This document shows, piece by piece, positions 1-64,000 of a DNA stretch of 64,000 nucleotides. The position numbers and the translations under genes are program-made. Positions within the stretch are counted from its first letter, which is position 1. Every line of letters starts with the position of its first letter. Location of the stretch: assembly GCA_018238155.1 (NCBI GenBank), contig JABCTZ010000046.1:64001-128000 (forward strand), in the 5' to 3' direction. The notes beneath the pieces were generated by a model. It was given only the letters and a program-made list of their open reading frames with translations, made no database searches and had not been told where the DNA came from. Source of the DNA: Candidatus Heimdallarchaeota archaeon. GTDB lineage: Archaea; Asgardarchaeota; Heimdallarchaeia; JABLTI01.

Positions 1-2
1 CT

Positions 3-344
3 GCTGCAGCAAAAGTTCTCAAAGGTAAGAAAATCAAATATGGAGTACGATTACTAGTTTATCCCGCATCTCAAGCTGTTTTACTTGAAGGAATGAGTAC
101 CGGAGTTATTCAAACTCTTGTTGAAGCAGGAGGAGAATTAGCAGTTCCCGGTTGTGGTCCTTGTTTAGGTGCTTACGGTGGATGTTTAGCACCTGGAGAA
201 ACAGCAATATCTTCGGCCAATCGCAACTTCAAAGGACGAATGGGATGTAAGGATGAGACGGGCATCTATTTAGGCAGTCCAGCAACTGTTGCAGCCTCAG
301 TAATTGCCGGCAAGATAGTTGCACCCCCTAAGGAGGTTTTCTAA
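3..344 (+). CDS. leuC: 3-isopropylmalate dehydratase/homoaconitase large subunit, C-terminal part (5' end outside the window)
   Basis: Frame is open from position 3 (AAAKVLKGKK...PASQAV). Contains the aconitase Fe-S motif PGCGPCLG plus SSANRNFKGRMG and YLGSPATVAAS. LeuC versus HacA cannot be resolved. Confidence 0.88.
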   Translation, partial: AAAKVLKGKKIKYGVRLLVYPASQAVLLEGMSTGVIQTLVEAGGELAVPGCGPCLGAYGGCLAPGETAISSANRNFKGRMGCKDETGIYLGSPATVAASVIAGKIVAPPKEVF

Positions 345-859
345 TGAAATTTAAAGGAAGATTGTGGATATTTACAGATAAGAATCTAAATACTGATCAG
401 ATATTTCCAGGCAAGTATACATATGATCCTCTTACTCTCGAGCAAATGGCAGAGCATGCATTAGAAGATTATTTGCCTAATTTTGCAAAAGAGGTGAAAA
501 AAGGCGATATTATTATTGGTGGGCAGAATTTCGGTTCTGGTTCCTCTCGAGAACAAGCCGTGAAGTGTTTAAAAGCGGCTGGAATTTCAGCTATTATTGG
601 AATTTCTTTTGCAAGAATTTATTATCGTAATGCTATCAATGTTGCCTTCCCACTAGTCCAATGCCCAGAAGCGGTTAACTATATCTTTGAAAATCAAGAG
701 ACTCTTAAAAATGAGGAGCTTACAGTAGATTTAACCAATGGAAAAGTAGCTATTGCCGATAAGTCTTTTTCATTTCCTCCTTTAGACGGAGAAGCACTCA
801 ATATATTCACTACGGGTGGTTTAATTGAATATACTAAAAAGAAGTTAAGTGAAAAATAA
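344..859 (+). CDS. leuD: 3-isopropylmalate dehydratase/homoaconitase small subunit
   Basis: NTDQIFPGKY, NFGSGSSREQA and SFARIYYRNAIN motifs. TAATG overlap with the large subunit and an AAGGAGG SD. Confidence 0.88.
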   Translation: MKFKGRLWIFTDKNLNTDQIFPGKYTYDPLTLEQMAEHALEDYLPNFAKEVKKGDIIIGGQNFGSGSSREQAVKCLKAAGISAIIGISFARIYYRNAINVAFPLVQCPEAVNYIFENQETLKNEELTVDLTNGKVAIADKSFSFPPLDGEALNIFTTGGLIEYTKKKLSEK

Positions 860-1065
860 TCCACTTAATTTTCTATCTTTTATTATTATCGCTCTTTTTA
901 TACGGAAACGTTTACTAGATAATAAGGATACTTTTCTAAGAGATTTTACAGATTATCGAACATCATATATATATTCTATTAATCATATAGAATGGATGGA
1001 TATGAATTTATTGCAATTTAATTGCTAACTATTGAATCTTAGAATTGGAAAGAATGGTTTGATGA

Positions 1066-1431
1066 TTGATGGCTAAAATTATGATTGTTGAAGATATGAT
1101 TGTTATTCAGAAGATGCTTAATGAAATTTTAAGTATAAAAGGTCATCAAGTAATTTTTATTGCGGGAACAGGACAACAAGCGATTGATTATTTTATCAAT
1201 CCAAACAATGAATGTCCAGAGATAGTTATTATGGATCATAGAATGCCCGGTAAAGATGGATTAACTTCTTTCAAAGAAGTTTTAGCAATAAATGAAACGG
1301 TCAAGATAATCTTTGTTAGTGCAGATGAAAGTGTACGTGAGGAAGCTCTAGCCAGTGGAGCTTCTGGATATTTAATCAAACCAATAACAATTAAATCGAT
1401 GTTAAATATAATTGATGATTTAGTAACTTAA
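1066..1431 (+). CDS. stand-alone response regulator receiver (CheY-like)
   Basis: IMIVED, IMDHRMPGKDG (phospho-Asp), FVSA and YLIKP motifs. Confidence 0.92.
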   Translation: MMAKIMIVEDMIVIQKMLNEILSIKGHQVIFIAGTGQQAIDYFINPNNECPEIVIMDHRMPGKDGLTSFKEVLAINETVKIIFVSADESVREEALASGASGYLIKPITIKSMLNIIDDLVT

Positions 1432-1440
1432 TCTTACTTA

Positions 1441-2703
1441 CTAAAATAACACTTCTAATGTAAGATTATTTTCTGAAAAATATCTCAATACTCGAGATAA
1501 TAATTTTGGATTCACATCTTCTATAATGCTGATGATAAGTGAAATCTCACCTTCTGAGGAATTATCTAGAAATTGTTGAACTAATTCTTTGTCAGGTAAA
1601 CTCAATAGAAACAAATCAGAGAGCTGATTGACTCTTTCAATCAAGTGATTTATTTGATCACTAATTAGTTGTATCGCTTTGGAATTTTTTAACCCTAAAA
1701 TAGACTTGGATAATTTTGAGCAGAACTGATTTATTACTCCACCAAAAATTTTCCCTCGAGTAAAATCTATTACAATTTTACTGCTAATTGACAGGTGTTG
1801 AAGAGAGGACATCATATCTTCTGTACAATAATCAAGAACATGATTTGAAGCAGGATATTTTTCCATATCTATTAACTCATAAAAAGTTTCATCCAATATA
1901 CCCAGTACATGGATTATTGTATCTTCAGCAGATTTTGAAAATAATGCTTCTGCATCAGTAATTGGTACAGACCATGGATCACTATAGGTTTCTTTGTGTG
2001 GGAGGAATTCTCTCAGAGTTGCTATAGTTATCATAATTTCTTCTTTTGAACCTACAACTAAAATTCGTTCATTTTTTAGTAGTGCGTGTATAATTCTATC
2101 CATGCAAGTAGGAATTTTTCTAAATAAAAAGTCAAAGTCTGCTTCGTGTTCTATCACATGGGGAACTTCTTCATTACAGGATGAACTAGATACCAAATCA
2201 TTTTCAATTCTTTGCTTAATTAATGCTGTTGATTCAGTTGGATCTCTTGTAGAACTATCCAAAACTTCCATTCGGAGAAGTTTAGACAGACGATGTTTTA
2301 TTTGATCAGGTAGCTGATCCTTTGGATCTCCTTGTGTTAACAGGTCATTTGCAATTTCCTTTACAGATGTAGAGATATTCGGAATGGATTTAAAGAGTGA
2401 CATTTGCTCTGATCGATCAACTAAAGTCACTATCCCTAAAGTCCTTTTTCCACCTCTAGCAGTTTCATCATCTACAAAAAAGAAGGTTGAATAAGCAACA
2501 TAGCCTTCATCTACAAATGGAATAACAGATTCAACAAAATCTTCGTGAATAATACCTGTTTCTGTTGTAAGAGATAATGTACTTAGATGAGATTTCATTG
2601 ATACCTTTTCAGCAAACCTAGTATCCAATCCTTCTGAATATAAGCAACCAGGACCAAATTTATCATCAAATCTAATTAAACAGACGCCACGTTTATTCGA
2701 CAG
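1441..2703 (-). CDS. folliculin/SMCR8-like longin-DENN domain protein
   Basis: The frame stays open 25 codons upstream of the tracked TTG (2628), to a CTG at 2703 preceded by GTGGGGT. This adds VCLIRFDDKFGP, a uDENN/longin beta1-beta2 motif. Also has TFFFVDDETARGGKR (FLCN-like) and ALLKNERILVVG (cDENN-like). Confidence 0.72.
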   Translation of the reverse strand: MSNKRGVCLIRFDDKFGPGCLYSEGLDTRFAEKVSMKSHLSTLSLTTETGIIHEDFVESVIPFVDEGYVAYSTFFFVDDETARGGKRTLGIVTLVDRSEQMSLFKSIPNISTSVKEIANDLLTQGDPKDQLPDQIKHRLSKLLRMEVLDSSTRDPTESTALIKQRIENDLVSSSSCNEEVPHVIEHEADFDFLFRKIPTCMDRIIHALLKNERILVVGSKEEIMITIATLREFLPHKETYSDPWSVPITDAEALFSKSAEDTIIHVLGILDETFYELIDMEKYPASNHVLDYCTEDMMSSLQHLSISSKIVIDFTRGKIFGGVINQFCSKLSKSILGLKNSKAIQLISDQINHLIERVNQLSDLFLLSLPDKELVQQFLDNSSEGEISLIISIIEDVNPKLLSRVLRYFSENNLTLEVLF

Positions 2704-2772
2704 GTTTTGTACCCCACTGAATTAATTTCCTAACTATTTTTATTCGTTTTTTAAATTAAAAAACTTTTAGAA

Positions 2773-2937
2773 ATGAGCAAAAGAAGCAACTTTCATTATC
2801 AAGAAAATAAATTAGCGATTTATTTGAATTCTGAAGACAAAGAGTGTATTATTAACTGGTTATGTGAAAAAGCTTTTCCTATAGAAAAGTCATGGTTATT
2901 AGTAAAGGAAAAAAAGATGACCTTTATTTATTATTGA
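2773..2937 (+). CDS. possible small hypothetical protein (54 aa), possibly a frameshifted remnant
   Basis: ATG-initiated ORF MSKRSNF...FIYY in a 390-bp gap. Another frame continues open downstream (IEIVTNKRLAKFIWLDVIL...). No recognisable motif. Confidence 0.25.
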   Translation: MSKRSNFHYQENKLAIYLNSEDKECIINWLCEKAFPIEKSWLLVKEKKMTFIYY

Positions 2938-3095
2938 AATAGTTACGAACAAAAGACTCGCCAAATTCATCTGGTTAGATGTAATTCTTGAAACTTCAAG
3001 AAAATTAGTTAATCAGTCCAATTTTAGAACAGAATTTAAATTTTTTAGAAAGAAAAATAAAAGAGAAATAAAAGCAAATTATTTGCTTCTATTTA

Positions 3096-5561
3096 TTATG
3101 TTTCTGGTAAACCGTCATCCACAACAGCATGAATACTGGTGTGCAATGTGAGCAATATAGTTCCAATCTCGGGACCAATTAATCCATGAGATACGGGTAG
3201 AATTCCAGTGTAAGTTACTAAGACGCCCTTAATACTACCAATTGCTACTTTGAAAGGAGTCATCAGCACCTTGAATGCTGCGACAGGAGTTCCAGGATTA
3301 GCATCTGCGAGTGCAATACCAGAATCGATTTCAGTTTCTGCTGCATTTAATTCAGCATTTGCATTAACTTCATCATCTTGAGAGATATAATATATTGATG
3401 CAAATGTACCATTTACTGCTTTCGTAATGTAATCCATTTCCAAAGCGAATTCTACGGGTTGGAAAGCACTACTAATTGTTTCTGACAGTGCTAGAGCAGC
3501 ATTACTCATGATCGAATAACCCGAGCTATTAGCTTTATCTCCAATTAAAGTTAGTACTGCAGAAGCTTCCGCACCTGCAACAATACCTGCGGTACTATTT
3601 GAAATCGAATAACTCATATTTGCAAATACTTGATCATATTCCATTGTTGGTGAATAGATGTCTTTTGTTGAATTTGTTCCTTCATCATGGAATACATCTA
3701 AAGCTAAAATGATATTTCCAATTGTGCCTCCAATATAACCTTCTTCAGCTATAATTGGTGTGAGCAATGAGAGAGTATCATTTACGAAATCAAAGAATCC
3801 TAAAGCAGACTCAGATTCTTCAACTTCTGCTCTTCTTGTAGAAGTAAATATTGATTTTACAATATCCAATTCTGCAGATGCATTTGTAAGATACGTTTGA
3901 CTTTTGACGAATTGATAACCCAACATCAATCGTACATTTCCTACTAGCATATTGAACATCGCACGAAGTATGTTAGGTGTTGTATCAATTAAATCTAGTA
4001 AGAGCGGGATAAGAACACGATATTCATCTGTTACGTTCATCACCATATCCAAACTATCTGCTACTTGATTCAGTACTTGGGCAATTTGAGCATTTCCTTC
4101 GACATCTCGCATTTCTTCAGGATCAATAGTATTGAGAATTGCATCAGCTGTCACGATATGAGCGAAAACATCATCGAAATACTCATCTAATAAATAATCA
4201 ATATCATTGATTATTCCTTCTACTTGAACTTCTGCTGTAGTTAAATCAGCTTCACTTGGTTTCGCTCCACCAGACATATTGAACATTCCTTGGAATGTAT
4301 CAAAAACTTCCATAAATTCATTATATTGGAAATAAAAACCATCGACTTCTACATCAGAATTATTTGAATTATCAAAGAAGCCATGTCCTAATGGACCAAG
4401 AGCTTGTAAAAGTTCAAATCCGGCAAATATCGTTGCGTTGAAAATGTCAACCACAAATCCATATTGCATTGAAGCAGCTTTCAATAGACGCAAAAATTGT
4501 AAGCGATTTAATCCACGGTAGTTATCATGAGCAATATTGAACCAATAACCTGCGCGATCCAATTGTGCTAATATTGCTTCTGTATCAAGTCCTTCAATAG
4601 AAGAAGAATTACCTTGTACAAATGGCATTGCTATTTCTGCGATATTTGCAGCACCAGCTGCTAGTGAACCACCGATTTGTAATCCACTTGATGTACACAA
4701 GAGTAGCCACGGTATTACTACAAGATTAAGTATAATAGCTATTGCTTGAAATGGTAATAAACACCAGGTCATAAAATTCTTTGCTTTTTTAGTGAGTAAA
4801 TTGGAAAGTAACCAAGAACTTGCAATTACTACTGAAAGCATCATTCCAAACATTATCAATAAATCAAATACCCAAACAAAAGTTGCGTAAACGGCATATT
4901 GCTCGTACATATCAACAAATGTTTGATCTATTGGAATAAAGCTAAATCCAAAAACATCTTCTAACCCCATAGAAATTAATCCTAGTGCATTTAGGAAAAT
5001 CAAGTATGGAGAAAAGAACAAAGTAGGATTTTGTCCTCCTGCGTAAAAGACAATTAATGGTATAAAGAATTGTAAACCAAAAATCAACATTCCACCAAGA
5101 ATACCTTTACCAACCTTTCTAACAAATAAGCCGGGTAAAGTACAACAAATCAATAACAGAACGATTTCAACATAAGCCAACCCAGGATGACTTGATGTAC
5201 CAATAAAGTTGAATATTAACATTACAACGGCTGAAACACCGATTGCAATAAGAACACCAATCCAAAACCATGGACGTTCTTCTTTTGGAGGTCCTCTGCC
5301 TGGAGGTCCATCAACTTGATAATCTTGGTAATAACTGTCACCATAATATTCTTCTTGAGGTGCTTTTACTTCTTGTTGACCTATTTGATATGGATCTTGT
5401 GATTGATAATTATCAGATTGATACGGTTCACTTCCGTATGGGTCTGGTTGTTTCTCTGGAGGAATTTCACTGCCCCAAGAATATTCTTCTTGCTTCTTTG
5501 GGGGGTCTTCATCATCTTCCTCATTATTAAGGATATCAATGTAATAATCTTCTTCTGACAT
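3096..5561 (-). CDS. multi-pass membrane protein with acidic Pro/Tyr/Gln-rich N-terminal tail and large helical C-terminal domain
   Basis: 821-aa ORF: low-complexity N-terminus, about 6-7 hydrophobic segments (aa ~97-310), then a long amphipathic helical region with N-x-S/T sequons. Confidence 0.8.
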   Translation of the reverse strand: MSEEDYYIDILNNEEDDEDPPKKQEEYSWGSEIPPEKQPDPYGSEPYQSDNYQSQDPYQIGQQEVKAPQEEYYGDSYYQDYQVDGPPGRGPPKEERPWFWIGVLIAIGVSAVVMLIFNFIGTSSHPGLAYVEIVLLLICCTLPGLFVRKVGKGILGGMLIFGLQFFIPLIVFYAGGQNPTLFFSPYLIFLNALGLISMGLEDVFGFSFIPIDQTFVDMYEQYAVYATFVWVFDLLIMFGMMLSVVIASSWLLSNLLTKKAKNFMTWCLLPFQAIAIILNLVVIPWLLLCTSSGLQIGGSLAAGAANIAEIAMPFVQGNSSSIEGLDTEAILAQLDRAGYWFNIAHDNYRGLNRLQFLRLLKAASMQYGFVVDIFNATIFAGFELLQALGPLGHGFFDNSNNSDVEVDGFYFQYNEFMEVFDTFQGMFNMSGGAKPSEADLTTAEVQVEGIINDIDYLLDEYFDDVFAHIVTADAILNTIDPEEMRDVEGNAQIAQVLNQVADSLDMVMNVTDEYRVLIPLLLDLIDTTPNILRAMFNMLVGNVRLMLGYQFVKSQTYLTNASAELDIVKSIFTSTRRAEVEESESALGFFDFVNDTLSLLTPIIAEEGYIGGTIGNIILALDVFHDEGTNSTKDIYSPTMEYDQVFANMSYSISNSTAGIVAGAEASAVLTLIGDKANSSGYSIMSNAALALSETISSAFQPVEFALEMDYITKAVNGTFASIYYISQDDEVNANAELNAAETEIDSGIALADANPGTPVAAFKVLMTPFKVAIGSIKGVLVTYTGILPVSHGLIGPEIGTILLTLHTSIHAVVDDGLPET

Positions 5562-5841
5562 AGAGGCGCCAACCTTTTATAAAATCTATATTATTTTAAC
5601 TTATTCTGTGATAAAAACGTTTCAATTATGGCAAACTGAAACGAAGCTAACTAAATATAATAGAATACCTTCTTATTCAAAAAGCATTCTAATTGAGCAA
5701 CAAAATTATTTTCCATTCCAAAATAAATATGAATATTGACTTTATTTTACGAAAATAATAATATTGAATACTTTCACAAACCTAAAGGATTATAAAATAA
5801 TATTTCAAATCAAATAGTAGGAATGCAAAGGAAGACTGTAA

Positions 5842-6759
5842 ATGTCAGACAGAATAGCATATGATAATACTTCTCGGAATAAATATATGAAAGGCATGAT
5901 AATTCAACCTTTGTCATTCAAAATTGGAGCAAATATAACAAAAGCAATTTTACTCGAATCTATTTGTACACCTAAACCAGGTTTAGTAGACAGAAACAAT
6001 TCTGGTGCGCATAAAGATATGAATATTAGCACTTTCATGGTAAGCTCTGCTACAATATCACATTTTATGGTTCTTGCAGCTCAGATAGCTATTGATCATC
6101 GAGGTGAACTAAATGATCTTTTACCAAAATTACGCTCTATTGGTTTATCTGCAGAAGAAGAGATGTTTTTATCAACAAAGAACATCAATACCCAAAAAGG
6201 GTTGATTTTTTGTGGAGTACTAATTGCTGCTGCAGCAGGGTACCTTGCAACGCGTGAAACGGGTTCATTAAAGATTAATAGAATTCTTTCTGTTGTCCAA
6301 GAAATTACAAAAGGCATTGTTGAACGAGAGTTAATACGTATGCCAAAAGATGAGAAAAAAATCACTTCTGGTGAGTGGATTTTTCTTGACGTTGGAATTA
6401 CAGGCATTAGAGGAGAAGCAGAAAAAGGTTTTCCAAATGCTGAGGCAGCATTTCAAATAATAAAGAAAGCACTTGAATCTGGAGTAGAGATTGAACGAGG
6501 GATGATCATGGCACTCCTCTTTTTAATGACTCGAGTAGATGATACAAATATTTTATCTCGGCATGGATCCGAAGTTCTTACTTGGGTTCGACAAGAAGCA
6601 AATAATTTGGTACTTAGTGAAGATGCTTATTCTGATGAGTGGCTCGAGAGAGTTAGAGATTTAGATACTAAATTTATCAATCAAAATATCAGTCCTGGTG
6701 GTTGTGCTGATCTTTTAGCAGTCGCTTTAATGTTATATTACTTGACAGATGTTCAGTAA
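5842..6759 (+). CDS. citG: triphosphoribosyl-dephospho-CoA synthase
   Basis: TPKPGLVDRNNSGAHKDM, NTQKGLIF, GIRGEAEKGFP, DDTNILSR and NISPGGCADLLA motifs. Confidence 0.93.
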   Translation: MSDRIAYDNTSRNKYMKGMIIQPLSFKIGANITKAILLESICTPKPGLVDRNNSGAHKDMNISTFMVSSATISHFMVLAAQIAIDHRGELNDLLPKLRSIGLSAEEEMFLSTKNINTQKGLIFCGVLIAAAAGYLATRETGSLKINRILSVVQEITKGIVERELIRMPKDEKKITSGEWIFLDVGITGIRGEAEKGFPNAEAAFQIIKKALESGVEIERGMIMALLFLMTRVDDTNILSRHGSEVLTWVRQEANNLVLSEDAYSDEWLERVRDLDTKFINQNISPGGCADLLAVALMLYYLTDVQ

Positions 6760-6778
6760 AAAAAAAGGTTTTTTTTTA
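6757..6778. terminator. bidirectional poly-T terminator between convergent citG and citC
   Basis: T-A9-GG-T9-A palindrome that includes both stop codons and gives a T9 tract on each strand. Confidence 0.65.
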
Positions 6779-7846
6779 GTGACGAGATAATGAGTTCATT
6801 ATCTTCTTAATAATCGGTTTTGCTTCATCTGATCTCAGAAAGCTATATGTTGTAGTTGGAACTAAATCAGTAATTTCAAACATTTTTTCTTCTCTGATTA
6901 ATGCACGAACTTTTGAAGCACTAATTGGTTCTCCATTCACATCTTTTCTAGGAATTACAGTCAATTCTATCCCTTTTGGAATCAAAATTTCTTTCATAGC
7001 CTGATTGTATGCATTTGTCACTAAATCAAATGGTTCTTCTCCAACAAACCTTCTCGTTATGTTAAGAGCGGGAGCAATGTGTTCGCCAAAAATTCTTACA
7101 TCCAATCTTGCTTGTCTTAATGATATATCATCAAAATCTTTCATAAAATATCTTGGAAAAGTTGCTGGTGAAATAATATAATCTCCTCCCTTCAAAACGA
7201 GAACATTATCAAGATGTTTTGTTCCTGCTTTTACTAATTGGTAACGGACATCGGTTGGAAACACAGAGCGATCTTCTGTGACTACAAAAACAAAAAGATA
7301 AGAGCACTCTTTTGCTGCTGTTTCAATAAGAAATTGGTGTCCTAAAGTAAAGGGATTACAATTTACTACAATTGATCCTATCGGACCTTTCTCTGTTTCC
7401 TCAATACCCCTTGTTTGAAACTTTAAATCATCAAGATATTCTCCAATAGAATTGGATCCCATTTCCAAAAGAACAATATCATCAGTTTTGCTAACAACTC
7501 TAAAACCGGTAAAAACATTTCCGGTAGTTTCTTCAATATTTTTTGGATTTGTAAAGACAAAGATGTGACTATTACCTCTCTTATACTGTTCCTTAACGAG
7601 TTGAGATAGAATATGAGCAGAGAGTCCTTCACCTCTCCTTGAAGGATCAATTGCAATGCACTTCAGAACCTTCCCATCAATGCTTCCAGTGCCAACCATT
7701 TCTCCAGTTGCATTATCAATTACTTTCAAAGTAACTTCAATATCTTCTTCGTATTCTAGGTTTTGTTTCTCGAGAAAAGCTTGAAACACTAGTTTCTGTC
7801 GAGCAGAAGGTTTCTCGTAAAATTCATCCAGATAAATTAATGACAT
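6776..7846 (-). CDS. citC: [citrate (pro-3S)-lyase] ligase
   Basis: N-terminal GNAT-like domain, then NCNPFTLGHQFL, GGDYIISPATFPRYF, RFVGEEP and ISASKVR motifs. Confidence 0.93.
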   Translation of the reverse strand: MSLIYLDEFYEKPSARQKLVFQAFLEKQNLEYEEDIEVTLKVIDNATGEMVGTGSIDGKVLKCIAIDPSRRGEGLSAHILSQLVKEQYKRGNSHIFVFTNPKNIEETTGNVFTGFRVVSKTDDIVLLEMGSNSIGEYLDDLKFQTRGIEETEKGPIGSIVVNCNPFTLGHQFLIETAAKECSYLFVFVVTEDRSVFPTDVRYQLVKAGTKHLDNVLVLKGGDYIISPATFPRYFMKDFDDISLRQARLDVRIFGEHIAPALNITRRFVGEEPFDLVTNAYNQAMKEILIPKGIELTVIPRKDVNGEPISASKVRALIREEKMFEITDLVPTTTYSFLRSDEAKPIIKKIMNSLSRH

Positions 7847-7892
7847 GATTTTTCGAACCTTTCACAATGTTATTTTGAAGAACCATAATTAG

Positions 7893-9248
7893 CTATTTAT
7901 TAAAATATTTTTGGAATGTTGGATTTTTATCTATGCATTTAATTTTGCTATCTGCTAGAAAAGACAAAGCTGCTCCTCCACTTAATATTAGATCTATTGC
8001 ATCACCAAAACCACTCGTTCGCATATAAGCAGCAGAATCACCACCCAGAATAGTTATGTGTAAATCTTTTTTCAAGAGTCTAGCCATAAAAGGTAAAGTA
8101 TTCAAACCGTACTCATCAATTTTTCCAAATGGACCTGCAAGAATAAAGGACCAATCGTAGTCTATTTTTCCATTTAAACTATTTATTAAAGGACCAATCG
8201 GTGTGGATAAATATGACAAAATTATATCATTAATAAAATAATTGATTGTGTGATCACCAACATCAAGAATAATTCCATCTTTGTATTTTTTAACATCAGA
8301 GACACTCAGAGTTCGAATAGTCCGTCCACTTTCACCTATTTTAACTGTGAAATCAATAGGTAAATAACAAGCAGCACCATTTTCCATGACCTGTAGAAGT
8401 TCTTTAGCTACATTAATCTCTTTGCAATCGAGAAATTCGTTATTAGCCTTACCAAGTGAAAGACCAGATGCTCGAATAAGAAGTTGAGCGGGGATTCCAC
8501 CAAAGAAAGCAATGACATTTTTCCGTTCAAGAATTTTCTTCATATTACCTAATTTATCAAATTTTGCCCCACCAAAACCAAACATAATCGGTTTAGAAGA
8601 ATACAATCTACTACGAATTTTACTTATTTCATTATATTCGTTGATAAACTCAGGACCAAAAAGTACAGGAGTGGTATCAAAAGTAGGAGCCATTGTTGTA
8701 GTTTCTCTATGAGAAGTTGGAAATGCATCTACAATATAGTAATCTAGAATTGAATCGAATGCTTTATTGAGCTCCTTTCTACCATTTTTTAAATTAGACT
8801 CCATAAAATCACCATTTGAGAGCTTTTCTGTTCGAGTGTTTTCTAACACAATGGCGTCTCCAGGAGCAAAACCAATAAAATCATATTCTGTTAAACTTAA
8901 AATAGGGTCATCTTGAAAATGAACATTGATATTATATAACATTCCATCAAGTAAATCTGCATGTGATTTCAAAGAAATACAAGTATCATCAGGACCATCT
9001 TTGGTCACTCGTCCTTGATGAGCAAAGATGATTGGTACATAACCCATTTTTGTTATACGAATAATTGTCTCTGCACAAACATTCATCCGTGGACTTTTAA
9101 CAACACTTTTGTAATCTTTCCCTTCAAAATGATCGACACTTAATGGACTATTTATGTCTACACGAATCCCAACAAAACCGTTTTTCTTAATCTTCATATT
9201 TTCATAGCTATTTTCTTGAATTATTTTATCGTAGACAGCTGGTTTCAT
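7893..9248 (-). CDS. pgk: phosphoglycerate kinase (divergent, archaeal type)
   Basis: RVDINSP, HQGR, LENTR, DAFPTSHR, GGAK, DVG, GGDS and SGGAAL motifs. Confidence 0.82.
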   Translation of the reverse strand: MKPAVYDKIIQENSYENMKIKKNGFVGIRVDINSPLSVDHFEGKDYKSVVKSPRMNVCAETIIRITKMGYVPIIFAHQGRVTKDGPDDTCISLKSHADLLDGMLYNINVHFQDDPILSLTEYDFIGFAPGDAIVLENTRTEKLSNGDFMESNLKNGRKELNKAFDSILDYYIVDAFPTSHRETTTMAPTFDTTPVLFGPEFINEYNEISKIRSRLYSSKPIMFGFGGAKFDKLGNMKKILERKNVIAFFGGIPAQLLIRASGLSLGKANNEFLDCKEINVAKELLQVMENGAACYLPIDFTVKIGESGRTIRTLSVSDVKKYKDGIILDVGDHTINYFINDIILSYLSTPIGPLINSLNGKIDYDWSFILAGPFGKIDEYGLNTLPFMARLLKKDLHITILGGDSAAYMRTSGFGDAIDLILSGGAALSFLADSKIKCIDKNPTFQKYFNK

Positions 9249-9352
9249 AGAAGATTGCTCTCCTTCAGTTATTTGAGATAAATATATTATATGAGTATAA
9301 AATAATCTCTCAGATTATAAAATTTACTTTAGTGAAAAAATTGTTATTGTTT

Positions 9353-9739
9353 TTAAATAAGGAAATGCTGTATTTCGATGACGTATCCTTCTGTATCTTC
9401 GAATAGGAAACAACGGATATTCAATTCCTCAACATTATGAGGTTTCGACAAACATTTAACATTCTTTGTTTGTAATTTCATGAACCACTCATCTACGTCT
9501 TCAACTTTGTGTGTAACCAAAGTAATCATTACTGTTTTGTCCTTTTGCCAATTTAAATGCCCTCGCTTTTCATCCACAAGTCCAAGATGTGCACCTTCAG
9601 CTATTTTGTAAATCTTAGCCCAATCTTGGTCTACTGTTTTTTCCCAACCAAACAACTCCTCATAAAATTCAACAGCTTTCTTTAGGTCTTTATAATAAAT
9701 GAAACTTATTTGTGACTCAAAACTCATTATTCTCACCAA
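9353..9739 (-). CDS. VOC/glyoxalase family protein
   Basis: DLKKAVEFYEELFG and FEDTEGYVIEI motifs; about 125 aa. Confidence 0.88.
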   Translation of the reverse strand: MVRIMSFESQISFIYYKDLKKAVEFYEELFGWEKTVDQDWAKIYKIAEGAHLGLVDEKRGHLNWQKDKTVMITLVTHKVEDVDEWFMKLQTKNVKCLSKPHNVEELNIRCFLFEDTEGYVIEIQHFLI

Positions 9740-9820
9740 TATTTTGTTTGTCTTTTAATTGATTAAAAAGATTTTCAAAAAAAAAGATGAAGGAAATCAG
9801 ATAGCAATTAACTTTGCTAA

Positions 9821-11755
9821 TTACTGATATCTTTCTAATTTTTGTTTTAATTCTTCGATATCATTTTTGATTTCATTCAATTCATCTCTTTTCTTTTCTA
9901 ATTGAGTTTCAGATTGTTTCAATTTATTTAGGAATTCGTTTTTCAGATTCTCATCTTCTTTGATTACTACAAGATTATCTCTGATTCGTTTCTGATTTTT
10001 GAATTGATGCTGAACTTCATTAGTTATAGTTATGTGCTCTCGTTCTTTCTTTTTCACCAATTTAATGAGATCTAGGATTTTTTCCACCTTTCTTTTATCA
10101 GATTGGGAAATTAATCCTGTTTCAAAGTAAGAATCAAATTGACTGTCAGATAAATTTGATATCCAAATAGATTCAAACGTAGTTTTGTGGAATTTGAGAG
10201 TCTTAACAGAGTTTCCAGATTTTAACAGTAAATTGTATTGATAGTAATCCTTTGTTTCAGCATCAGGATCATCATCAGCTTGATAAGAACTCAATTTCGT
10301 TACTTCAAGTATTGTCGGTAAGCTTTCTTTGTTTCTATTTATGAATTTGAAAGTATATTTAAGCTCAGCAATTCTTTTAATTGAAAGGTAAGTGTCTTTC
10401 AGCTCAATTGCTTCAATTTTTGTTTGAGATGTTGTTTCCTTCATTGCAGATATGTCTTGATTTAATCGGAAAGCAATAAAATCTGTTCCGGTTAATATCA
10501 TGGAATCTCCGGCATAATTACCATCTAAGTAAATTGTTGCAGCACCTTTCTCAACATCAAATGGTTTTTTAAGTTTGATAGCATCCATTGCTTCAGTTAA
10601 TCGATCATCTCTTAGAATTACGCAAAGGTCACCATTTACTTTTTCATTAAAAATAGGTATTAGAGCACTTTGAGATCGATTTATTGTAATAGGATAATTA
10701 ACAACATAAGCAATTGCCGAACCTATCTTTTGTTTTTGAGTTTCAATAAATGGTTTAACTTCTTCTTCAAACTTCTTTGGAGGTATGCCTTTTGCTAGAG
10801 AAGCCATAAGCATTTTATCTCTTCTTGGAGCAGAACTAGGAGGAGGGGTCATGATACCCATCTTTGCTTTTCCACCACTTCCAACTTGAGAATATTCAGA
10901 CATAGACTCTTCCATAACATCATCAAAATCATCAAACATTCCACCTACTTCTGAAACTAATGGCGCAACACCTTTGGTATCACGTAGAATAATGGGTCTA
11001 TCAATATGAAGAGGATTAAATAAATCATATCGAAAGCTAACAGGTTTTCCAGTTACAATTCTCAGAACGACTTTTTCCCAATCTATTGATGTGGTATTAT
11101 CAATAATAGAAATGCCAATCATTTCGAGCTCTTTCTTTGCAATATCATAGAAAACACGATAAGACAATCGCCATGAGGACACAGGCATTACCCATGAAGC
11201 CCAAGAATCATTCTTGGCATTAATCTTTAGATTAACAACACCGGCTTTTCGTTTATTTGCTATTAGATTTAGGAAAGTATCTATATCCTTTTGCAATGTG
11301 GAATCAAGAATCTCCAGTTTCTTAATATCTTTTAAGGAGAAGTTTTGAATCTCATTTCCTATCTTCAAAACTAATACTTCATTATTATTGATAGGGATAT
11401 TTTCAGTTTCAGAATCGTCTTCGATTTCATCTACTCCTAAAACAATCCCCGTGTATTTCTTATCAGCTGAAATTATTACTTCCAAACCTACCAGATGACT
11501 GCACAGAGACAACAATGCTCCGTCAGCTTCGAAATCGATGCCAATTTTATCTAGAATCTTATCAATTTCTTCTGCAGAATTAAATCTAGCAGATGTCAAT
11601 CCATTTACTGACAATGACTTTAGTACATCATTGATGTCACTTTCATTAACAGGTAAAGTGAAATTTTTCTTTGGACAATCAGCAATGAAGAAACCAACTC
11701 CACTTTGATACAAAGTTACTTCTTTAATATTCAAGGTCATTTTCTTGTCCTCCAA
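9821..11755 (-). CDS. DUF4139-like protein with C-terminal coiled coil (paralog 2; likely start ATG at 11740)
   Basis: VTLYQSGVGFF, DVLKSL, WRLSYR, DNTTSIDW, VTGKPVSF and RIRDNL motifs. A GGAGG SD precedes the ATG at 11740. Confidence 0.75.
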   Translation of the reverse strand: MEDKKMTLNIKEVTLYQSGVGFFIADCPKKNFTLPVNESDINDVLKSLSVNGLTSARFNSAEEIDKILDKIGIDFEADGALLSLCSHLVGLEVIISADKKYTGIVLGVDEIEDDSETENIPINNNEVLVLKIGNEIQNFSLKDIKKLEILDSTLQKDIDTFLNLIANKRKAGVVNLKINAKNDSWASWVMPVSSWRLSYRVFYDIAKKELEMIGISIIDNTTSIDWEKVVLRIVTGKPVSFRYDLFNPLHIDRPIILRDTKGVAPLVSEVGGMFDDFDDVMEESMSEYSQVGSGGKAKMGIMTPPPSSAPRRDKMLMASLAKGIPPKKFEEEVKPFIETQKQKIGSAIAYVVNYPITINRSQSALIPIFNEKVNGDLCVILRDDRLTEAMDAIKLKKPFDVEKGAATIYLDGNYAGDSMILTGTDFIAFRLNQDISAMKETTSQTKIEAIELKDTYLSIKRIAELKYTFKFINRNKESLPTILEVTKLSSYQADDDPDAETKDYYQYNLLLKSGNSVKTLKFHKTTFESIWISNLSDSQFDSYFETGLISQSDKRKVEKILDLIKLVKKKEREHITITNEVQHQFKNQKRIRDNLVVIKEDENLKNEFLNKLKQSETQLEKKRDELNEIKNDIEELKQKLERYQ

Positions 11756-13639
11756 TTAAATCTTCGTTCTCAATTTTTTGATATCTTGAGTGAGTTCTTT
11801 CACTTCACTCTCAAGATCTTCGAGATGCTTTTCAGAAATTTTCAATCGTTCAATATAGCTATTTCGTTCAGCTGCTTGCAAAATTTCTTGTAACACAGTA
11901 ATGTTATCTCTCAAGCGTTCTTGATTAGAATATTCATAATCGATTTCCTTTTCAATTGCAGTGAGTTCATTTTCCTTCTGAGCAATTTTTCTCAGATTAG
12001 CAAAAATCTTCAGTACCAATCGTTCATTTTTATCATCAAGAGTGCCATCTTTTATCATTTCCTTGACAACATCTTCTGAAAGATTACGAACGTAAAGACT
12101 TGTTAAATAGATTTTAGTGAAAGTGAATGTTTTCTCAGAGCTTCCTGGTTCAAGATCAAATTTATAGCGATAGAAATTTGTCGTTTCTTTTATCGGTTTT
12201 ATTTTAGGTTTATACTCCGCCAATTTTCCTATCTCTAAAACAATAGGCATTTTTTTATCAGAAATATTTAGAAACTTGAAATTATAGGTAGCTATTTGTG
12301 AGAATTTTTGATACATTTGATTCTTCTTGACTGACACACTGAGAGTTTTGCTTGTTTGTTCTACATATTTAATTGTATTAATATCTTGATTAATTCTAAA
12401 AGCAAGATAATCCGTTCCTCGAACTATCATTGCATCTCCAGCAAAGATATCATCAATATGTACAGTTGCTACACCTTTTTCTAAGTCTAAATCCTTACTA
12501 AATAGAATTGCATCCATTCCATCCTCAATTCTATCATCTCGAATGACAACACACAATTCACCTTTCATTGATTTATTAAATAGTGGAATCAATGAACTTT
12601 CAGAACGGTTGATAGTAACAGGTTTCACTACTTGATAAGTAACAGTTGCAGCTAATTCATCTTGGGAAGCGGTAGAAACTGTTTTCATAACATCTCTAGT
12701 TATGTCCCAACCTATGCGCCCTTCTAAACTCAAACCAGTAGTAGGTAATGTTTTTGGTGATTGTTTACTATGTCTCAGTCCATATTGCTCAGATTTCTTT
12801 CTCAAGTCATTGCTCCTTACTGCTGCTTGAGCTAATAAGGGGGAGATTCCCGTTTCTTCACGCGAAATCAAAGGTCGGTCAACATAATGAGGGGTATGCA
12901 AATCATGCTTGAAGCTTACTGGTCGACCGGTTACTAATTGCAGTTTAATCTTTTCCCAATCTATTCCTGTTGTATTATCAACTATTGCAATCCCTGTGAA
13001 ATCAGTACTGTTTTTTTCTTGTGAATACTGAACTCTATAAGACAATCTCCAAGCAGAAACTGGAGCAACCCATTGAATATTCGCATCATCTTTTGTTGTA
13101 ATAACGCTTAGATTTGTTACTCCAGCTTTTCTTGTTGATGCCTCTAGCTCTAAAAAAACATCCAAGTCTTTTTGTATCATTTCATCTAATATTTTTATTC
13201 GTTTTATCCTGCTAATTGGTAAATGCTGAATGGTATTTTTCTCTTGAATTATTAATACATCAACGCCACTTTCTTCATCGTCTATATCATCTAGCAATAA
13301 GAAATCAATACCGAGAACTTTCCCCTTGTAAATTTTATCAGTTTCTATTTCAATAGTTAAACCAATAAGATGTTTACTAAAAGAAATAAAAGCAGATTCA
13401 ACTTCAATATCCATTCCGATTTTTCTTTTAATGCAATCTTTCCCTTCTGCAGCACTAAAAGTCACTGATTTCAATCCGTCAACTGAAAGTGATTTAAGAA
13501 TATCATCCACATCATTTTCATTTACTGGTAGTACGAATTCCTTTTTAGAACATTTTCCAATAAAAAATCCTATCCCAGATTTATACAGTGTAATATTTTT
13601 GATTTGAAAGTTCAAAGATCTAACTCCTAATACAAGCAA
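11756..13639 (-). CDS. DUF4139-like protein with C-terminal coiled coil (paralog 1; likely start TTG at 13615)
   Basis: ITLYKSGIGFF, DILKSL, WRLSYR, DNTTGIDW, VTGRPVSF and RLRDNI motifs. Collinear with the adjacent paralog. Confidence 0.75.
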   Translation of the reverse strand: MLVLGVRSLNFQIKNITLYKSGIGFFIGKCSKKEFVLPVNENDVDDILKSLSVDGLKSVTFSAAEGKDCIKRKIGMDIEVESAFISFSKHLIGLTIEIETDKIYKGKVLGIDFLLLDDIDDEESGVDVLIIQEKNTIQHLPISRIKRIKILDEMIQKDLDVFLELEASTRKAGVTNLSVITTKDDANIQWVAPVSAWRLSYRVQYSQEKNSTDFTGIAIVDNTTGIDWEKIKLQLVTGRPVSFKHDLHTPHYVDRPLISREETGISPLLAQAAVRSNDLRKKSEQYGLRHSKQSPKTLPTTGLSLEGRIGWDITRDVMKTVSTASQDELAATVTYQVVKPVTINRSESSLIPLFNKSMKGELCVVIRDDRIEDGMDAILFSKDLDLEKGVATVHIDDIFAGDAMIVRGTDYLAFRINQDINTIKYVEQTSKTLSVSVKKNQMYQKFSQIATYNFKFLNISDKKMPIVLEIGKLAEYKPKIKPIKETTNFYRYKFDLEPGSSEKTFTFTKIYLTSLYVRNLSEDVVKEMIKDGTLDDKNERLVLKIFANLRKIAQKENELTAIEKEIDYEYSNQERLRDNITVLQEILQAAERNSYIERLKISEKHLEDLESEVKELTQDIKKLRTKI

Positions 13640-13802
13640 GAGAGATAATATACTAATCTAATTCTCTAACTTTTATTACTATTATTTATCACTCGAATAT
13701 TACTTATAATATTTTTTGAATTAAAAACAAAGAAAATTGTTTCAAAATCATTACTAAAAAATAAAAAAAAAGATTATTGTGCTGAATTCTTTAATGATTC
13801 AG

Positions 13803-14924
13803 CTATTTATTATACTTAATAATAAGCGCATCAGCAGTTGTATTTTCTGTCTTTGCGATTTTCTCAAGCGCTCTTCTACAAGCAATCTTTAAGGTATCTG
13901 TATTATTACTACTAATCATTTCAACCAAAATTGGTATAGACTTCTTGGAAGCAATATCTTCTAATGCTTCTGCAATATTGAATCGAAGAATTTCATTGTG
14001 TTCAATCTTCAAATATTTCTCAAAAATAGCTATAGAGGAATCATCAGCAACATCGCACAAAGCATTGACAATTTCTTCTTTGACCATTTCTTCAGCTTCA
14101 ATATTATACTGGTTGATTAGGATACGTGCAAGAGTTTTATCACCAATTCGTTTTGAAATTCCACCAATTGCAAAAGCTGAATTAGCACGATTAAAAGGAT
14201 TTTTATCACTTAATAGCTCTATTAATTGAGCCAAATCTTCTTCTGTACCATTTGAAATCAACCAATAAGTAGCTCTCTGACGTTCTGCTTCATTTTTTAT
14301 ACCAAGTTTTGTGATGGCCTTTTCGGCACTCATTTTTACTCGCTCATATTTTGTAACATTACCAACAACAGCATATGTTACTAAGCCGATTACAAGAATA
14401 GATGGAATAACGATCCAAAGCCACCAGAGGATGTGTTGATGTTCAACCATAATTACTGCTGATAATTCAGCACCATTTAAATTGAGGAATATCATTGTCC
14501 ATGGTTCCCAATCAGGGATAACAATGTTCTCCCCAACTAATGTAACAAGGATTTCTTTATCTAAAGCAGTAGAATATATTTTTGTTACAGAATCATTATA
14601 AAGGAAGTTCCCAGCAGAAATGTCACTCACAGATAAAGAAGCATTATTACGTATTCTAAACCAATCATAACGTGGTACAACAAAAACGTAAATTGTAGAA
14701 TCATTTGTGACAGTTTCTCCAAGTGTAATTTCTAATGTGAATCTTTGATTTTTATAATTTTCAACGGTATGAGTAAAAGCATCCACATATCCATGTTGCA
14801 ATTGTTTTGACTGATCAAAATCTGAGAGACCCATGACTAAGGTTGAAGAAATAATTGAAGTTGCTAATAATAATGTAAACGCTAACATATTTATTCGTAA
14901 GACTTTTTTCAGCTCAGTGCTCAT
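13803..14924 (-). CDS. single-pass membrane protein with cytoplasmic HEAT repeats
   Basis: Signal-like N-terminus, extracellular domain, TM (ILWWLWIVIPSILVIGLVTYAVV), then HEAT/PBS-like repeats (e.g. NRANSAFAIGGI, LRFNIAEALEDI). Confidence 0.82.
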   Translation of the reverse strand: MSTELKKVLRINMLAFTLLLATSIISSTLVMGLSDFDQSKQLQHGYVDAFTHTVENYKNQRFTLEITLGETVTNDSTIYVFVVPRYDWFRIRNNASLSVSDISAGNFLYNDSVTKIYSTALDKEILVTLVGENIVIPDWEPWTMIFLNLNGAELSAVIMVEHQHILWWLWIVIPSILVIGLVTYAVVGNVTKYERVKMSAEKAITKLGIKNEAERQRATYWLISNGTEEDLAQLIELLSDKNPFNRANSAFAIGGISKRIGDKTLARILINQYNIEAEEMVKEEIVNALCDVADDSSIAIFEKYLKIEHNEILRFNIAEALEDIASKKSIPILVEMISSNNTDTLKIACRRALEKIAKTENTTADALIIKYNK

Positions 14925-15093
14925 TTATTGATATCCTCCTAGATGATCAAATTAGCTTATCTAGTTATTATTATCTTGCACAATTATTCTAACTGCTTAA
15001 GAATATTTCCAAAAAATAGAAAATATCAATTTTATAGCTCCTTTCATTCTATTAGTTTATTTAGCAGCGATACAATGAAATCAAAAAACTACT

Positions 15094-15582
15094 TCAAATT
15101 TCTTTTTTTCGAGAAAAAACTGAATATCCAATTAAAGCAAATGTTGTTACACAGATATGAGAAACAGCTACTAAACCAGTTGATTCTGGTGTAATAGAGG
15201 GATTTTCTGCGACTGTCAAATATTTTGATATAAAACCACCTTGATTACAATAAGCTTTAACATTCAATATATCACCTACTGAACAATTAATACTGTAAAG
15301 TTGTATGAAGTAATTTCCGTTTTGGCTAGTGTATTCATGAGTTTGATTGAGAACAGAGTTCTTCTTTATCTTTATCAAATTAATATAATGAGAATCTCCA
15401 GATATTGGATGAGTAACGGTTGCACTTAATTCTCCTATATTAATATCGTATTCAATGATCATTCCAGAAGGAGTATGGCTTGCAGAAAAAAGCACATTTG
15501 AAGTCGAAAAAATAACAAATAAACTGAAAACTAGGATAGAAATTTTGATTCCGAATTTTGATTTTAAAGACGTGTTTTTCAC
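15094..15582 (-). CDS. secreted, C-terminally anchored protein with a superoxide-reductase-like metal motif
   Basis: Signal peptide, SHTP, THPISGDSHYI, AYCNQGG, then a C-terminal TM with a basic tail. Confidence 0.65.
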   Translation of the reverse strand: MKNTSLKSKFGIKISILVFSLFVIFSTSNVLFSASHTPSGMIIEYDINIGELSATVTHPISGDSHYINLIKIKKNSVLNQTHEYTSQNGNYFIQLYSINCSVGDILNVKAYCNQGGFISKYLTVAENPSITPESTGLVAVSHICVTTFALIGYSVFSRKKEI

Positions 15583-15698
15583 AATACTTCACCAAATTAG
15601 CATTTTCTTATTTTATGTGAGAACCTTCAAATAAATCTATCATTGATTTAGGAAAAAAAAAGATGAGTATGTTACTACTCAATTACTGTTGTCTATTA

Positions 15699-16865
15699 TT
15701 AGGCTTTTACTGGAGGAAGAGAAGATACTTTCTTTGGCTCTTTGGAAAGTTTAACATTTTCATCAATGAAAATCTCATGTGTATACAGAATTTCCCCTGT
15801 GACTCTTGTTCCGTCCTCAATAGATATATCTTCACCATAGATGTTTTTGATTCTACATCTTTCTTCAATACGAATATCTTTTCCATAGAGATCTCCAGTT
15901 GAAGCACGGTCAGAGATAACAATTTTCTCAGAATTAACTGTACCAATTACTTCTCCTCTTCGACCGATTTTAACATACTTGCCATTAATTAATAATGCTT
16001 GGAGTTTTCCACCGATTGTAATTTGATGTCCAGTCAATACTTTGTCCACAGAACAAGTGCCACCAACAGAAATATTCCCTGAGCAAGTTAAATTTTTATT
16101 GCAAACAAGAGTACCACCAACTTTCACCTCTTCTCCTTCAGCATTACCTTCAATCTTAATTGAACCACCGACATCCAGAGATCTAAATTCTAGATCTGAA
16201 AGAGCTTTAAAGGTGCCACCAACATCTATGTCCTGAATTTTTGACGCAACCAATAACTTAACAGTACCACCAACATCAATAATTTGGATATCCACTTTAT
16301 CATATGCTTTGAAAGTGCCACCTACTTTAATAGTGCCAAAAACACCACTTTCTGTTTTTAAAGTACCTCCAACATCTATTGAATCAACTTTAGCATTAGC
16401 ACTGAATTTTACAGTACCACCAACAGAAACAGAACCAATATCAGTTTCTCCTAAAACCTTCAAAGTTCCACCAACTCTAATAGACTCTATAGAAGTATCA
16501 CCTATGAATTTCGCAGTTCCACCAACAGTTGCAGAACTAATTTTTGTTATTGATTCTACAATCAATGATCCACCAACAGAAACTTCAGGGCAAAAAAAAG
16601 AACCGTTAATATCAAGTTTTTTATCAACAGATACTATTTGTTCTATTGTTAAATCACCATAAATTTCTGCTGATCCACTTTTTACTTTCAATGTCCTTGC
16701 TTGTAAATTGCCTTCACAAACAAAAGAACCTCTAGAAATAATAGAACCATTAACAACTATTGTTCCGTCCTCTGCAATGAGTGTTGCTTCTTTCCCTATC
16801 CTAAGATTTCCATTTACAACACCTAGTTTTTTTACTTGACCTTTTTCTACTCTTATTTCAGACAT
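15699..16865 (-). CDS. bactofilin-like (polymer-forming cytoskeletal) beta-solenoid protein, VGG-repeat paralog
   Basis: 12 repeats of ~17 aa with a (V/I)GG(T/S) core, and alternating V/I/G beta-helix pattern throughout. Confidence 0.78.
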   Translation of the reverse strand: MSEIRVEKGQVKKLGVVNGNLRIGKEATLIAEDGTIVVNGSIISRGSFVCEGNLQARTLKVKSGSAEIYGDLTIEQIVSVDKKLDINGSFFCPEVSVGGSLIVESITKISSATVGGTAKFIGDTSIESIRVGGTLKVLGETDIGSVSVGGTVKFSANAKVDSIDVGGTLKTESGVFGTIKVGGTFKAYDKVDIQIIDVGGTVKLLVASKIQDIDVGGTFKALSDLEFRSLDVGGSIKIEGNAEGEEVKVGGTLVCNKNLTCSGNISVGGTCSVDKVLTGHQITIGGKLQALLINGKYVKIGRRGEVIGTVNSEKIVISDRASTGDLYGKDIRIEERCRIKNIYGEDISIEDGTRVTGEILYTHEIFIDENVKLSKEPKKVSSLPPVKA

Positions 16866-16951
16866 ATGTTCATCACCAAAACTTATGCACTCTATTTATA
16901 GAGTAGCAATTTTTAATATATAAAGGGAATTCACATTTTGTACTCTCAAGA

Positions 16952-16974
16952 TGAGGTCACTTATTGTGACTTAA
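16952..16974. promoter_or_regulatory. palindromic operator TGAGGTCAC-N5-GTGACTTAA upstream of bactofilin-like gene 1
   Basis: Near-perfect inverted repeat, shared with 18297-18321, about 30 bp upstream of a minus-strand TTTATA TATA-like box near 16920. Confidence 0.7.
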
Positions 16975-16985
16975 AAGAAAAATTT

Positions 16986-17009
16986 AACTATTCTCTCAAG
17001 AGAATAGTT
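16986..17009 (-). terminator. hairpin downstream of bactofilin-like gene 2
   Basis: AACTATTCTC-TCAA-GAGAATAGTT, a perfect 10-bp stem just 3' of the stop codon, with T-rich flanks on the minus strand. Confidence 0.55.
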
Positions 17010-17020
17010 CGAAAAAAAGA

Positions 17021-18232
17021 TTAGATTTTATGTTGTGGTAGTTTAACGACTTTTTTTGGTTCTCTGCGAATCTTTGCTCCAGCTTCTACATCGATTGAAT
17101 CAGTATATTCTAGGATACCAGTTATTCTTGCACCATCTTCAATTATTAGTCGTTCAACATAGACATTATTAGCTCTACTATTCTCCATCATCTCTAAATC
17201 TAGAGCAATAATGTTTTTAGCTCTTACGTATTCCTTTAGAATAACTTCATCTGCCGAAACATCTGCAAGGAGTCTTCCTCTTTTAGCGACAGTAATCTTA
17301 CGTGCCTTAACGAATTTTGCGATAATCTTTTTTCCGGAAGAAAGTTCATCACACGTGATTTCTTTGGCTGCTTTAACTTTCATCCCAACAGAGATTTTTC
17401 CTTGAACCGTTAGTTCTTGTGCGTATAAACTCATACCAACGCTGATGTTTTCTCCAACTGCTTGACCACGTATTTTAACGGACATTCCTGCAGATACTTT
17501 TTCAAAAGTCAAATCCTTGAAAGCTTTAATACTCATGCCTGCGCTTGCTTCACCGACTACAGCAGTGTCCTTGAATTTCAAACTCATTCCTGCACTAACA
17601 TCATCCAATTTTACAGGTCCTTTTAAAATAACAGACATACCAGCACTTGCTTTTCCAATATCACCTTGTGAAGCTTTGATACTCATACCAGCACTAATAA
17701 ATTCATATTTTCCTGAACCTTTTATTATGATACTCATACCAGCTGAAATTTTACCAATTTGGTTTTCTTTTCCATTTAGAATAGCTTTCATACCAGCACT
17801 CATTTCATCAACTTCAGCACGTCCATTAAGGATAATTTTCATACCAGCAGCAATTTTATCAGCTTTGACAACGCCCTTAACTTTAATTGTCATACCTACT
17901 GCAACATTATCTGCTTTCAAGGTTCCATTTACCGTTAGTTTCTTGTCGACATAAATATCTCTGTCAACTTCTAAATCGCCAAAAATAGTTACAGAACCTT
18001 TCTCACTTTGAATGTCTCGGACTTTTAAATTACCTCTGCACTTAAAACCACCTTTATTCTTAATTTTACCATTAACAACAATTGTATCTTTTTCTGCGAT
18101 AATTGTTGCTCCTTTAGCAATTTTTAAGTCCCCTTCGACAACAGAAAGTTTCGTCCGGGATTTCTTTTTTAGTTTCATTGTTTGTTTCATTGTCATAGAA
18201 AGTTCTCCAAATTTTAGTATCGATTTCCTCAT
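17021..18232 (-). CDS. bactofilin-like beta-solenoid protein, SAGM-repeat paralog
   Basis: 11 repeats with a (S/A)(A/V)GM core. N- and C-termini are homologous to 15699..16865 (GATIIAE/EATLIAE; EPKKV..LP). Confidence 0.78.
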   Translation of the reverse strand: MRKSILKFGELSMTMKQTMKLKKKSRTKLSVVEGDLKIAKGATIIAEKDTIVVNGKIKNKGGFKCRGNLKVRDIQSEKGSVTIFGDLEVDRDIYVDKKLTVNGTLKADNVAVGMTIKVKGVVKADKIAAGMKIILNGRAEVDEMSAGMKAILNGKENQIGKISAGMSIIIKGSGKYEFISAGMSIKASQGDIGKASAGMSVILKGPVKLDDVSAGMSLKFKDTAVVGEASAGMSIKAFKDLTFEKVSAGMSVKIRGQAVGENISVGMSLYAQELTVQGKISVGMKVKAAKEITCDELSSGKKIIAKFVKARKITVAKRGRLLADVSADEVILKEYVRAKNIIALDLEMMENSRANNVYVERLIIEDGARITGILEYTDSIDVEAGAKIRREPKKVVKLPQHKI

Positions 18233-18296
18233 TAATTCCTATGTATACTTGGCGTTTTTTTATTTAAAAAGAAAATTCACCTTATGGAGACTCAAT

Positions 18297-18321
18297 TTGA
18301 GGTCACGATACGTGACTTCAA
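18297..18321. promoter_or_regulatory. palindromic operator TTGAGGTCAC-N5-GTGACTTCAA upstream of bactofilin-like gene 2
   Basis: 9/10 inverted repeat with the same motif and similar spacing to a TATA-like box as 16952-16974. Confidence 0.7.
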
Positions 18322-18381
18322 GGAAAAAAAAGGAAAAAAACTAGTCTATACTAAACAAATGCCTCTTTAAACAATCCTTTT

Positions 18382-19254
18382 TTATTTAAATTTAAATTCA
18401 ACAATTTCTTTCAATAGTTTTGGGTTATCTGAGAAAATACCATCCACACCCCAATCCAATAATCTAAACATATCACCAGGTTTGTTTACTGTCCAGACGT
18501 GAATTGCTATATTTAATAAATGAGTTATTTGAAAGAATCTTTCCCCGCTGAAAATTTTTAGTAATAATATTTTTTCAGGAATCTGCAAAGCAAAATATGG
18601 TAAAGTGTATCCTAAGATTTCTTCTTGTTCCAAGCATTCAATATCACTTATAGGTTTGTTGATATTCTTTTTCATCCATTTTTTCACTCTTTGACGAAAA
18701 TGCCACACTTCTTTGGGTCCTGCACTTGTTGGAGCTCCTGATTTTTCTCTAAATCTTTCTAATTGTTTTGTGTGAAATGATCCCACCATTACTCGGTCTT
18801 CAGCATCAAATATCTTAAGTTTATTAGCCAATATTATTGGTGCTTTTGGATCTCTATCTTTAATATCCATATTGAATTTCATTTTTGGAAATAAAGTTAG
18901 AATGTCATCCACAGATTGAATTTTAAAACCTGCACCTCTAAATGGAAAAGTTTTATCGAACTCACCTACTCCTTGGAAATTATGTCCTTGTTCAAACATT
19001 TTGAGCTCTTTTAGAGTAAAAGATTTAACAAAACCTCGTCCATTTGTTGTCCGATTTATAGTAGCATCATGAAAAAAAACAATTTCATCGTCTTTGGTAA
19101 TACGAAGATCAGCCTCAATAACATCCACATCTAAATCAAAAGCATCTTTAACTGCTTGGAAAGTATTTTCAGGAATATTTACACTATCACCTCTATGTGC
19201 CATAACAAGAGGTTTCTTTCCTTTTAAAAATGAGACAGGACTGTTTTTCCACAT
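18382..19254 (-). CDS. glycerophosphodiester phosphodiesterase
   Basis: MAHRG, PENT, IEADL, FHD...RTTNG, NMDIK, HVWTVN and GVDGIFSDNP motifs. Confidence 0.93.
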   Translation of the reverse strand: MWKNSPVSFLKGKKPLVMAHRGDSVNIPENTFQAVKDAFDLDVDVIEADLRITKDDEIVFFHDATINRTTNGRGFVKSFTLKELKMFEQGHNFQGVGEFDKTFPFRGAGFKIQSVDDILTLFPKMKFNMDIKDRDPKAPIILANKLKIFDAEDRVMVGSFHTKQLERFREKSGAPTSAGPKEVWHFRQRVKKWMKKNINKPISDIECLEQEEILGYTLPYFALQIPEKILLLKIFSGERFFQITHLLNIAIHVWTVNKPGDMFRLLDWGVDGIFSDNPKLLKEIVEFKFK

Positions 19255-19420
19255 GGTTAAACTTTCTATAATAGGTAAGCAAAAAACCTTTCGAAGACAA
19301 AAAAAAGAACAAACCGAATTGAGAGATTATCTGTGAATTATTAGCAAGTTAGATAAATTAATAAAGTACAAGCAAACGAGGTTTATACAAGAACCAAATT
19401 AAATATTCAACCGTGGTGGT

Positions 19421-20668
19421 ATGAAAAAATTGGCAGACTTTTTTGTTGGCGAAGCTCTTCAAGGTAAAGGTAATGAGCTAGCCCATATAGATTTAATGAT
19501 TGGAGACAAGGATGGACCAGTTGGTTTTGCATTTGCTAATGGTATGACTCAATTATCGAAAGGGCATACACCCGTTTTAGCACTAATAAAACCAAACTTA
19601 CAACCACATCCTAGAACGCTAATTGTACCAAAAGTTACAATTGAAAATTTAGACCAAGCAGGGAAAATTTTTGGACCGGCACAAATGGCTGTAGCAAAAG
19701 CTGTTGCAGATGCTGCTGCAGAAGGAGATATCCCCAAAGATAAGCTCATGAACTATGTAGTAATTGTGAGTGTGTATATTCATCCTAAAGCTGAAAGCGA
19801 ATCTAAAATTTACTATTATAATTATGGTGCTACCCGATTAGCATTGAAACGAGCTCTCAGCAACTATCCACCAATGAAGAAACTCATTGCAGAAAAGGAT
19901 CGTGCAAGACACCCAGTGATGAAATTCAAACCTCAAACCCTCTGGAACCCACCTTATGTTCAAATAGCTTTAGATGTTGGTTCATTATCTACAGCAATTA
20001 ATATTGTTGAACAGCTTCCAAAATCTGAAAGAATGATCATTGAAATTGGTACACCATATATCAAGAAATATGGTATCGAAGAAACTGTTGGTAAAATGCG
20101 TGAGCTGAAACCAGGTGGCTATATTATTGCTGATATGAAAACACTTGATGTTGGTAGAGCAGAAGTAAATGCAGCCGCAGATGCAACTGCAAATGCTTGT
20201 GTTGTTTCAGGAATTGCTCCAATAGACACGGTAAAAGAATTCATTCGTGCTTGTAACAAAAGAGGTATTCATGCATGGATTGACTCCCTAAACACAAATC
20301 AAATTAAATTTATCGCTATGCTTGAAGCACTCCCAGAAAAACCAAAAGTAGTCATTTTACATAGAGGTATTGATCAAGAAGTTGCTCAAAAAGAAGGAAC
20401 AACAAAGAAAGAAGGAACTTCTGCATCACGCTCTGTATGGGGTGACATTAAGAAAATCAAAAAAATAACTGGTGGCTTAGTAGCCGTTGCAGGTGGTTTG
20501 AAACCTGGTAAACCACTAGCAGAAGCACTTCGTGCTGGAGCAGATATTATAATAGTTGGAAGATATATTTATCGAGCAAGTGATCCTCACAGAGCAGCGA
20601 TGCGATTCCTTGATGATATGGAAATCGAACCTGATACAATGAGACTCTTCGATAAACTTGATTATTAA
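19421..20668 (+). CDS. fae-hps: bifunctional formaldehyde-activating enzyme / 3-hexulose-6-phosphate synthase
   Basis: Fae domain (GEAL.G.GNELAHIDL, GHTP, FGPAQ.AVAKAVAD, NYGAT) fused to an HPS domain (QIALD, EIGTP, ADMKTLDVG, HRGID, AVAGG, IVGR). Confidence 0.93.
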   Translation: MKKLADFFVGEALQGKGNELAHIDLMIGDKDGPVGFAFANGMTQLSKGHTPVLALIKPNLQPHPRTLIVPKVTIENLDQAGKIFGPAQMAVAKAVADAAAEGDIPKDKLMNYVVIVSVYIHPKAESESKIYYYNYGATRLALKRALSNYPPMKKLIAEKDRARHPVMKFKPQTLWNPPYVQIALDVGSLSTAINIVEQLPKSERMIIEIGTPYIKKYGIEETVGKMRELKPGGYIIADMKTLDVGRAEVNAAADATANACVVSGIAPIDTVKEFIRACNKRGIHAWIDSLNTNQIKFIAMLEALPEKPKVVILHRGIDQEVAQKEGTTKKEGTSASRSVWGDIKKIKKITGGLVAVAGGLKPGKPLAEALRAGADIIIVGRYIYRASDPHRAAMRFLDDMEIEPDTMRLFDKLDY

Positions 20669-20729
20669 TTAGGAAGATTTATTTCTTCCTTTGATTTATT
20701 TTTTTTAGATTTCCACAGAATTATTTATT

Positions 20730-21086
20730 TTACTTATCTTCATTTTCAGATTTTTCTAATACTTTTTCTATATTATATTTGCAACTTAAGTCACTGATAG
20801 TTCTTCTAAATTGGAAGAATCGAATTGTACCAATTATTAGTATACCTATCCCAATTGTAATTAGAATCCAACCAAGGACAACCAAAATTAAAGTAGTTTC
20901 AATCAGCTTAATTAACCCAAATCCAACAGCAGCAAATGCTAATGCAGATCTTACATATGCTAGGAACGTTCTTTCATTTGCTAATGCAGTTCTATCTGCA
21001 GCGAGATGATCACGCATTATTAATTCATCTTTCTTCACACTATATACTGATTTATGTTCCGTTTTCCGCTTGTTAGATTTCTTCAT
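20730..21086 (-). CDS. DUF202 (YidH-like) membrane protein
   Basis: RDHLAADRTALANERTFLAYVRSAL followed by TM helices. Confidence 0.9.
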   Translation of the reverse strand: MKKSNKRKTEHKSVYSVKKDELIMRDHLAADRTALANERTFLAYVRSALAFAAVGFGLIKLIETTLILVVLGWILITIGIGILIIGTIRFFQFRRTISDLSCKYNIEKVLEKSENEDK

Positions 21087-21331
21087 ATCAGTTGACCTTC
21101 AATAGTTATTTTAACATTAACATTAAAAATTTTTACTTTATATTTGATGTGAAACAATCATTTCTGTGTTTATGTAATAATTTTGTTACAAGCCCATTCA
21201 ATGGAAATGGAGGTAAGTTAGTTTTTAACTAGTTCATGTTAATTTTACAAGCAAAAAATGCCGATTAAGAGTGAAAGTTTCTTCTTTGATGTTATTAAAA
21301 CCTATTTTAAAGATAAAGCCTATAATTAAAT

Positions 21332-21494
21332 TGGCGAAGAAAAAGCCTCCGAAAAAGACTAACGATATCTTTAGGATTGAGATAGATATCGGGTAGGATT
21401 TCCGAAGGATAAAGACCACGACAGAATATTGCAAAACTCTTCAATCTATTGGGTCTGCAAAACGCTTGAAATGGTCGTTTTTTCGCCATTTTTT
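21332..21494 (+). ncRNA. putative structured non-coding RNA (~160 nt, three-way junction), family unknown
   Basis: 11-bp closing helix 21332-21342/21478-21488 (one G-U on +). Nested stems 21346-21351/21403-21408, 21363-21370/21384-21391, 21414-21418/21472-21476 and 21422-21425/21454-21457. GC is higher than in the flanks. TTTTAAA lies ~25 nt upstream and a T6 tract follows directly. Confidence 0.5.
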
Positions 21495-21565
21495 ATGTAC
21501 AAAGTTTCAATAAATCTTCTACCAAATAAAATTATTACTCATTTGTTGGAAAATTGAAAAAGATT

Positions 21566-23293
21566 TCAAGCTAATTTTTTTAGCAATTCTTTAGAGGTCA
21601 GAGTATTCAAAATGTTCTTCTTTTCACACCAAGCTCTTCGAGCGATGTTTAATCCATAACCAATATTTTTTAGTTGTTGATGATTGTGGCTATCAGTTCC
21701 AATATAAAAATCAATCTTATTTTTAAAATCAAATACTACATTATCATCTACATCTAAGCGATTAGGGTTAGCATTTATTTCTAGAAATGTTTTCGTTTCA
21801 ATGCATTTTTCAATTATCTTAGAGAAATTTATTGAATATCCATCTCTTCTATCTAGTTGTCTTCCAGTTGGATGACCAATACCATTTACAAATTCATTGT
21901 CCATTGCAGTAATAATTCTCATAGTCATTTCCTCTTCGGACATATTGAAAATCGAATGAACGGATGCAATTACAAAATCTAAGTCTCTCAGTAATTTATT
22001 TGGAATGCTAAGTGAACCATCCTTTAGAATATCACATTCAACGCCTTGCAAAATTTCAACTGAAGAACTTTGGTTTATTTGTTCAATGGTTTTTCTTTGT
22101 TTAGCAATTTTTTCTTCGTTCATTGGATTATAGATTGGGTTCTTTCCGAAGTGATCTGTGATTATTAAATATTCATAATTTCTTTCTGTTGCTGTAAATG
22201 CTATTTCATCAATAGTAGATTTCCCGTCAGACCAGTTTGTATGAACATGAAAATCAGCTTTGATATCGTCTAGAGAAATTAAATCAGGTAAAGAATTCTT
22301 CTGCGCCAGCTCAATTTCTCCTCTATCTTCTCTAATATCCGGCGGAATAAAACTCATACCAATTGCCTTGTAAACTTCCTCTTCAGTTGTACTTGCAATG
22401 AGTGTTTTTCCTTCTTCATCAAATAAACCGTACTCATTCAAAAGTAAATTATTTCTATCTGCAATTGTTCGCAATTTTACAGTGTGATTTCTAGAACCGG
22501 TAGAATGGATTAAACCAGAACCACTAGATTGCTCTTTCAGGATTCTGAGGTCAACATTAATCCCATTAGTAAGTTTAACAGTTGTTTTAAGTGGACCTTT
22601 TACAACTATAACCTCTACACTATCCATTTGAGAGAAAATATCCATAATTAACTCAAAATCTTCTTCTTTTCCTATTGCATGTAAATCAATATCCCGTATT
22701 GTTGATTTTCTTCTTCTAATTGAACCGCCTATTTCTACACTTTGAATTTGATCTATTCCTTCAAGGAAGGTCTTTAAATTTAATGCAATTGGAATGACTT
22801 TGAAAAGAGGTCTCCGTTCCGATTTTACGAATGTTAATGCTCTAGTGATTTTAGCAATTTTTTTTTCAGTGAATCCAGGGAGTTCAGCTAATAACCCACT
22901 TTCGATTGCTTCTTCCAGATCGGTAATAGATTTAATGCCTAATTCTTTGTACAATTTGCCTGCTGTTTTACCACCAATGCCTTCAATTTTCATTAAACTT
23001 GTAACTTGGACAGGCACTTTTTGAGTTAATTTATCCAAATAGATTGTATTTCCATTTACTACTATCTCTTTTATTTTTTCGCTAATTGCATCACCAATAC
23101 CTGGTAATTCCTTAACTCGTTCTTCTTGAACAATAACTTCAATATCCTCTGCTGTTTGCTGTAAAGAATCAACTGCTTTTCGATAAGCCCTTATTTTATA
23201 GACGCTTTCACCAATAATTTCCAAAAGATCTGCTATTTGAGTTAGCTTTTCTATTACTAATTCATTTTTCATTGATATAAAACACTGCTCCAC
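21566..23293 (-). CDS. polX: DNA polymerase X with PHP domain
   Basis: AYRKA and HhH motifs, GSIRRRKSTIRDID, VDLR; PHP motifs HVHT.WSDG, TDH, GVECD, HPTGR, TDSH. Confidence 0.95.
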   Translation of the reverse strand: MEQCFISMKNELVIEKLTQIADLLEIIGESVYKIRAYRKAVDSLQQTAEDIEVIVQEERVKELPGIGDAISEKIKEIVVNGNTIYLDKLTQKVPVQVTSLMKIEGIGGKTAGKLYKELGIKSITDLEEAIESGLLAELPGFTEKKIAKITRALTFVKSERRPLFKVIPIALNLKTFLEGIDQIQSVEIGGSIRRRKSTIRDIDLHAIGKEEDFELIMDIFSQMDSVEVIVVKGPLKTTVKLTNGINVDLRILKEQSSGSGLIHSTGSRNHTVKLRTIADRNNLLLNEYGLFDEEGKTLIASTTEEEVYKAIGMSFIPPDIREDRGEIELAQKNSLPDLISLDDIKADFHVHTNWSDGKSTIDEIAFTATERNYEYLIITDHFGKNPIYNPMNEEKIAKQRKTIEQINQSSSVEILQGVECDILKDGSLSIPNKLLRDLDFVIASVHSIFNMSEEEMTMRIITAMDNEFVNGIGHPTGRQLDRRDGYSINFSKIIEKCIETKTFLEINANPNRLDVDDNVVFDFKNKIDFYIGTDSHNHQQLKNIGYGLNIARRAWCEKKNILNTLTSKELLKKLA

Positions 23294-23423
23294 TTTTCGA
23301 GAAAATCCATTTCTTGTAAAACATTGAAATAGAGATATTATAAAGATAGTGTTTTAAAAATAGAAAAAAATCTTTGAAAATAGATTGTTGTGAGAAAGAA
23401 ATAATAAGAAAAAGGTTATTTTG

Positions 23424-23663
23424 TTATTTTTTTACGTATGATTTCCAACCACCAACAATGTTAACCAACCGTTGGATTTCATTAATTTCTCCTACCAAAT
23501 CAATCAAAACTTTCTGCCAAGTACCAAACTTTTTAACATTAATTTTATCTGTACTAGGTGGTAAACTTAAAACGTAAATAATGGCCTCGTCATGATTGTT
23601 AAAATGCTTTACTTCTTCCTTATATGTAATAGAATATCTATCAACAGCGTTCATTGTAATCAC
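23424..23663 (-). CDS. small hypothetical protein
   Basis: 79-aa ORF with normal globular composition, co-oriented with its neighbours. Confidence 0.55.
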   Translation of the reverse strand: MITMNAVDRYSITYKEEVKHFNNHDEAIIYVLSLPPSTDKINVKKFGTWQKVLIDLVGEINEIQRLVNIVGGWKSYVKK

Positions 23664-23812
23664 TTCTAAACTATTAATAGTGGATTGATATATTCTCCTT
23701 CTCCTAAATGAAGATTGTCATCTAATTTAAGAGTGCTTCGTATATACTCAAAAAACATCTAACAAATAAAAACTTTTTTGGAAAAAATTAGCAGTAAACT
23801 AATCTAAATTGT

Positions 23813-24340
23813 TCATTTTGGTATCTTAATTCCATTTTCTTCTGCTTTTCTATTTAATAAACTTTTAAATTCCTTTGCTTTTTGTTTTAAATTTACTTCA
23901 TTGATTTTCTCTCCACACTTCATAAGATCAATTATTGTTTGAATATCAAAAAACAAAAAATGTCGAATTATAAAACTCTTTGATCTTCCTGCATTGTATT
24001 TCTCCAAAGCCTCTTCAAGATACTTTCTCTTATTAGATTGTAATTTATTCCAATTACTATAACCGATTTTTTTAATTTCATCTAAATGTTTCAACCATAT
24101 TTTATTTGTATTAAATCCATTCCAATCTTTCAAATTATTTATCTTTTCGCAAGGTGTATCAGAACAATCCGCACAGCTCTCTAAATTTTTGTTAAAATTA
24201 CAGCACTTGTAAGTAGCACAATATTTGCAATGAGCATCAAGTCCACATCCTAAGCATTTTGACTTCCCATCAATGTGATATCTTGGACAAAGATTGCATG
24301 ACATTCCACAACAACCGATTAAAAAATATTTTTTGCTCAT
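23813..24340 (-). CDS. DUF3795-like Cys-rich protein
   Basis: GCCGMSCNLCPRY...CLGC...C..YKCC...SCADCSDTPC pattern. Confidence 0.82.
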   Translation of the reverse strand: MSKKYFLIGCCGMSCNLCPRYHIDGKSKCLGCGLDAHCKYCATYKCCNFNKNLESCADCSDTPCEKINNLKDWNGFNTNKIWLKHLDEIKKIGYSNWNKLQSNKRKYLEEALEKYNAGRSKSFIIRHFLFFDIQTIIDLMKCGEKINEVNLKQKAKEFKSLLNRKAEENGIKIPK

Positions 24341-24515
24341 TGCCCAATTACCTTGCCATTCAAAATTCCATTAAATTAAATAGCTTTTAAAATTAAATAA
24401 TTAATATCTTCTTAAACTTATTTGATTTCGTATGTAATTGATTTCAGACTATTATGTGGAAATTTATAAGTGAAAGAATAAAGACTACTATCAAGAAAAA
24501 AAAGAACTGATTTAT

Positions 24516-25220
24516 ATGAATAATGAAAAAAAAAACGATAGAACATCTGAGGAAAACTTCGAAACAGAAGAAGTTACAAGTCCATATATGTCAGAAGAAG
24601 TTATACTTAAGAAGAGAACTCCTTTTCATGCAATGTGGATGATCTTCAGAATACGTGCTTGGAGGATTCTAGGACATCATCCAGCTTGTAGTCGATATAA
24701 AAATCATTACTTCAAAATAGGTTCTTTTATTTTTTGCATCGGTTGTTTAAGCATTTATTCTGCGATATCAGTATATCTTATTTTATTTTTTACTATTCCA
24801 TCCATCTTCAGGTATAATATCACAGTGATAAGCATACTACCTTTTGCAGGCTTTGGTTTAGCAATTAGTCATATTTTTCTAAAAGTCAAAAATAAATGGC
24901 TAAAAGCCGTCTTTCGATTTTCAGCAGGATTTGGTATAGGTGCATTTGGAGCAATTATTATTGCTGTCTTCAAATATTATTGGTGGTTAAGCATTATACT
25001 TTCTGTGTTGTTATTGACAGGTAATCAATTATATGGTATAAGTCGAGGACGTAATGCAAATAGAAAAGAATGTATTGATTGTCCCTTAGCTAACGGTGAC
25101 CCTCCTTGTGAACCGATAAGAAATACAAACATTCGAATTCGAAAAGTACATGAAATCATAGATGAAGAACTTCAAAAAGCACAAAATCCATCTCAAAGCA
25201 AAGGTAAGAAAACCGACTAA
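24516..25220 (+). CDS. DUF2085-like membrane protein with Cys/His metal-binding motifs
   Basis: GHHPACSRY.NHYF...FCIGC, about 4 TM helices, and ECIDCP...PC. Confidence 0.65.
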   Translation: MNNEKKNDRTSEENFETEEVTSPYMSEEVILKKRTPFHAMWMIFRIRAWRILGHHPACSRYKNHYFKIGSFIFCIGCLSIYSAISVYLILFFTIPSIFRYNITVISILPFAGFGLAISHIFLKVKNKWLKAVFRFSAGFGIGAFGAIIIAVFKYYWWLSIILSVLLLTGNQLYGISRGRNANRKECIDCPLANGDPPCEPIRNTNIRIRKVHEIIDEELQKAQNPSQSKGKKTD

Positions 25221-25338
25221 AATCACCATCGCTAAAGTTCTTACCCATTCAATCAAAATCATTATTAATTATAAAACAATGAAGAGTATAGGTTATTATT
25301 TAAATTAAGAATATTATAATTTGTGGGATGGTAAAAAA

Positions 25339-25827
25339 ATGTCTAAAGAAGAACAATTTGAATCTACTTTTGATGATACTGAGGAAAATTTCAAGGAATC
25401 CTCTGAGGAGCAGAGCTTTACTCCACCAGAAGAACAACAAGAATTTGGTGAGTACAATGAAATTATTGACAGTGAAGAGATACAAAAGAAGAAGAAACGT
25501 AAGAAAATATGGTTACTAGTTATTTTTGCAATCATTTTGCCTATTCTACTTATTGCTGGAATTGTTATTGTTATTATATTAGCAGTGGTTGGCTTAATGG
25601 AAAGCTGCTGTTCTCAATGCGGTCAATCCTGTTGTACTGCTTGTGGTGAGAGCTGCTCAGAGAGTTGTTCTTCAAGTTGTGATAATGCTTGTCAAAATTC
25701 ATGTAGTAATTGTAGCTGTGACTGTAATAACAGCATTACAACAGTATCTCTAAAAGAGACAATTATCAGTCAATTGAAACTTGTAAGATGGTTTTTCACT
25801 TATTTATTAGGGATTTTCAAATTTTGA
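25339..25827 (+). CDS. CxxxC-repeat Cys-rich membrane protein 1
   Basis: Acidic N-terminus, KKKKRKK, ~30-aa hydrophobic segment, 14 Cys mostly at period 4, amphipathic C-tail. ATG at 25339 preferred over TTG at 25321. Confidence 0.8.
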   Translation: MSKEEQFESTFDDTEENFKESSEEQSFTPPEEQQEFGEYNEIIDSEEIQKKKKRKKIWLLVIFAIILPILLIAGIVIVIILAVVGLMESCCSQCGQSCCTACGESCSESCSSSCDNACQNSCSNCSCDCNNSITTVSLKETIISQLKLVRWFFTYLLGIFKF

Positions 25828-25918
25828 AATCCCTTTTTGATTTCTTTACTGTTGTTAGTAAAAGTTTTTTAATAATATCACACACATTGATTCTAGTTAT
25901 TATTATTGGGGTTAAGAA

Positions 25919-26239
25919 ATGGCAGAAAATTTTGATTCAGAATTAGATCCAGAATTAAAAAAGAAGAAAAAGAAGAAAATTCTCCTAATAATCTTGGCAA
26001 TTGTTTGCCCAGTTATAGTTATTGTTACAATTGTTGTTTTGGTTATACTAGCAATAACTGGTGCAGTCCAGGGATGTTGTTCCTCATGTGGTACAGCTTG
26101 TTGTAGCTCTTGTGGAGAATCTTGTGGCAACTCTTGCTCTTCTAGTTGCAATAGTTCAATTGAAATTTCAATCAGAGAGACTATTATAAATCAAATTAAG
26201 AACATCAAATGGTTTTTCTATTATCTCTTGAATAGGTGA
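25919..26239 (+). CDS. CxxxC-repeat Cys-rich membrane protein 2
   Basis: Paralog of 25339..25827: K7 tract, hydrophobic segment, CCSSCGTACCSSCGESCGNSCSSSC, ETIINQIK..KWFF.YLL. Confidence 0.8.
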   Translation: MAENFDSELDPELKKKKKKKILLIILAIVCPVIVIVTIVVLVILAITGAVQGCCSSCGTACCSSCGESCGNSCSSSCNSSIEISIRETIINQIKNIKWFFYYLLNR

Positions 26240-26325
26240 TTTTGTAAAAAAATCATCATTTTTCTTTTATTTTTAAAAAACCAGGTATTTATTTAATTTA
26301 ATCAGAAAGTTAAATTAAGAAGAAT

Positions 26326-28059
26326 ATGTTTGATTTATTGGTGGTTAATTCATTGCCAGAACATGCTAAAAAAATCGGATTTGTCTTAGGAGTTTCATCG
26401 GATCAAGAACGAATAATTGTTCGTTTAGATGAAAATGTTGAACATGAAGACATCGTTGAGGGAAATTTCGTAAGCATACCATTAGCAAATGGAAATACAT
26501 TGATTGGCAGGATAATCACAATTCGTGCTGAGAATCCACAATTAAGTGATGAACGATACGCAAAATTCTGGATGGATAGACTTCGACGATCCCTTGAGTC
26601 AAGGTCTATGTTAGAATTTACTGAATATCATGTTGTTGAAGTTATTCTAGTTTCAAATATATCCCATGAAGGAGAACTTTCGACACCAAATGCTTGGGTA
26701 AGCCCTGGTTCAATGGTTTTTGAATGCAGAGATGATTTACTAAAATTGGCAGTATTTGGAAAAGAAAAAGGAGCAATGGATATAGGTTTCTTTGCAGAGC
26801 ACTCTGGAGAAATGGTTGTTAAACTGAATCCAAATACACTTGGTTCAGATGGATTAGCTATTTTTGGTTCAAGAGGTAGTGGAAAATCTTATGCGGCTGG
26901 AGTAATCATAGAAGAGTTTTCAGAGTTTGGTTTACCAACTCTAATTGTTGATCCTCATGGAGAATATTGGGGTCTTTCTCATACGAAAGGTCCAAAAAAG
27001 ACATCTTCTTTACCTAAATATTCCGTCAAAGTATTATATCCAAATCGTTATCTCCCCAGATATTTTAGCTATATGGAAAAAATGTCAAAGAAATTAGGAG
27101 GTAATTTTACTTTTGAGCCTGTTACAATGCTATTTTCAGAAATATCTACTTCTGAAATGTTCAATTTTATGTATGATTTAACTAGCCCACAAAAAGAGAA
27201 ACTTGAAAACACTTGGTATGGTATTCGAGATACTTTCGGATTTGCAGTTTGTTATGATATTGATGGATTCTTAGGATTTGGAATAGAGAACAATATAATT
27301 GATGGCAGTAGTCGAAAACCTATTGTTCGAAAACTTGAAGTGTTTAGAAAAATGGGCTTTTTTACAGAATTGAATGGAGCCATCTGTCATCTCTCGGGTT
27401 CAATCATACAAGAATACGATGCAAGGAATCGTCGAATAGAAAGTCAGGATAAAAAGAAAGATTTGAGTAATCTTAGCAGCGTGAAAAATAATTTCTCAGC
27501 AGAACAAATAACGATTTTAGATGTAAGTCAACCAGGTATGGATGAGCGTGCTCGAAGAATTTTCGTCTCGAGTTACTTAAATCGGTTAAGGAGAACGATG
27601 GAAAATAAGGAAATTCAAAGAGTCTTTCTCTTAATTGAAGAAGCGCATCGATTTATTCCAATAGGAGAATCAATTACAAAACGATCTATAGAATGGTTTG
27701 CTCGAGAAGGACGGAAGATGGGTGCTGGTTTGGGTATTGTAAGTCAAAGACCAAGTGGTCTAGATAGAGATATCCTATCACAATGTAACTCAAAACTCAT
27801 TCTAAGAATTACTGAACAATCAGATATTTTAGTTGCAAAAGATATTCTCGCAGGATTTGCTGAAAGGTATGTCGGATTATTACCGTATCTCGAGAGAGGA
27901 ACAGGCGTTCTTTCCGGAGCAGCTCTCCGAATACCAATTTTAGTTCAATTTAGAGAGAGAAAATCATCTTCGAAATATGGTGAAACTGTTGCTCTAGTAT
28001 CAAATCCGGAAAATAAAATGAAATCAAGAGATACTGAGAAGACTTTCTGGGAAAAATAA
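26326..28059 (+). CDS. HerA-like (DUF87) ATPase with N-terminal HAS-barrel-like domain
   Basis: Walker A GSRGSGKS, VDPHGEY, Walker B LLIEEAHRF, AREGRK and VSQRPS motifs. Confidence 0.9.
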   Translation: MFDLLVVNSLPEHAKKIGFVLGVSSDQERIIVRLDENVEHEDIVEGNFVSIPLANGNTLIGRIITIRAENPQLSDERYAKFWMDRLRRSLESRSMLEFTEYHVVEVILVSNISHEGELSTPNAWVSPGSMVFECRDDLLKLAVFGKEKGAMDIGFFAEHSGEMVVKLNPNTLGSDGLAIFGSRGSGKSYAAGVIIEEFSEFGLPTLIVDPHGEYWGLSHTKGPKKTSSLPKYSVKVLYPNRYLPRYFSYMEKMSKKLGGNFTFEPVTMLFSEISTSEMFNFMYDLTSPQKEKLENTWYGIRDTFGFAVCYDIDGFLGFGIENNIIDGSSRKPIVRKLEVFRKMGFFTELNGAICHLSGSIIQEYDARNRRIESQDKKKDLSNLSSVKNNFSAEQITILDVSQPGMDERARRIFVSSYLNRLRRTMENKEIQRVFLLIEEAHRFIPIGESITKRSIEWFAREGRKMGAGLGIVSQRPSGLDRDILSQCNSKLILRITEQSDILVAKDILAGFAERYVGLLPYLERGTGVLSGAALRIPILVQFRERKSSSKYGETVALVSNPENKMKSRDTEKTFWEK

Positions 28060-28191
28060 CCTCATTTTCCTTTACTCAATTTCTGAGAATGTTCAAACAT
28101 ACATTTAACTTTATCTATTTTTTACCGTTTCATATCAAAAAACTACTATATTTTTTTTGAGAACAAATAGAATGTAAGTTAGTGGTTAACA

Positions 28192-28986
28192 ATGTTATTT
28201 GAATATCCAGCTATAAATCAATCTGCTCTCATTCCTTTATTCGAACAGAATACTTACCTGTTCATTGTCTCGAAAACCATTTTAAGAGAAGGTAATGGTA
28301 GAATATTAGTTGACGATATTGAAAATCCACAAGTTGCATTATTGTCATATAAAGTATTCGAAATTGTAACAGGTAATGTTAAATCATTACACGCAAAAAC
28401 AATACTAGAAAATATACGTGAAAATCGTTTGGTCATTTTTCCAAATGAGAAATGGTCGGAATTTGCAAAGGAACAAATAAATATCACTCCATACCCACGG
28501 ACTAAATTTTCTTCTTCAAAATTAGATATTGAACATCTAAACAAATTACTTGAAAGAAAACTTGTAGAAGGATTTACACTCCACAAAGTAGATGTTGAAA
28601 CAGTTTATAATATGAATATTAAACTAGCACCGGCATTTCTGCCATGGTTTGACTCTCCTGAAGCTTTTGTCCATCGAGGGTTGGCATATTGTATCAAAGA
28701 AGGAGAAAAAGTAGTTAGTATTGTTGCAGCTGCAATGCCTATTTATGATGATGAATTTGAGATTCAAATTTTAACAGATGATAATCCGAAATATCGTCGA
28801 AAAGGATTTGCAACTATTGCAGCTGCAGCCTTACTAAAAGAAAGTTTAGAAAGAGGGTTAACACCTCATTGGGATGCAGACAATGAAATTTCAACGAAAT
28901 TGGCATTAAAACTTGGTTTCACAGATCCAAAATACTATAATGCTTTTATTTGTACAGATATCCAAACAAAAAGAAATGGAAAATAG
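28192..28986 (+). CDS. GNAT family acetyltransferase
   Basis: KYRRKGFATIAAAAL, PHWDADNEIS.KLALKLGF motifs. Confidence 0.88.
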   Translation: MLFEYPAINQSALIPLFEQNTYLFIVSKTILREGNGRILVDDIENPQVALLSYKVFEIVTGNVKSLHAKTILENIRENRLVIFPNEKWSEFAKEQINITPYPRTKFSSSKLDIEHLNKLLERKLVEGFTLHKVDVETVYNMNIKLAPAFLPWFDSPEAFVHRGLAYCIKEGEKVVSIVAAAMPIYDDEFEIQILTDDNPKYRRKGFATIAAAALLKESLERGLTPHWDADNEISTKLALKLGFTDPKYYNAFICTDIQTKRNGK

Positions 28987-29037
28987 ATTTTTTAAAGTAG
29001 TATTTTAAATCATTTCTTCAGGTCATTTTATTTAATC

Positions 29038-29903
29038 TTAAAGTTTAATGAAGTCTTCAATATCTTGGAAAACTTTTTCTCTGTTTTCAGGTAATTCATT
29101 AAAAAGTTCATGCCAATAATCTTCATAGATATTTAGTTTCATTTTGTTTTTTTGTTTAATAGTTTCAAATTTCTTCATAGTATAGAAAGAATCTACAATT
29201 CGATCATCTGTTCCTACCAGGAATAAAGTTGGAACAGCTAAACTATGAATATTCTTATCAGCATCTTTTTGAAATTTGAGCAACTCTCGACTCCATCGAT
29301 AGGTGAATTTTCCATATATTAGCTCATCTTGTAATCGTCTTTCCAGAATATCTGAATCTTTTATCAATTCTTCAGGTTTGATAATTGAGCTCATGTCATT
29401 TTGGGCACAATTGTCCCTAGAATTCTGACAGCTGTTTTTTGAATAAAATTAGCAATAGGATTCCCCATTAATTTGATACTTGGAGACGATAAAATTAGCT
29501 TATCAACAAGCTCCGGATATCTTATTGCGGTAATAATTGCATTTGCACCACCATTGCTATGTGCAATAAGGTAGATCATGTTTGGAGCTTCTTTTTCTTT
29601 AACAAAATTGATGAATGTTTTAATGTCTTCAACAACGAAATTGTAATCTTTCACATACATCCGTTGCTTTTTCACACAATGTCCATGACCTCTACGGTCA
29701 AAAGCAAAAAAGGGATAACCTCTCCTTGAAAAATATTCAGCAACATTTCTCATATTTTGAGCATGTGTTTCGCCGCCATGAACACCAATTAAAACGATTT
29801 TGGTTCTTTCTGTTTTGGATTTTTTAGGAAGCCAACAATGATAATACATCTCTAAATCATCAAAAGATTGAAAGTAACCATTCTGTTCAGTAATTTCAGA
29901 CAT
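29038..29903 (-). pseudogene. alpha/beta hydrolase (lysophospholipase-like) split by a 1-nt frameshift
   Basis: The 5' ORF has HG, FDRRGHG and the nucleophile AHSNGG. The 3' ORF has GTDDRIV (Asp) and YWHEL (His). The two overlap at ATGA (29391-29394), and one extra A would fuse them. Confidence 0.75.
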
Positions 29904-30120
29904 CTAATAATCATCTCAGTATTAGTACTAAATTATAAATCATTTATTCTTTTTAATCTTAGTGAAGAGAGGTAGTTTCAATAGAGAAATTTTCTGTAGT
30001 AAAATTTAATAGCTAATAATAACTTGTTTATGACTGAGGATGAATTTGAGCAAAGCTTTGAATGCAGGCATTTTATCATTGTATTAAAATCTTGAATCAA
30101 GAAGTCGGAGAAACAAAAAA

Positions 30121-32937
30121 TTGAATAAAAAGGAGCATTCCAATCAAGAAAATGCTGAAGCAATAATTATTCCCAGTGCTCATTGGGATAGAGAATGGTA
30201 CTTGCCTTTCCAATACTTTAGATTTAAGCTTGTTAAATTAATTGATGAATTGCTTGAAATCATGGAGAATAAAGAATATTATTTTATGCTTGACGGACAA
30301 ACAATTATTCTTGAAGATTACTTTGAAATACGCCCTGAAAATAAAGAAAAGCTTCTCAAATTAATACGTGAAAAAAAGATTTCTGTGGGACCTTGGTATG
30401 TTCTCCCAGATGAATGGTTAGTAGGTCAAGAAAGTCTAATCAGGAATCTAGAAATTAGTTTTGATCTCGCATATAGTTTAGATATCCCTCAAATGCAAGT
30501 TGGTTATTTACCAGATCAATTTGGTCATACTCGAGCCATACCACAGCTTTTATCGGATTTAACTAATTTTACTGCTACAGTAATTTGGAGAGGTGTTGGT
30601 CCTGAAATAACAAAGGTACCATTTATTTGGAAAAGTCATCCAAAATCAAAGAATCAGATTTTAGGCAACTATCTTCCGTTTGGTTACGGCAATTTTGCAG
30701 GTTTATCTGATAATATTGATTTAGTTAAAGAACTAATTGATGAGAAAATCAAAGAATTGAAGCCTTATTCACCGTTTCCTTATTATCTTCTGATGAATGG
30801 CACGGATCATCAAATGCCTCAAACATTTTTGATTGAACAAATACCAAAATTATCAAATGACAAATTGAAATTAAAGTTAGGTTTAATGGAAGAGTATATA
30901 CTCAAATTACATGATTTAATTGCACGAGAAAAATACTCTCCGGCAATTTATTATGGTGAATTTCGTTCGTCAGTAAAAGCACCACTATTACAAGATACTT
31001 ATTCTGCAAGAATGTGGATAAAACAATGGGATACAAAAATTGAGGATCTACTTGTTCATCATGGAGAACCTATTAGTACAATTTTACATTTTTATCTAGC
31101 TTATAAATACCCAACGTCTTATTTGAACTTAGCATGGAAATGGTTACTAAAAAATCAACCACATGATTCAATTTGTGGATGTTCTATCGATAAAACTCAT
31201 GATGAAATGAAATCTCGTTATTCATGGGCTGAAGGTATCGTAGAATCAGTAATTCAAGATTCACTTGAAATGATACAAAAAATGGAAACTGAAAAAAGTG
31301 ATTCATCTTGTTTGATTTTCAATCCAACTAATAATTCAAAGATACCAATGTGTGTTGAATTTTCTTTAGACGATAGTGACATTAAATCAATCGAAACAAC
31401 AACGGGAGATAATTACGACATTCAATCCATGACTTCATCAGAAGATATCTTCTTTGAAAGCACAATGAGTCCGTTCATCACTCAAGCGGGTTTGAAAATG
31501 CTACCAGGTAGAAGGTTAATGGATATTTACATTAATGAAGTATCCTTTGCTCCAAGAGATACTGACCCAACAGTACTAGATATTTCATTGATTTGTGGTA
31601 AAGAACCAATTGGAGAATTTGATGTTAAAGCAATGCAACAACAAGCGATTGAAATTTTGGATAGGAAGGAGTACAAAAAGTTTCATGTCAAAGTTTCTTT
31701 AGGAAGTAAACAATCTTACATAGGATTGTTACCTTTGAATCCTTGGTCATTTACAAAAATAACACTGAAGAAAGAAGTAAAGAAAGCTGATACTGATCCA
31801 ATAATAATAACCAATAATTCTGTAAGCAACAAATTCTATGATATTAGATTTAATAAAAATGGTTCTCTGAATTTATTCGATAAAGGATTAGAAAGAGAAT
31901 TTAGCAACCTCCATTATTTTGAAGATTGGGGTGATCGTGGAGATGAATACACATTTGGTCGCTTAGATCCAGTTGCTACGAAGGTTTCAAAGGTAAAAAG
32001 GAAAATTTCTCTGAAAGGTTCACTCGTAAGTGAAATAACTCAAGAACTAATTTTTAATACCTTTAAAGAAGTAAACGAAAAACGAGACAAGAGAATAGGT
32101 AAATCAAAAATAATCATTGAAACAATATTCCGGTTTTATAGAGATTTACCTAGAATAGATATCACTACTAAACTTGTCAATACAGCAAAGGACCACAGAT
32201 TTAGAATTTGTTTTCCGATGCCTTTTGAAACAACAAATACTTTAACATCAACACATTTTGGTTACATAGAAAGGCTTGGAGAAGCGATTGAAAACAAAGA
32301 TGTAGTTGAACAACCTTCAGGAATACAACCACAGAAACGATTCATTCGAGTGGAGTCAGAAGAAAAAGATCAAACTGCATTCACACTTATAAACAAAGGA
32401 TTGCCAGAAGTTGAATTGATAGGTAAATCGATTTTAGCATTAACTCTTATCCGATCTATCGGATTTCTCTCGAGATCAGATTACCCAGAGAGGCCAATGC
32501 ATGCAGGTCCTTATTTAGAAACACCAGGTGCCCAAGAATTAGGACAAGAATACCAATTTAGATACAGCTTCTTATGTCATTCTAAAGAAAAACCAATGAC
32601 GTTTAGTATAGATCACTCTGAAGCATTCTGTCTAGAAGGACAAAGCGTTGTTTTCAAAGATAGTAGTCCATTAAGAGATCTAACAAATCCACTAATTGAA
32701 ATCGAAAACCAGAATTTAAGATTGTCCTCAATGAGGATTCGAGATGAAAAACTTCAATTGCTAATTTTCAACTTGACTTCAGAGAATATACAATCTGAAA
32801 TAAAATTAGACAAGCAGTTCAGCAAATGCACTGATGTAAAAATTGATGGAACAATAAAACAAAGCTTTGTAATTTCAAAGAAGAAGATCATATTAACATT
32901 CGAGCCTTTCGAAATTAAATTATTACAAATCAAATAA
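30121..32937 (+). CDS. glycoside hydrolase family 38 (alpha-mannosidase)
   Basis: HWDREWY, LDGQ, GPWYVLPDE, YLPDQFGH, NGTDH, QPHDSICGCS and DRGDEY motifs. Confidence 0.95.
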   Translation: MNKKEHSNQENAEAIIIPSAHWDREWYLPFQYFRFKLVKLIDELLEIMENKEYYFMLDGQTIILEDYFEIRPENKEKLLKLIREKKISVGPWYVLPDEWLVGQESLIRNLEISFDLAYSLDIPQMQVGYLPDQFGHTRAIPQLLSDLTNFTATVIWRGVGPEITKVPFIWKSHPKSKNQILGNYLPFGYGNFAGLSDNIDLVKELIDEKIKELKPYSPFPYYLLMNGTDHQMPQTFLIEQIPKLSNDKLKLKLGLMEEYILKLHDLIAREKYSPAIYYGEFRSSVKAPLLQDTYSARMWIKQWDTKIEDLLVHHGEPISTILHFYLAYKYPTSYLNLAWKWLLKNQPHDSICGCSIDKTHDEMKSRYSWAEGIVESVIQDSLEMIQKMETEKSDSSCLIFNPTNNSKIPMCVEFSLDDSDIKSIETTTGDNYDIQSMTSSEDIFFESTMSPFITQAGLKMLPGRRLMDIYINEVSFAPRDTDPTVLDISLICGKEPIGEFDVKAMQQQAIEILDRKEYKKFHVKVSLGSKQSYIGLLPLNPWSFTKITLKKEVKKADTDPIIITNNSVSNKFYDIRFNKNGSLNLFDKGLEREFSNLHYFEDWGDRGDEYTFGRLDPVATKVSKVKRKISLKGSLVSEITQELIFNTFKEVNEKRDKRIGKSKIIIETIFRFYRDLPRIDITTKLVNTAKDHRFRICFPMPFETTNTLTSTHFGYIERLGEAIENKDVVEQPSGIQPQKRFIRVESEEKDQTAFTLINKGLPEVELIGKSILALTLIRSIGFLSRSDYPERPMHAGPYLETPGAQELGQEYQFRYSFLCHSKEKPMTFSIDHSEAFCLEGQSVVFKDSSPLRDLTNPLIEIENQNLRLSSMRIRDEKLQLLIFNLTSENIQSEIKLDKQFSKCTDVKIDGTIKQSFVISKKKIILTFEPFEIKLLQIK

Positions 32938-33061
32938 AATCAACTGAAAATGATTTTTCTTCCAATCCCTTTGAAATCTATTTTAATTAGAATTTCTAAC
33001 AATTCTTTGATGGTCACTATCCCCCATACTATTCTTATTGTGTGACCACTATATTAGTAAT

Positions 33062-33081
33062 TGAACTTAAAATAAAGTTCA
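33062..33081. promoter_or_regulatory. perfect palindrome TGAACTT-N6-AAGTTCA, candidate operator
   Basis: 7-bp perfect inverted repeat in the intergenic region upstream of a small ORF and the large GNAT gene. Confidence 0.4.
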
Positions 33082-33108
33082 TTGAAAATAATTAAGGTGA
33101 AAGAAAAA

Positions 33109-33198
33109 ATGGTAACACAAAAAGAAAAAGTGAGAAGAAAAGTAAAGAAAGACATAGAAAAAATACGTAATGAATCATTATTGACATTAGATATATAA
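33109..33198 (+). CDS. possible 29-aa basic leader peptide
   Basis: MVTQKEKVRRKVKKDIEKIRNESLLTLDI, preceded by an AAGGTGA SD-like sequence. Confidence 0.3.
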   Translation: MVTQKEKVRRKVKKDIEKIRNESLLTLDI

Positions 33199-33218
33199 TA
33201 ATTATAGAACACTAAGGA

Positions 33219-36200
33219 TTGAAAGTAATGACTGATAAAATGGGCTTAATTAAAAAATATGAACCATCTATGGCAAAAGCTGCAGCTGAGATGTTTAATT
33301 CATTCAAAGAGCTTTGGCCAGGAGGTTTCGGTGGTAGTGTTCCTTATACAGAACAGAGAGTTCAAGATTGGTTAGATAAAACGTCTGCGTATGCAGATCT
33401 AATTGCTGTAGATGAAGAAGGAACTTTAGCAGGATATTGTGGTTTGTATCCACATTGGCGAGACAAGAAAGCAGCATATATTTCTATCTTAGGTGTTACA
33501 CCTAAAGCACAAGGTAAGAAATTTGGAAAGAGATTATTATTAAAAGCTCTCGAGATAGCTTTAGAAAATGGTTTAACTCGTGTAGATCTCAATACATGGT
33601 CTGGAAATCTTGAAGCCGTACCATTGTACAAGAAGATTGGTTTGTTTTGGGTGCCAGAGACTGAAGTATATATGCAAGATTTTATTCCAGGAATATTGCA
33701 ATTACCTTTAGCCAAAGATTATTTTGAAAAACATCCAGATTGGTATAGTAGTTTCAAACGAGAGCTAACTCAAGCACCTGATGAGCATATAGTAGAAAAT
33801 ATGGAAATTTATTCTTATGTTTTCGAAAATGGAGAGGATAGACTTGAAGCAGAAGTTGATCGATATGGTTGGGGTTTTTGTAGTTTTAAAAGAATGTTAG
33901 ATGGAAAGAAAATTTCTATCGAAACGCGAATGAAATCACATAAGATATTTATTGGTATTCCAAATGCTATGACTATTCGAGTGCAAAATGAAAATGATCA
34001 AGATGCTAAAGTAAAACTGAAAATAGAAGCTTTTAAAGGATTGATATGGAAAGAACCCTTCCCCAAATCATTTGAACTTAAAAAAGGAGAAACTCTTGAT
34101 ATCACTCGAGAGTTTACTGTTGACAATACTACTACAGTATTCAAAGATAATAATAGAAGCTGTGAAAGAATAAAATCAACAATTTCCATTGAAGATCAAT
34201 CCATTGAGCTAATAACTAGTGGTAAAATACAATCTGCTATTGATCTCCGATCAATAAATGAAAACCGATTCATGTTTGTTCCTGTTGGGATAGAATCAGT
34301 TATTTCAATGGACCTCATCAATCACACCGATTTAGAATTAAAAGGAGAAATCAATATCAATATTCCAGGACTTGAGAATAGCAATCAATTAATTGATTTT
34401 GTAATACAACCAAACGCCATCTCTGGAATTCAAGTACCAATCACTTTTCCAATAAATATGAAGATAGATAAACTTACAATTGAAGCAACATCGTCATTTT
34501 CTTTCAATAATAAAATGGAGAAAATGCCTTGTTTTTATCATCCAATTATTGTGAAGAAAGATAATGTTATTGAATTGCTTGAATTTGAAGATACAAAAAG
34601 ACTCTACTTGGTAACAGACAAAGTTACTGTAAGAGCTGATCTTGAAGGGGGGAATCTTCGTGTTTATCAGCAAGATAATCAAGGAAATGTTCAATTACAA
34701 CATCAAGCAGGTCCACCTTTCGGACTTTCATTAGATAGAACGCTTCTACACACATACGAACTGAAGCAAAGTGGAAATTATACAACGTTAATTCTTAGTG
34801 CTAAAAGTCTCCAAGTCAAAGGTTTACATGTTAAGAAATATCTTAAAGTATCTCCTAGTTTAGATGAAGTAGAATATTGGGTTGAATATACTAATCAACT
34901 ACAGAATGGTTCCATTCATGTTTGTGGAAGAACATCATCAATTAGTGGAGGCATTACTCTCAGTCCAATGGCAGCAAAAGGAAAATCCTTTACTCCGATA
35001 AAAGGGAAAATCATTGAATGTGACTCAATTGCAGAATTTATTACAAGCCCATTGATAACCGAAGATACGAAAGATTGGTACGAAACTTGGACAGCTACAG
35101 AAGGTTTAATCTATAAAGATTTATCAACTTGGATCTGGAAACCAAACAATATTGAAAAAGTCAAAGTAAATAAAGGATCCCTTTCAAGACTTGATAGCAT
35201 AACCAAAGAAGTGAATTCAGGAGAAATCTTCAAACCAGTTCATTTGTGGTACTGTTTCGGAATGGTATCTCTACAAGAAGTTAGAAATCGCTGGAATCAG
35301 CTTGTTGGTAATACACACTTCAATTATCAAGAAGATTTTTTGGGTCCAAAAACAATCAAGTTAATTGAAGCGGAATTTGTAGATGGAAATATTGTTCGCT
35401 CAGGACAAACACATCTCAAAACAATAACATTAAATTTCAGCTCTTCATATCCGCTACAAGGTGCACTTACTCTGAAAGCACCCAAAGGGTGGCAAATTAA
35501 ATTCGTTGATGAAAAAGAAAAGAAAGAAACTATTCAACTGCCAAAATTTGTGCCTTTTATACCTATTCCAATACAAATCGAAATAATTGTCCCGGAAAAT
35601 TGCAAAGCATCTATAGAAAAATTACAATTACATCTTAGTTCTGAATTTGAACTTGATTTTAATCTTCCTGTACTCATTGCTTCAGGTGGAGAAGTTAAAA
35701 TTACAGAATCAGCTATCGGAGAAAGAAAGATCTACGAAGTATCAAACGGTTCGCTCTCATTCGTTGTACCAAGAGATATTGGTGGAAACTTGCTCAGACT
35801 AAAAGATGCAAAAGGAAAAACATTCCTAATTGATAATTTCCCAGAATTACAACCAAGATTCTTTTTCACACATAATATTGGTGGTATGCAACCAGCAGTA
35901 ATTCATTTCACAGCAAACAATCCTTTTTACAGACCAGAAATAACAACAACAGAAATAGAAGAAGATGGTCTGTGGAAGGGCATTAAATCCTCTTGGACAA
36001 TAACCAATGATAAAAAATACCTAATGGGATTAGGTGTTGAAACAACTTACCTTACTCTACCAGGTAGCAACATCATTAGAACGATAATCACTCTGAACAA
36101 CAAAACAGCAAGGAAAATGCCTTGTGGTTCAGGACTAATGGTTGACATAGGTCTAGATGGTTCTAGAGATAATAATGTAATTGAAGCTACTAGTGGAAGT

Positions 36201-36494
36201 GGTTTGTGGACACGCAATCCAGTTAAAAATCAATTTGTTGCAAATAGCTCATTTGATGAACCTTATTGTCGAGTAACGAAAGGAAAACAATCACTAGCAA
36301 TAATTATACCAGATGGCTATCCCGGATCAGCTATCTCTGTTGATCTTGTGATGATGCTATTAAATTGGATTATAAACTACACTTACGTCGAACCAAACGC
36401 AAAAACCACAACAGAAATGGCTATAATGATAAATCAACCTCGAGAGAAAATGGAAGAAGTAAGAATAGCTCTCAGGAAAAAAGTGACATTTTGA
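33219..36494 (+). CDS. large GNAT-family acetyltransferase (N-terminal GNAT plus ~900-aa beta-rich region)
   Basis: LGVTPKAQGKKFGKRLL and TWSGNLEAVPLYKKIG motifs. Confidence 0.85.
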   Translation: MKVMTDKMGLIKKYEPSMAKAAAEMFNSFKELWPGGFGGSVPYTEQRVQDWLDKTSAYADLIAVDEEGTLAGYCGLYPHWRDKKAAYISILGVTPKAQGKKFGKRLLLKALEIALENGLTRVDLNTWSGNLEAVPLYKKIGLFWVPETEVYMQDFIPGILQLPLAKDYFEKHPDWYSSFKRELTQAPDEHIVENMEIYSYVFENGEDRLEAEVDRYGWGFCSFKRMLDGKKISIETRMKSHKIFIGIPNAMTIRVQNENDQDAKVKLKIEAFKGLIWKEPFPKSFELKKGETLDITREFTVDNTTTVFKDNNRSCERIKSTISIEDQSIELITSGKIQSAIDLRSINENRFMFVPVGIESVISMDLINHTDLELKGEININIPGLENSNQLIDFVIQPNAISGIQVPITFPINMKIDKLTIEATSSFSFNNKMEKMPCFYHPIIVKKDNVIELLEFEDTKRLYLVTDKVTVRADLEGGNLRVYQQDNQGNVQLQHQAGPPFGLSLDRTLLHTYELKQSGNYTTLILSAKSLQVKGLHVKKYLKVSPSLDEVEYWVEYTNQLQNGSIHVCGRTSSISGGITLSPMAAKGKSFTPIKGKIIECDSIAEFITSPLITEDTKDWYETWTATEGLIYKDLSTWIWKPNNIEKVKVNKGSLSRLDSITKEVNSGEIFKPVHLWYCFGMVSLQEVRNRWNQLVGNTHFNYQEDFLGPKTIKLIEAEFVDGNIVRSGQTHLKTITLNFSSSYPLQGALTLKAPKGWQIKFVDEKEKKETIQLPKFVPFIPIPIQIEIIVPENCKASIEKLQLHLSSEFELDFNLPVLIASGGEVKITESAIGERKIYEVSNGSLSFVVPRDIGGNLLRLKDAKGKTFLIDNFPELQPRFFFTHNIGGMQPAVIHFTANNPFYRPEITTTEIEEDGLWKGIKSSWTITNDKKYLMGLGVETTYLTLPGSNIIRTIITLNNKTARKMPCGSGLMVDIGLDGSRDNNVIEATSGSGLWTRNPVKNQFVANSSFDEPYCRVTKGKQSLAIIIPDGYPGSAISVDLVMMLLNWIINYTYVEPNAKTTTEMAIMINQPREKMEEVRIALRKKVTF

Positions 36495-36522
36495 AAGGGA
36501 ATACCCTTTTACCTCTTTTTTT
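36494..36522 (+). terminator. hairpin plus T-tract after the GNAT gene
   Basis: AAAGGG-AATA-CCCTTT followed by a T7 run. Confidence 0.5.
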
Positions 36523-36570
36523 CACGAATATTCCTAAAGCTAAACTCTTTTTAATTGTTTTAAAGATTAG

Positions 36571-39500
36571 AATATTATCGATATCAATGGATCAGCTATA
36601 TCCAAAATTCATGCAGTAGAAATTGCGGAAGCAGATCAAGATAGCTATAACTTTTTTGAAATTCTTATGTTATCACAATTTTCATCAAATGATTCAATCT
36701 CTTCTACAGGACTGCAAATTTTTGAATCTTTTTCAACTGTAACTGATGACTATATTTATGATAATCCAACATATAGTGATGATGATTTACCTGGAGCTTC
36801 ACATTCAAATACCTTTGATAGTTTTGGTCATACGATTATTGTTGACGATGTTGATAATGATGGTATACACGAAACGATTATTGTTGGAAAAGATTATCTG
36901 AAAATATTTGGCTATGATACTTTCAATGATACGGCAATTCCATTAGTTTTGGATATCAATGATGAAACATACCCATTAATGGGTGGAGGTGCAGGAGTCT
37001 TTGATATAGATGGGGATTCCTATAATGAATTAATTGTTGGTTGTAATAATGGTACAACTTTGATTTATCAAATTGCTGATTTAAATTCCAATGATGCAAT
37101 TGAGGATTTATTAGCTATCACGGAATGGAAAGGTGATTTAGGTACCATGCCAGGTAAAAGAGGTTCAATAATAGGTTTGGATGTTGATGGAGATGGAGTA
37201 GATGAAGCAATTATTGGTGACCAATTTGGTCAAATAATCGTTCTAGGTTTAGGTGAATTGCCGACTTTTTCAATTACTTCTCCAATTGAGGGATATACTT
37301 CTAATCAAGAAACTATCTTATTTGAATGGGAAACCTCAAATGATACTTTGCCAATAATGTTCTACGAAATTTACATTAATGCTACATTTTCTTTAAGAGT
37401 TGGTGGAGCTCAAACTGGTGCAGTGATTCCTCTAGAACTGGGGAGCAATTCTATAACCATTGTTTGTACAGATATTCAAGGTAAAACTGATTCAGACAGT
37501 CGAATAGTGATATATAATGTAGGAGCACCAGTAATCGAAATAACAAAACCCGAGAACGGCTATTTGACAGATCAATCATCTATTACCATTTATTGGGTTG
37601 CATTTGATCCTCAATCAGATATACTGACGTATGAAATATATGCTAATGGTACTCTTAAAGGAACACCAACAACGTCACTACATACTTTTATTTTAGATTC
37701 AGAAGGTATTTGGAATATTACTATAATTGCAGATGATGGAGCTGGTGATAGAGTAAAAGATATGATTTATGTTATTTTTGACCGAACAGGTCCAGTCATC
37801 ACTATTACTTTACCTGCAGATGATTCTTTTGTAAGTACCGATTCAATTCATCTTCAATGGTCAGCACATGATGAGTTTACTTCTATTGATTATTATGAAA
37901 TTTATCGTGATGGATTTCTACAAGGAAATACAACATCGAAATTTTATGATGTCGATATTGCAGTAGATAAGATATATACTTTAGAAGTAATAGCCTATGA
38001 TGTTTTAGGCAATTATGATTCAGATTCAATCCAGATTACTCGAGATATGATCAACCCTTTTGTTTCCTTAGAAGCTTTAAGCTATCCAACAAATTATGAT
38101 GGTTGGTATGTTACTGATTTGGGTGATTTATTTATTGAATGGAATGGTACTGACACAGGAAGTGGCATAGACTATTTTGATGTCTTAGTAAATGATGAAC
38201 AATATGGCATCTATCCAGCTACTGCTGAGAACGACACAGTTACTCTAACAGAAGGACCAAATGATGTTGAAATAATTGCCTATGATAAAGCAGGTAACTC
38301 AGCCTCTGCTTATTACATTGTTGCTTATGATGTATCGAATCCTCTAGTAACGATTATTTCTCCAGAGAACAATCACTTAACTAGTGCAGAAAATGTAACC
38401 GTTTTCTGGGATGCTTCAGATGTAAGTTCTGGATTAAAAGAAATTTCCGTTATTGTTGACGGTTTCATTCAAGCTACTTTTACAGATTCTTCAATTAATT
38501 CATATTTAGTCAATATCTCTGAAACAAAAATTTACTCCATAACCATTCAAGTCATAGATTTTCTAGATAATTTAGCAGAAGACACTATTAATGTTGAACA
38601 TGACCCTATTTCACCAATTTTAATTGTAACTAGTCCATTAGCTGAAACTAGTTTTATCAATTCAACTTATGTAGAAGTATCTTGGGAAACTATAAACATC
38701 TCCCCAGATGAATTCGCCGTTTTTATTAATGGAACAGCTTACAATTATACTGCAACCATTTTTGATGCTATTATCAATTTAGAAGACGTATTTGGAACAA
38801 TTGATGAAAATACGTATCCAAAAGTGAATATAACTGTAGTAGCTGTTATCGGTGGCCAATATCAATATCCTAATACAAAATATGTTACTGTTGATTTAAA
38901 GAGCCCACTTGTAGCCATTAGCTCTCCTATTAATTTTGCAACGATTTCTGATGATTCAGTTGTGATAACTTGGACAGGAAGCGATATTGGTTCTGATATC
39001 AGTAGTTATACATTATGGGTAAATGATACATTAATTGGCAGCTGGGATAAGACGATTACTGTACGAGAGATAAATGTTGAAAGTTATTCTGATGGAGTAT
39101 ATATGATAATACTGGAAGGTCGAGATTTCGCGGGTAATGGTTTTAATTCAATCATTTACATCAATCTTTTCTCATCTGATCCTGAATTCACTCTTAATAT
39201 CCCAATTTCGTTACTAACTAATGACCCAAGTTTCCCATTCATAATCTCAATTACTAATCCTAGTTCAGGCATACAAGAAGTATCTGTTTTAGCAGATAAT
39301 TCAGAAATTGTTTATTATATCAATTACAATGAGAGTTATCAAGTTAATCATTTTGATATTGCGATTAATGTAGAAGAAATGAATTTTGTTTCACCAACAA
39401 ATGAACACAATTTAACAATAACAATATATGATCGTGGTGGACGAAGTGCAACTACAATAGTAAATGTTATTGTTGATAAGGAGAATCCAAATATAATCGA

Positions 39501-40623
39501 TCCAATAATTGATAGCACTTTACTAGGTCCTTATGGATTTACTATTGAAATTTCAGAAAATAGAACGGATACACATAATTTTACTTTGAAAACAACAGAT
39601 TCAAGTGGAATCCAACAAGCCAATTTACTCATCTTTAATGAAAACTACAGTTTCTCTTACATGATGACATTAGACACCGAATTTGTATCTTCTACTTTGT
39701 TTAAATTTGATGCATCCGTTAATTTTGATGATTACATTGCAGTAGTATATAGTATACAAATATCGATTACAGATAACGCTGGTAATACACATTCACAAAC
39801 ATATCAGTTACAAATCATTTTAGAAGAACAACAAATTATTTCAACACCACCAACTAGCCCTGGAGAGGTGAATCAGTGGTTAAAAGATAATCTCTTTACC
39901 ATTGTCATCCCAAGCGCTGCAGGATTACTATTAATGCTCATTTTAGCAATTATCATTTCTGTTGCAATTCGTAAGAGAGGAGTAAATCATGGTTGGCGTG
40001 ATGTTGTTAAAGCAGTCGCATATGTTACCAAAACTGGATTAACTGTCGCATATGTTCGGTACACTGAAGATATATACACTGATGAACAACTGTTTGGCGG
40101 TGCATTAACTGGTATTGTAGGTATCTTGGGAGAAATAACAGGTGAAGAAGAAGTTACTATGAAAGTTCAAACGATGGAATACGGTGGTAAACGTCTTCTT
40201 GTTTGTTCAGGAATTTTTGGAAACGCTATTCTATTAGCAAGTGAAACAAAACCCATTTTGAAAGAATTACTCAAAAAGTTCATTCTCGAATTTGAATTAA
40301 CTTACAAGTTTAATCTTGCTCAAGATATGCTTGATTTAAATGATTATGAGGCTGCTCCCTTAATGGTTGAAAGTTACTTTGGAGTGGGAATTGAGAATAT
40401 TAGAAATGATCAAGAAGCTCCTCTTACAATGGAAGATTTTGATCAAAACACCTCTGATTTTTCTCTTTCAGAGGTGCATATTGAAGAAAACTCTGAAGAA
40501 TTATCAACGAACTATAATCAAACAACTGAAACCTTAGATGAAACTCTTCCTGCTGAAGAAGTAGAACATGGTGAATCTTTTGATAATAATCAAGATTCAT
40601 TTGATGAAAACAATAATGAGTAA
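36571..40623 (+). CDS. 5'-truncated FG-GAP/Ig-repeat single-pass receptor with cytoplasmic longin-like domain (first ATG 36667)
   Basis: Homology to 41045..46567 starts abruptly at about its residue 450 (SKIHAVEIAE vs EKVHAIEIAD), right after an in-frame TAG at 36568-36570. No signal peptide. Has DxDxDG motifs, 9 Ig-like repeats, a TM, a longin-like domain and an acidic tail. Confidence 0.8.
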   Translation, partial: NIIDINGSAISKIHAVEIAEADQDSYNFFEILMLSQFSSNDSISSTGLQIFESFSTVTDDYIYDNPTYSDDDLPGASHSNTFDSFGHTIIVDDVDNDGIHETIIVGKDYLKIFGYDTFNDTAIPLVLDINDETYPLMGGGAGVFDIDGDSYNELIVGCNNGTTLIYQIADLNSNDAIEDLLAITEWKGDLGTMPGKRGSIIGLDVDGDGVDEAIIGDQFGQIIVLGLGELPTFSITSPIEGYTSNQETILFEWETSNDTLPIMFYEIYINATFSLRVGGAQTGAVIPLELGSNSITIVCTDIQGKTDSDSRIVIYNVGAPVIEITKPENGYLTDQSSITIYWVAFDPQSDILTYEIYANGTLKGTPTTSLHTFILDSEGIWNITIIADDGAGDRVKDMIYVIFDRTGPVITITLPADDSFVSTDSIHLQWSAHDEFTSIDYYEIYRDGFLQGNTTSKFYDVDIAVDKIYTLEVIAYDVLGNYDSDSIQITRDMINPFVSLEALSYPTNYDGWYVTDLGDLFIEWNGTDTGSGIDYFDVLVNDEQYGIYPATAENDTVTLTEGPNDVEIIAYDKAGNSASAYYIVAYDVSNPLVTIISPENNHLTSAENVTVFWDASDVSSGLKEISVIVDGFIQATFTDSSINSYLVNISETKIYSITIQVIDFLDNLAEDTINVEHDPISPILIVTSPLAETSFINSTYVEVSWETINISPDEFAVFINGTAYNYTATIFDAIINLEDVFGTIDENTYPKVNITVVAVIGGQYQYPNTKYVTVDLKSPLVAISSPINFATISDDSVVITWTGSDIGSDISSYTLWVNDTLIGSWDKTITVREINVESYSDGVYMIILEGRDFAGNGFNSIIYINLFSSDPEFTLNIPISLLTNDPSFPFIISITNPSSGIQEVSVLADNSEIVYYINYNESYQVNHFDIAINVEEMNFVSPTNEHNLTITIYDRGGRSATTIVNVIVDKENPNIIDPIIDSTLLGPYGFTIEISENRTDTHNFTLKTTDSSGIQQANLLIFNENYSFSYMMTLDTEFVSSTLFKFDASVNFDDYIAVVYSIQISITDNAGNTHSQTYQLQIILEEQQIISTPPTSPGEVNQWLKDNLFTIVIPSAAGLLLMLILAIIISVAIRKRGVNHGWRDVVKAVAYVTKTGLTVAYVRYTEDIYTDEQLFGGALTGIVGILGEITGEEEVTMKVQTMEYGGKRLLVCSGIFGNAILLASETKPILKELLKKFILEFELTYKFNLAQDMLDLNDYEAAPLMVESYFGVGIENIRNDQEAPLTMEDFDQNTSDFSLSEVHIEENSEELSTNYNQTTETLDETLPAEEVEHGESFDNNQDSFDENNNE

Positions 40624-40658
40624 ATGAAATACAAAACGTATTTCATATTACTTTTTTT
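40624..40658 (+). terminator. hairpin terminator
   Basis: ATGAAATAC-AAAAC-GTATTTCAT followed by a T7 run directly after the stop codon. Confidence 0.55.
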
Positions 40659-40887
40659 AAAAGTTCTTCGCAAGCTTTCTCACAGAATCCATTGATGCCA
40701 AATCGGCAACCATTAATTCTACTGCCGAATTTCCGCTTGAACTTTTAATTTCCTCTACTTCTTCTTTTCCTTTTGTGGCATCTCGACATACGAGAATTAC
40801 TTTTGCATTCATTTCCGCAAGCTCTTGGGCAACTGCTTTTCCGATTCCAGAATTAGATCCAGTAACCATACAAATTTGGTCTTTCAT
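40657..40887 (-). pseudogene. 3'-truncated short-chain dehydrogenase (retinol-DH-like), 76 aa
   Basis: VTGSNSGIGK Rossmann motif and ADLAS..SVRKLA, then a stop. No NNAG or YxxxK is recoverable downstream. Confidence 0.8.
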
Positions 40888-41044
40888 AATAAATACCATC
40901 AATCTTCTTTCAAATAACCAAGATTTCAAATCATTTAACAAAATAAAACCATTAAAGTTGTCGGTCAAAAACAAATGTGAATAATCTATAGAAATTTTCA
41001 ATATGAGTGTTAGATTGATTCACTTTTTTCATTTTTGAGAGAAA

Positions 41045-44000
41045 TCAGATATCAGACCATTTTTCAGCTATCTCATTGAACCAAATTTTAGTTGAATTTT
41101 CAATTGCTTGCTTCAACCTAAAATTGTTATTTTGTCGTCCTGCATCAATAGCTACTCTTATTTCATTGGTAATTGTTCTCATATTTTCAATAAACAACTG
41201 TAATTCAAAATTCGTTCTCTCTAATTGACGTATTAAATCTAAATCCATAATCACAGATTGTAAATGAAAATCTGCCTCATCAAAATTCTGTTCGGTTAAT
41301 GCAATTATTATAGTAGGAGTAGATGAGATTATTTTCATAAGACTTCTATTTGCTTCTCGAGATAATTGGCTTACTAGATGATCTATAGGGGAATCACTTT
41401 TATGAATTAAATCAAAATCTTTCTTATCCTTTTCAGTTGAATGGGTTACTTCAGGTTCAATATCATTGATAACATTTTGTAATTGATTTGTAATTCCAGC
41501 TTCTGGGGTTATCTCTTTTACTGAGCCAAAGATTTTTTCTACAAGTTCTTCACTACCAGAAAATGAACTACTATCCACAAAGTATAGATTTTCCAATGCA
41601 TTAGAATATTTCTTGACAAATTTGTTGTCAAATTTCTTTAGCAATTTTACATGTATTGGTTTAACTTGATTAACCATTAAAACACTAATCCCATGTTCAC
41701 CTAAGAAAAGAAACATTGTTTTGTCACCTAATTCCAAAGTTTCGATTGTTCCTTTCAGCTTCCGTCCTGAAATTTCTGTAAGCATACTTTGAATTGCTAC
41801 CATTGCACCGCCAATCAATTGTTCTTCTTGAATCAATTTAGTAACATAGTTGACACTAACACATGTTAGTCCGGTCTTCTTAACATATAGCACGGCAATA
41901 ATTTCTTCTCGCCAGTTTTTGTTTTGTATTGGTCCTCTAGTTACCGCTGCTAATAATATTGAAATAATTACGAATCCACTAATCCCTATGGAAAGATAGA
42001 GAGCATTATTTCCTTGTTGCAACCATGAATTACCTGCTTCTGGAACAATTGCCAAATTGTATGATAAACTTTGATTATTGCCTGCAAAATCAAATGTGGT
42101 GAAAATAATTGTATATTCACCTATTTCAAAATCAGCCAAACTTAGATTTAGAGAGTAAATTGCAATCTGAACTCCTTCTGTTTCAGTAATCATATCATAT
42201 GTTACAGATGAATCATCACCAAGAATAGTCATTGTAACTCCATCTAGCCCAAAATTATCTGTAACCGTTATTAAGATGGATAGAATCTTTTCGCTTCCAT
42301 TTAGTACTTCCAAACCATCTGCGGTCAATAATACAGAATTGATTGTAATATCAGGTAGTATTGTTGGTGCTTCTGTGTCGATATTAATAATATATAATTG
42401 AATCAATTCACGATTGTAATAATCAAGTACTGCAACTTCAAGTTCGTGGCTATCATCAAATCCGATAAATGATGATACATTAAAATCATATGAAATGGTA
42501 AATGACTCATTTCGTATTGATAGTTCATAATTCTCATTTACTATTTCATCATTATCTAACAATATGATTAAACCCTTTACACCGGATTGTGTATCTGTTA
42601 TCGTAAACTCAAATTGGAAATCACCATCTTGTGTATAATAAATAGTAGGGATATTTGCTTCATAGTCAGGCATTAAGATATTCAGAAGTAGTGTGATATT
42701 ACTAGTAACCCTGTTAGAAGCCAAATCTAAAACTTCAACAGTTATTAATTGTTCTCCATCTTCCTCATCAAATATTAGATAGAAATAATTCTTATCACAA
42801 GAGCAGAAATTAAGATATTGACCATTTATCAAAATTCTGTAACTATATACACCTGATCCTTGATCATTTGCTGTCCACTGAATATAAACAATATCTTGGA
42901 AATAAGTAGTATAATTTGTTGGAGTAGTTATTATAACTGTAGGTTCAGATTGATCCACAATTATCCATTTTGTATCTGAAATATTGTTACTCAATGTCTG
43001 AATAATAATTGTTAGATTAAAGAGAGGATATTCATCAATTGCGATATCACCCAAATCAATAACAGTATTTCTTGTTGAAATCTCACTAATAGTTTGATTA
43101 AGTATCTCGTTAACATAAATACAGTATGAAATGAAATTTTGAATATTTGATACATCCCATTCAATTGAAATTTGTGAATCAGAAATGTAAGATAAATTTG
43201 CTTGTGGTGTAACCAACGCAATTGAAGGGAGTGTAGAATCTTGAGTTACAGTAATCGTATCATTAAATGCGTAACCGTAAAGATCAACTACACCAATAAT
43301 TATCGAGGATGTGTGATCAAGGGCTAAAGGAACAATTGTGGTAGTTACTAGTGGATTACTTATTATTTCAATTAATATATTATCAACATAGATATTATAT
43401 TCAGATATTCCAGAACCAGTATCATTACTATACCAATTAGCAATAAAATAATCCAAACCAGTTGTGAAACCTGTTTCGGGAGAAATAATCTCAAGATAAG
43501 GAATAGTATTATCAACAAAAATGATGATATGATCAGAATCAATATTTCCTGCTAAATCATAAGTAGTTACAATGATATCTTTAACTCCTTCATTTTCTAC
43601 TGAAAATGTAGTTGTTGTTGCACCTATACCAGAATATTTTGTTTGTTGATCAACAACCACTTCAGTATGGTGAATACCTGTACCACCAATATTATCCTCT
43701 GCATCCCAATTAATAGTAATTTGATCTGATGAAGTTTTATAGCCATCAATTGGATCAGTAATCGAAATTGATGGTTTTGCTGTATCCTTCACAATTGTAA
43801 TAGAATCTATTCTTGAATTACTTAATTGATCGTATGCAGTTACTCGTAAACTGTATGTTTTATCTGTATCCAATGCTACCAATTGTGAAAGTGTGGAAGT
43901 AGTTGCATACACTTGTCCATCTTTTTCTATTACAAAATGTGATAAACCACTAAGAGCATCAGATGCTGACCATTGCATCTCAATTATTGCTAGTTTCATT

Positions 44001-46567
44001 GCTGAACCACTAATTGGAGTAGTAATTGTCATTAAAGGAGCAGTTGTGTCAACTGTTACGAATATTGAACTCCTTCCCCTATTAGATGCTAAATCAACAC
44101 CAACAACTGTGATATTATGTTCACCATCGGTATTCAAAGTTAAATCTACGAAAGTAGTTGAAAGATTATAATCTCCACCTAATTGGGATTCATCCACCCA
44201 AATTTCATAATGATTAAAATCACCATTAGGATCAAAATAATTGAATTCTATTCTAATATTGTTAGAAGCAGTTTGGAAATAATTTTCAGGAGTAGTAATA
44301 TGAATTTCTGGGGCAGTTGTAGATTGACTAACAATGATTGAATCCGAAGCACTCTTACCATTTATATCAAAACACTGGACTTTAATTGTATTACTTGATG
44401 ATGGCAATGAAACTAGAAAAGCTGCTTGGCTCCCATTCACTCTACCTTGAATTGAGCCTTCTACGAAAATATCATAATGATGGATAGTGAAGTCGTCAAG
44501 TCCTTCCCAAGTAATTAGAATAGATGTTGTTGATACAGATGAACCTGATGATGGAGAGAGAATTCTTATCTCTGGAGTGGTTGATTTTCCCAAAATTAGT
44601 ATTTGACCAAAGTTATCACCGAATATTATCTCTGTTTCTCCGTCTTCATCTAAATCATAAGCTAGAATTGACTTTCTTTTTCCAGAGGAAGAACCAATAT
44701 CACTTGACCATTCTACATTATATGACAATGAATTACTTCCAGAATCAGTAATATTGATTACATATATACTGCCGTTATTGCAACTAAAAACCAGTTCATT
44801 AAATGAGTCATCATCAACATCCCAGAGTAATGCGCCACCACCCATAAATGGAGAATTTTCATTATCATTAATTTTGAATTCTAAATGTGGTTCGGCATCT
44901 AAGAAGGAATTAACACTCAAGATTCTCAAATAATTTTGTCCTACTAAAACTATCTCTGATTCCAAATCGTTGTCAACATCTGCAACAATTATTGTATGAC
45001 CAAAATTATCTTCAGTTAAAATAGATGAAGCGGATGGTAAATTATCATTAGTATTTTCAAGGAATTTTGCCACAGTTCTCTCATAGATTTGTAATCGAGT
45101 CGTTGAAACTGAATCGTCTGAAGTTATTTGTAAATTCATAAGTATTTCATATTTACCGTCTGTATCAACATCGGCAATTTCTATTGCGTGGACTTTTTCT
45201 ACTGTATAACCAGTAACAATTGGTTTTATGGGCGCTTTTTTATCCTGTTTAAAAAGACCGGTGGCATTAACATAATCTAAAACAGAGACCTCTCCATTTT
45301 GATCACCAAATACTAAATTCATTACACCCATATTTGTTGCTTCTCCAATTGCAAGATATCCTGTTAAACTTGAAGTATGAATAAAAGCATAATCTGATTT
45401 ATCAAAATCATTCGTATCTTCGTCCCATTCTGTTAACCTTAGAATTCTGCTATCTTCCCCTGCAAGATATAATTCATCTTGTCCATTTTCATCGAAATCA
45501 TAAGCAATAATTTGCTTCACTAAAAACATCTTTAATTGATGTGTTGTAAACCAAGATGACCATATTTTGACTAATTCTCCGTCAATTGTATTATATATCG
45601 CTAATAAATTATTATCTGAAGTAACTGTTCTATTTGAGCTAACAATTAGCTCTAAATCTCCATCTCCATTTATATCAGCTGTAGTCATAAACGTTCCATT
45701 ATTAGAACCGATTGCAGAATCCTTAATATTAAAATTATCTTCAATAGAGAATTTTGTAAAATAATCACCGGAATTTTTCCCAATAAATAAATCACCCCAA
45801 AGACCTGCATTTAATCTTATATTGTTTAAAGTTGTTTCAACAAAAGGCCAAGTATTTTCCTCATTATCACCATTTAGATTTTCAAAAACTTCAAAAGCTA
45901 TTCCAGTTATTTCTCCAGGAGCTACTTGCATAAATGACAATGGAATAATTATTTCATATTGTCTATGAGAATCTTCTTTGAAGAATGATCCTTTGAAATC
46001 AGTATCAATTATTACATGTGAAGATGTCAAATTTTCCTCAAGAAACCCAGTTTCAATTTCAACCCAATAATTATTCAGAGCTGAATATTGATAGATAATT
46101 ACTAGATTATCTGTTGCATTTGATTTGTAAGATATTGCGCGGTCATTTTGACTTAACATACCATTATGATCACGATCTAAGTATACACCCATACCCCAAG
46201 TGCTTGCCGGGGATTCCGTAGTATAACTTATTACATCAACTCCAACATAGAGATTTGTATCATCATTTTTTAAAAGCAATTTAGAGGATGGATCCTGATC
46301 AGAATCATATAAATCGTATATTGCTGCAGTTGTCCATTCACTTGCAGAACTCGAAGAATTAAAATCAACAAAACCATCTATTAGAGGTATAGTATCATTC
46401 CATAATGAGAATATTTCCATTGGACTAGATACCGGTGAATGTGCTGAAATATAATTGTTTGAATGTTGATTATTTAGTACTAATGGAATAAGTATCAAAC
46501 AAACTACTAGAATCGATACTTTTGATTTGCTTATCATTTTAAGATTATTTTTAAATTTCGAGCTCAT
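41045..46567 (-). CDS. integrin-alpha-like surface receptor: signal peptide, CBM9/DOMON-like domain, FG-GAP propeller, 9 Ig-like repeats, TM, longin-like domain, helical C-terminal domain
   Basis: Six DxDxDG-type Ca-binding motifs plus one degenerate copy, repeats starting PxIxIxxP, TM ALYLSIGISGFVIISILLAAVT, then a bb-a-bbb-aa longin pattern (EEQLIGGAMVAIQSMLTEI). Confidence 0.82.
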   Translation of the reverse strand: MSSKFKNNLKMISKSKVSILVVCLILIPLVLNNQHSNNYISAHSPVSSPMEIFSLWNDTIPLIDGFVDFNSSSSASEWTTAAIYDLYDSDQDPSSKLLLKNDDTNLYVGVDVISYTTESPASTWGMGVYLDRDHNGMLSQNDRAISYKSNATDNLVIIYQYSALNNYWVEIETGFLEENLTSSHVIIDTDFKGSFFKEDSHRQYEIIIPLSFMQVAPGEITGIAFEVFENLNGDNEENTWPFVETTLNNIRLNAGLWGDLFIGKNSGDYFTKFSIEDNFNIKDSAIGSNNGTFMTTADINGDGDLELIVSSNRTVTSDNNLLAIYNTIDGELVKIWSSWFTTHQLKMFLVKQIIAYDFDENGQDELYLAGEDSRILRLTEWDEDTNDFDKSDYAFIHTSSLTGYLAIGEATNMGVMNLVFGDQNGEVSVLDYVNATGLFKQDKKAPIKPIVTGYTVEKVHAIEIADVDTDGKYEILMNLQITSDDSVSTTRLQIYERTVAKFLENTNDNLPSASSILTEDNFGHTIIVADVDNDLESEIVLVGQNYLRILSVNSFLDAEPHLEFKINDNENSPFMGGGALLWDVDDDSFNELVFSCNNGSIYVINITDSGSNSLSYNVEWSSDIGSSSGKRKSILAYDLDEDGETEIIFGDNFGQILILGKSTTPEIRILSPSSGSSVSTTSILITWEGLDDFTIHHYDIFVEGSIQGRVNGSQAAFLVSLPSSSNTIKVQCFDINGKSASDSIIVSQSTTAPEIHITTPENYFQTASNNIRIEFNYFDPNGDFNHYEIWVDESQLGGDYNLSTTFVDLTLNTDGEHNITVVGVDLASNRGRSSIFVTVDTTAPLMTITTPISGSAMKLAIIEMQWSASDALSGLSHFVIEKDGQVYATTSTLSQLVALDTDKTYSLRVTAYDQLSNSRIDSITIVKDTAKPSISITDPIDGYKTSSDQITINWDAEDNIGGTGIHHTEVVVDQQTKYSGIGATTTTFSVENEGVKDIIVTTYDLAGNIDSDHIIIFVDNTIPYLEIISPETGFTTGLDYFIANWYSNDTGSGISEYNIYVDNILIEIISNPLVTTTIVPLALDHTSSIIIGVVDLYGYAFNDTITVTQDSTLPSIALVTPQANLSYISDSQISIEWDVSNIQNFISYCIYVNEILNQTISEISTRNTVIDLGDIAIDEYPLFNLTIIIQTLSNNISDTKWIIVDQSEPTVIITTPTNYTTYFQDIVYIQWTANDQGSGVYSYRILINGQYLNFCSCDKNYFYLIFDEEDGEQLITVEVLDLASNRVTSNITLLLNILMPDYEANIPTIYYTQDGDFQFEFTITDTQSGVKGLIILLDNDEIVNENYELSIRNESFTISYDFNVSSFIGFDDSHELEVAVLDYYNRELIQLYIINIDTEAPTILPDITINSVLLTADGLEVLNGSEKILSILITVTDNFGLDGVTMTILGDDSSVTYDMITETEGVQIAIYSLNLSLADFEIGEYTIIFTTFDFAGNNQSLSYNLAIVPEAGNSWLQQGNNALYLSIGISGFVIISILLAAVTRGPIQNKNWREEIIAVLYVKKTGLTCVSVNYVTKLIQEEQLIGGAMVAIQSMLTEISGRKLKGTIETLELGDKTMFLFLGEHGISVLMVNQVKPIHVKLLKKFDNKFVKKYSNALENLYFVDSSSFSGSEELVEKIFGSVKEITPEAGITNQLQNVINDIEPEVTHSTEKDKKDFDLIHKSDSPIDHLVSQLSREANRSLMKIISSTPTIIIALTEQNFDEADFHLQSVIMDLDLIRQLERTNFELQLFIENMRTITNEIRVAIDAGRQNNNFRLKQAIENSTKIWFNEIAEKWSDI

Positions 46568-46768
46568 TCAGTTACTTCCTAGTTTTATTACTTAATACTA
46601 ACTAAAATACTCCTCTCTTCAGATTCTTATACTAAAGCAACATTTCATTCCCACTATTTAATTAATTAGCTATCGACAAATTTATGCCATTTGAAGTTTT
46701 TTTCGGGTAAATTTAAAACTGATAGTAACAAAACAATATCAAATCATGAAACCAAGGAGATAACTTAA

Positions 46769-47677
46769 TTGAAAATCATTTGTAATCCTAATACATTTGC
46801 CGGAAAAGCACGCAAGAAATGGCCCGAATACATTAAAGCATTCAAAGAAGCGGGTCTTGATTTTGAAGTAGAATGGACAAAAGGTGTTAATGATGCTATC
46901 AGAATTACCAAAGAATCAGTTAAAGATCATAAAATTATTGGTGTCTATGGTGGCGATGGTACTGTTAACGAAGTTGTTACAGGTATAGGTCAAACAGGTT
47001 TCAAAAATACTATGGCAATATTACCTGTTGGTAGAGGGAATGACAGTGCTTATTCTTTACATCTCACCTTAAAAATGGAAGATATGGTAGAGATGCTTGT
47101 TAAGAAGGAAGTTAGAAAAGTTGATTGCACTGAGGTTAATGATGGAGAGCGATATGTCTTCGCTTTGGTCGGACTAGGTATTAGCGGTGCAGTAGCAGAA
47201 AGTGCAATAGGAACAAAATCCTCTTTTACTTATACAAAAAATCTTATCGCAAATATTTTCAAATTTAAACCAAATCACATGAAAGTTGATATTGACGACG
47301 GTAAAATAGTTCGGGAAATGAACTTTTTAGATATTGCAGTTGGAAATGGTGTTTGTGCAGGTAACAAAAAGATACTCTGTCCAGGTGCAGTTATTGATGA
47401 TGGACTCCTTGATATTACACTCATAGGTGATGTTAACTTTTTTCAAAAGTTGTTTATTCTTGGAAATTTGGACACAGGAAAACATGTCAAACATAAGAAA
47501 GTTGAACAGCTGCTTGGAAAGAAAGTTGTCGTAGAAAATTTGTCCGGTAAAAGAGTTCCAGGTCATTTTATGGGTGAGATGTTTGGAGACTACCCTTACA
47601 AATTTGTTTGTAAAAACAAAGTTTTATCCACATTAAAAATGCCTGATTATATAACAGATAAAGTAAAATGGCGCTAA
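46769..47677 (+). CDS. diacylglycerol/lipid kinase family (YegS/DgkB-like)
   Basis: NPNTFAG, GGDGTVNEV, LPVGRGND and PGAVIDDGLLD motifs. Confidence 0.9.
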   Translation: MKIICNPNTFAGKARKKWPEYIKAFKEAGLDFEVEWTKGVNDAIRITKESVKDHKIIGVYGGDGTVNEVVTGIGQTGFKNTMAILPVGRGNDSAYSLHLTLKMEDMVEMLVKKEVRKVDCTEVNDGERYVFALVGLGISGAVAESAIGTKSSFTYTKNLIANIFKFKPNHMKVDIDDGKIVREMNFLDIAVGNGVCAGNKKILCPGAVIDDGLLDITLIGDVNFFQKLFILGNLDTGKHVKHKKVEQLLGKKVVVENLSGKRVPGHFMGEMFGDYPYKFVCKNKVLSTLKMPDYITDKVKWR

Positions 47678-47828
47678 TCTGACTTATTTCTTTATTTTTC
47701 CTTCTCTTTTTCTTATTTCTTCTCGATTTTCTTTGCACTAAGAAAAAGAGTAATATTGCTAGTTAATATTAAACTGATAAGCTTAATGGACCAAACACAA
47801 TTTCGCATTCATCTTTGGTGATACCTTA

Positions 47829-49994
47829 ATGTCAAAGGAACTTAAACAGCTGAAAAAAAGCTATCTTCTGATGTCTAAAGGAGATATCTTTACCTATATT
47901 CTACAATGTAGAAGCAAAATTGATTTGAAAGAAGACACTAAGAAAACAGCAGAATTTGCTAATATTCTCTTTGAAATTATGGAAGTTTTTAGTGAGCAAG
48001 GTGATGTCACCTCTGAACGAGTAATTTTAAATCAATTAGTGGAAATTGCTTGGTGGTCTAAGGAATTTAGTGAATTAGCAACCATTCTCTCTAAAGCAAT
48101 TTACAAACTTCTAATTGATAGCTACAGTATTCACGATTCAAGACGAATAGATCTTTTTACTGACTTTATTGACATTATTGTTAAAATCCCAAAAAACAAG
48201 GTTATTTATGATGCGATATCACAGGCATCTATTGAGCTAATTCGTTGGGGCAAAGATGATGAAATATTGGAAATTATCTCTGTCATAAAAGAGAAGTGGG
48301 CTCTTCACCCTTTAATTGATGCTATTCAATTATTAAATGCAAAAATATACTTGAATGCACTGTTCTATCTTGATGAGCAAGATTGTTCAACAATAAAAAA
48401 TCTTTATCGAAAGTTTATTGGTTTCTCAATAAGTGGTTACAAAAGTGAAAACAAAATAAATCAAGAAAAAAATGGATTACGTTTAATTTTAGGAGAAGAC
48501 ATAGATGACATATTTCAAGAGGGAGTCATCAATGCAATTCTAAATATGGCACGTATAAATAGCAAATCAGAGGAACCTTGTGAAGATTGTATCATGGGAA
48601 TTAAAGAGATACTTCAAGACTCTGATAAATTACTGAGAAAAGATGAGAAGGAATTTTATAAGGATGTATATCGATTAAGCATTACATTGGATAAATTTGA
48701 ACTCTGGGAAACGTTAGCTGATCTTCCAATTATTATTGATTTGCTCGTAGAGCGTGAGAAGAATCAACAATATAAAATTGCTGAAAGCAAACTCCTTGCT
48801 ATTCAAAAAATGATGCGAATAGAGGAATATGATTCTCTAAAAATAGGGCGAAGAGGGCTAAAACTTACTTTTGATATTAATGAAATAGAAGATATTGAAA
48901 AATTATTCAAGGAACTAGACACACAATTAGAAAAGAACGAGTCTTTCAACCTCGTAGAGGAAATTGATGCAGTAATTGATTACAATGATGATATTAAAGA
49001 ACATTTACGAGAAACAGGACAAATACCAGCTGACAGAAAAACAATTGACGAAATCCAAGATGAAACGACAAAAGGTGATGATTTAACTTTAGCTGCAACA
49101 AAAGAAGATCGAATAATAGAGCAGTTAGCATTTTTAAACCAACTTCAACTTACTGATAATAGATTTCTAATTAATCAATTAATGAATACAAAAGCACTCA
49201 TTTTTTCTGTAGGTATGCATGGCTACAATAGTGCTAAATTGAACATTTCTCGAGAGGTAATATTTGATCATGTATCTAAAATGTCTGAGAAAAAACTCAT
49301 TGTAGAATTAGTAAACCCTCTTATTCGAGCAACAACACTTAGAGCAGCACGATTAGATGGAGAAGGAACAGTATTCTTATTAGAGATTATCAACAAAATG
49401 GGGTTAAAATTTCTCTCGAAGTATTACAAACAATATAATTTTGTAAATAATATTACTCGCCTTATTAGCTTCTTAGCAAGACGAGGGGAAACTATTCTAC
49501 TTGAGAAATTGAAAATCGAAATTGAAACAGCAAATAGATTAAGTCTCAGAGATAGTGAAGTTCCTTTGAAAATCGTTCGGGCAATTAATGAAGGAATCAT
49601 TTCATTTACTTCAACAAATGAAATGAGAAAATTTGAGCTTCTAGAAATATTGAAAAACTTCACGAAAAGATATTCATATAATGAAAATATACAAATTAAA
49701 TTAGCAGAAGGCTATTCTTTTCTTATTCTAAATACCAATCCAAATGATTGGAAATCAGCAATAAAATTGGCAGATGAACTGATTATTTTTAGTAAAGAAT
49801 ATAGTAACAATCAACAAATAGAAGAAAAAGCAGCTTTGGGTTTATTATGGGCTCAGACAATCTTACATCATAAGAAGCAACGTATCAAAGAATCTCAATA
49901 TAGAAAAGAAATTAGTGTAAAATATTCAAACCATCTTGAGAGCGATTATTTACAGAAAATTAAGTCAATAAGTGAGACTTACTCTAAATCCTAA
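47829..49994 (+). CDS. hypothetical alpha-helical (solenoid-like) protein
   Basis: 721-aa ORF with an amphipathic helical pattern and no catalytic motif recognised. Confidence 0.7.
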   Translation: MSKELKQLKKSYLLMSKGDIFTYILQCRSKIDLKEDTKKTAEFANILFEIMEVFSEQGDVTSERVILNQLVEIAWWSKEFSELATILSKAIYKLLIDSYSIHDSRRIDLFTDFIDIIVKIPKNKVIYDAISQASIELIRWGKDDEILEIISVIKEKWALHPLIDAIQLLNAKIYLNALFYLDEQDCSTIKNLYRKFIGFSISGYKSENKINQEKNGLRLILGEDIDDIFQEGVINAILNMARINSKSEEPCEDCIMGIKEILQDSDKLLRKDEKEFYKDVYRLSITLDKFELWETLADLPIIIDLLVEREKNQQYKIAESKLLAIQKMMRIEEYDSLKIGRRGLKLTFDINEIEDIEKLFKELDTQLEKNESFNLVEEIDAVIDYNDDIKEHLRETGQIPADRKTIDEIQDETTKGDDLTLAATKEDRIIEQLAFLNQLQLTDNRFLINQLMNTKALIFSVGMHGYNSAKLNISREVIFDHVSKMSEKKLIVELVNPLIRATTLRAARLDGEGTVFLLEIINKMGLKFLSKYYKQYNFVNNITRLISFLARRGETILLEKLKIEIETANRLSLRDSEVPLKIVRAINEGIISFTSTNEMRKFELLEILKNFTKRYSYNENIQIKLAEGYSFLILNTNPNDWKSAIKLADELIIFSKEYSNNQQIEEKAALGLLWAQTILHHKKQRIKESQYRKEISVKYSNHLESDYLQKIKSISETYSKS

Positions 49995-50189
49995 AATTGA
50001 AATAACTTTTTTTCATTCGGAATCTTTACTCAATTTGAAATGTACTTCAATACACTTATTAATTTGAGGTTTAATTGCTTTATTCGGACACTGGCATTTA
50101 AATCGTCCAAGCTTGAAAAAGCAACTAGGATATTTCATCTATTGCTAAATTATTGTAATTTAATCTATATTCAATAAAATCAATGGAGA

Positions 50190-51353
50190 TTGTCAATAAT
50201 GATAAACCCACATGGTAATAAGCTAACTGATAAAGTTTTACCAGAAAAAGAAAAAATTCGAATTGAATCGGAATTTCAATCTATGCTCAAATTAGAGGTA
50301 AATAACGAAGTGATTGAGGATCTTTATAACATCGCACATGGTGTTTTTAGTCCTCTTGAAGGTTTCATGGTTGAAGAAGATGTTCAATCCATCATTAAAA
50401 ACGATAGACTTACTAATGATTTAGCATGGACCATTCCTATTACATTTGACGTCAATGATGATACAGCAAAAGGATATTCTGAAGGGGATGATATTGCCTT
50501 AACGAATAGTGAAGGAAAAATTATTGCTGTTTTACATTTAGAACAAATCTATAAGCACGAGAAGAAAGCTATCGCTGAAAGCTGTTTTCAAACCTTAGAT
50601 AAAGATCATCCTGGAGTAGAAAAAGTACTCAATTCCAATGACAACTTATTTGCAGGTAAAATAGATCTCGTGAACACTTTTATCAAAGATTTTAAGGAAT
50701 ATACTTTCTACCCCCAACAAACCCGGGCTCTATTCAAGAAAAAGGGATGGAAGACTGTTGTCGGTTTTCAAACTAGAAACGTTCCTCATCTTGGTCATGA
50801 ATACGTACAGAAAACAGCATTGACAATGGTAGATGGGCTATTTGTTAACCCTATCATTGGTAAAAAGAAAACAAATGACTTCACTGACCCAGTTATTTTA
50901 GGCTCATACAATGTTCTTATGGACAATTATTACCGAAAAGATAGAACGATGATGGGTATTCTCAGAACTCGAATGAGATACGGTGGACCAAAAGAAGCAA
51001 TTTTTCATTCAATTATGAGAAAGAACTTTGGTTGTAGTCATTTCATTGTTGGAAGAGATCATGCAGGTGTAGGTAGCTATTATGGACCATTTGATGCACA
51101 TGCGATTTTTGATAAATTCCCTGAATTGGAAATCAAACCAATTTGCTTCCGCTCGTTCTTCAAGTGCGATAAATGTGGTGGCGTTGTTAATGATTACACT
51201 TGTCCACACGATGGCACTGAATATCAAAAGATGATTAGTGGACGAAAAATAAGAAAAATGATCGTCGATAAACAACTTGACGGGTTAACCGAATATATGC
51301 GCCCTGAGGTTGCTGAATACCTTCTGAATCAAAAGGAGTTATTTGTAAAATAG
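50190..51353 (+). CDS. sat: sulfate adenylyltransferase
   Basis: FSPLEGFM, FQTRNVPHLGHE, MRYGGPKEAIFH, HFIVGRDHAGVG, and Zn motif CDKC...CPH. Confidence 0.96.
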   Translation: MSIMINPHGNKLTDKVLPEKEKIRIESEFQSMLKLEVNNEVIEDLYNIAHGVFSPLEGFMVEEDVQSIIKNDRLTNDLAWTIPITFDVNDDTAKGYSEGDDIALTNSEGKIIAVLHLEQIYKHEKKAIAESCFQTLDKDHPGVEKVLNSNDNLFAGKIDLVNTFIKDFKEYTFYPQQTRALFKKKGWKTVVGFQTRNVPHLGHEYVQKTALTMVDGLFVNPIIGKKKTNDFTDPVILGSYNVLMDNYYRKDRTMMGILRTRMRYGGPKEAIFHSIMRKNFGCSHFIVGRDHAGVGSYYGPFDAHAIFDKFPELEIKPICFRSFFKCDKCGGVVNDYTCPHDGTEYQKMISGRKIRKMIVDKQLDGLTEYMRPEVAEYLLNQKELFVK

Positions 51354-51386
51354 AATAAAATTGAAAAATATTGAGTGTGAAAATTA

Positions 51387-51938
51387 ATGAACGACCCAGG
51401 CTTTGTTATATGGTTTACTGGTTTATCCGGTTCTGGTAAAACAACAATAGCAGTTGAATTAGAAAAAATACTCCTTGAAAGAGCTTTACGAGTGCAAAGA
51501 CTTGATGGAGATATCGTTAGAAAAACTTTGACAAGAGATCTTGGATTTTCAGTAGATGATCGAAATTTGAATATTGAAAGAATAACCTTTGTTACAACAT
51601 TATTAGCAAAACATGGAGTAGCAACTCTAGTTTCTTTCATTTCTCCTTTCATCGTTGCAAGAGAAACTGCTCGTAAAGAAGCAAATGGAGAAAATGCTCC
51701 ATTCGTTGAAGTTTTCGTAAAAGCTTCTGTAGAAGAATGTGCTAGAAGAGATGTAAAAGGATTATATGAAAAAGCTTTTGCAGGTGAAATAAAAGATTTC
51801 ACAGGTGTAAGCCATCCTTACGAAGAACCACCAAATCCCCAAATTGTCTGCAATACAGAAGATGAAACAGTAGAAGAAAGCATTAAAATAATCATTGCTT
51901 ATCTCGAAAAAGAAAAATTGATTCCTACCTCTAGTTAA
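51387..51938 (+). CDS. cysC: adenylyl-sulfate kinase
   Basis: WFTGLSGSGKTT, LDGD, DLGFS, RDVKGLY and FTGVSHPYEEP motifs. Confidence 0.96.
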   Translation: MNDPGFVIWFTGLSGSGKTTIAVELEKILLERALRVQRLDGDIVRKTLTRDLGFSVDDRNLNIERITFVTTLLAKHGVATLVSFISPFIVARETARKEANGENAPFVEVFVKASVEECARRDVKGLYEKAFAGEIKDFTGVSHPYEEPPNPQIVCNTEDETVEESIKIIIAYLEKEKLIPTSS

Positions 51939-52123
51939 GAGAGGGAATTATTTCTTTCTTCTTTTTTTTAAAAAAAAATAGCTATTTTTTCCTTCAATTT
52001 TAATTAGAAGCAAATAAAACGCTATAAAATAGTCATTTTTTTTACAAAACAATTATATTCATTCTATAGTTACTAGAATTAAATTGGCATTCAATCTATT
52101 TTAGAAATACAGGTGGCTCATTT

Positions 52124-53248
52124 TTGAAAGATCATTGGATAATTAACAGATGCCCACTCGGTGGTGGGTCAACAAGTAATCTATTGCGTTTACTTTGGAC
52201 AAATAAATTTAGGGTTCATATAAAATATTGGCCAAGACTCTGGTATGCATTTACCTTAACTTTAGTTACTGCTCCTCTTCGTTTTTTTGAAAGAGTGAGA
52301 TTTAATCGCAAAGTAAACAACTACAAATTAGCTGAAGATCCTATTTTCATAGTAGGACATTGGAGAAGTGGTACTACACTAATGCATTATCTTTTCACTC
52401 AAGATAAAAGCAAAGGACTAGTATCAAATATTGAAGTATATGCTCCTCAATTCTTTTTGGCATTTCCAGAATTTACTCGAAAATTAATCGTTGCTTCCCT
52501 TCCTGAAACAAGACCAATGGATGAGATAAAAATTAATGCTGATTTACCAGGAGAAGAAGAACATTCTTTGGGTGCATATGATAAATACGGATACTTTCAC
52601 GCCATGATTTTTCCAAGAAATTTCAAAACATATGCTAGTTACAAATCATTTGATGATGCAAAACCACGAGATTTGAAGCGTTGGAAAAAGCGCTATGAAT
52701 TCTTTATTAAAAAAGTTGCTTTTAAGAACAATAACAAGAGAATGGTTCTAAAGAATCCGGCGAATACATATCGAATGGAACATTTGAACAAGATGTATCC
52801 AAATGCAAAATATATTCATCTTTATCGTAATCCGTATGAAGTATTTGCGTCTTCAATAAAATTCCATTTAGATACTTCTCGTATTTTTTCACTTCAAACG
52901 TGGAATGAAGAAGAATATAAAAACAATATTCTGAGCATATACACAGAACTTTTTGAAAAAATTGATGATGACATAAAGAATATTCCTAAAGAAAATATTT
53001 TGTTAATTCGCTATGAGGATTTCATAAAGAAACCTCTTGAAACGATGGAAAAAGTGTATTCTAACTTGAAAATTGAAGGGTTTTCAGAAGCAAAAGAGAG
53101 TATGCAAAAATATCTAGATGCAGAGAAAGACTATCAACCCAGAAAGTATCAATTTTCAGATGAACTAATAGTCAAAGTAAATGAAGAATGTAGTTCTATT
53201 TTTGATAGATTTGACTATGAGAAGCTTGAGCCTAAAAGCTCAGTTTAA
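52124..53248 (+). CDS. PAPS-dependent sulfotransferase (Stf3-like family), copy 1
   Basis: 5'-PSB motif GHWRSGTT, RPMD, LKNP, 3'-PB motif RNPYEVFAS, RYEDF. Confidence 0.92.
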   Translation: MKDHWIINRCPLGGGSTSNLLRLLWTNKFRVHIKYWPRLWYAFTLTLVTAPLRFFERVRFNRKVNNYKLAEDPIFIVGHWRSGTTLMHYLFTQDKSKGLVSNIEVYAPQFFLAFPEFTRKLIVASLPETRPMDEIKINADLPGEEEHSLGAYDKYGYFHAMIFPRNFKTYASYKSFDDAKPRDLKRWKKRYEFFIKKVAFKNNNKRMVLKNPANTYRMEHLNKMYPNAKYIHLYRNPYEVFASSIKFHLDTSRIFSLQTWNEEEYKNNILSIYTELFEKIDDDIKNIPKENILLIRYEDFIKKPLETMEKVYSNLKIEGFSEAKESMQKYLDAEKDYQPRKYQFSDELIVKVNEECSSIFDRFDYEKLEPKSSV

Positions 53249-53371
53249 TTCTTTTTTTTCTCTTTTTATTTAATGTATTTAGACATAAAATTAATATTTA
53301 TAAACACTTTTCTTTTCTTAGGTTTGGCAACCTTTGAACCATTACAGATAGAAACAGGTGGATTTGTCATT

Positions 53372-54508
53372 ATGGATGAAAACAAATACATACATTTAGT
53401 TGTTAAAGAAGAACCTCTTGGAGGATTCACAATATCTAACGCTCTAAGAGTTTTATGGCAAAATAAATTCAGAATACATATTAAATATTGGCCTCGATTT
53501 TGGTATGCATTACTCATAATCTGGTTAACAGCACCATTAGGATGGATTGAGAGAATACGTTTTAACAGAAAGATTAAGAAAACAAAAATAAAAACAGATC
53601 CATTATTTATTATTGGTCATTATAGAACTGGAACAACATATCTTATCACATTGCTTGCTCATGATAAAAATAAAGGGTATGTATCCAATTTAGAAGCTTA
53701 TGCACCTCATTACTTCTTGGCATTTGCGAAATTTACTAAGAGTCTTTTAGATTTCTCATTACCAGAAAGTAGACCAATGGATGATGTAATAATGGGAAGC
53801 GATGAGCCAACAGAAGAAGAGTATGCAATTGGTGCAACAGACAAATTCGGATTCTATAATGGATTCATTTTCCCAAAGAATTTCAAACTATATTCTCAAT
53901 ACAATTCCTTTGACAAATGTCCTCCAAAGGACCTGGTGAATTGGAGAAAAAGATATGATTATTTTGTTAAGAAGATGACTTTAAAGTATGATGGAAAAAT
54001 GCTTTTCCTAAAAAATCCTGCAAACACATACAGATTGAAAACGATTTTAGACATGTATCCAAATGCTAAATTCATCCACATTTATCGAAATCCCTACGAA
54101 ATGTATTCTTCAACAGTAAGATTTTTCAGAGAAGTATTTGCAATTTACGCTTTGCAAACATGGAAAGATGAAGATTTACAAGAAGGGATTTTGGAAAATT
54201 ACAAAGAAATGTATGAAAAATTCAATGTGGACCGACATTTGATTCCTAAAGAAAATCTCGTAGAAATTCAATATGAAGAATTTCTTAAGAAACCAATGCA
54301 CTTTATTGAGAAGGTTTACAAGGATTTACGAATTGATGGATTTGAAGAAGCTAAAGATAGATTCGCCAATTATGTTGAATCTCAAGCATCGTATAAACCA
54401 AACAAACACACCATATCTGATGATATAATTACTCGAGTTAACAAACACTGGGATTTCATCAGAGAGCAACACGACTATAAGAAATTAGAACCTAATAATC
54501 AAAAATGA
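53372..54508 (+). CDS. PAPS-dependent sulfotransferase, copy 2 (start refined to ATG 53372)
   Basis: GHYRTGTT, RPMD, LKNPAN, RNPYEMYSS motifs. A CAGGTGG SD precedes 53372 and the length matches copy 1. Confidence 0.92.
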   Translation: MDENKYIHLVVKEEPLGGFTISNALRVLWQNKFRIHIKYWPRFWYALLIIWLTAPLGWIERIRFNRKIKKTKIKTDPLFIIGHYRTGTTYLITLLAHDKNKGYVSNLEAYAPHYFLAFAKFTKSLLDFSLPESRPMDDVIMGSDEPTEEEYAIGATDKFGFYNGFIFPKNFKLYSQYNSFDKCPPKDLVNWRKRYDYFVKKMTLKYDGKMLFLKNPANTYRLKTILDMYPNAKFIHIYRNPYEMYSSTVRFFREVFAIYALQTWKDEDLQEGILENYKEMYEKFNVDRHLIPKENLVEIQYEEFLKKPMHFIEKVYKDLRIDGFEEAKDRFANYVESQASYKPNKHTISDDIITRVNKHWDFIREQHDYKKLEPNNQK

Positions 54509-54582
54509 AACCATTAAAAATTGAGAAAGAGAAAATAATATTTCATCTCTTCAAAATACTGCTGGTACTTGAAAGAATAGAT

Positions 54583-54610
54583 TTGTCTATGAATAGACTA
54601 TCATAGACAA
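54583..54610. repeat. perfect 10-bp inverted repeat TTGTCTATGA-N8-TCATAGACAA
   Basis: Seen directly in the intergenic region upstream of the LRR gene. Confidence 0.6.
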
Positions 54611-54664
54611 TAACTTTCGAGTACTCTTATTGTTTAATAAAGATCAAGTGTTTTCAAATCTAAG

Positions 54665-54722
54665 ATTCAGTAGTGAATGATGGTCTTCTGATGCCAATTT
54701 AGAAAAGATATATTAATAAATG
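54665..54722 (+). repeat. 58-bp direct repeat copy A (includes BRE/TATA-like sequence)
   Basis: 48/58 ungapped identity to 55661-55718. Confidence 0.85.
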
Positions 54723-54758
54723 TTATTTTGCATTAAAACAATGTTAATTCTTTGAGTA

Positions 54759-55541
54759 GTGATTTCAATGAAAACAAATCAACGGAAAACTGGAGAGATC
54801 ATCAAATACCATGACACGCCTATAATTCGACTAGAAGGCGAATTTTTATTGAAACTTGAATCAATAATAGGTGAACCAATACCTGTTTTATCTGAGCTGG
54901 TTCACGATATAAATAATGTATTTGGATTCGCTATACAAGAAAATCAAATCATTCAACTTAGATTACATGGAAAAAAATTAACCTCTCTCCCAAAGACAAT
55001 TGAGAACTTGATAGGACTTAAAGAACTAAATTTAGAAGATAATCAATTGACTTCCCTACCTGAGACAATAGGAAACCTAACAAAACTTAAAGAACTAAAT
55101 TTATCAGATAATCGATTGACTTCTCTCCCTGTAACATTTGGAAACCTTACAAAACTCACAAAACTAGATTTGTCTGGTAATCCTCAATTAACTTCCCTCT
55201 CTAAGGCAATAGAAAACCTAACAAAGCTTAAAGAACTAAATTTAGAAAGGAATCAATTGACTTCCCTCCCTGAGACAATAGGAAATCTAAAATCACTTGA
55301 ATCACTTGATTTAAGTTATAATATTCAATTGACTTCCCTACCTGAGACAATAGAAAATCTGACAACACTTGAATCACTTGATTTATCTGATAATCAATTA
55401 TCCTCTCTTCCAGAAACAATCGGAAATCTAACAGAACTTAAAGACCTAAATTTAGAAGATAATCAATTGACTTCACTCCCAGAGACAATTAAACAATGGT
55501 TACAAAATCTCAAGGAGAATAGGTGTGAACTCAAACAATGA
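54759..55541 (+). CDS. leucine-rich repeat protein
   Basis: 7 full 23/24-aa repeats of LTSLPETIGNLTKLKELNLxxNQ, also visible as 69/72-bp DNA repeats. Confidence 0.95.
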   Translation: MISMKTNQRKTGEIIKYHDTPIIRLEGEFLLKLESIIGEPIPVLSELVHDINNVFGFAIQENQIIQLRLHGKKLTSLPKTIENLIGLKELNLEDNQLTSLPETIGNLTKLKELNLSDNRLTSLPVTFGNLTKLTKLDLSGNPQLTSLSKAIENLTKLKELNLERNQLTSLPETIGNLKSLESLDLSYNIQLTSLPETIENLTTLESLDLSDNQLSSLPETIGNLTELKDLNLEDNQLTSLPETIKQWLQNLKENRCELKQ

Positions 55542-55660
55542 ACTACTTTCTATTTCGAAATTGCTGAATTTCTTAAGTAAATTAGAACCATTGCTTTTGG
55601 TTTCACTTAAGGTTCTCCACTTTTTTTAAAATTAAACAGAGTTCATTCTTCACTTTTAAA

Positions 55661-55718
55661 ATTCAGTAGTGAGTGATGGTCTCATGACACTAATCTCAAA
55701 AAGCTATATTAATAAATG
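55661..55718 (+). repeat. 58-bp direct repeat copy B
   Basis: 48/58 identity to 54665-54722; no + strand gene follows it. Confidence 0.85.
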
Positions 55719-55772
55719 ACAAAATAATAACTCAGAAATAAAAATGAAATGGGTTCTTTCCCCATTAGAAGA

Positions 55773-57944
55773 TCATTTTTCTTTCTGAAGATCCTTCATT
55801 TTTTCATGAAGTTGTTCAAAAGCTTCTTTCTTTAATTTTTCTGTTGCTTTCTTCAGCTTTACAATAGAATGATATTTCTCTGGTTGGCAATATTTATTAA
55901 ACCACTCAATAATTTTCTCCAATCTATCAAGACGTCTTGTTGGTTGCCCTGATCGAGATAATTCATGACCTTCTCCAGGATACCTAATAAATTCAACATC
56001 TAATTCAGGATTAGAACGTTTTATTCCTTGGAAAAGCATTTCAGCATCAGGTATGGGTGCACGATAATCTTGATCGCTATGAATTATTCTTAGAGGAGTA
56101 GTGATATTTTCTGCAAAAGCAGCAGGAGATCGTTCCCATAAAAATGGATTATCTTCAAGTGGAGATACACCAAATTCATCATCAATGAGCACTCGAGCAC
56201 CATCAGATGTTGCCCAAAAACTTGATAGGAAATATACACCTCTTTGACTGACTGCAGCAGCAAAACGATTGTCATGCCCCACAATCCAAGCAGTCATGAA
56301 TCCGGCATATGAACCACCTGTTATACACATTCGTTTTTCATCGATGAAACCTCTTTTAACAACTAAATCTACTCCATTTAGGATATCCTGTGAATCATTA
56401 TCTCCCCAAGCTTTCTCAATAGCTTGGAAAAATTCTTGACCGTAGCCATCACTTCCACGAGGATTACAATAAAAAACAACATATCCTGCTGCAGCTAACA
56501 ATTGAAATTCATGGAACATTGGGATTGATTGGTGGTTTGACCACATAACATGAGGACCACCATGCATATTCAAAGCAAGTGGATATTTCTTACTTGAATC
56601 AAATTTGTGTGGAGTCATAATCCAACCTTGGATTTGGAAGTCAGCATTATTTCCATCGTACCACACTTCTTCTGTTTTTCCAAGCTTCTTTTTCTTAAGG
56701 TATTTTTCATTTGGAGCATCAAGTAATTCTTCTTTCTCAGACGGTATATGATATCGATAGAGTTTTGATGGGTCATTTACATGGAAAGCATGATATGTTA
56801 ACCATTCCTTATCTGTTGAAATATCAAAACCTGCTATAACTTTTTTTCCGCCTACTATTTTCTCAATTTCATTTGTATCCACTTTTACTCTCCAGATTGC
56901 TTCTAATCCTTTTTCTGGAACAGTGAAATAGATGTGTTGATCATCCTCTGACCAAATAGCCATATTTTTGTGATTATCTATTTCTTCAGCTAAGAGTGTT
57001 CGTGTTCCATCAGTAAGATCATAGACACATAATCTTTCTTGAGCCAATGTTCCAAGGTTTTCATCACTAATAGTGGAGATTGCTTTTTTACCATCTGAAG
57101 ATAACTCAAAATTAAGTCCCCAACCATAGTGATCTTTGATTATTACAGATACCTTTCCTTTTGGAGAAATTTTCAATAGTTCCCAATTTCGGGTTTCATC
57201 TCCTTCCCCTGGTTTTTGGCGAGCAGTTACAACATAAGAATTATCTGATAAAAGATAAGCAGAATTATAATCATCTTCGATGGAATTTGTCCATCTTTTT
57301 ACTTCTTTACTTTCTAGGTCAATGACATGAATTTGACCTTTTTTATCATCTTTGTATGAAGTTCCAGATCGATATTCAGTTCTAGTAATTACTCTTGGTT
57401 CTGTTTTCTTTTCCTCAAATTTCTTCTTTTCCATATTCATCAGAGCAATTTCATCTGGGAGCATTTCTTTTTGTTCTTCTTCAGAAGGTGCTTCTAGCTC
57501 GTCCTTATTCAATTTGGAAATAAAAACAATCTTTGTTCCATCGAGACTCCATTCAAAATTATTTACTCCATTTGATATTTTTGTTAATTGGATAGCTTCT
57601 CCACCATCAAAAGGAATCAAATAAATCTGTGGTTTTGGTGATTTGTTTTCTAGACTTGGTTTGCTACTCTGGACTCCTCGTACTGAAATAAATGCTAGTA
57701 ATTCTCCATCAGGAGACCATTTGATATTATAATCGTTTGGTAATCCCTGTGTAAATTGTTGTGGAATATCAGCTATTTTCCAAATTGTATTTCTGTAACC
57801 ATTATCTTCTTTGTTGGCTTGATTAATCGAATAATAAACCTCATTTGTATTAGGTCGAAAAGTAGGGTTTGATATTTGTTTTAATTGATAAAGATCTTCT
57901 ACAGAAATAGAACTCTTTTTTGTTCCACTATCTTTTTTCGTCAT
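55773..57944 (-). CDS. S9 family peptidase (acylaminoacyl/dipeptidyl peptidase)
   Basis: Beta-propeller WSPDG repeats, HGGPH, NPRGSDGYG, nucleophile GGSYAG, D in HSDQDYR, H in EGHEL. Confidence 0.95.
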   Translation of the reverse strand: MTKKDSGTKKSSISVEDLYQLKQISNPTFRPNTNEVYYSINQANKEDNGYRNTIWKIADIPQQFTQGLPNDYNIKWSPDGELLAFISVRGVQSSKPSLENKSPKPQIYLIPFDGGEAIQLTKISNGVNNFEWSLDGTKIVFISKLNKDELEAPSEEEQKEMLPDEIALMNMEKKKFEEKKTEPRVITRTEYRSGTSYKDDKKGQIHVIDLESKEVKRWTNSIEDDYNSAYLLSDNSYVVTARQKPGEGDETRNWELLKISPKGKVSVIIKDHYGWGLNFELSSDGKKAISTISDENLGTLAQERLCVYDLTDGTRTLLAEEIDNHKNMAIWSEDDQHIYFTVPEKGLEAIWRVKVDTNEIEKIVGGKKVIAGFDISTDKEWLTYHAFHVNDPSKLYRYHIPSEKEELLDAPNEKYLKKKKLGKTEEVWYDGNNADFQIQGWIMTPHKFDSSKKYPLALNMHGGPHVMWSNHQSIPMFHEFQLLAAAGYVVFYCNPRGSDGYGQEFFQAIEKAWGDNDSQDILNGVDLVVKRGFIDEKRMCITGGSYAGFMTAWIVGHDNRFAAAVSQRGVYFLSSFWATSDGARVLIDDEFGVSPLEDNPFLWERSPAAFAENITTPLRIIHSDQDYRAPIPDAEMLFQGIKRSNPELDVEFIRYPGEGHELSRSGQPTRRLDRLEKIIEWFNKYCQPEKYHSIVKLKKATEKLKKEAFEQLHEKMKDLQKEK

Positions 57945-58029
57945 AAATATGACATAGATTCACTTATTTATTTTAGTTTTGCTATATGGAAAAATAAAAA
58001 TGAGAATTTAGAATGAATAGTTGAACAAA

Positions 58030-58512
58030 CTATTTCTTCTTCTTCTTCTTGAACAATTTAATGAGTTCTGTTGAATCGCAACAATCATATTTTTCTGCTA
58101 GTTTGCTTAAAGCTTCTGTTGCAGCTTGTCGAACTTGCGTGCTTTTGTCATCGAGTCTTGCCTTATCAAGTATGGATACAACATCGATTGTTGATTCGCT
58201 CATTGATTGAAGTACAATAGCTGCACGCTCTCTTACTTTTTCGCTTTGATCTTCTTTCAGTGCTTTACACAATGAGGGTGCTGCTTGTGATGCTTTTGCA
58301 CCAATCCATTGTAAAGAAATAGCTGCTTCTACACGAACGTTCTCACTTTTATCATCTAGGAGAGCTTTAATTAATTCAGGAACAGCCTCATCAGCAACAT
58401 CTGCACCAATCCAACCTAAATCTCGTGCTGCTTCTACACGGGTACTTTCTCCCCAACCTTCTCGAAGCTGCCAGATCATTTTATCTAGCTTTTTCTTATC
58501 TGGTCCGCTCAT
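58030..58512 (-). CDS. HEAT (PBS-lyase-type) repeat protein
   Basis: Repeats D.SE.VR..AA..L..IG. Confidence 0.9.
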   Translation of the reverse strand: MSGPDKKKLDKMIWQLREGWGESTRVEAARDLGWIGADVADEAVPELIKALLDDKSENVRVEAAISLQWIGAKASQAAPSLCKALKEDQSEKVRERAAIVLQSMSESTIDVVSILDKARLDDKSTQVRQAATEALSKLAEKYDCCDSTELIKLFKKKKKK

Positions 58513-58809
58513 TCTTGCAAATCCTTTAACTTTAATTAGAATTATATCCGTATTAAAACGCTCTGTTTAATCGAACGATATAATTTAAGACAAAAACTTC
58601 TTAATAAGTCTAATTGTTTAACCAAATGCTTGATAAATACAATGATGACCTATTTTAGAGAGATTTTCATGCGTCTCTTAATACGGTAGACGAACAATAG
58701 TAATGGTTTATATGTTTTGGCATAGATATTTAACGTATTAATTTAAACAAATCTATTTAACAAAACTAAAGATTATCTATTATCATAAACAGTATCTGGT
58801 GCATCTACC

Positions 58810-60432
58810 TTGAATAAGCGTATGTTTATTGTTAGAAAAATATTGATAATGCTTACTTATTTAGTAATATGTAATGTATTTGTACCTAAAATTGAAAATG
58901 GCTTTTCTTCAGCAAATACTAATAATCAAACCATAATTTCAAATGGAATATTACAAGGATCAAAAAATACCAATATTCATTATCTGTTTGGGAAAACAAT
59001 CACTTGGCGAGATTCATTTGAAATTGAAGGAAAATCAATCACATTTGATAAGCAAGGGAACAGTTACTTTACAGGAACAATTCTAACTGACTTTTTAGTG
59101 GGTACCTCAGACATATTTTTAGGAAAACTAAATTCAAATGGAACACTTGTTTGGTTAAATATTTATGATTATAAAACAGCAGATGTGGTCTATGATCTAT
59201 GTTTAAATGAAGTAACAAATCTCATCTATATTGTTGGTTCAACAATAAATTCATCTCGAGTAATTAATACAGATTTCTTAATTGGTTGTTATGACACTAT
59301 TTCTGGAATTGAAATTTGGAATACTACCTTTGGTGTTGAGAATTACTCTGAAATCGGTTATTCAATTGATTTTTTTGAGAACAAATTATTCATTACCGGT
59401 ACTAGAACAGAATATATTGAAATTGATACAAATCCGGATATAATTTTAGCTTGCTTTGATTCCCTTACAGGAATAGATATCTGGGTTAAAAATTTCGCAA
59501 CTGAAAATTATGATTATGCTCCAAAATTAATTTTAGATACAACCAATGAAGAAATGTACTTTGTTTTCAACAGCAAGAATAATAAAGATACTACAGAAAA
59601 CAACCAATATTCCATTAAGAAATTGTCCTTAGAAGGAAACCAAACTTGGGAAATAAATTCACTTTTATCTGAAAATATAATTCTCAATGATTTTTCCATT
59701 GATACATCAAATAATTTACTTGTTATTGTGGGAGAATTTACAAATTTTGAAGTTAGCAATAATAAAGATACAGTCATTGTTTCTTATGATTTAACTGGAA
59801 ATGAAAAAAAGCGAATATTCTTTGGTACAAAGGAATTTGATGAAGTTGGCTTGACTATAGCAATTGACAAATCGGGAAATTTTATTATTGCAGGGTATTC
59901 AACTTCCGATTTGTTCAACAAGAACGTTGCTTTTATGACCAAAATTGATTCTACAGGAAAAGTAATTTGGACAGGAAAAATGGAAAAGTATCTTAGAAGT
60001 AGAGTAAACAATTTAGCTATTAATGATTTAGGATTTATAGTTACTACAGGATCCGCAGAAGGAAGACATGATTATATTTTCATAAGGCTTTTAGTCGGTT
60101 TTACCGTTGATGAAGATGATGATAATTTGAGTACTTATTTTGAAGTAGAAATTGGAACAGATCCTACTTTATTTGATACCGATCAAGATGGTTTTTCAGA
60201 TGGACAAGAATTTCTGCATAACACTGATCCATTAAACAAATATAGCAATACGACTAATAGAAGTATTTTGTTTAATTTTGGTATAGCATTCACTTGTATA
60301 ATTATATTCCTTTTTCTTGTAGTTAACTTCTTTATCAAAAAGAAAGGTAATGATGAAACTTCAGCAATAGTAAAAGTATACGATAAAATCATTTCTACAT
60401 TTAAAAGGAAAAGAAGGATAAAACATGATTAA
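58810..60432 (+). CDS. membrane-anchored beta-propeller (SBBP-like) surface protein with Ca-binding DTDxDG repeats
   Basis: Signal-like N-terminus, D..GN.Y.TG/D.F..K...G...W repeats, GTDP...DTDQDGFSDGQE...TDP, C-terminal TM and basic tail. Confidence 0.82.
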   Translation: MNKRMFIVRKILIMLTYLVICNVFVPKIENGFSSANTNNQTIISNGILQGSKNTNIHYLFGKTITWRDSFEIEGKSITFDKQGNSYFTGTILTDFLVGTSDIFLGKLNSNGTLVWLNIYDYKTADVVYDLCLNEVTNLIYIVGSTINSSRVINTDFLIGCYDTISGIEIWNTTFGVENYSEIGYSIDFFENKLFITGTRTEYIEIDTNPDIILACFDSLTGIDIWVKNFATENYDYAPKLILDTTNEEMYFVFNSKNNKDTTENNQYSIKKLSLEGNQTWEINSLLSENIILNDFSIDTSNNLLVIVGEFTNFEVSNNKDTVIVSYDLTGNEKKRIFFGTKEFDEVGLTIAIDKSGNFIIAGYSTSDLFNKNVAFMTKIDSTGKVIWTGKMEKYLRSRVNNLAINDLGFIVTTGSAEGRHDYIFIRLLVGFTVDEDDDNLSTYFEVEIGTDPTLFDTDQDGFSDGQEFLHNTDPLNKYSNTTNRSILFNFGIAFTCIIIFLFLVVNFFIKKKGNDETSAIVKVYDKIISTFKRKRRIKHD

Positions 60433-60521
60433 TCTTTAATTTTATGATGCAAAAAGATTTGGTTTTTTTGTAAAAATTTAAGAATGGAAATCTTTCCTTG
60501 AATAACAAGTGTTGATTATCT

Positions 60522-61361
60522 ATGCCTATTTGCACAAATTGTGATTCTACTGTTGATGACGATGCATTCATTTGTCCTTTCTGCGGGATGAAATTAGAGC
60601 AAAAAGATAAGCAAGATAACAATGAAGAACTGTCTTCGAATTTCATTGTTAAATTAGATTCTTCGAGCTCTCCAAATTTAATTGTAGAAAAACAATTAGT
60701 ATCTCCACAATCTATTGGAGAGCCAATTATTAGTGAGGATCAAATATTTCATTCTCAAGATATCGAAGAAATCGAAATGGAAGAATTCCAAAATCAAAAT
60801 GTGCCAATTTCTTTATCACCAGTACCAGAACGAAATTATCTCGTTTGGTTTCTTTTAGGCATTGCGTCACTTGGTATTTGTTTTCTAATTTACCTTTATC
60901 TCAATTTAGAAGATTTAGAGAAGCATTCACATTATCCTCTTGAATTAAAGGCAAAACCTATCAAAGTTAATCCTTCTTCACTTTTGATACTTTTCTTTAT
61001 TTCAATCTGTTTTCTGTTCATACCCATTTTTTGGTATATGTATTATATTAAATATGCTAGCTTAACTAATCATATCCGAGAACAAAAAATAGATACTGCA
61101 CCAATAAAACTTCTTCATCCTATTTATTACATGATTCCTTTGGTACTCTCTCATATTTTTGCTGTAATTCCATTTATTATTAAACTAATTTCTAAAATAG
61201 ATATCAGAACTTCTATTCCAGAATTATTTTGGTCTATTTTTGCATTAATCATTGTTCTTACCTTGATAACATCTGTCATGGATTATTACTGGCAAAAAGC
61301 GTTCAATCACCACTGTAAAATTGCAATGATAAATTTGAATGTGATAAAAAATTCAGCCTAA
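60522..61361 (+). CDS. zinc-ribbon membrane protein (DUF4234-like TM region)
   Basis: CTNC...CPFCG, an acidic linker, and 4 TM segments. Confidence 0.78.
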   Translation: MPICTNCDSTVDDDAFICPFCGMKLEQKDKQDNNEELSSNFIVKLDSSSSPNLIVEKQLVSPQSIGEPIISEDQIFHSQDIEEIEMEEFQNQNVPISLSPVPERNYLVWFLLGIASLGICFLIYLYLNLEDLEKHSHYPLELKAKPIKVNPSSLLILFFISICFLFIPIFWYMYYIKYASLTNHIREQKIDTAPIKLLHPIYYMIPLVLSHIFAVIPFIIKLISKIDIRTSIPELFWSIFALIIVLTLITSVMDYYWQKAFNHHCKIAMINLNVIKNSA

Positions 61362-61432
61362 ATTATTCAAAAACCGGTTATTTCCACATAAAAAAAATAG
61401 GTATTTTAATAGTTTGTTTCAAATATCTTGAT

Positions 61433-61645
61433 ATGTTTCCCAATAAAGAACGTCCTTGTTGCCAAAATTGTGATCATTTAAGAATTGATAATTTTTGTTT
61501 GGTTAAAGGCAAATACATTCTTTCTAAAAATATCTATAAAAATCGTGACTGTGTTGATTTCTCTTTAATTTTGTTTAACAATATTATTCCAGAAACCAAG
61601 CAACAATCAAAAGAAATCATTGCTAAATTAATGAATGAGGAGTAG
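61433..61645 (+). CDS. small Cys-rich putative metal-binding protein
   Basis: CQNCDH-x6-C-x17-CVDF pattern. Confidence 0.55.
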   Translation: MFPNKERPCCQNCDHLRIDNFCLVKGKYILSKNIYKNRDCVDFSLILFNNIIPETKQQSKEIIAKLMNEE

Positions 61646-61665
61646 AGCAATTTTAGATTGAATAA

Positions 61666-62274
61666 TTATACAATAACTAATTTTACTGAAGTAAGATACG
61701 CATGAACGCCGGTATAACTTAATTCACTTAATTGACTATTCCATTCCCAAAGCTCAAAAATTATTTTATAGCTGGTTGAACTAGTTCCAAGTTGATTCAA
61801 AATTTTCGCTGAAAACATAAACCTAAATTCAGTTTCTGTTGAAGGTATCCATTGTTCTCCGACAGCAAGTACTTTTTGTTTCCAATGAGTTTTATGGAAA
61901 TATGTTGTATCATTTGTTCCATAAATATCCTGATTTATTAGGACAGATTGGAGGCCGATTTTTAATCTTACTTCAAAAAATTTGACTTGTTCGTAATGGT
62001 TGCCTAGAAGAATATAAAGAGAAATGATTTCAGAAGCTCCTTCTGTATTGTTATAATCAATATTTTGAGGGTAGCCTTCTGCTTCATATTTATCTTCTGC
62101 TGCATTGTATGTTAGTAATCCTAATTCGGCATAACCTTCTCCACTAATAGAAGGAGTAAAAATCAATGTTGTGGAAATTATAATACCAATTACAGTTAAA
62201 ACTAAAATAATTTTTGCTGCTAACTCAAAGTTGACTTCTCGTTTTGCTCGATTTTTACTATTCTTCTTAGACAT
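61666..62274 (-). CDS. DUF1616-like protein (C-terminal extracellular module)
   Basis: One TM, then GEGYAELGLL...YPQ...LGNH...KIIFELW. Confidence 0.65.
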   Translation of the reverse strand: MSKKNSKNRAKREVNFELAAKIILVLTVIGIIISTTLIFTPSISGEGYAELGLLTYNAAEDKYEAEGYPQNIDYNNTEGASEIISLYILLGNHYEQVKFFEVRLKIGLQSVLINQDIYGTNDTTYFHKTHWKQKVLAVGEQWIPSTETEFRFMFSAKILNQLGTSSTSYKIIFELWEWNSQLSELSYTGVHAYLTSVKLVIV

Positions 62275-62285
62275 GACTATTCACC

Positions 62286-62810
62286 TTACTTAGCAGCTTT
62301 TTTATCATTTCCCTCATTCAGGACATCTATTTCATAAACTATTTCCAAGTCTAGATATTCTTCATCACGCTTTCTTTTAAACCAACCCAAGATATTTCTA
62401 CCAAAAAAGACTATTATTGCAGCGATTACAATGATATTTATAGGGATAATAACATAAGGAAATATCTTACCCCATCGAGCATTATTAATTATCTCAGTTA
62501 CTTCATCTCTAATGGTTTCAGCAATAGTATATGCTTGATTATATAAGCCTACGCGATATTTTTCTAAAGCAATATTCAAATTATCAATGTAACTTTGAAC
62601 GTCAATTCCTTCCAAAGTGGCTTGCTCAATTTTCTCGAAAGCACTAACTATTAAATCGAAAGTCTCATCTTTGGTTGCAGCAGTAACATGTGTAACGGTT
62701 TTGAAGTTCACTAAATTTACTGTATTAATAAGCACAAGTAAAATCATTAAACTAAACAGAAATTTCCTTACTAGTACAATATTTCCGTTTATACTGACTA
62801 ATCTTTTCAT
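62286..62810 (-). CDS. membrane protein
   Basis: Signal-like segment, helical domain and C-terminal TM; ATGA overlap with the upstream gene. Confidence 0.7.
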   Translation of the reverse strand: MKRLVSINGNIVLVRKFLFSLMILLVLINTVNLVNFKTVTHVTAATKDETFDLIVSAFEKIEQATLEGIDVQSYIDNLNIALEKYRVGLYNQAYTIAETIRDEVTEIINNARWGKIFPYVIIPINIIVIAAIIVFFGRNILGWFKRKRDEEYLDLEIVYEIDVLNEGNDKKAAK

Positions 62811-63523
62811 TTTTCTGCAACCTCAAAAACCAATGTTTGATCTTCTTTTTTCTTGAAAATATATCCATCTCGACTGAGTTTAATTCGTAAACCAATCGAA
62901 ATTGCTGTACATACTAAAATGAAAATTGACAAACTTAATGCTATTGAAAGTGTATTGAATCTAAATGTATAATTCAAAAATAATCCATCTAGCAACAAAA
63001 CAACAATACTTAATCCAATAGCAGTTGCTATTCTCTCCAGAAAACGAAGATTATCATCTAATTCAGGGAATATTGCAGAAGTTAATGCCCAACCAGATAG
63101 AAATAACATAAAGAAACAGACAAAAATATACCTTACATAGAAGAAAAAACCGGAGCGAACATCAATTAAAACTAAAGTTAATACTAACATTATTGTAGCA
63201 ATGGTTATCCAAAACTCATAGGCGAAATAATTTCGTGCGAAGAAATAGTCTTTAAATTTCTTTGGAGGATCTATTGGTTCAAAAATTGGTTCTTGTAAAA
63301 ATAAATCCTTTTCATATTCCATTTCACGAATAATGGGGAGAATTTCCTCTCGCGTTAGAGCAGAATCAATTTCAAGAGATTCAACTAAAGCTCTTACATC
63401 AAATGGTTTCTTCTTCTTCAGAATAGCACTTAATTTCTCTTTGATTGCTTGTTTGTCTTTCTCATTTTCTTGACGTTCTTTGTGCTTTTGTTTTCGCCTT
63501 TTATCTTTAGGTGACATAAACAT
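62807..63523 (-). CDS. DUF1616-like membrane protein (TM module)
   Basis: FLSGWALTSAIFP...LERIATAIGLSI...GLFLNYT motif. Confidence 0.72.
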   Translation of the reverse strand: MFMSPKDKRRKQKHKERQENEKDKQAIKEKLSAILKKKKPFDVRALVESLEIDSALTREEILPIIREMEYEKDLFLQEPIFEPIDPPKKFKDYFFARNYFAYEFWITIATIMLVLTLVLIDVRSGFFFYVRYIFVCFFMLFLSGWALTSAIFPELDDNLRFLERIATAIGLSIVVLLLDGLFLNYTFRFNTLSIALSLSIFILVCTAISIGLRIKLSRDGYIFKKKEDQTLVFEVAEK

Positions 63524-63552
63524 CGCTCTTTGTTAGATATTCAGGAGGTAAT

Positions 63553-64000
63553 TTAATTGGTAGGCTCTTTCTTAGGTTGTTCGTTTACTTCAATAAATTC
63601 TTTTTCCTCTTCAATCTCTTCACTAAAGATTTCATCTTTACTATGGCTTTTACGAATACCGACAGTTTGAAGGAAGAACAAATAAAATTTGTGAAGCCAA
63701 GCATAGACCAGATAAAGTGCTTTGATATCAAGAGCATGATAGATTATTAGCAATAGTGTAAAACCTAGTATCCAGAAAACAAATGGTAAAGAAGAAACAA
63801 GTATATCTGCTAAATTTACATATAATAACGGATGACTTTTTTTGAATACATCATTAGAAGCTAATGAATATACCCAGGATTTTTGTAAACCAAGAGTAAA
63901 GATGTATAATGGAAAGATTGTAACAACGGTTATGATAGATGCCCATACTTTCTTTTTCCATTCTCCTGGTGTAGCAACTATTAAACCAATCATAAATGCA
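63553..64000 (-). CDS. multi-pass membrane protein, possibly archaeosortase/exosortase-like (5' end outside the window)
   Basis: Frame is open to the window edge. IGLIVATP...KKK resembles the exosortase-family core, but the usual N..R catalytic residues are not evident. Confidence 0.45.
   Translation of the reverse strand, partial: AFMIGLIVATPGEWKKKVWASIITVVTIFPLYIFTLGLQKSWVYSLASNDVFKKSHPLLYVNLADILVSSLPFVFWILGFTLLLIIYHALDIKALYLVYAWLHKFYLFFLQTVGIRKSHSKDEIFSEEIEEEKEFIEVNEQPKKEPTN

Follow-up and report, generated by a model that had tools for sequence, protein, structure and literature searches.

The gene at positions 1441 to 2703 on the minus strand of the DNA analysed here (420 codons, stop codon at 1441-1443) is a real gene, correctly recognised by the first-pass annotation, and is a member of the already published Heimdallarchaeial class of folliculin/SMCR8-type longin-DENN proteins. 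Taken as a whole, and leaning on analogy with the eukaryotic systems, we read its product as a folliculin-type arginine-finger GTPase-activating protein (GAP) that would act on an Arf- or Rag-like GTPase, start at a CTG codon and be coupled to a CheY-like receiver; we place the probability of this reading at about 60%. The window, i.e. the complete stretch of 64,000 nucleotides from Candidatus Heimdallarchaeota archaeon (GCA_018238155.1, JABCTZ010000046.1:64001-128000), has a G+C content of approximately 32% and comes from a genome of 4.08 Mb in 46 contigs with a completeness of 90.7%. The pairing with a receiver gene and the CTG start are what this study adds to the published class, while the evolutionary headline, consisting of the class and its motifs, is already in the literature and not new.

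In lysosomal GAP complexes, the catalytic core is provided by folliculin (FLCN), SMCR8 or NPRL2; these complexes control Rag or Arf GTPases and thereby mTORC1, with the arginine fingers located at R164 in FLCN and R147 in SMCR8. The origin of such GAPs bears on the rise of eukaryotic nutrient signalling and of the endomembrane system. Proteins with FLCN architecture have been reported in Heimdallarchaea by Liu et al. (2020/21, 10.1101/2020.10.19.343400), who also proposed that Asgard growth is controlled via two-component systems with 'eukaryotic' GAP-type longin regulators and noted that Asgards contain no homologue of the TOR kinase catalytic domain. Furthermore, a GP motif and an arginine finger, arranged in the structure in the same way, were described for Heimdallarchaeial FLCN/SMCR8-type longins, which may be GAPs acting on Arf-related or Rag GTPases of Asgards (Traffic 2025, PMC12290439). 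The retained catalytic motif, which the first-pass annotation had presented as its notable point, was therefore already published. Its overall interpretation is partly supported by our results: the folliculin-type, probably arginine-finger, GAP reading is reasonable but not new, and the label of 'Rag/mTORC1-type nutrient signalling' for this gene goes beyond the evidence.

Translating window positions 1441-2760 yielded an uninterrupted minus-strand frame from 1441 to 2724, which contains all four motifs quoted previously (VCLIRFDDKFGP; EGYVAYSTFFFVDDETARGGKRTLGIVTLVDR; SIPNISTSVKEIANDL; ALLKNERILVVG). The arginine codon claimed at 2455-2457 was found as AGA at 2457-2455 and represents residue 83, the Arg of an ARGG sequence, as counted from the CTG at 2703-2701. 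The Pfam family Folliculin (PF11704) matched residues 44-124 with 30.2 bits at a cut-off of 23.3, and the orthologues scored between 28.8 and 33.5 bits; the C-terminal part of the window protein gave no significant match to Pfam, and some orthologues showed faint or weak matches to SMCR8_C (PF27109). We obtained 42 homologues at E ≤1e-98, and those with a named source were all labelled as Heimdallarchaeota or Asgard group, except for P0034, labelled as Bathyarchaeia. Searching the PDB by phmmer with the single sequence retrieved nothing relevant; with a profile of 27 orthologues, human FLCN was the best sequence at a marginal E-value of 0.04. The nearest ESM-atlas clusters according to the language model were Heimdall PF11704 proteins, C9orf72-like proteins, FLCN and SMCR8.

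The fold of the protein was analysed on an AlphaFold2 model built from a 48-row alignment, which reached a mean pLDDT of 81.7 and a pTM of 0.72. DSSP analysis of the model and matches from VIA, a structure search independent of Foldseek, delimited a longin domain at residues 4-124 (2332-2694, minus strand) with the order strand-strand-helix-strand-strand-strand-helix. It is followed by a linker of residues 125-189 (2137-2331), which is helical at first and then of low confidence (pLDDT below 50 at residues 152-165 and 170-184) and shows the poorest conservation within alignment A1, and by an alpha/beta DENN-like C-terminal domain of residues 190-420 (1444-2136), which is likewise matched by VIA. 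The best-conserved motif of the DENN-like domain is F233-L-P-H-K237 (1993-2007), whose first four residues (F233, L234, P235 and H236) do not vary within A1; L230 and P235 form the only nearly invariant columns of the wide 48-row alignment.

Foldseek against the PDB ranked FLCN first (6ulg_L, E 2.3e-8) and a chain of the C9orf72-SMCR8-WDR41-ARF1 complex second (7mge_C, E 4.8e-8), followed by FNIP2, further chains of FLCN, C9orf72 and SMCR8, and then DENND1A/B and DENND10. The best VIA match was again FLCN, extending over both domains (6nzd_H, Z 15.8, rmsd 22.9, 302 aligned residues), and two other long matches were 7o2w_A (Z 13.2, rmsd 11.7, 314 aligned) and 6lt0_B (Z 11.3, rmsd 16.0, 288 aligned). 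These large whole-chain rmsd values arise because the domain orientations differ, and the single-domain matches are tight, as illustrated by a Lokiarchaeal longin (8yqg_B, Z 14.4, rmsd 3.2, 140 aligned), the Lst4 longin (4zy8_C, Z 12.9, rmsd 3.3, 131 aligned), the C-terminal domain of FLCN (3v42_B, Z 11.7, rmsd 3.7, 172 aligned, model residues 184-398 against 343-558) and a chain of the NPRL2-NPRL3 complex (8fw5_B, Z 11.1, rmsd 3.2, 135 aligned). DENND10 (8p0v_M, Z 10.9, rmsd 4.2, 171 aligned) and DENND1A (6ekk_A, Z 8.6, rmsd 4.8, 165 aligned) were retrieved as well. Pfam, the AlphaFold2 model, Foldseek and VIA thus agree on a full-length longin plus DENN protein of folliculin type, as had been proposed from the sequence, and the model bears out the longin and DENN folds when compared with FLCN, SMCR8, NPRL2 and DENN structures.

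Arg83 (2455-2457, minus strand), the candidate arginine finger, is placed by the model in the beta4-beta5 loop between the strands of residues 68-78 and 86-96. The orthologue-profile alignment (E 0.04, marginal) sets ...tarGg... over ...LARGF... of FLCN and pairs R83 with R164, and R83, G84 and R87 are invariant in all 27 orthologues at 44-85% identity. Profile alignment, conservation and loop position support the proposed correspondence to FLCN R164, with the equivalence itself resting on the marginal alignment and the secondary-structure position. The second catalytic-type motif, Gly17-Pro18 (2650-2655, minus strand), lies in the beta1-beta2 turn at the end of FDDKFGP (residues 12-18); 23 rows of A1 extend over the N-terminus, and GP as well as the FD..GP segment is conserved in all of them. 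As to the expected conservation of the arginine across homologues, it holds for the orthologues but not for the wider archaeal family, where 40 aligned cluster representatives showed GP in 29 and Arg in only approximately 12 cases. The arginine is therefore no family-wide requirement, and Arg-bearing and Arg-less forms coexist, as in the eukaryotic pairs.

Based on these features, the proposed mechanism starts with a soluble protein of 420 residues, translated from the CTG codon, which would use its longin and DENN domains to pair up with a second copy of itself or a paralogue, by analogy to FLCN-FNIP, SMCR8-C9orf72 and NPRL2-NPRL3. An Arf- or Rag-like small GTPase would dock on the longin platform, and Arg83 would enter its nucleotide pocket from the beta4-beta5 loop and speed up GTP hydrolysis, while the CheY-like receiver would couple the activity or the location of the protein to a phosphorelay.

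DENN proteins are classically guanine nucleotide exchange factors (GEFs), and the protein may instead regulate GTPases without acting as a GAP, either as a DENN-type exchange factor or as a nucleotide-state-specific scaffold for Rab-, Arf- or Rag-like GTPases, with a structural or binding role for Arg83. The C-terminal domain indeed matches the DENN domains of the Rab GEFs DENND1A/B and DENND10 in both Foldseek and VIA, and the arginine is dispensable across much of the wider family. In addition, a GEF role has been proposed for the Asgard DENN module (Liu et al., 10.1101/2020.10.19.343400), and GEF action is found in most longin and roadblock platforms (PMC10933270). On the other hand, GP and Arg together are, according to PMC12290439, specific to GAP longins and do not occur in GEF longins or in DENND proteins, the arginine is invariant among the 27 orthologues, and the closest structures belong to three GAP complexes rather than to GEFs. 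We consider such a non-GAP function rather unlikely and retain the GAP reading.

As to candidate substrates for the putative GAP, the window itself is devoid of GTPase genes, and the orthologue loci examined have no Rag gene as a neighbour either. Elsewhere in the source genome, Gtr1/RagA was the best family for two GTPases (112.6 and 81 bits), and a third GTPase scored about equally with Gtr1/RagA and Arf (57.0 vs. 56.0 bits). Rag-type GTPases are encoded at C8:10448, C17:31290 and C39:133768. An Arf-family GTPase of 312 aa on contig C29 (C29:60523-61449, 113.9 bits) is encoded convergently to a receiver-containing protein and beside PAS/receiver proteins. Its 82%-identical counterpart at locus L020 lies two genes upstream of a paralogue of the window gene (P0042 type, see below), and at locus L056, an Arf-family GTPase gene lies on the same strand 15 bp behind the gene for P0059, a distant homologue that has the Arg. 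Because the GTPase genes found next to relatives were exclusively of the Arf family, the genomic context favours Arf-like over Rag-like partners; the cases are few and partly related, and they point to an Arf-like partner rather than prove one.

The longin-DENN gene stands alone behind an AT-rich spacer of 390 bp. In relatives this spacer is occupied by an acylphosphatase gene, of which a remnant with stop codons and a frameshift is left in the window (2798-3037, plus strand). A syntenic block consisting of CitC, CitG, two large membrane proteins, acylphosphatase, the longin-DENN gene, the receiver and aconitase subunits is conserved down to 45% identity. In an exhaustive search, the family came to no more than 53 cluster representatives (E ≤0.001). 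Among 301 Asgard genomes, strong full-length matches (E ≤1e-20) were restricted to the genus of the window, where they occurred in nine of nine other genomes, and two other families contained relatives of approximately 380 aa which matched mainly in the longin part. The source genome itself codes for a second full-length paralogue on contig C6 (387 aa, PF11704 24.3 bits, with GP and RGG), a longin-only paralogue (C8:72967-73383, 234 aa) with GP, ARGG and a Cys/His-rich tail, and several proteins with DENN-only matches. The P0042-type genes (44% identity; loci L019, L020 and L047) were initially candidates for orthologues from distant lineages, but this was rejected since both types occur side by side in G123, a genome of the same genus, which identifies them as paralogues; no second copy was detected in the window's genome at its completeness of 90.7%. 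Receivers flank the P0042-type paralogue on either side, and PAS/GAF/receiver proteins are encoded close by.

The neighbour facing the 3' end of the longin-DENN gene codes for a single-domain CheY-like receiver of 120 aa counted from its ATG (1069-1431, plus strand; an in-frame TTG is present at 1066), which matches Response_reg (PF00072) with 71.3 bits. The residues D9, D56 and K104-P105, corresponding to the acidic pocket with the phospho-acceptor Asp56 and the conserved lysine, are invariant in nine aligned receivers. Each of the 16 loci with enough flanking sequence has the receiver gene 3'-to-3' to the longin-DENN gene, their aligned 3' ends being 10-48 bp apart, and the source genome contains only 17 Response_reg matches in total. 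Block synteny was dismissed as the sole cause of the pairing, because a receiver gene of 116-120 aa remains in the 3'-to-3' position at L019, L020 and L047, where all other neighbours differ. The trees of receivers and longin-DENN proteins are congruent and resolve the same three clades, and the two pairs present in genome G123 fall into two different clades; the two genes have therefore undergone duplication or relocation together. We found no mention of this pairing in the publications consulted. Genes in convergent orientation are not co-transcribed, which counts against a link between the products of the pair. A search for longer family members (754-2150 aa) with a receiver fused to the longin-DENN part returned none at E ≤0.001, which is weak evidence.

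Predicting a complex of the longin-DENN protein with the receiver resulted in a median score of 0.53 (runs of 0.53, 0.59 and 0.00) against 0.00 for the best control. This is a weak pass: in the benchmark, 58 of 80 solved complexes attained this mark, as did 2 of 110 mismatched pairs, and scores of 0.60 or under included only 7 of those 80 complexes and both mismatches. Contact agreement between the runs was at least 0%, i.e. none, at a partner pLDDT of at least 78. The prediction lends weak support to a direct binding of the receiver, and a functional link between the two proteins is plausible. A specific form of this link, in which the phosphorylated receiver would bind the folliculin-like protein directly and gate its arginine-finger GAP activity on an Arf- or Rag-like GTPase, is a tentative proposal, and we regard it as doubtful. 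If true, a prokaryotic two-component input would be wired directly into a small-GTPase switch of eukaryotic type.

The same observations may be explained by a protein that serves mainly as an output or adaptor of a two-component system, which would bind the phosphorylated receiver without any enzymatic action on GTPases and resemble folliculin by ancestry only. Such a role would fit the receiver gene as the sole constant neighbour, the receivers and PAS/GAF/receiver proteins around the P0042-type paralogue, and the weak pass of the complex prediction. It is at odds with the invariance of the catalytic-type motifs and with the Arf-family GTPase genes adjoining relatives; moreover, it is compatible with a role on GTPases, so that neither excludes the other. 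As a replacement of the GAP reading, we judge the adaptor role improbable.

The start codon of the gene needed separate consideration because its frame opens after a TAA (2724-2722) and the first ATG, GTG or TTG thereafter is the TTG at 2628, with the consequence that mechanical ORF calling with these three starts yields 395 aa only. The nearest public homologues are annotated as proteins of 385 aa starting with Met36. Distant orthologues (44-58% identity) consist of 410-430 aa and begin with the sequence M-x-x-K/R-R-G-V-C-L, which aligns with the CTG at 2701-2703 of the minus strand. Alignment at the DNA level showed that most other orthologues start with ATG or TTG at the CTG position or one codon off, and that the window gene and its three closest relatives share CTG as the aligned start (4/4). 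Across all six pairs of these four CTG-clade genes, the dN/dS values were 0.01-0.24 for codons 2-35 and 0.10-0.15 for the remaining codons, which indicates that the 34 codons following the CTG are under purifying selection. The orthologue starts at the CTG position and the low dN/dS in codons 2-35 support the reading of 420 aa, and translation most probably begins at this non-canonical start codon. TTG 2628 was rejected as the start since it is not conserved (CTG in L001) and would delete conserved codons under selection. With a start at the CTG, the public gene models for the clade miss strands beta1 and beta2 along with the GP motif; in practice, these gene calls are 35 residues short.

A putative Shine-Dalgarno-like element, GTGGGGT (2711-2717, minus strand), precedes the CTG by 8 nt; the same heptamer is present upstream of the CTG in L001, L029 and L031 and upstream of an ATG in L026, L027 and L030, and we infer its function from position only. 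Further upstream lies an AT-rich, TATA-like box, TTTTTTAATTTAAAAAA (2747-2763, minus strand), which represents a candidate promoter, because TTTTTAATTT is kept in the four closest loci whereas its flanking bases vary. Public sequencing listings gave no run and no RNA source for window positions 1000-3100. The idea of a decaying gene that has lost its canonical start and yields only a product of 385 aa from Met36, devoid of beta1-beta2 and the GP motif, would agree with the 5' end lacking ATG, GTG and TTG, with the annotation of the closest public homologues and with the neighbouring acylphosphatase pseudogene, but it is very improbable in view of the selection on codons 2-35 in all six CTG-clade pairs, the conservation of the CTG together with its upstream heptamer in all four genes and the frame staying intact through 420 codons.

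Among archaeal representatives, the gene is a clean one of full length that has every catalytic-type motif, and its source genome supplies candidate substrates in the form of Rag-like and Arf-like GTPases as well as the paired receiver as a candidate regulator. Together, these constitute a small protein set for testing Asgard 'GAP longins'. The published Heimdallarchaeial class shares the taxon group, the longin plus DENN architecture, the GP motif and the arginine finger with the window gene, but the group described here is limited to a single genus among 301 Asgard genomes, has a CTG start in its clade and is paired with a receiver.

Compared to eukaryotic systems, the Rab regulators DENND1A/B and DENND10 have the overall longin (uDENN) plus DENN architecture in common with the window protein, yet they score below FLCN against its model. 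NPRL2, which together with NPRL3 belongs to GATOR1 (SEACIT in yeast) and acts as GAP for RagA/B, contains a longin domain with an arginine finger and a GP motif; only this longin domain matches the window protein, as the C-terminal part of NPRL2 differs and contains no DENN domain. SMCR8-C9orf72(-WDR41), which acts as GAP on Arf GTPases (PDB 7MGE, 6LT0, 7O2W, 6V4U), is a pair of longin-DENN proteins with Arg (R147) and GP motifs like those observed here. SMCR8 is much larger than the window protein, for which no WDR41-like partner is known, and C9orf72 lacks the arginine, whereas both full-length paralogues of the source genome possess it. Human FLCN, which functions with FNIP1/2 (Lst7-Lst4 in yeast) as GAP for RagC/D (Gtr2; PDB 6NZD, 6ULG, 8DHB, 3V42), is the best match in sequence and in fold over both domains, at approximately 15% identity. 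It carries an N-terminal Cys/His-rich extension that is absent from the window protein, where the match starts at model residue 4. Unlike FLCN, the window protein has no identified FNIP-like partner and no Ragulator/mTORC1 context, and its relatives adjoin Arf-family GTPases; if the proposed gating by the receiver is true, the receiver would occupy the place of the eukaryotic FNIP/Ragulator/mTORC1 partners.

All four genes of the clade formed by the folliculin-like gene and its three closest relatives (loci L001, L029 and L031) carry CTG at the position of the ATG or TTG start codon (window 2701-2703, minus strand, in the gene studied here). The 34 codons preceding the first ATG of these genes are under purifying selection, and the encoded proteins are 35 residues too short in the public gene calls. 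In the orthologue at locus L018, the conserved N-terminal codons (L018:5867-6022) are out of frame with the remaining gene, which is called as a protein of 399 aa plus a separate ORF of 51 aa. Locus L028 has an intact frame and is otherwise identical; a recent frameshift or a fault in the assembly probably accounts for the break in L018.

The relatives contain an intact acylphosphatase gene between the genes for an 821-aa membrane protein and the folliculin-like protein. Using the L001 acylphosphatase as tblastn query, we detected a remnant of this gene at window 2798-3037 on the plus strand (35% identity), which contains a frameshift and several in-frame stops and ends at its 3' side with the same FRTEF motif as the intact gene.

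The genome of the window codes for a second full-length longin-DENN paralogue of 387 aa (contig C6:75754-76917, plus strand; L012:1420-2583; PF11704, 24.3 bits), which retains both the GP motif and the RGG arginine and is a candidate dimer partner of the folliculin-like protein. It belongs to a P0045-like type more widely distributed than that of the window gene, and no receiver gene was present among its neighbours. A further paralogue of 234 aa (C8:72967-73383, minus strand) has a longin domain of the folliculin type, in which the GP and ARGG motifs are present, and carries a Cys/His-rich, zinc-ribbon-like tail in place of the DENN domain.

On the same contig, a 587-aa open frame (C8:12989-14037, minus strand) combines a Gtr1/RagA-like G domain (79 bits) with an extended charged tail. 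Directly upstream of this frame, and separated from it by stop codons, there is a weak match to the folliculin-type longin domain (E 8.8e-5).

Distant family members adjoin genes for M42/M28-type aminopeptidases in two cases (L057:2812-3891, L058:2966-4195) and for AP_endonuc_2 proteins (xylose-isomerase-like TIM barrels) in three others (L019:4059-5018, L021:6160-7005, L023:1326-2147), possibly hinting at a metabolic link.

Contig C29 (50000-66000, L025) contains the gene for a 312-aa Arf-family GTPase with a C-terminal extension of about 120 aa, convergent to that of a 376-aa receiver-containing protein. Next to them are genes for a receiver of 116 aa and for two large multi-PAS proteins, one of them also with a receiver domain. 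A receiver-GTPase pair of this kind is also present at L020:2234-4314, with an 82% identical GTPase, and lies beside a folliculin-like gene of the receiver-paired P0042 type. At L056:4001-5652 (plus strand), the gene for P0059, a distant arginine-bearing member of 362 aa with an SMCR8_C match, lies 15 bp upstream of a gene in the same orientation that encodes a 182-aa Arf-family GTPase. The arrangement resembles an operon in which a putative GAP is encoded together with its GTPase.

Follow-up and report, generated by a model that had tools for sequence, protein, structure and literature searches.

Here, a 479-bp gap between two minus-strand genes was analyzed in a window of 64,000 nucleotides of Heimdallarchaeota DNA (the window being the whole stretch that was studied). 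On one side lies a DUF202 gene (PF02656; positions 20730 to 21086, minus strand), with its start codon at 21086, and on the other a polX gene (21566 to 23293, minus strand) encoding pol-beta thumb, PHP, and HhH domains. The GC content is 0.33 to 0.37 over 21300 to 21499, compared with 0.21 to 0.27 in the flanks; this island is modest and equals the GC content of coding DNA. A first-pass annotation had singled out the gap as a possible site of an independent structured RNA, and the sequence features that it listed are all present: a TATA-like element about 25 nt upstream (TTTTAAAG, 21305 to 21312, about 25 nt before GGCG), ends that pair with each other (U21332 to A21342 with U21478 to A21488, including G21339·U21481), two multi-stem arms between these ends, and a final T6 run (21489 to 21494). 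No tRNA or tmRNA gene was found in the window with ARAGORN.

The RNA gene was placed at 21333 to 21494 on the plus strand. Its transcript would begin at about G21333 and stop within the T-run, giving a length of about 155 to 162 nt, with the two ends deduced from the distance to the TATA box and from the T-run. The window copy was matched by covariance models at 21330 to 21496 (168.6 bits with model R1 and 149 bits with model R2). DUF202 lies near the RNA in 9 of the 10 genomes of the genus. The RNA is not tied to its neighbors, since in two relatives (G004 and G005) an extra plus-strand gene separates DUF202 from it and polX is not adjacent, and since its paralogues adjoin unrelated genes; in another genome (G011), the neighbors are wholly different from DUF202 and polX. 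A same-strand gene 3' of the RNA was found at none of the copies, and polX converges on the window copy.

The polX gene itself has a distribution that suggests a patchy, transfer-prone history. The best relatives of its product come from two Heimdall metagenome-assembled genomes (86% to 89% identity), and the next ones reach only about 35% to 43% and are scattered among Aquificaceae, Micrarchaeota, Methanoperedens, Thermoplasmata, and others.

On the evidence given below, we put the probability at roughly 85% that 21333 to 21494 (plus strand) is a free-standing noncoding RNA gene of about 160 nt, with a TATA box, a T6 end, a three-way-junction fold, paralogues, kissing loops, and dedicated operators. 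The proposal of an independent gene and possibly a new class of noncoding RNA is thus supported, both by covarying homologues and by the lack of a match in Rfam 15. The first-pass annotation had missed the existence of paralogues, the contact between the two loops, the operators upstream, and a control region that begins at about 21225.

Fold of the RNA and its covariation

The overall shape is a three-way junction: two arms, each about 65 nt long and interrupted by conserved internal loops, extend from a closing helix. A covariance model was based on an alignment of 10 orthologues and a hand-checked structure; in this alignment, RNAalifold returned the closing helix and arm 2, as well as parts of arm 1, and showed compensatory changes in them. 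The closing helix P1 (11 bp, one G·U) joins the 5' strand UGGCGAAGAAA (21332 to 21342) to the 3' strand UUUUUUCGCCA (21478 to 21488). Across the family, pairing is kept in 95.5% of its cells and both sides have changed in 4 of 10 pairs, with variants such as GGCGAAUAG/CUAUUCGCC and GGUGAAGAG/UUCUUCACC among the copies.

The junction strand J1/2 (21343 to 21345) is the AAG of a conserved rAAAGC and is invariant or nearly so in all 24 copies. It is followed by arm 1 (21346 to 21408), which opens with P2a (CCUCCG, 21346 to 21351, with CGAAGG, 21403 to 21408) and a short extension (A21353 to A21355 with U21399 to U21401). Beyond an internal loop come P2b (CUA, 21359 to 21361, with UAG, 21394 to 21396), P2c (21363 to 21370 with 21384 to 21391), and the apical Loop 1 (21371 to 21383). 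Both-sided changes were seen in 8 of 9 pairs of P2a and its extension and in all 10 pairs of P2b and P2c, where, for example, GAUAUC/GAUAUC is replaced by ACAACA/UGUUGU or CACUGU/ACAGUG.

The second junction strand, J2/3 (AUAAA, 21409 to 21413), belongs to a conserved A-A-AAGAC, the family's most conserved unpaired block. Arm 2 (21414 to 21476) comprises P3 (GACCA, 21414 to 21418, with UGGUC, 21472 to 21476), a 2-bp helix (A21423-G21424 with C21465-U21466), conserved internal loops (AAUA and AACG), P4 (21429 to 21434 plus 21436 to 21439 with 21451 to 21454 plus 21455 to 21460), and the apical Loop 2 (21440 to 21450). P3 has 96.8% of its cells paired and compensatory changes in 3 of 5 pairs; for P4, the figures are 96% and 10 of 10. 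All helices, P1 included, are maintained by compensatory changes in the 24 homologues. Across the three groups of copies, conservation falls on the junction strands (rAAAGC and A-A-AAGAC) and on the arm 2 internal loops (AAUA facing GAC), and the helices and apical loops vary freely provided that pairing stays.

When single sequences were folded, the z score against shuffles was -2.4 on the plus strand and -3.4 on the minus strand. A single-sequence fold is modestly better than shuffles and cannot settle the matter; the comparative evidence is decisive. In an alignment of 25 rows (the 24 family members and one weak match that was later dropped as false), which was fitted to the model and is therefore biased toward the modeled structure, 92.7% of paired cells were canonical, compared with 68.3% in shuffles (0 of 500 as high) and 38% to 47% with slid partners. 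About 60% of the positions lie in covarying helices, and 38 of 48 pairs were changed on both sides, with every helix contributing. Because this alignment leans toward the model, a model-free check was used to offset the bias: MAFFT and RNAalifold applied to 15 representative copies recovered P1, P2, P3, and P4; compensatory changes were seen in 26 of 39 pairs, and the covariation term was -8.2 kcal/mol.

The plus strand, which the first-pass annotation had preferred from a single G-U pair, is favored because G·U outnumbers A·C at paired positions (84 versus 18 cells) and because the TATA box and the T-run recur on this strand. Ten of the A·C cells trace to a single C·A that group A keeps in P2a; this mismatch would become G·U on the minus strand and so counts against the plus strand.

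The tips of the two arms are complementary as well. The segment GGAUUGA of Loop 1 (21374 to 21380, plus strand) is the complement of UCAAUCU in Loop 2 (21441 to 21447, plus strand), and complementarity is kept with altered sequence in other copies (GGAUUGG/UCAAUCC, GGGUAU/GUACCC, and AGGGUU/AACCCU), including the second genus (GAGAGA/UCUCUC). The mean best complement of the loops was 5.08, versus 3.96 ± 0.20 for shuffled loops (maximum of 4.60 in 300 shuffles), and it was 4.19 when loops were paired across different copies. The evidence is good, although not conclusive, and this pattern of exchange strongly indicates that the apical loops base-pair and would close the two arms into a "tuning-fork" Y.

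Paralogues, promoter, and operators

When related genomes were searched at the DNA level, 9 of 10 from the same genus proved to carry the element, as did a single genome of a second genus (72% to 93% identity). In the genome that gave no DNA match (G008), a covariance model revealed a copy truncated by the end of a contig. With the covariance models, two or three diverged paralogues per genome were detected in 12 of 12 genomes of the Heimdallarchaeia family f1, making 24 full copies in addition to those cut at contig ends. The homologues with covariation that the first-pass annotation had proposed to look for therefore exist. In the genome that carries the window (G000), the copies are the window copy of group A (C7:85330-85496, equal to window positions 21330 to 21496), a copy at C15:25794-25954, and a group C copy at C42:18499-18667. 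The window copy has the features of the family throughout, with P1, two arms, the rAAAGC and AAAGAC junction strands, a TATA box, a T-run, and an upstream palindrome.

Group B copies are flanked by a HEAT-repeat gene and by a converging gene for a pterin-binding enzyme, and group C copies lie between two paralogous GT4 glycosyltransferase genes. The second genus has a single copy of the A/C lineage, in G011 (C224:8410-8578, locus L042), and it likewise sits between two GT4 glycosyltransferase genes. Among the neighbors of the three paralogue groups, neither a shared theme nor an obvious DNA- or RNA-binding protein was found. The tree of copies has two old lineages, B versus A plus C; the G011 copy branches before the split of A and C, which means that two or more of the paralogues are older than the two genera. 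The GT4 location looks ancestral, in which case the group A copy of the window would be a duplicate that moved beside DUF202 and polX within the genus.

Outside the family, an R2 search of 71 other genomes of the class gave no credible match, and a search of a sample of 151 Asgard genomes gave credible matches only in the two f1 members included there. A match in G012 (25 bits) was rejected as a false positive that lies inside an amidotransferase-like coding region, and a match at L058 (20 bits) was treated as false.

For the promoter, the TATA box (21305 to 21312; TTTAAATA in relatives) keeps a fixed distance in groups A and B despite the varying flank; it is harder to discern in group C and the G011 copy. 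At the other end, the T6 run directly follows P1 and corresponds to an archaeal oligo-T termination signal; at least four T residues follow P1 in nearly all of the 24 copies, and the A/C-lineage copy of G011 has TTTCTT. In the alignment of homologues, sequence conservation ends shortly beyond the TATA box and the T-run. Just after the T-run of group B copies (e.g., L044, L045, and L051), there is a conserved tail, CGCCCCTTTTTGGTTATGGGG, which could be a small CCCC/GGGG hairpin or the end of the converging neighbor gene.

Further upstream, an 18-bp palindrome, TTAACTAGTTCATGTTAA, lies at 21225 to 21242, about 105 nt before the RNA start, with one mismatch to the consensus TTAACA-N6-TGTTAA. In nearly all genomes, group A and B copies have this distal site at -108 or -109 (with 3 flank bases counted); in two of the three group C copies, it lies at -112 or -115. 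A second, proximal site is degenerate in the window (21278 to 21295); its right half TGTTAT (21290 to 21295) alone is kept, and the site ends about 10 nt before the TATA box. In group B, the proximal site is a full TTAACA-N6-TGTTAT at about -52 to -55, and group A has the right half alone. The two sites are spaced by 53 to 54 bp, about five helical turns.

A matrix search of G000 gave five matches of at least 17 in the whole genome, the best three being the three RNA genes. Exact matches to the palindrome in this genome (4.08 Mb) numbered two only, the distal sites of the B and C copies, against 2.0 expected by composition. Position and conservation strongly indicate that the palindromes are predicted binding sites of a dimeric transcription factor largely dedicated to the RNA genes, which implies that expression of the RNA would be regulated rather than constitutive. 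Their location upstream of the TATA box would fit activation. Neither the further operator sites of G000 nor the neighboring genes led to a transcription factor for the palindrome.

Only two of the G000 matrix matches of at least 17 lie outside the RNA genes. An operator-like site, AAATTAACACTTTCATGTAAATAA, was seen at C1:11154-11177 of G000 (about 1655 to 1678 of locus L067), in the divergent gap between a gene for a 247-aa protein with a phosphoribosyltransferase domain and a class-V aminotransferase gene. It is kept in G000 and G009 only, with a variant in G007, and is absent from eight other orthologous loci, so that it is probably a chance occurrence or a recent gain. The phosphoribosyltransferase-domain gene was considered as the factor or as a member of the regulon and was set aside as unsupported, given that the site is not kept in those eight loci.

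Known families and rival readings

The proposed Rfam scan was run, and no family was matched: at gathering thresholds, Rfam 15 gave 0 matches in the whole window, and a permissive scan of 21050 to 21620 (E ≤ 10) returned noise only, with CsrB scoring highest (14.4 bits; threshold, 71 bits). No published description of this RNA was found in the literature on Asgard and Heimdall noncoding RNAs. The first-pass annotation had recognized fragments reminiscent of c-di-GMP-I riboswitches and of RNase P RNA without claiming membership, and this caution was justified. The c-di-GMP-I model (RF01051) matched neither the window at gathering thresholds nor 21050 to 21620 at E ≤ 10, and the RNA does not fit a riboswitch leader, with no plus-strand gene downstream and polX converging. 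Archaeal RNase P RNA (RF00373) and archaeal SRP RNA (RF01857) likewise had no match on the element, and G000 has its own genes for them on other contigs, at C24:104036-104373 (125.5 bits) and C41:47065-47371 (115.4 bits), respectively. Conversely, R2 with filters off scored below 10 bits on the RNase P RNA, SRP RNA, and 5S loci of G000.

Other small RNA classes were rejected on motifs. For a box C/D or H/ACA sRNA, UGAUGA occurs in group B alone, inside arm 2, and on inspection a CUGA partner, a conserved ACA, and a K-turn with a 3-nt bulge were absent; snoRNA scores were at noise level and located in the flanks. For a Y RNA of a Ro particle, PF05731 (TROVE) is absent from G000 (90.7% complete), and no Rfam Y RNA was matched. 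When the alignment was inspected by eye, no K-turn, loop E, hammerhead core, or bulge-helix-bulge was conserved over the three groups.

Among known prokaryotes, the Asgard archaea are the nearest relatives of eukaryotes, and to our knowledge almost nothing is known of their noncoding RNAs beyond rRNA, tRNA, RNase P RNA, and SRP RNA. Here, a strongly supported structured RNA family without a catalogued relative is described, with several paralogues and apparent operators of its own; its operator architecture, the explicit exclusion of a 5S identity, and its paralogue history are new. Its reach is limited, as the family is confined to one taxonomic family. Current Rfam-based annotation evidently leaves real RNA genes unannotated in Heimdall genomes. 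In addition, the RNA is a well-defined experimental object, with a precise fold, and its promoter motif and the RNA itself can serve as baits for the factor and the partner, respectively.

As to its function, the RNA may act in trans, with the folded core as a binding platform for a protein or a small ligand. The core is favored as the functional surface because conservation sits in the junction strands and internal loops and no accessible seed is conserved. On this pattern of conservation, a regulatory or scaffold RNA of a ribonucleoprotein, working through its folded core and not by antisense pairing, is a reading toward which we lean at somewhat less than even odds. A more specific proposal is a lineage-specific circuit, in which a dedicated palindrome-binding factor would switch on two or three paralogous Y-shaped RNAs, each of which would bind a protein or metabolite in trans through its conserved junction pocket. 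We regard this circuit as tentative and rather doubtful. If true, it would amount to a free-standing "riboswitch without an mRNA" or to a sequestering RNA of the 6S or 7SK kind, and such regulation is not known to have been described in Archaea.

Alternatively, the RNA could be a trans-acting base-pairing sRNA of the Qrr or RyhB kind, with mRNAs recognized through pairing by a single-stranded segment and the fold needed only for stability. The two or three paralogues with a common factor-controlled promoter layout would suit such a role, and multicopy bacterial regulatory sRNAs such as Qrr1-5 resemble this combination. Group A also carries an anti-Shine-Dalgarno-like CCUCC (21346 to 21350). 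However, this segment is tied up in the P2a helix, and group B has CUAUU or CUAAU in its place. The conserved unpaired bases form short A-rich junction strands rather than a seed of at least 8 nt, and so large a share of the positions in covarying helices (about 60%) also speaks against this reading. We therefore consider a base-pairing sRNA unlikely.

Equally unlikely, in our estimate, is a ribozyme or an RNA that senses a small molecule. Purine-riboswitch aptamers and hammerhead ribozymes do share the architecture, in that a closing helix carries two arms with a covarying loop-loop complement and conservation is highest in the junction strands. Against this, no riboswitch or ribozyme model of Rfam was matched even at E ≤ 10, the arms are three times longer than those of the aptamers, and inspection of the alignment revealed no hammerhead core (CUGAUGA...GAAA). 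Nor is there a same-strand gene downstream to be controlled, the next genes converging on the RNA.

A cis-regulatory element read from the minus strand, as the leader of the DUF202 mRNA or the tail of the polX mRNA, is already largely refuted and very improbable. The slightly better minus-strand fold of the single sequence, the C·A of P2a, and the presence of DUF202 nearby in most of the genus would be explained by it, but the excess of G·U over A·C and the conserved TATA box and T-run belong to the plus strand. Moreover, the gene order in G004 and G005 and the unrelated contexts of the paralogues do not accord with an element that serves either neighbor.

An enlarged and diverged 5S rRNA of this lineage deserved attention, since RF00001 finds no 5S gene in G000 or in 11 other f1 genomes and the RNA, which is Y-shaped and multicopy and has a closing helix, occurs in all 12 genomes. 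We give it almost no chance. It is rejected because G000 has a separate permuted locus with 5S motifs (C21, about 212090 to 212250), with the same layout in other families of the class, and R2 has no match to that locus. In addition, paired arm tips are incompatible with the extended shape of 5S rRNA, the RNA is confined to one taxonomic family whereas 5S rRNA is universal, and the paralogues have diverged far more than 5S copies of one genome would. A CCGAA-like string in group A is part of a paired strand and is missing from groups B and C.

The permuted locus is of interest in its own right as a circularly permuted 5S rRNA gene (L087, about 1520 to 1685, plus strand; also L083, 1500 to 1680, and L082, 1440 to 1680, minus strand). 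The normal 3' two-thirds (…CCGGAAGUUAAGCC…GAGAG…CGGGAAC…) precedes the normal 5' third (GCGGUCAAAGC…CCCGGAAAU), a short loop joins the parts at the usual end of helix I, and the flanks are able to pair. RF00001 gives just two adjacent weak matches on it (17.5 and 16.6 bits), and none of 31 genomes of the class yields a 5S gene that passes the threshold of this model.

A 60-aa minus-strand protein (21307 to 21489), open in G000 with an ATG start, can be dismissed, as stops or frameshifts interrupt the reading frame in G009 (93% identical DNA), G001 (92%), G004, G005, and others, and substitutions track base pairs and not the codons that the first-pass annotation had named as the competing explanation of conservation; no other conserved reading frame crosses the RNA element in the homologue alignment.

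Comparison with known systems

With 5S rRNA, the RNA shares a three-way junction, a helix I that joins the ends, and two arms with internal loops; it differs in that its arm tips pair and in that loop C and loop E motifs are not conserved over the paralogues. The Alu domain of SRP RNA, in which helices 2 to 4 carry the L2/L1.2 loop-loop pairs, is also similar in layout: two hairpins follow a closing helix, and a G-rich first loop pairs with a C-rich second loop in the same order. In contrast to that domain, the RNA has no model match and much longer arms, and no U-turn motif was seen.

In genetic organization, the closest parallels come from bacteria, where RsmX/Y/Z (with a GacA upstream site) and Qrr1-5 (with LuxO) are multicopy regulatory RNAs under a transcription factor. 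As in those systems, several diverged paralogues share a common upstream palindrome and stand alone amid unrelated genes. The RNA comes from another domain of life, however, and is preceded by a TATA-box promoter. Unlike RsmX/Y/Z, its paralogues have no conserved repeated GGA loop motifs, and the CsrB score is noise; compared with the Qrr RNAs, it is far more structured.

In shape, the purine (RF00167) and TPP (RF00059) riboswitches are the best comparison, as the RNA has, like them, a closing helix, side-by-side arms, paired apical loops, and conservation at the junction. It thus has the architecture of the tuning-fork aptamers, a three-way junction with arms joined loop to loop, and the likeness is one of architecture only, as no sequence or covariance-model match to them exists. 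A purine-riboswitch expression platform was not seen, the RNA having neither an Rfam match nor a downstream gene to control. The arms also differ, being about 65 nt each with conserved internal loops. Finally, the tuning-fork aptamers are mRNA leaders, whereas this archaeal RNA is a multicopy, free-standing gene with its own promoter and terminator.

What the first reader, a model, noticed from the sequence alone, without database searches (positions are those of the whole stretch)
36571..46567. Integrin-alpha-like receptors with cytoplasmic longin domains
Seen: both paralogs have DxDxDG-type FG-GAP-like repeats (7 blades in the intact 1840-aa copy), 9 Ig-like repeats, one TM and a ~125-aa tail with bb-a-bbb-aa periodicity (KTGLT...EQLxGGA...EI) typical of longin domains. 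The intact copy also has an N-terminal CBM9/DOMON-like module. Established: propeller + Ig stalk + TM is the integrin-alpha layout, and longin domains are small-GTPase/trafficking platforms in eukaryotes. Inference: an adhesion or glycan-sensing receptor wired directly to GTPase regulation, possibly as a heterodimer of the two paralogs.
Basis: partly seen in the sequence, partly recalled or inferred. Interest (0 to 1): 0.8.

Follow-up and report, generated by a model that had tools for sequence, protein, structure and literature searches.

The report
Asgard surface receptors with longin tails
Two tail-to-tail genes in a Heimdall-group Asgard archaeon encode giant single-pass surface proteins (7-bladed FG-GAP propeller, nine Ig-like repeats, one membrane helix) that end inside the cell in a longin-type domain. 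That fold docks small GTPases and adaptors in eukaryotes, but no partner was shown here.

Summary
Window 41045-46567(-) encodes an intact 1840-aa protein, and 36667-40623(+) encodes a 33%-identical paralog.

The layout is: signal peptide, N-terminal beta-sandwich, 7-bladed FG-GAP propeller, nine ~90-aa Ig-like repeats, one TM helix, and a ~135-aa cytoplasmic domain.
- **Propeller:** Pfam hits are above cut-off, the model has 28 strands at pLDDT 85-94, and it matches closed 7-bladed propellers at Z 25-30.
- **Tail:** it models confidently (pLDDT 89) as b-b-a-b-b-b-a-a. Its best full-length matches are VAMP7 and Sec22 longins (Z 12-13). Roadblocks match only the core.

The shorter copy lost its first ~452 codons and its promoter region through a 1,407-bp deletion; congeners have both genes intact.

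"Integrin-alpha-like" is an analogy of layout only. There is no thigh/calf, no GFFKR and no beta subunit. The CBM9 call is sub-threshold.

Coupling to a GTPase remains an inference. None of the genome's ~50 small GTPase genes lies next to a receptor gene, and the dimer model gave no verdict.

The tail belongs to a large longin/roadblock-like family found in 300 of 301 sampled Asgard genomes. It usually sits directly after a membrane helix, on single-pass, 5-8-TM and MFS proteins. The full receptor architecture was found in only one family (10/10 genomes). All members are annotated "hypothetical".

The parts
41045..46567 (-). Intact receptor gene (P0002, 1840 aa): signal peptide, beta-sandwich, FG-GAP propeller, 9 Ig-like repeats, TM, longin-type domain, helical C-terminal domain
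   Evidence: ORF and translation. Pfam hits. Full-length orthologs of 1842 and 1838 aa in two congeners. dN/dS 0.14 against the G123 ortholog.
46463..46567 (-). N-terminal signal peptide or signal anchor (aa 1-35; hydrophobic stretch 9-35)
   Evidence: Hydropathy scan. Modelled as a single helix of low confidence.
45758..46435 (-). N-terminal beta-sandwich module (aa ~45-270); CBM9/DOMON-like only as a lead
   Evidence: About 12 strands in the AF2 model at pLDDT 60-88. CBM9_1 E 0.007-0.015, below cut-off, in 1 of 14 members. Language-model lead 0.86. No PDB sequence match.
44576..45757 (-). Seven-bladed FG-GAP beta-propeller (aa 271-664) with six DxDxDGxxE-type Ca-loop motifs
   Evidence: Pfam FG-GAP_3 and FG-GAP above cut-off. 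Six motifs against 0.41 expected. 28 strands at pLDDT 85-94. VIA Z 25-30 over model 267-664 to closed 7-bladed propellers: LGI1 EPTP, BBS2, a KICSTOR chain (9o5a_E), BBS9, and integrin alpha6 at Z 25.3. Foldseek TMt 0.65-0.72 to BBS9, BBS1 and 9o5a_E.
42053..44575 (-). Stalk of nine ~90-aa Ig-like (Big_7 / Glucodextran_B type) repeats (aa 665-1505)
   Evidence: Pfam Big_7 1.3e-22 with 5 stretches. Repeat starts with period 88-95 aa.
41927..42007 (-). Single transmembrane helix (aa 1521-1547) followed by basic residues (RGPIQNKNWRE)
   Evidence: Hydropathy scan. The ectodomain has 4% K+R and 25 N-x-S/T sequons, while the tail has 11.6% K+R.
41513..41926 (-). Cytoplasmic longin-type domain (aa 1548-1685)
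   Evidence: AF2 pLDDT 89.3, pTM 0.85, order bb-a-bbb-aa. VIA matches: VAMP7 Z 12.7, Sec22 11.9, Loki Roadblock-Longin longin domain 11.8; roadblocks match only model 7-112. Profile against PDB: TRAPP Bet5 E 0.0035. Weak Pfam longin and roadblock hits in family members.
41048..41512 (-). C-terminal extension (aa 1686-1840). The last ~115 aa form a conserved helical domain of unknown family.
   Evidence: Conserved in 18 family members. The PDB profile search found only designed helical bundles and AfTRAX at E >= 0.02. No Pfam or NCBIfam hit.
36571..40623 (+). 5'-truncated paralog (P0001; first ATG 36667, 1318 aa). It starts at the equivalent of P0002 residue ~480, has no signal peptide, and keeps 3 propeller blades.
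   Evidence: Homology to P0002 continues upstream of the ATG to the stop at 36568. Orthologs in congeners are 1806 and 1809 aa. dN/dS 0.215 overall and 0.09 in TM+longin.
36580..36584 (.). Junction of a 1,407-bp deletion relative to congener G123. It removed 51 bp upstream of the gene plus codons 1-452.
   Evidence: blastn: window 34720-36584 = L033 19001-17138, and window 36580-40658 = L033 15730-11631. Short imperfect microhomology (ATATTG...GATAT) at both breakpoints.
37261..39861 (+). Ig-like repeat stalk of the truncated copy (aa 199-1065)
   Evidence: Pfam Big_7 2.4e-21 and Glucodextran_B 3.4e-11. Repeat starts.
39886..39984 (+). Transmembrane helix of the truncated copy (aa 1074-1106)
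   Evidence: Hydropathy scan.
39985..40392 (+). Longin-type domain of the truncated copy (aa 1107-1242), followed by a fast-evolving acidic tail to 40620
   Evidence: 36% identical to the P0002 tail, with shared motifs. Own-genome profile hit E 1e-42. dN/dS 0.09 for the domain and 0.78 for the acidic tail.

Best explanation
These are lineage-specific type-I surface proteins of a Heimdall-group Asgard archaeon.

Shown or modelled: a signal peptide exports a large, acidic ectodomain with many N-x-S/T sequons. It consists of a beta-sandwich, a Ca-loop-bearing 7-bladed FG-GAP propeller, and a stalk of nine Ig-like repeats about 840 residues long. One helix crosses the membrane. About ten residues later a compact longin-type domain begins, so it sits directly on the inner face of the membrane.

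Inferred mechanism: the propeller head binds an external ligand or partner surface (a cell, matrix or glycan). The membrane-proximal longin domain serves as a docking platform for a cytoplasmic partner. The most likely partner is one of the genome's ~50 small GTPases or a GTPase regulator, because longin and roadblock domains work this way in TRAPP, Mon1-Ccz1, Ragulator, SR-alpha/beta and MglB. This would couple what happens at the cell surface to GTPase-controlled processes under the membrane.

The same tail module is used by many other Asgard membrane proteins (5-8-TM proteins, MFS transporters, other single-pass proteins), so it is a general membrane-to-cytoplasm adaptor. In this genome one of the two convergent copies has lost its export signal and four blades through a recent deletion, and it probably no longer works as a receptor.
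For: Architecture and topology:
- Pfam FG-GAP and Big_7 hits.
- Propeller model and matches to closed 7-bladed propellers.
- Ca-loop motifs, 6 against 0.41 expected, and nine repeats.
- TM helix with basic residues on the tail side, plus the composition contrast between ectodomain and tail.

Longin-type tail:
- AF2 pLDDT 89, order bb-a-bbb-aa.
- VIA Z 11.8-12.7 to VAMP7, Sec22, Fuzzy and an archaeal longin over the whole domain. Roadblocks cover only residues 7-112.
- Bet5 E 0.0035.
- Sub-threshold Fuz_longin_1, Sybindin, Intu_longin_1 and Robl_LC7 hits in 6-11 of 80 members.
- F136 in the last helix is invariant across 80 members, so the C-terminal helices belong to the domain.

Constraint: dN/dS is 0.09-0.14 in TM+tail.

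General membrane-tail module:
- 128 of the 150 best library hits have at least one predicted TM upstream of the domain (40 single-pass with a large N-terminal part, 35 with 5-8 TM, 19 with >=9 TM; a further 22 show no TM).
- 19 of 87 are MFS fusions.
- The profile hits 300 of 301 Asgard genomes.

Link to GTPases: the same profile hits a GTPase-fused domain in this genome (C7:132484-133449, E 7e-9). Asgard longin and roadblock domains are often fused to Rag/Arf-like GTPases (PMC10933270).

Cell biology: Asgard cells lack an S-layer and carry 'complex surface proteins' on a single membrane (PMC9834061).

Truncation.
Against: - No partner was identified.
- No GTPase, roadblock or longin gene is adjacent to any of the four receptor paralogs.
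- Across the 31 domain-bearing ORFs of this genome, 4 lie within 3.5 kb of a GTPase gene (one of them is itself the GTPase fusion). A rough back-of-envelope estimate puts chance at about 3.
- The fold alone does not give function. SNARE longins bind adaptors rather than GTPases, and the fold is shared with roadblock, profilin and GAF-like sensors.
- All structural evidence comes from predicted models.
- The ligand of the ectodomain is unknown, and the glycan-binding (CBM9) call is sub-threshold.
Confidence: 0.45

Rival explanations
1. Structural envelope or adhesin proteins whose longin tail is a sorting, anchoring or oligomerisation module. In this reading the tail positions or clusters membrane proteins, for example in protrusions. 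It would do so by binding coat, adaptor, ESCRT or cytoskeletal components, or by self-association, and it would not relay a signal or regulate a GTPase. This is what the longin domains of VAMP7, Sec22 and Ykt6 do with AP-3, Hrb and Sec23/24.
For: - The best structural matches are SNARE longin domains solved in complex with adaptors or coats (4afi, 2vx8, 3egd).
- The same tail is attached to transporters (MFS) and 5-8-TM proteins that have no obvious need for signalling.
- No GTPase genes lie nearby.
- Four paralogs per genome and a fast-evolving stalk fit surface-coat or adhesin proteins.
- Asgard cells have no S-layer but many surface proteins (PMC9834061).
Against: - No internal membrane traffic has been seen in cultured Asgard cells (PMC10933270).
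- No adaptor partner was identified.
- Most longin and roadblock domains known from prokaryotes and in Asgard gene fusions are GTPase-associated (PMC10933270).
Confidence: 0.3
2. The tail is a Roadblock/MglB-type domain that has gained a C-terminal helix. As a dimer it would act as a membrane-fixed GAP or GEF platform for an MglA/Rag-like GTPase, as in bacterial MglB or the Streptomyces conservon (membrane sensor + roadblock + GTPase). The conservon comparison is from my own knowledge.
For: - Foldseek ranks MglB chains first, E 1.4e-4.
- Prometheoarchaeum Roadblock3 matches at Z 11.6 with the highest identity, 23%.
- hhalign to this genome's Robl_LC7 protein gives probability 69%.
- Robl_LC7 is hit by 6 of 80 members.
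- The profile also recognises the C-terminal domain of a Rag/Arf-like GTPase fusion.
Against: - There is no N-terminal helix before beta-1, only a 4-residue turn after the TM.
- Roadblock alignments stop at residue ~112.
- The conserved C-terminal helices (F136 invariant) align only with longins.
Confidence: 0.12
3. True integrin-alpha homologs that pair with a beta-like subunit, or with each other, for bidirectional adhesion signalling.
For: - FG-GAP propeller with Ca-loop motifs, a beta-sandwich stalk and a single TM.
- Integrin alpha6 matches at Z 25.3 over 338 residues.
- The convergent gene pair is conserved in four congeners.
Against: - No Integrin_A_Ig (thigh/calf) match, no GFFKR, and no integrin-beta match in the genome (the control genomes were silent, so this is weak).
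- The propeller matches BBS, LGI1 and WD40 propellers as well or better.
- FG-GAP propellers are widespread in prokaryotes (PMC3192720).
- One member of the pair is truncated here.
Confidence: 0.03
4. The tail is a small-molecule or lipid sensor of the wider GAF/PAS-like alpha/beta class that reports the cytoplasmic state to the ectodomain.
For: Four of 80 members give weak PAS_GdpP hits at E 0.002. A few family members carry HisKA and PAS domains.
Against: None of the top 50 structural matches is a GAF or PAS domain. All are longin, roadblock or profilin.
Confidence: 0.04

Closest known systems
Eukaryotic longin domains (VAMP7, Sec22b, Ykt6; TRAPP Bet5/Trs23; Mon1-Ccz1, Fuzzy-Inturned; SR-alpha SRX) and the Lokiarchaeota Roadblock-Longin longin domain (PDB 8yqg)
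   Same: The predicted order of secondary structure is the same (bb-a-bbb-aa), and the alignment covers the whole domain: Z 11.8-12.7, 116-128 residues, rmsd 2.7-3.6. There is a weak profile match to Bet5, E 0.0035.
   Different: - Here the domain is the C-terminal cytoplasmic end of a type-I membrane protein, about 10 residues after the TM helix. Longin SNAREs have it at the N-terminus with a C-terminal anchor, and the other longins are soluble.
- No SNARE motif is present.
- No curated longin family is matched above threshold.
- The partner is unknown.
Roadblock/LC7 proteins (MglB; LAMTOR2/3; Asgard Roadblocks 9jue, 7yh1, 7f8m)
   Same: The shared beta-sheet and central-helix core aligns at Z 9.6-11.6, rmsd 2.2-2.4, ~100 residues. 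Sequence similarity is weak.
   Different: There is no N-terminal helix. Two or three conserved C-terminal helices extend beyond where roadblock alignments end.
Integrin alpha subunits and other FG-GAP transmembrane proteins (ITFG1/LINKIN, ITFG2)
   Same: Seven-bladed FG-GAP propeller with DxDxDG-type loops at the head of a beta-sandwich stalk, and a single TM helix. LINKIN is likewise a single-pass protein with an FG-GAP propeller (PMC4275582).
   Different: - The stalk is nine Big_7-type repeats, not thigh/calf.
- There is no GFFKR motif, and no beta subunit was found.
- The cytoplasmic part is a folded longin domain rather than a short peptide tail.
Bacterial and archaeal FG-GAP / Big-repeat surface adhesins
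   Same: Modular ectodomain of a propeller plus tandem Ig-like repeats, acidic composition, and lineage-specific paralog expansion.
   Different: Such adhesins normally end in a bare anchor or a sorting signal. Here a conserved cytoplasmic globular domain follows the anchor.

Membership tests
Longin domain (fold class) | Secondary-structure order b1-b2-a1-b3-b4-b5-a2-a3 | tested here: met
   AF2 model at pLDDT 89.3: E12-19, E24-29, H38-56, E63-69, E72-78, E82-88, H93-115, H122-136. This is a predicted model, not an experimental structure.
Longin domain (fold class) | No N-terminal helix; an extra C-terminal helix takes its place (the distinction from roadblock as stated in PMC10933270) | tested here: met
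   Only a 4-residue turn precedes b1. Longin structures align over model 6-140 (Sec22 residues 1-125 = model 11-138), while roadblocks align only to 7-112. The last helix carries the family's invariant F136.
Longin domain (curated sequence families: Pfam Longin, Sybindin, Fuz_longin_1, Intu_longin_1) | Score above the curated cut-off | tested here: not met
   The two window tails alone gave no longin hit. Among 80 family members there were only sub-threshold hits: Fuz_longin_1 in 11 (best 4.6e-4), Sybindin in 6, Intu_longin_1 in 6. Bet5 scored E 0.0035 by profile.
Longin domain (function) | Binds a small GTPase, adaptor or coat partner | not testable with these tools
   No partner modelling was possible.
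Roadblock/LC7 (PF03259) | a1-b1-b2-a2-b3-b4-b5 with an N-terminal helix, and a Pfam match | tested here: inconclusive
   The core aligns at Z 9.6-11.6. Six of 80 members give weak Robl_LC7 hits. hhalign probability to an own-genome Robl protein is 69%. The N-terminal helix is absent from the model.
Integrin alpha | Seven-bladed FG-GAP propeller with Ca-binding loops | tested here: met
   Ca binding itself was not tested.
Integrin alpha | Thigh, calf-1 and calf-2 leg domains (Pfam Integrin_A_Ig_1-3) | tested here: not met
   No such Pfam match in P0001 or P0002 at E <= 0.1. The stalk matches Big_7, Glucodextran_B and Big_13. The genome search for PF08441 was empty, but the controls were silent too.
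Integrin alpha | Juxtamembrane GFFKR motif and a short cytoplasmic tail | tested here: not met
   The sequence after the TM is RGPIQNKNWREE / RKRGVNHGWRD, followed by a 135-aa folded domain.
Integrin alpha | Obligate heterodimer with an integrin beta subunit | tested here: inconclusive
   PF00362 was not found in the 90.7%-complete genome, but the search also rang in none of the control genomes.
CBM9 / DOMON-like module | Match to CBM9_1 above cut-off, or a fold match | tested here: inconclusive
   CBM9_1 scored 15.6-16.7 bits against a cut-off of 23.4, in 1 of 14 homologs. Language-model lead 0.86, below the 0.9 level. The model shows a ~12-strand sandwich, but it could not be searched on its own.

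The most novel reading that the evidence does not exclude
The membrane-tethered longin module is the receiving end of a transmembrane signalling system specific to, or greatly expanded in, Asgard archaea. In this reading surface receptors, 5-8-TM proteins and transporters recruit or regulate small GTPases directly through a longin platform fixed to the inner face of the membrane. That would be a prokaryotic forerunner of eukaryotic receptor-to-GTPase coupling and of longin-based GEF/GAP platforms on membranes. The FG-GAP/Ig giants described here would be its adhesion-sensing members.
Probability: 0.25. Interest if true: 0.85.

Novelty: new variant of a known kind. Interest (0 to 1): 0.6.

Why it matters
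Asgard genomes carry dozens of small GTPases and of longin/roadblock domains, and their cellular roles are essentially unknown. Cultured Asgard cells show no internal vesicles, but they have an envelope covered with large surface proteins and actin-filled protrusions.

A longin-type domain welded to the cytoplasmic end of surface receptors, 5-8-TM proteins and transporters gives these domains a concrete place to act. It also gives a testable hypothesis: they connect the cell surface to GTPase or adaptor machinery. This bears on how receptor-GTPase coupling and membrane-identity systems arose before eukaryotes.

The proteins are also candidates for the 'complex surface densities' seen by cryo-tomography and for cell-cell contact in syntrophy.

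If the tail turns out to be only an anchoring or oligomerisation device, the finding is still a new domain architecture, though of modest reach.

Tried and rejected
- **Homodimer of the P0002 tail** (complex prediction): no verdict, score 0.02 against a mark of 0.42. It does not count as evidence either way.
- **Sequencing runs** holding window 36200-37200: none was listed. The deletion junction could therefore not be checked against reads, and no RNA holder was listed.
Repeated with 33 close sequences.
- **Tail alone against Pfam** at E <= 10: no longin or roadblock hit. NCBIfam: nothing for the tail.
- **N-terminal module:** the profile search against PDB sequences gave nothing meaningful. 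Searches with the 690-residue model were filled by propellers, so this module stayed untested by fold.
- **C-terminal helical domain:** only designed helical bundles and AfTRAX at E >= 0.02, and no language-model hit.
- **Integrin_beta and Integrin_A_Ig_1 genome searches:** empty, but the controls were silent too.
- **Gene-neighbourhood link to GTPases:** none for the four receptor genes, and no enrichment for the 31 domain-bearing ORFs of the genome.
- **Conserved neighbour, the 721-aa helical protein:** no family found.
- **Literature:** seven full-text searches, with five of the papers they returned opened, found no description of membrane-anchored longin tails on Asgard surface proteins. 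The library is incomplete, so this is not proof of novelty.
Full report
**What is there.** The region holds two convergent genes. P0002 (window 46567->41045, minus strand) is 1840 aa. P0001 (first ATG 36667, stop 40623, plus strand) is 1318 aa. They are paralogs, 33% identical over 1313 residues with E 3e-168. P0001 residue 4 aligns to P0002 residue 480. The P0001 frame is open, and still homologous to P0002, back to the stop at 36568. There is no start codon in that stretch.

**Ectodomain.**
- Pfam finds FG-GAP_3 (3.5e-16) and FG-GAP (1.6e-07) above cut-off in P0002:280-680, with sub-threshold echoes of the BBS1/2/7 and ITFG2 propellers.
- It also finds Big_7 (1e-22, 4-5 stretches), Glucodextran_B and Big_13 in both proteins.
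- Six D-x-[DN]-x-[DN]-x-x-x-[DE] loops lie in residues 281-665, against 0.41 expected from shuffles.
- A 20-sequence alignment of residues 1-690 gave an AF2 model with pLDDT 85-94 across 290-660 and 28 strands between 274 and 660, which is seven four-stranded blades.
- Against solved structures it aligns over model 267-664 to closed seven-bladed propellers at Z 25-30: LGI1 EPTP 29.7, BBS2 29.6, a KICSTOR chain (9o5a_E) 28.5, BBS9 28.1, integrin alpha6 25.3. Foldseek TMt is 0.65-0.72 for BBS9, BBS1 and 9o5a_E. The repeats therefore close into a propeller. By shape, integrin alpha is no closer than many other propellers.
- The stalk is a series of ~90-aa units starting at 665, 753, 844, 932, 1023, 1114, 1209 and 1300, with a ninth, more divergent unit at ~1400.
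- The N-terminal module (aa ~45-270) is a ~12-strand sandwich in the model. Its assignment to CBM9 rests on a sub-threshold match in 1 of 14 homologs and a 0.86 language-model lead. I treat it as a lead only.

**Topology.** P0002 has an N-terminal hydrophobic signal (9-35) and one helix at 1521-1547. P0001 has one helix at 1074-1106. Basic residues follow the helix. The ectodomain is acidic and poor in K+R (4%) and carries 25 N-x-S/T sequons, while the tail has ordinary composition. This is the pattern of a type-I archaeal surface glycoprotein with a cytoplasmic C-terminus.

**The tail.**
- Alone it matches no Pfam family.
- An exhaustive profile search of 1.84 billion representatives found 298 proteins at E <= 1e-3 and 36 at E <= 1e-10.
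- An 80-member alignment gave an AF2 model with pLDDT 89.3 and pTM 0.85. The order is b-b-a-b-b-b-a-a(-a).
- Foldseek returns a mixture of MglB/roadblock and longin chains.
- The exhaustive structural aligner ranks VAMP7 longin first (Z 12.7, 119 residues). Next come Sec22 (11.9; model 11-138 = Sec22 1-125), Fuzzy, and the longin domain of a Lokiarchaeota Roadblock-Longin protein (8yqg, Z 11.8, 128 residues).
- Roadblocks follow closely (Prometheoarchaeum Roadblock3, Z 11.6, 23% identity) but align only to model 7-112.
[quoted passage not shown] The model fits longin, and the last helix carries the family's invariant F136.
- By sequence the domain sits between the two classes. Bet5 scores E 0.0035. 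Sub-threshold Fuz_longin_1 (11 of 80), Robl_LC7 (6), Sybindin (6) and Intu_longin_1 (6) hits occur. hhalign probability to this genome's Robl_LC7 protein is 69%.
- I therefore call it a longin-type member of the longin/roadblock superfamily. It is not a member of any curated longin family.

**The truncated copy.**
- The closest genome (G123, a Heimdallarchaeota MAG; 80-87% nucleotide identity) has the same convergent pair with both genes full length (1842 and 1806 aa). So does G259 (1838 and 1809 aa). In two more congeners, G289 and G277, the profile hits show convergent tail pairs in ~1780-1860-aa open frames.
- Window 34720-36584 aligns to one side and 36580-40658 to the other side of a 1,407-bp segment that is missing here.
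- The deletion took 51 bp of upstream sequence and codons 1-452. That removed the signal peptide, the N-terminal module and four blades.
- The breakpoints share a short imperfect microhomology.
- The remaining 1318 codons show no decay: dN/dS is 0.215 overall and 0.09 in TM+longin. The event is therefore recent, or an assembly artefact. I could not check reads.
- A 360-bp insertion carrying an N-terminal fragment of an SDR-type dehydrogenase sits between the two stop codons, where congeners have 50 bp.

**Distribution.**
- Close relatives come from Heimdallarchaeota / 'Asgard group' MAGs and are all named 'hypothetical protein'.
- The whole architecture (query coverage ~1-1840) was found only in the window's own family. 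It was in 10 of 10 genomes, fragmentary in the more incomplete ones, and in none of the other 290 sampled Asgard genomes, where only the Ig-repeat region matches.
- This genome has four paralogs: two here, plus C1:97004-102541 and C44:13458-19085. The tail alignment shows four matching subgroups.
- The tail domain in the broad sense is nearly universal in the phylum.
- Among the 150 best library hits, 128 have a predicted TM upstream of the domain and 22 have none: 40 are single-pass with a large N-terminal part, 35 have 5-8 TM (~360-390 aa), 19 have >=9 TM, and the remaining 34 have 1-4 TM with a short N-terminal part or are fragments. Nineteen of 87 scanned are MFS_1 fusions.
- In this genome the profile finds 31 ORFs. 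They include 6-7-TM and 4-TM proteins, ~700-aa soluble proteins, and a GTPase fusion (C7:132484-133449).
- Structure search of the ESM Atlas adds Thermoplasmatota DUF11/CARDB surface proteins with the same tail fold.

**Function.**
- What is shown: a modular, exported, constrained ectodomain and a constrained, membrane-proximal longin-type domain.
- What is inferred: the tail is a docking platform.
- The GTPase reading draws on the established roles of longin and roadblock domains, on Asgard GTPase-longin/roadblock fusions (PMC10933270; bioRxiv 10.1101/2020.10.19.343400), and on the profile link to a GTPase fusion in this genome.
- Against it, none of the ~50 small GTPase genes lies near the receptor genes. 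The neighbours are a GH38 mannosidase, GNAT proteins, a DAG-kinase-like protein, a 721-aa helical protein and a PAPS/sulfotransferase cluster.
- Adjacency across the family looks no higher than a rough chance estimate. This agrees with the remark in PMC10933270 that MK-D1 GTPase genes are generally not in operons with roadblock or longin genes.
- The main rival is a sorting, anchoring or oligomerisation role like that of SNARE longins. It fits the top structural matches and the presence of the tail on transporters.

**Comparison and novelty.** The parts are known kinds: FG-GAP propeller, Big repeats and the longin/roadblock fold. I found no description of the combination, a type-I surface receptor ending in a folded longin-type domain. 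I also found none of the wider pattern of membrane-tethered longin tails in Asgard archaea in the papers searched. The proteins are not integrins: three defining features fail and one is inconclusive. I rate this a new variant of a known kind. It is of moderate-to-high interest because it gives the expanded Asgard longin/GTPase repertoire a concrete membrane context that can be tested.

Noticed in passing
window 40659-41018 (minus strand ORF 40657-41001): A 360-bp insertion lies between the two convergent stop codons, where congeners have only a 50-bp spacer. It encodes an N-terminal ~75-aa fragment of a short-chain dehydrogenase (TGSNSGIGKA Rossmann motif) and looks like a gene remnant. With the 1,407-bp deletion, this is the second local rearrangement flanking the truncated copy.
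   Followed up: partly
window 50190-53248: A PAPS-synthesis and sulfation cluster lies 3.6 kb from the receptor gene: ATP sulfurylase (50190-51353), APS kinase (51387-51938) and a sulfotransferase (52124-53248). Upstream are a GH38 alpha-mannosidase (30121-32937) and a 1091-aa GNAT-fused protein (33219-36494). This is a possible surface-glycan modification neighbourhood.
   Followed up: partly
window 46769-49994: A DAG-kinase/YegS-like gene (302 aa) and a 721-aa all-helical protein with no family sit divergently next to the intact receptor gene. The same synteny is seen in congener G123, and for the large protein in G259 as well.
   Followed up: partly
own genome: C41:178684-179862, C3:42964-44112, C19:17014-18093, C15:204882-206720: Proteins with 6-7 predicted TM helices end in the same longin-like domain. 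The ~360-390-aa class is the commonest architecture among distant library hits. MFS transporters with this tail are also common (19 of 87).
   Followed up: partly
own genome C7:131435-135006 (3.4-7 kb beyond the window end): A cluster of three small-GTPase genes. It includes a 321-aa Arf/Rag-like GTPase fused to a domain that the tail profile hits at E 7e-9.
   Followed up: no
window 41048-41395 (P0002 aa ~1725-1840): A conserved ~115-aa helical domain follows the longin domain in P0002 orthologs and several paralog groups (18 sequences aligned). No family or fold could be assigned. P0001 has a fast-evolving acidic tail instead (dN/dS 0.78).
   Followed up: partly
own genome C11:62743-63756 and C11:64065-64433: A protein with an N-terminal longin-like domain followed by 4 TM helices lies 309 bp from an Arf-like GTPase gene. 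This is the only close GTPase adjacency among the 31 domain-bearing ORFs.
   Followed up: no
own genome C29:74475-77156, C20:170273-172447, C44:8878-13137: Other FG-GAP / PQQ-like propeller surface proteins occur in the genome. Two of them (893 aa and 724 aa) also carry the longin-like domain near the C-terminus. One of 1419 aa with TSP3 repeats lies next to the C44 receptor paralog.
   Followed up: partly

What the first reader, a model, noticed from the sequence alone, without database searches (positions are those of the whole stretch)
36571..46567. Integrin-alpha-like receptors with cytoplasmic longin domains
Seen: both paralogs have DxDxDG-type FG-GAP-like repeats (7 blades in the intact 1840-aa copy), 9 Ig-like repeats, one TM and a ~125-aa tail with bb-a-bbb-aa periodicity (KTGLT...EQLxGGA...EI) typical of longin domains. 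The intact copy also has an N-terminal CBM9/DOMON-like module. Established: propeller + Ig stalk + TM is the integrin-alpha layout, and longin domains are small-GTPase/trafficking platforms in eukaryotes. Inference: an adhesion or glycan-sensing receptor wired directly to GTPase regulation, possibly as a heterodimer of the two paralogs.
Basis: partly seen in the sequence, partly recalled or inferred. Interest (0 to 1): 0.8.

Follow-up and report, generated by a model that had tools for sequence, protein, structure and literature searches.

The report
Asgard surface receptors with longin tails
A Heimdall-type Asgard archaeon encodes giant single-pass surface proteins (seven-bladed propeller head, nine Ig-like stalk domains) whose cytoplasmic end is a longin-fold domain. 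The same tail sits on transporters and 7-TM proteins across almost all Asgard genomes, so it looks like a general membrane-tethered docking module; any link to GTPases is untested.

Summary
The intact gene (41045-46567, minus strand, 1840 aa) encodes, in order:
- a signal peptide;
- a ~230-aa all-beta N-module (CBM9-like only below threshold);
- a 7-bladed FG-GAP/VCBS propeller;
- nine ~90-aa Ig-like repeats;
- one TM helix;
- a juxtamembrane ~135-aa domain modelled (pLDDT 88.8) as beta-beta-alpha-beta-beta-beta-alpha-alpha, matching solved longins at Z 11-12.6;

The second copy (36571-40623) is a remnant. Compared with the closest congeneric genome, a clean ~1.4-kb deletion removed its promoter-proximal DNA, signal peptide, N-module and first blades.

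The ectodomain is confined to one genus, at about four paralogs per genome, with the A/B pair conserved as convergent neighbours. The tail belongs to an unnamed sequence family found in 398 of 400 Asgard genomes searched. There it follows the last TM of MFS transporters, 7-TM proteins and other type I proteins.

'Integrin-alpha-like' describes the layout only: there are no thigh/calf domains, no GFFKR tail and no beta subunit. Neither gene neighbourhood nor catalytic motifs support GTPase regulation, which remains inference by analogy. I rate this a new variant of a known kind, of moderate to high interest.

The parts
46466..46567 (-). Intact copy (B type, P0002), residues 1-34: N-terminal signal peptide or anchor (basic stretch followed by a hydrophobic run).
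   Evidence: Hydropathy peak at residues 9-35; sequence.
45758..46450 (-). P0002 residues ~40-270: all-beta N-terminal module, possibly CBM9-like.
   Evidence: Pfam CBM9_1 E 0.007, 16.7 bits (cut-off 23.4), covering profile 1-179 of 185. Atlas feature lead to a cluster with CBM9_1 on 11% of members, score 0.86. The AF2 model is all-beta but low confidence, pLDDT 40-85.
44582..45757 (-). P0002 residues 271-662: 7-bladed FG-GAP/VCBS beta-propeller with DxDxDG-type Ca2+-loop motifs.
   Evidence: Pfam FG-GAP_3 2.2e-12. Motifs listed. 28 strands at pLDDT 85-95. Z 26-30 against closed 7-bladed propellers over model residues 237-628. ESM Atlas neighbours are all FG-GAP propellers.
42041..44581 (-). 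P0002 residues 663-1509: stalk of nine ~90-aa Ig-like (Big_7-type) repeats.
   Evidence: Pfam Big_7 1.3e-22, five stretches. Self-derived repeat HMM finds nine units.
41936..42004 (-). P0002 residues 1522-1544: single transmembrane helix, with K/R on the C-terminal (cytoplasmic) side.
   Evidence: Hydropathy; sequence.
41498..41932 (-). P0002 residues 1546-1690: juxtamembrane cytoplasmic longin-fold domain. Family signature: W, KxG, DxxLxGGA, EITG, GDK, PI, FxxxFExxY, F.
   Evidence: AF2 pLDDT 88.8, order b-b-a-b-b-b-a-a. VIA Z 12.6 to VAMP7 longin and other longins. Foldseek matches MglB, TRAPP, adaptin sigma and Ykt6. Profile hit to Bet5, E 0.0018. Conservation table.
41048..41395 (-). P0002 residues ~1725-1840: conserved helical C-terminal domain shared by the B, C and D paralog types and absent from the A type.
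   Evidence: Alignment of C-termini. dN/dS 0.149 against the G086 ortholog. No Pfam or atlas match.
36571..37251 (+). Truncated copy (A type, P0001): open frame from 36571, first ATG at 36667. Only the last ~3 propeller blades remain and there is no signal peptide.
   Evidence: Aligns to P0002 residues 480-665. Upstream frame read.
36580..36584 (.). Deletion junction. About 1.4 kb present in the closest relative is missing here: 51 bp of upstream DNA plus ~452 codons.
   Evidence: blastn: window 36003-36584 matches L007 17718-17138, and window 36580-40658 matches L007 15730-11631. The ortholog there is 1806 aa and full length.
37252..39825 (+). P0001 residues 196-1053: nine Ig-like repeats.
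   Evidence: Repeat HMM gives 7 significant and 2 weak units. Pfam Big_7 2.4e-21.
39898..39972 (+). P0001 residues 1078-1102: transmembrane helix.
   Evidence: Hydropathy.
39985..40383 (+). P0001 residues 1107-1239: longin-fold tail, 35% identical to the P0002 tail.
   Evidence: Alignment A1. Tail HMM E 1.4e-39. dN/dS 0.097 against the ortholog.
40384..40623 (+). P0001 residues 1240-1318: acidic low-complexity C-terminus typical of A-type paralogs.
   Evidence: Sequence; alignment of C-termini.

Best explanation
**What it is.** These genes encode a genus-specific family (about four paralogs per genome) of very large type I cell-surface proteins in a Heimdall-type Asgard archaeon.

**Shown or modelled.**
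- The ectodomain has a signal peptide, a beta-sandwich N-module, a 7-bladed Ca2+-motif FG-GAP propeller 'head' and a nine-domain Ig-like stalk.
- One TM helix follows, then a longin-fold domain ~10 residues after the membrane.
- The longin tail belongs to an unnamed, well-conserved sequence family present in nearly every Asgard genome searched. It always sits just after the last TM of otherwise unrelated membrane proteins: MFS transporters, 7-TM proteins and other type I proteins.

**Inferred.**
- The head binds an extracellular ligand, such as a glycan, matrix or another cell's surface.
- The tail acts as a membrane-tethered docking or dimerisation platform that recruits a cytosolic partner. 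The most likely partner is one of the genome's ~45 small-GTPase loci or a GTPase regulator, by analogy with TRAPP Bet5/Trs23, Mon1-Ccz1, MglB and Ragulator.
- This would couple membrane proteins to localisation or signalling.

**In this genome.** The window's 1318-aa copy lost its 5' third in a recent deletion and is most likely non-functional as a receptor.
For: - **Architecture:**
- **Longin fold:** VIA Z 12.6 (VAMP7 4afi_B, 119 aa, rmsd 3.7), 12.3 (2vx8_A), 11.7 (CPLANE 7q3d_C), 11.6 (Sec22 3egd_C) and 11.5 (Lokiarchaeal longin 8yqg_B). These matches span model residues 8-138, whereas roadblock/MglB matches stop at ~111.
- **Convergent weak sequence signals:** of 76 tails scanned, 8 hit Sybindin, 7 Fuz_longin_1, 7 Intu_longin_1, 3 Robl_LC7 and 1 Clat_adaptor_s. 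The tail profile hits yeast Bet5 at E 0.0018.
- **Cytoplasmic location:** K/R follow the TM helix. The same domain ends 11-12-TM MFS proteins, whose C-termini are cytoplasmic by established topology.
- **Spread of the tail:** 398 of 400 genomes of the phylum, with the 10 scored hits per genome usually all positive; 32 ORFs in the window's own genome; 302 cluster representatives among 1.84 billion proteins.
- **Strongest constraint on the tail:** dN/dS ~0.10, against 0.14-0.22 for the whole genes.
- **Longin-GTPase link at fold level:** ESM Atlas neighbours of the tail include a 376-member Asgard cluster in which a similar domain is fused to Arf/Roc/Ras GTPase domains. PMC10933270 reports 26 of 74 MK-D1 small GTPases fused to roadblock or longin domains.
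- **Possible partners exist:** 40 Ras-family and 18 Gtr1/RagA-type matches in this genome, at about 45 distinct loci.
- **Truncation of the second copy:**
Against: - No small-GTPase gene lies beside the receptors, and tail-family genes show no enrichment near GTPase genes.
- The tail lacks the GP motif and any conserved arginine of catalytic GAP longins.
- Sequence similarity to named longin families is marginal, with every Pfam hit below its cut-off.
- The structures are predictions. The N-module is poorly modelled.
- The same fold serves non-GTPase roles in SNAREs, adaptins and SRP receptor alpha, so fold alone does not fix function.
- No expression data are available.
Confidence: 0.4

Rival explanations
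1. Structural surface protein or adhesin. The longin tail would only anchor or oligomerise the protein on the inner face of the membrane, for example by homo- or heterodimerising like roadblock/longin pairs, with no signalling to GTPases.
For: - Roadblock and longin domains commonly dimerise (established; PDB 8yqg and 9jue are dimers by title).
- The tail sits ~10 residues from the membrane.
- An ectodomain of a propeller plus nine Ig-like domains is typical of prokaryotic adhesins and surface proteins.
- An ESM Atlas cluster of Thermoplasmatota DUF11/CARDB surface proteins and bacterial OmpA/BON proteins carry a similarly shaped domain.
- There is no GTPase neighbourhood signal.
Against: - The same tail is attached to MFS transporters and 7-TM proteins, which need no extra anchor.
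- The tail is the most constrained part of the gene, dN/dS ~0.10. Its many conserved positions suggest a specific shared partner.
Confidence: 0.27
2. Sorting or turnover tag. The tail would be a cis-acting adaptor, like adaptin sigma/mu, SNARE longins or SRX, that marks a set of membrane proteins for localisation, clustering or removal by Asgard trafficking-like machinery such as ESCRT or TRAPPC3-like proteins.
For: - The tail occurs on unrelated cargo-like membrane proteins: receptors, transporters and 7-TM proteins.
- Structural matches include adaptin sigma/mu, COPI zeta, SRP receptor SRX and TRAPP.
- The best sequence-profile hit is TRAPP Bet5.
Against: - No conserved neighbour from such machinery was seen around the receptors; the neighbours scanned are a lipid kinase, GH38, GNAT and sulfation genes.
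- Internal membranes in Asgard cells are rare according to the literature quoted in PMC12290439.
Confidence: 0.15
3. A true integrin-alpha homolog that works as an obligate heterodimer of the two adjacent paralogs.
For: - It has a 7-bladed FG-GAP propeller with Ca2+-type loops, an Ig-like leg and one TM helix.
- The A and B paralogs are conserved as convergent neighbours in at least four congeneric genomes and in a further Asgard MAG whose two proteins bear consecutive accessions NHJ46440.1/NHJ46441.1.
- A and B differ systematically in their cytoplasmic ends.
Against: - No Integrin_A_Ig or Integrin_beta domains were found and there is no GFFKR-type short tail.
- Integrin alpha is not distinguished from dozens of other propellers at Z ~26.
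- The nearest structural neighbours are bacterial FG-GAP proteins.
- In this genome the A copy lacks its signal peptide and head, and two further paralogs are unlinked.
- Adjacency of paralogs is expected from tandem duplication alone.
Confidence: 0.07
4. The tail is a catalytic GAP longin of the FLCN/SMCR8/NPRL2 type acting on Rag- or Arf-like GTPases.
For: - Asgard genomes hold many NPRL2/FLCN-like longins, some fused to signalling domains (10.1101/2020.10.19.343400; PMC12290439).
- Distant tail-family members carry HisKA, HATPase_c or PAS domains.
- GATOR1 chains appear among the structural matches at Z 9.5.
Against: - There is no GP dipeptide in the beta1-beta2 loop; the family has K-[ST]-G-[LIV] instead.
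- No conserved arginine exists anywhere in the domain: the richest column has R in 29 and K in 24 of 76 sequences.
- VAMP7, Sec22, CPLANE and TRAPP longins match better than GATOR1.
Confidence: 0.05

Closest known systems
Eukaryotic and Asgard longin domains (VAMP7/Sec22/Ykt6 SNARE longins; TRAPP Bet5/Trs23 'sybindin'; Fuzzy/Mon1-type; Lokiarchaeal Roadblock-Longin protein, PDB 8yqg)
   Same: Same b-b-a-b-b-b-a-a topology, with the C-terminal helices packed as in longins. Z 11.5-12.6 over ~111-128 residues. Weak but convergent profile similarity to Sybindin/Bet5 and the Fuz/Intu longins.
   Different: Here the longin follows a TM helix at the C-terminal, cytoplasmic end of type I and polytopic membrane proteins. 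SNARE longins are N-terminal to a SNARE motif and a tail anchor, and the other families are soluble subunits. No Pfam longin model reaches its cut-off. The family has its own signature: W, KxG, DxxLxGGA, EITG, FxxxFExxY.
Roadblock/LC7-MglB family (bacterial MglB, LAMTOR2/3, Asgard roadblocks 7f8m, 7yh1, 9jue)
   Same: Shared core sheet and central helix. Z 10-11.4, with 23% identity to MK-D1 Roadblock3 over 101 residues. Top Foldseek E-values also fall here. Known role as a GTPase-regulating dimeric platform.
   Different: There is no N-terminal helix before beta1, only a 3-residue turn. Two C-terminal helices are present instead, which is the longin arrangement. Roadblock matches cover only model residues 6-111.
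Integrin alpha subunits
   Same: Type I layout: a 7-bladed FG-GAP propeller with DxDxDG-type loops, a leg of Ig-like domains and a single TM helix. Z 26.3 to alpha6 and 25.8 to alphaL.
   Different: - There are nine Big_7-type Ig domains rather than thigh, calf-1 and calf-2.
- There is an extra N-terminal module.
- The cytoplasmic part is a ~135-aa folded domain (plus a helical domain) rather than a short GFFKR tail.
- No beta subunit was detected.
- The propeller resembles generic prokaryotic FG-GAP/VCBS, BBS and ITFG2 propellers at least as well.
Prokaryotic FG-GAP/VCBS repeat surface proteins (PMC3192720; PMC8023676)
   Same: The sequence family (PF13517/PF01839) and the fold of the head. 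Public records name these very proteins 'VCBS repeat-containing protein'.
   Different: Neither the Pfam scans of relatives nor the literature searches turned up a described member with a cytoplasmic longin tail.
Asgard longin/roadblock fusion proteins described by Liu et al. (10.1101/2020.10.19.343400) and Tran et al. (PMC10933270)
   Same: Part of the large Asgard expansion of the Roadblock/LC7/longin superfamily (130 asCOGs), with many lineage-specific fusions, including fusions to two-component signalling domains and GTPases.
   Different: Those papers discuss soluble, GTPase-fused or two-component fusions. The text of PMC10933270 never uses the word 'transmembrane'. I found no description of a membrane-tethered juxtamembrane tail shared by receptors, MFS and 7-TM proteins. 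The asCOG tables themselves could not be read.

Membership tests
Longin domain (fold class) | Secondary-structure order beta1-beta2-alpha1-beta3-beta4-beta5-alpha2-alpha3, with no N-terminal helix. | tested here: met
   DSSP of the AF2 model: E11-18, E23-28, H37-55, E62-68, E71-77, E81-87, H92-108, then H110-135 in pieces. pLDDT 88.8.
Longin domain (fold class) | Structural superposition on solved longins that includes the C-terminal helices. | tested here: met
   VAMP7 Z 12.6 and 12.3, Sec22 11.6, CPLANE 11.7 and Lokiarchaeal longin 11.5, spanning model residues 2-140. This rests on a predicted model, not a solved structure.
Longin domain (sequence families Sybindin, Fuz_longin_1, Intu_longin_1, Longin) | A match above the curated Pfam cut-off. 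| tested here: inconclusive
   Only sub-threshold hits: Sybindin in 8 of 76 tails, Fuz_longin_1 in 7 and Intu_longin_1 in 7. Profile against PDB sequences: Bet5 at E 0.0018, 21.6 bits.
Roadblock/LC7 (PF03259) | An N-terminal helix before beta1 that packs on the sheet, and no second C-terminal helix. | tested here: not met
   The model has only a 3-residue turn before beta1 and has extra C-terminal helices. Roadblock matches end at model residue ~111. Robl_LC7 hits occur in 3 of 76 tails, best E 1e-4.
Catalytic GAP longins (FLCN/SMCR8/NPRL2 type) | A GP motif in the beta1-beta2 loop and a conserved arginine finger (PMC12290439). | tested here: not met
   The loop reads K-[ST]-G-[LIV], with G invariant and no P. 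No column has conserved R; the maximum is 29 of 76. Positions were judged from the sequence alignment, not from a structural superposition.
SNARE longin proteins (VAMP7/Sec22/Ykt6) | Longin N-terminal to a SNARE motif, with a C-terminal membrane anchor. | tested here: not met
   The order here is ectodomain, TM, then longin. No Synaptobrevin or SNARE Pfam hit.
Integrin alpha | 7-bladed FG-GAP beta-propeller with Ca2+-binding DxDxDG hairpins. | tested here: met
   Four motifs are canonical and two lack the G.
Integrin alpha | Thigh, calf-1 and calf-2 leg domains (Integrin_A_Ig families). | tested here: not met
   No such Pfam hit in either protein or in the genome (the control genomes also gave no match, as expected for prokaryotes). 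The leg is nine Big_7-type repeats.
Integrin alpha | Short cytoplasmic tail with a membrane-proximal GFFKR motif. | tested here: not met
   The sequences after the TM helix read TRGPIQNKNWREE... and IRKRGVNHGWRD..., followed by a ~135-aa folded domain.
Integrin alpha | A partner beta subunit with a betaI/VWA-type head. | tested here: inconclusive
   PF00362 found nothing in the 90.7%-complete genome. The search also found nothing in any control genome, so the test is weak.
FG-GAP/VCBS propeller (PF13517, PF01839) | A match above the Pfam cut-off and a closed propeller. | tested here: met
   FG-GAP_3 at 47.8 bits against a 26.9 cut-off. ESM Atlas neighbours are all FG-GAP propellers, TM 0.7-0.79 normalised by the target.
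Bacterial Ig-like domain Big_7 (PF17957) | A match above the Pfam cut-off, in repeated form. | tested here: met
   80.6 bits in P0002 and 76.6 bits in P0001, against a 24.1 cut-off. Nine units.
CBM9 / DOMON-like module | A match to CBM9_1 (PF06452) above the cut-off, or a confident fold match. | tested here: inconclusive
   16.7 bits against a 23.4 cut-off, with near-full profile coverage, in 2 of 14 orthologs. The atlas gives a lead only. This part of the model has low confidence and fold searches were dominated by the propeller. DOMON was not tested separately.

The most novel reading that the evidence does not exclude
The tail defines a previously unnamed, Asgard-wide family of membrane-tethered longin domains. 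On this reading, it is the common cytoplasmic output of receptors, MFS 'transceptors' and 7-TM proteins, and it works as a GEF- or GAP-type or recruiting platform for Asgard small GTPases. That would make it an archaeal forerunner of eukaryotic membrane-protein-to-GTPase coupling, as in SLC38A9-Ragulator-Rag, TRAPP-Rab and SR-alpha/SR-beta. The propeller-Ig receptors here would be one genus's adhesion- or glycan-sensing input to that system.
Probability: 0.2. Interest if true: 0.85.

Novelty: new variant of a known kind. Interest (0 to 1): 0.58.

Why it matters
Longin and roadblock domains and small GTPases are the largest class of 'eukaryotic signature proteins' in Asgard archaea, yet what they do in cells with almost no internal membranes is an open question.

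This work finds one well-conserved longin family fused directly behind the last TM helix of receptors, transporters and 7-TM proteins. It occurs in 398 of the 400 Asgard genomes searched. That gives a concrete, testable entry point:
- the tail is a small, well-modelled domain that can be expressed alone;
- its carriers define its location, the inner face of the cell membrane;
- a finite list of about 45 small-GTPase loci per genome can be screened for binding.

If a GTPase partner exists, receptor-to-GTPase coupling at a membrane would predate eukaryotes. If the tail is only a dimerisation or sorting tag, that would still explain part of the puzzling longin expansion.

The propeller-Ig receptor itself is a genus-level invention and a candidate for the long surface structures seen on Asgard cells; that link is speculation.

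Tried and rejected
1. **Complex prediction of the two tails** (P0002 with P0001, each with a 76-row alignment): no verdict, score 0.06 against a mark of 0.32, controls not run. This is no evidence either way.
2. **Public sequencing runs:** no RNA holder listed, and the five DNA holders share only 0.04 of the sampled words. Laying four of them gave only contigs of relatives, nearly all under 90% alike, none spanning the junction. Two relatives' contigs run on unlike the window just before 36580. So neither the deletion nor expression could be checked on reads.
3. **Sequence searches of the tail against PDB chains:** the 2-sequence profile gave nothing meaningful. The 76-sequence profile gave the marginal Bet5 hit.
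4. **NCBIfam:** no family for the tail.
5. **N-module:** the profile against PDB sequences found nothing. A first attempt was spoiled by my including full-length rows. The word-index search returned only fragments of the same family.
6. **C-terminal helical domain:** no atlas hit and no Pfam hit.
7. **Neighbour U721** (47829-49994): no Pfam family and no paralog in the genome.
8. **Small-GTPase neighbourhood test:** no enrichment.
10. **Literature:** no paper holds both 'Asgard' and 'FG-GAP' or 'Roadblock-Longin'. The published Liu et al. 2021 paper and its tables were not available, so I cannot exclude that an asCOG already lists this tail family or the 'integrin repeat' proteins mentioned in PMC9258230.
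11. **Considered and rejected:**
    - A profilin-like fold (Odin profilin Z 8.4, below the longins).
    - A recent assembly duplicate as the source of the inserted SDR fragment (no second copy in the genome).


Full report
**1. What is at the coordinates.**
The window is contig C7:64001-128000 of a 4.08-Mb, 90.7%-complete genome. Its closest named protein relatives come from 'Candidatus Heimdallarchaeota' and 'Asgard group' MAGs. Two large convergent ORFs fill the finding:
- P0001: 36667-40623, plus strand, 1318 aa.
- P0002: 41045-46567, minus strand, 1840 aa.

They are 33% identical over ~1300 residues, and P0001 aligns only to residues 480-1742 of P0002. Homology to P0002 continues through 36571-36666, upstream of the first ATG.

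**2. Anatomy of the intact copy.**
- *N-terminus.* P0002 starts with a signal-like hydrophobic segment, residues ~9-35.
- *N-module.* Residues ~40-270 are all-beta in the model but poorly predicted, pLDDT 40-85. The only family signal is a sub-threshold CBM9_1 match (E 0.007, 16.7 bits against a 23.4 cut-off) that covers almost the whole profile, plus a weak atlas lead. I therefore leave the CBM9-like call open.
- *Propeller.* Residues 271-662 match Pfam FG-GAP_3 above cut-off. They carry four canonical Dx[DN]x[DN]G motifs and two that lack the G. The model gives 28 strands, i.e. seven four-stranded blades, at pLDDT 85-95.
  - Model residues 237-628 superpose end to end on closed 7-bladed propellers: LGI1 EPTP Z 29.9, BBS2 29.4, ITFG2 in KICSTOR 28.6, BBS9 28.1, integrin alpha6 26.3 and alphaL 25.8, and many WD40s at ~26.
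  - In the ESM Atlas the neighbours are FG-GAP propellers, mostly bacterial.
  - So the propeller closes, but it is a generic prokaryotic FG-GAP/VCBS propeller rather than specifically integrin-like.
- *Stalk.* Residues 662-1509 are nine ~90-aa Ig-like repeats. Pfam Big_7 names five of them. A repeat HMM built from P0002 finds all nine there, and finds 7 significant plus 2 weak units at the matching places in P0001.
- *TM helix.* A single TM helix at 1522-1544 has no charges before it and R/K after it.

**3. The tail.**
- *Model.* I aligned the two tails (A1) and ran the exhaustive profile search: 302 cluster representatives at E <= 1e-3. I built a 76-sequence alignment (A2) and folded residues 1546-1690. 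The model has pLDDT 88.8 and pTM 0.84, with the order b-b-a-b-b-b-a followed by further C-terminal helices.
- *Fold search.* An exhaustive structural search puts longins on top: VAMP7 Z 12.6 and 12.3, synaptobrevin-like 11.7, CPLANE 11.7, Sec22 11.6 and a Lokiarchaeal longin 11.5. Roadblock and MglB follow at 10-11.4 and cover only residues 6-111, whereas the longins cover 8-138. Foldseek agrees on the superfamily.
- *Sequence level.* No Pfam model reaches threshold, but the weak hits across the 76 tails converge on longin families: Sybindin 8, Fuz_longin_1 7, Intu_longin_1 7, Robl_LC7 3 and Clat_adaptor_s 1. The profile finds yeast Bet5 at E 0.0018.
- *Extra domain.* After the longin, P0002 and the C and D paralog types carry a conserved ~110-aa helical domain with no known relatives. 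A-type proteins end in an acidic low-complexity stretch.

**4. The second copy is a remnant.**
- *Synteny.* In congeneric genomes the gene order U721, DAGK-like, B, A, GNAT-fusion, GH38 is conserved. A and B are both full length (1781-1843 aa), convergent and ~50 bp apart.
- *Closest relative.* G086 has a B ortholog 83% identical to P0002 and a 1806-aa A ortholog 76% identical to P0001.
- *Deletion.* At the DNA level, window 36003-36584 matches L007 17718-17138, and window 36580-40658 matches L007 15730-11631. About 1.4 kb is therefore missing here, namely 51 bp of upstream DNA plus ~452 codons, with a 5-bp overlap at the junction.
- *What remains.* The remnant has no signal peptide, no N-module and only ~3 blades. 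It has no internal stop, and its dN/dS against the ortholog is 0.215, compared with 0.144 for B. So the loss is either recent relative to the divergence from G086, or an assembly or strain artefact. I could not test this on reads.
- *Inserted fragment.* A ~360-bp insertion between the two genes encodes the first ~75 residues of a short-chain dehydrogenase.

**5. Following the relatives outward.**
- *The ectodomain is genus-specific.* Using residues 35-665 as query, only 10 of 83 genomes of the class have a match at E <= 1e-20. All are in the window's genus: 9 of its 10 other genomes, and the one without a match is 64% complete. The better assemblies each hold four full-length paralogs. The window's genome has three full copies (C7, C1, C44) plus the remnant. 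Public records call these proteins 'VCBS repeat-containing' or 'hypothetical'.
- *The tail is phylum-wide.* It occurs in 398 of 400 genomes, usually filling the limit of 10 scored hits per genome. The window's genome has 32 ORFs with it.
- *Tail carriers elsewhere.* The same tail, at E 1e-35 to 1e-42, directly follows the last TM helix of:
  - a 767-aa type I protein;
  - two tandem ~555-aa 11-12-TM MFS proteins;
  - a 361-aa 7-TM protein;
  - a 1667-aa type I protein.
- *Distant members.* Of 76 distant members, 16 are MFS transporters. Others carry HisKA, PAS, KaiC or Ig-like domains.
- *Taxonomy.* Every named hit is Asgard: Heimdall-, Hel-, Thor- or Promethearchaeota.
- *Location of the tail.* Because MFS C-termini are cytoplasmic by established topology, the tail is a cytoplasmic, membrane-proximal module.

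**6. How it most likely works.**
- *Shown or modelled:* a stalked surface protein with a Ca2+-motif propeller head and a longin tail ~10 residues inside the membrane. The tail is the most constrained part of the gene, dN/dS ~0.10.
- *Inferred:* the head binds an external ligand, and the tail recruits a cytosolic partner.
- *For a GTPase partner.* The evidence is indirect:
  - The superfamily's known roles in MglB, TRAPP, Mon1-Ccz1 and Ragulator.
  - Fusions of similar domains to Arf/Roc/Ras GTPases in Asgard proteins (PMC10933270).
  - About 45 small-GTPase loci in this genome.
- *Against a GTPase partner.* There is no neighbourhood enrichment (4 of 32 within 5 kb, against 3.6 expected) and there are no catalytic GAP motifs.
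- *Alternatives.* Because the tail sits on transporters and 7-TM proteins as well, a generic docking, dimerisation or sorting role is as consistent with the data as GTPase signalling. I therefore give the docking-platform/GTPase reading 0.4 and list the rivals separately.

**7. Comparison with what is known.**
- The Asgard expansion of the Roadblock/LC7/longin superfamily is well documented: 130 asCOGs, with fusions to GTPases and to two-component domains (10.1101/2020.10.19.343400; PMC10933270).
- FG-GAP propellers in prokaryotes are also known (PMC3192720, PMC8023676).
- A recent preprint lists a BBS7/ITFG2-like Asgard structural cluster and '7TM proteins' among signature families (10.64898/2026.10.28.762692).
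- I found no description of a membrane-tethered longin tail, or of the propeller-Ig-TM-longin architecture. The asCOG tables were not readable here.
- Membership in the integrin-alpha family fails on three of five defining features. Membership in the longin fold class is met. Membership in any named longin sequence family is inconclusive.

**8. Verdict.**
The thing is a new variant of a known kind: a longin-superfamily domain used as the juxtamembrane tail of membrane proteins, here on a genus-specific adhesin-like receptor. The wider result, a phylum-wide membrane-tethered longin family, is more interesting than the integrin analogy.

Noticed in passing
window 40657-41001 (-), within the 40659-41018 insertion: A 114-aa ORF whose last ~75 residues are the N-terminal Rossmann part of a short-chain dehydrogenase (TGSNSGIGKA). 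It lies in a ~360-bp stretch that is absent between the same two convergent genes in the closest relative, and no second copy exists in the genome. It looks like a gene-fragment relic.
   Followed up: partly
window 47829-49994 (+) and 46769-47677 (+): A 721-aa helical protein with no Pfam family and no paralog, and a DAGK/YegS-type lipid kinase, are conserved next to the B-type receptor in the congeneric genomes G086 and G084 (in G090 the 721-aa protein was seen but the kinase was not matched). A functional link has not been tested.
   Followed up: partly
window 30121-36494 (+): A GH38 alpha-mannosidase-like gene and a 1091-aa protein with an N-terminal GNAT acetyltransferase domain plus ~950 residues of unknown family are syntenic with the receptor pair across the genus.
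   Followed up: partly
window 50190-55541 (+): A sulfation gene set lies downstream: ATP sulfurylase (50190-51353) and two sulfotransferases (52124-53248, 53273-54508). It is followed by a 260-aa leucine-rich-repeat protein (54759-55541).
   Followed up: no
own genome, C11:62743-64550 and C7:131447-135006 (the latter starts ~3.4 kb beyond the window's end): A 4-TM protein with an N-terminal copy of the tail-type longin domain lies 315 bp from a Rag/Gtr1-like GTPase gene. Elsewhere, a longin-like ORF is flanked by two Ras-family GTPase genes. These are local exceptions to the overall lack of linkage between longin and GTPase genes.
   Followed up: partly
L010:3003-6519 (genome G206) and L011:3917-5002 (genome G127): Two tandem MFS-type transporters and a 7-TM protein each end in the same longin tail, at E 1e-35 to 1e-38. 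The 7-TM-plus-longin form may correspond to the '7TM proteins' listed as Asgard signature proteins in a 2026 preprint.
   Followed up: partly
L012:1997-7000 (genome G124) and protein P0066: A 1667-aa type I protein with a different ectodomain carries the longin tail, followed by a wHTH-PRTase-associated domain (PF24409, E 8e-8). This is a different C-terminal add-on from the helical domain of P0002.
   Followed up: no
ESM Atlas neighbours of the tail model: A Thermoplasmatota cluster of DUF11/CARDB surface proteins (TM 0.79) and bacterial OmpA/BON proteins (TM 0.74-0.75) contain a domain of similar shape. The design 'surface repeats plus membrane-proximal longin/roadblock-like domain' may therefore exist outside Asgard. 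Homology has not been tested.
   Followed up: no
window 26326-28059 (+), 55773-57944 (-), 58810-60432 (+): Other genes in the window: a HerA/DUF87-type ATPase, a prolyl oligopeptidase S9 with a PD40 propeller, and a protein with bacterial TSP3 Ca2+-binding repeats.
   Followed up: no
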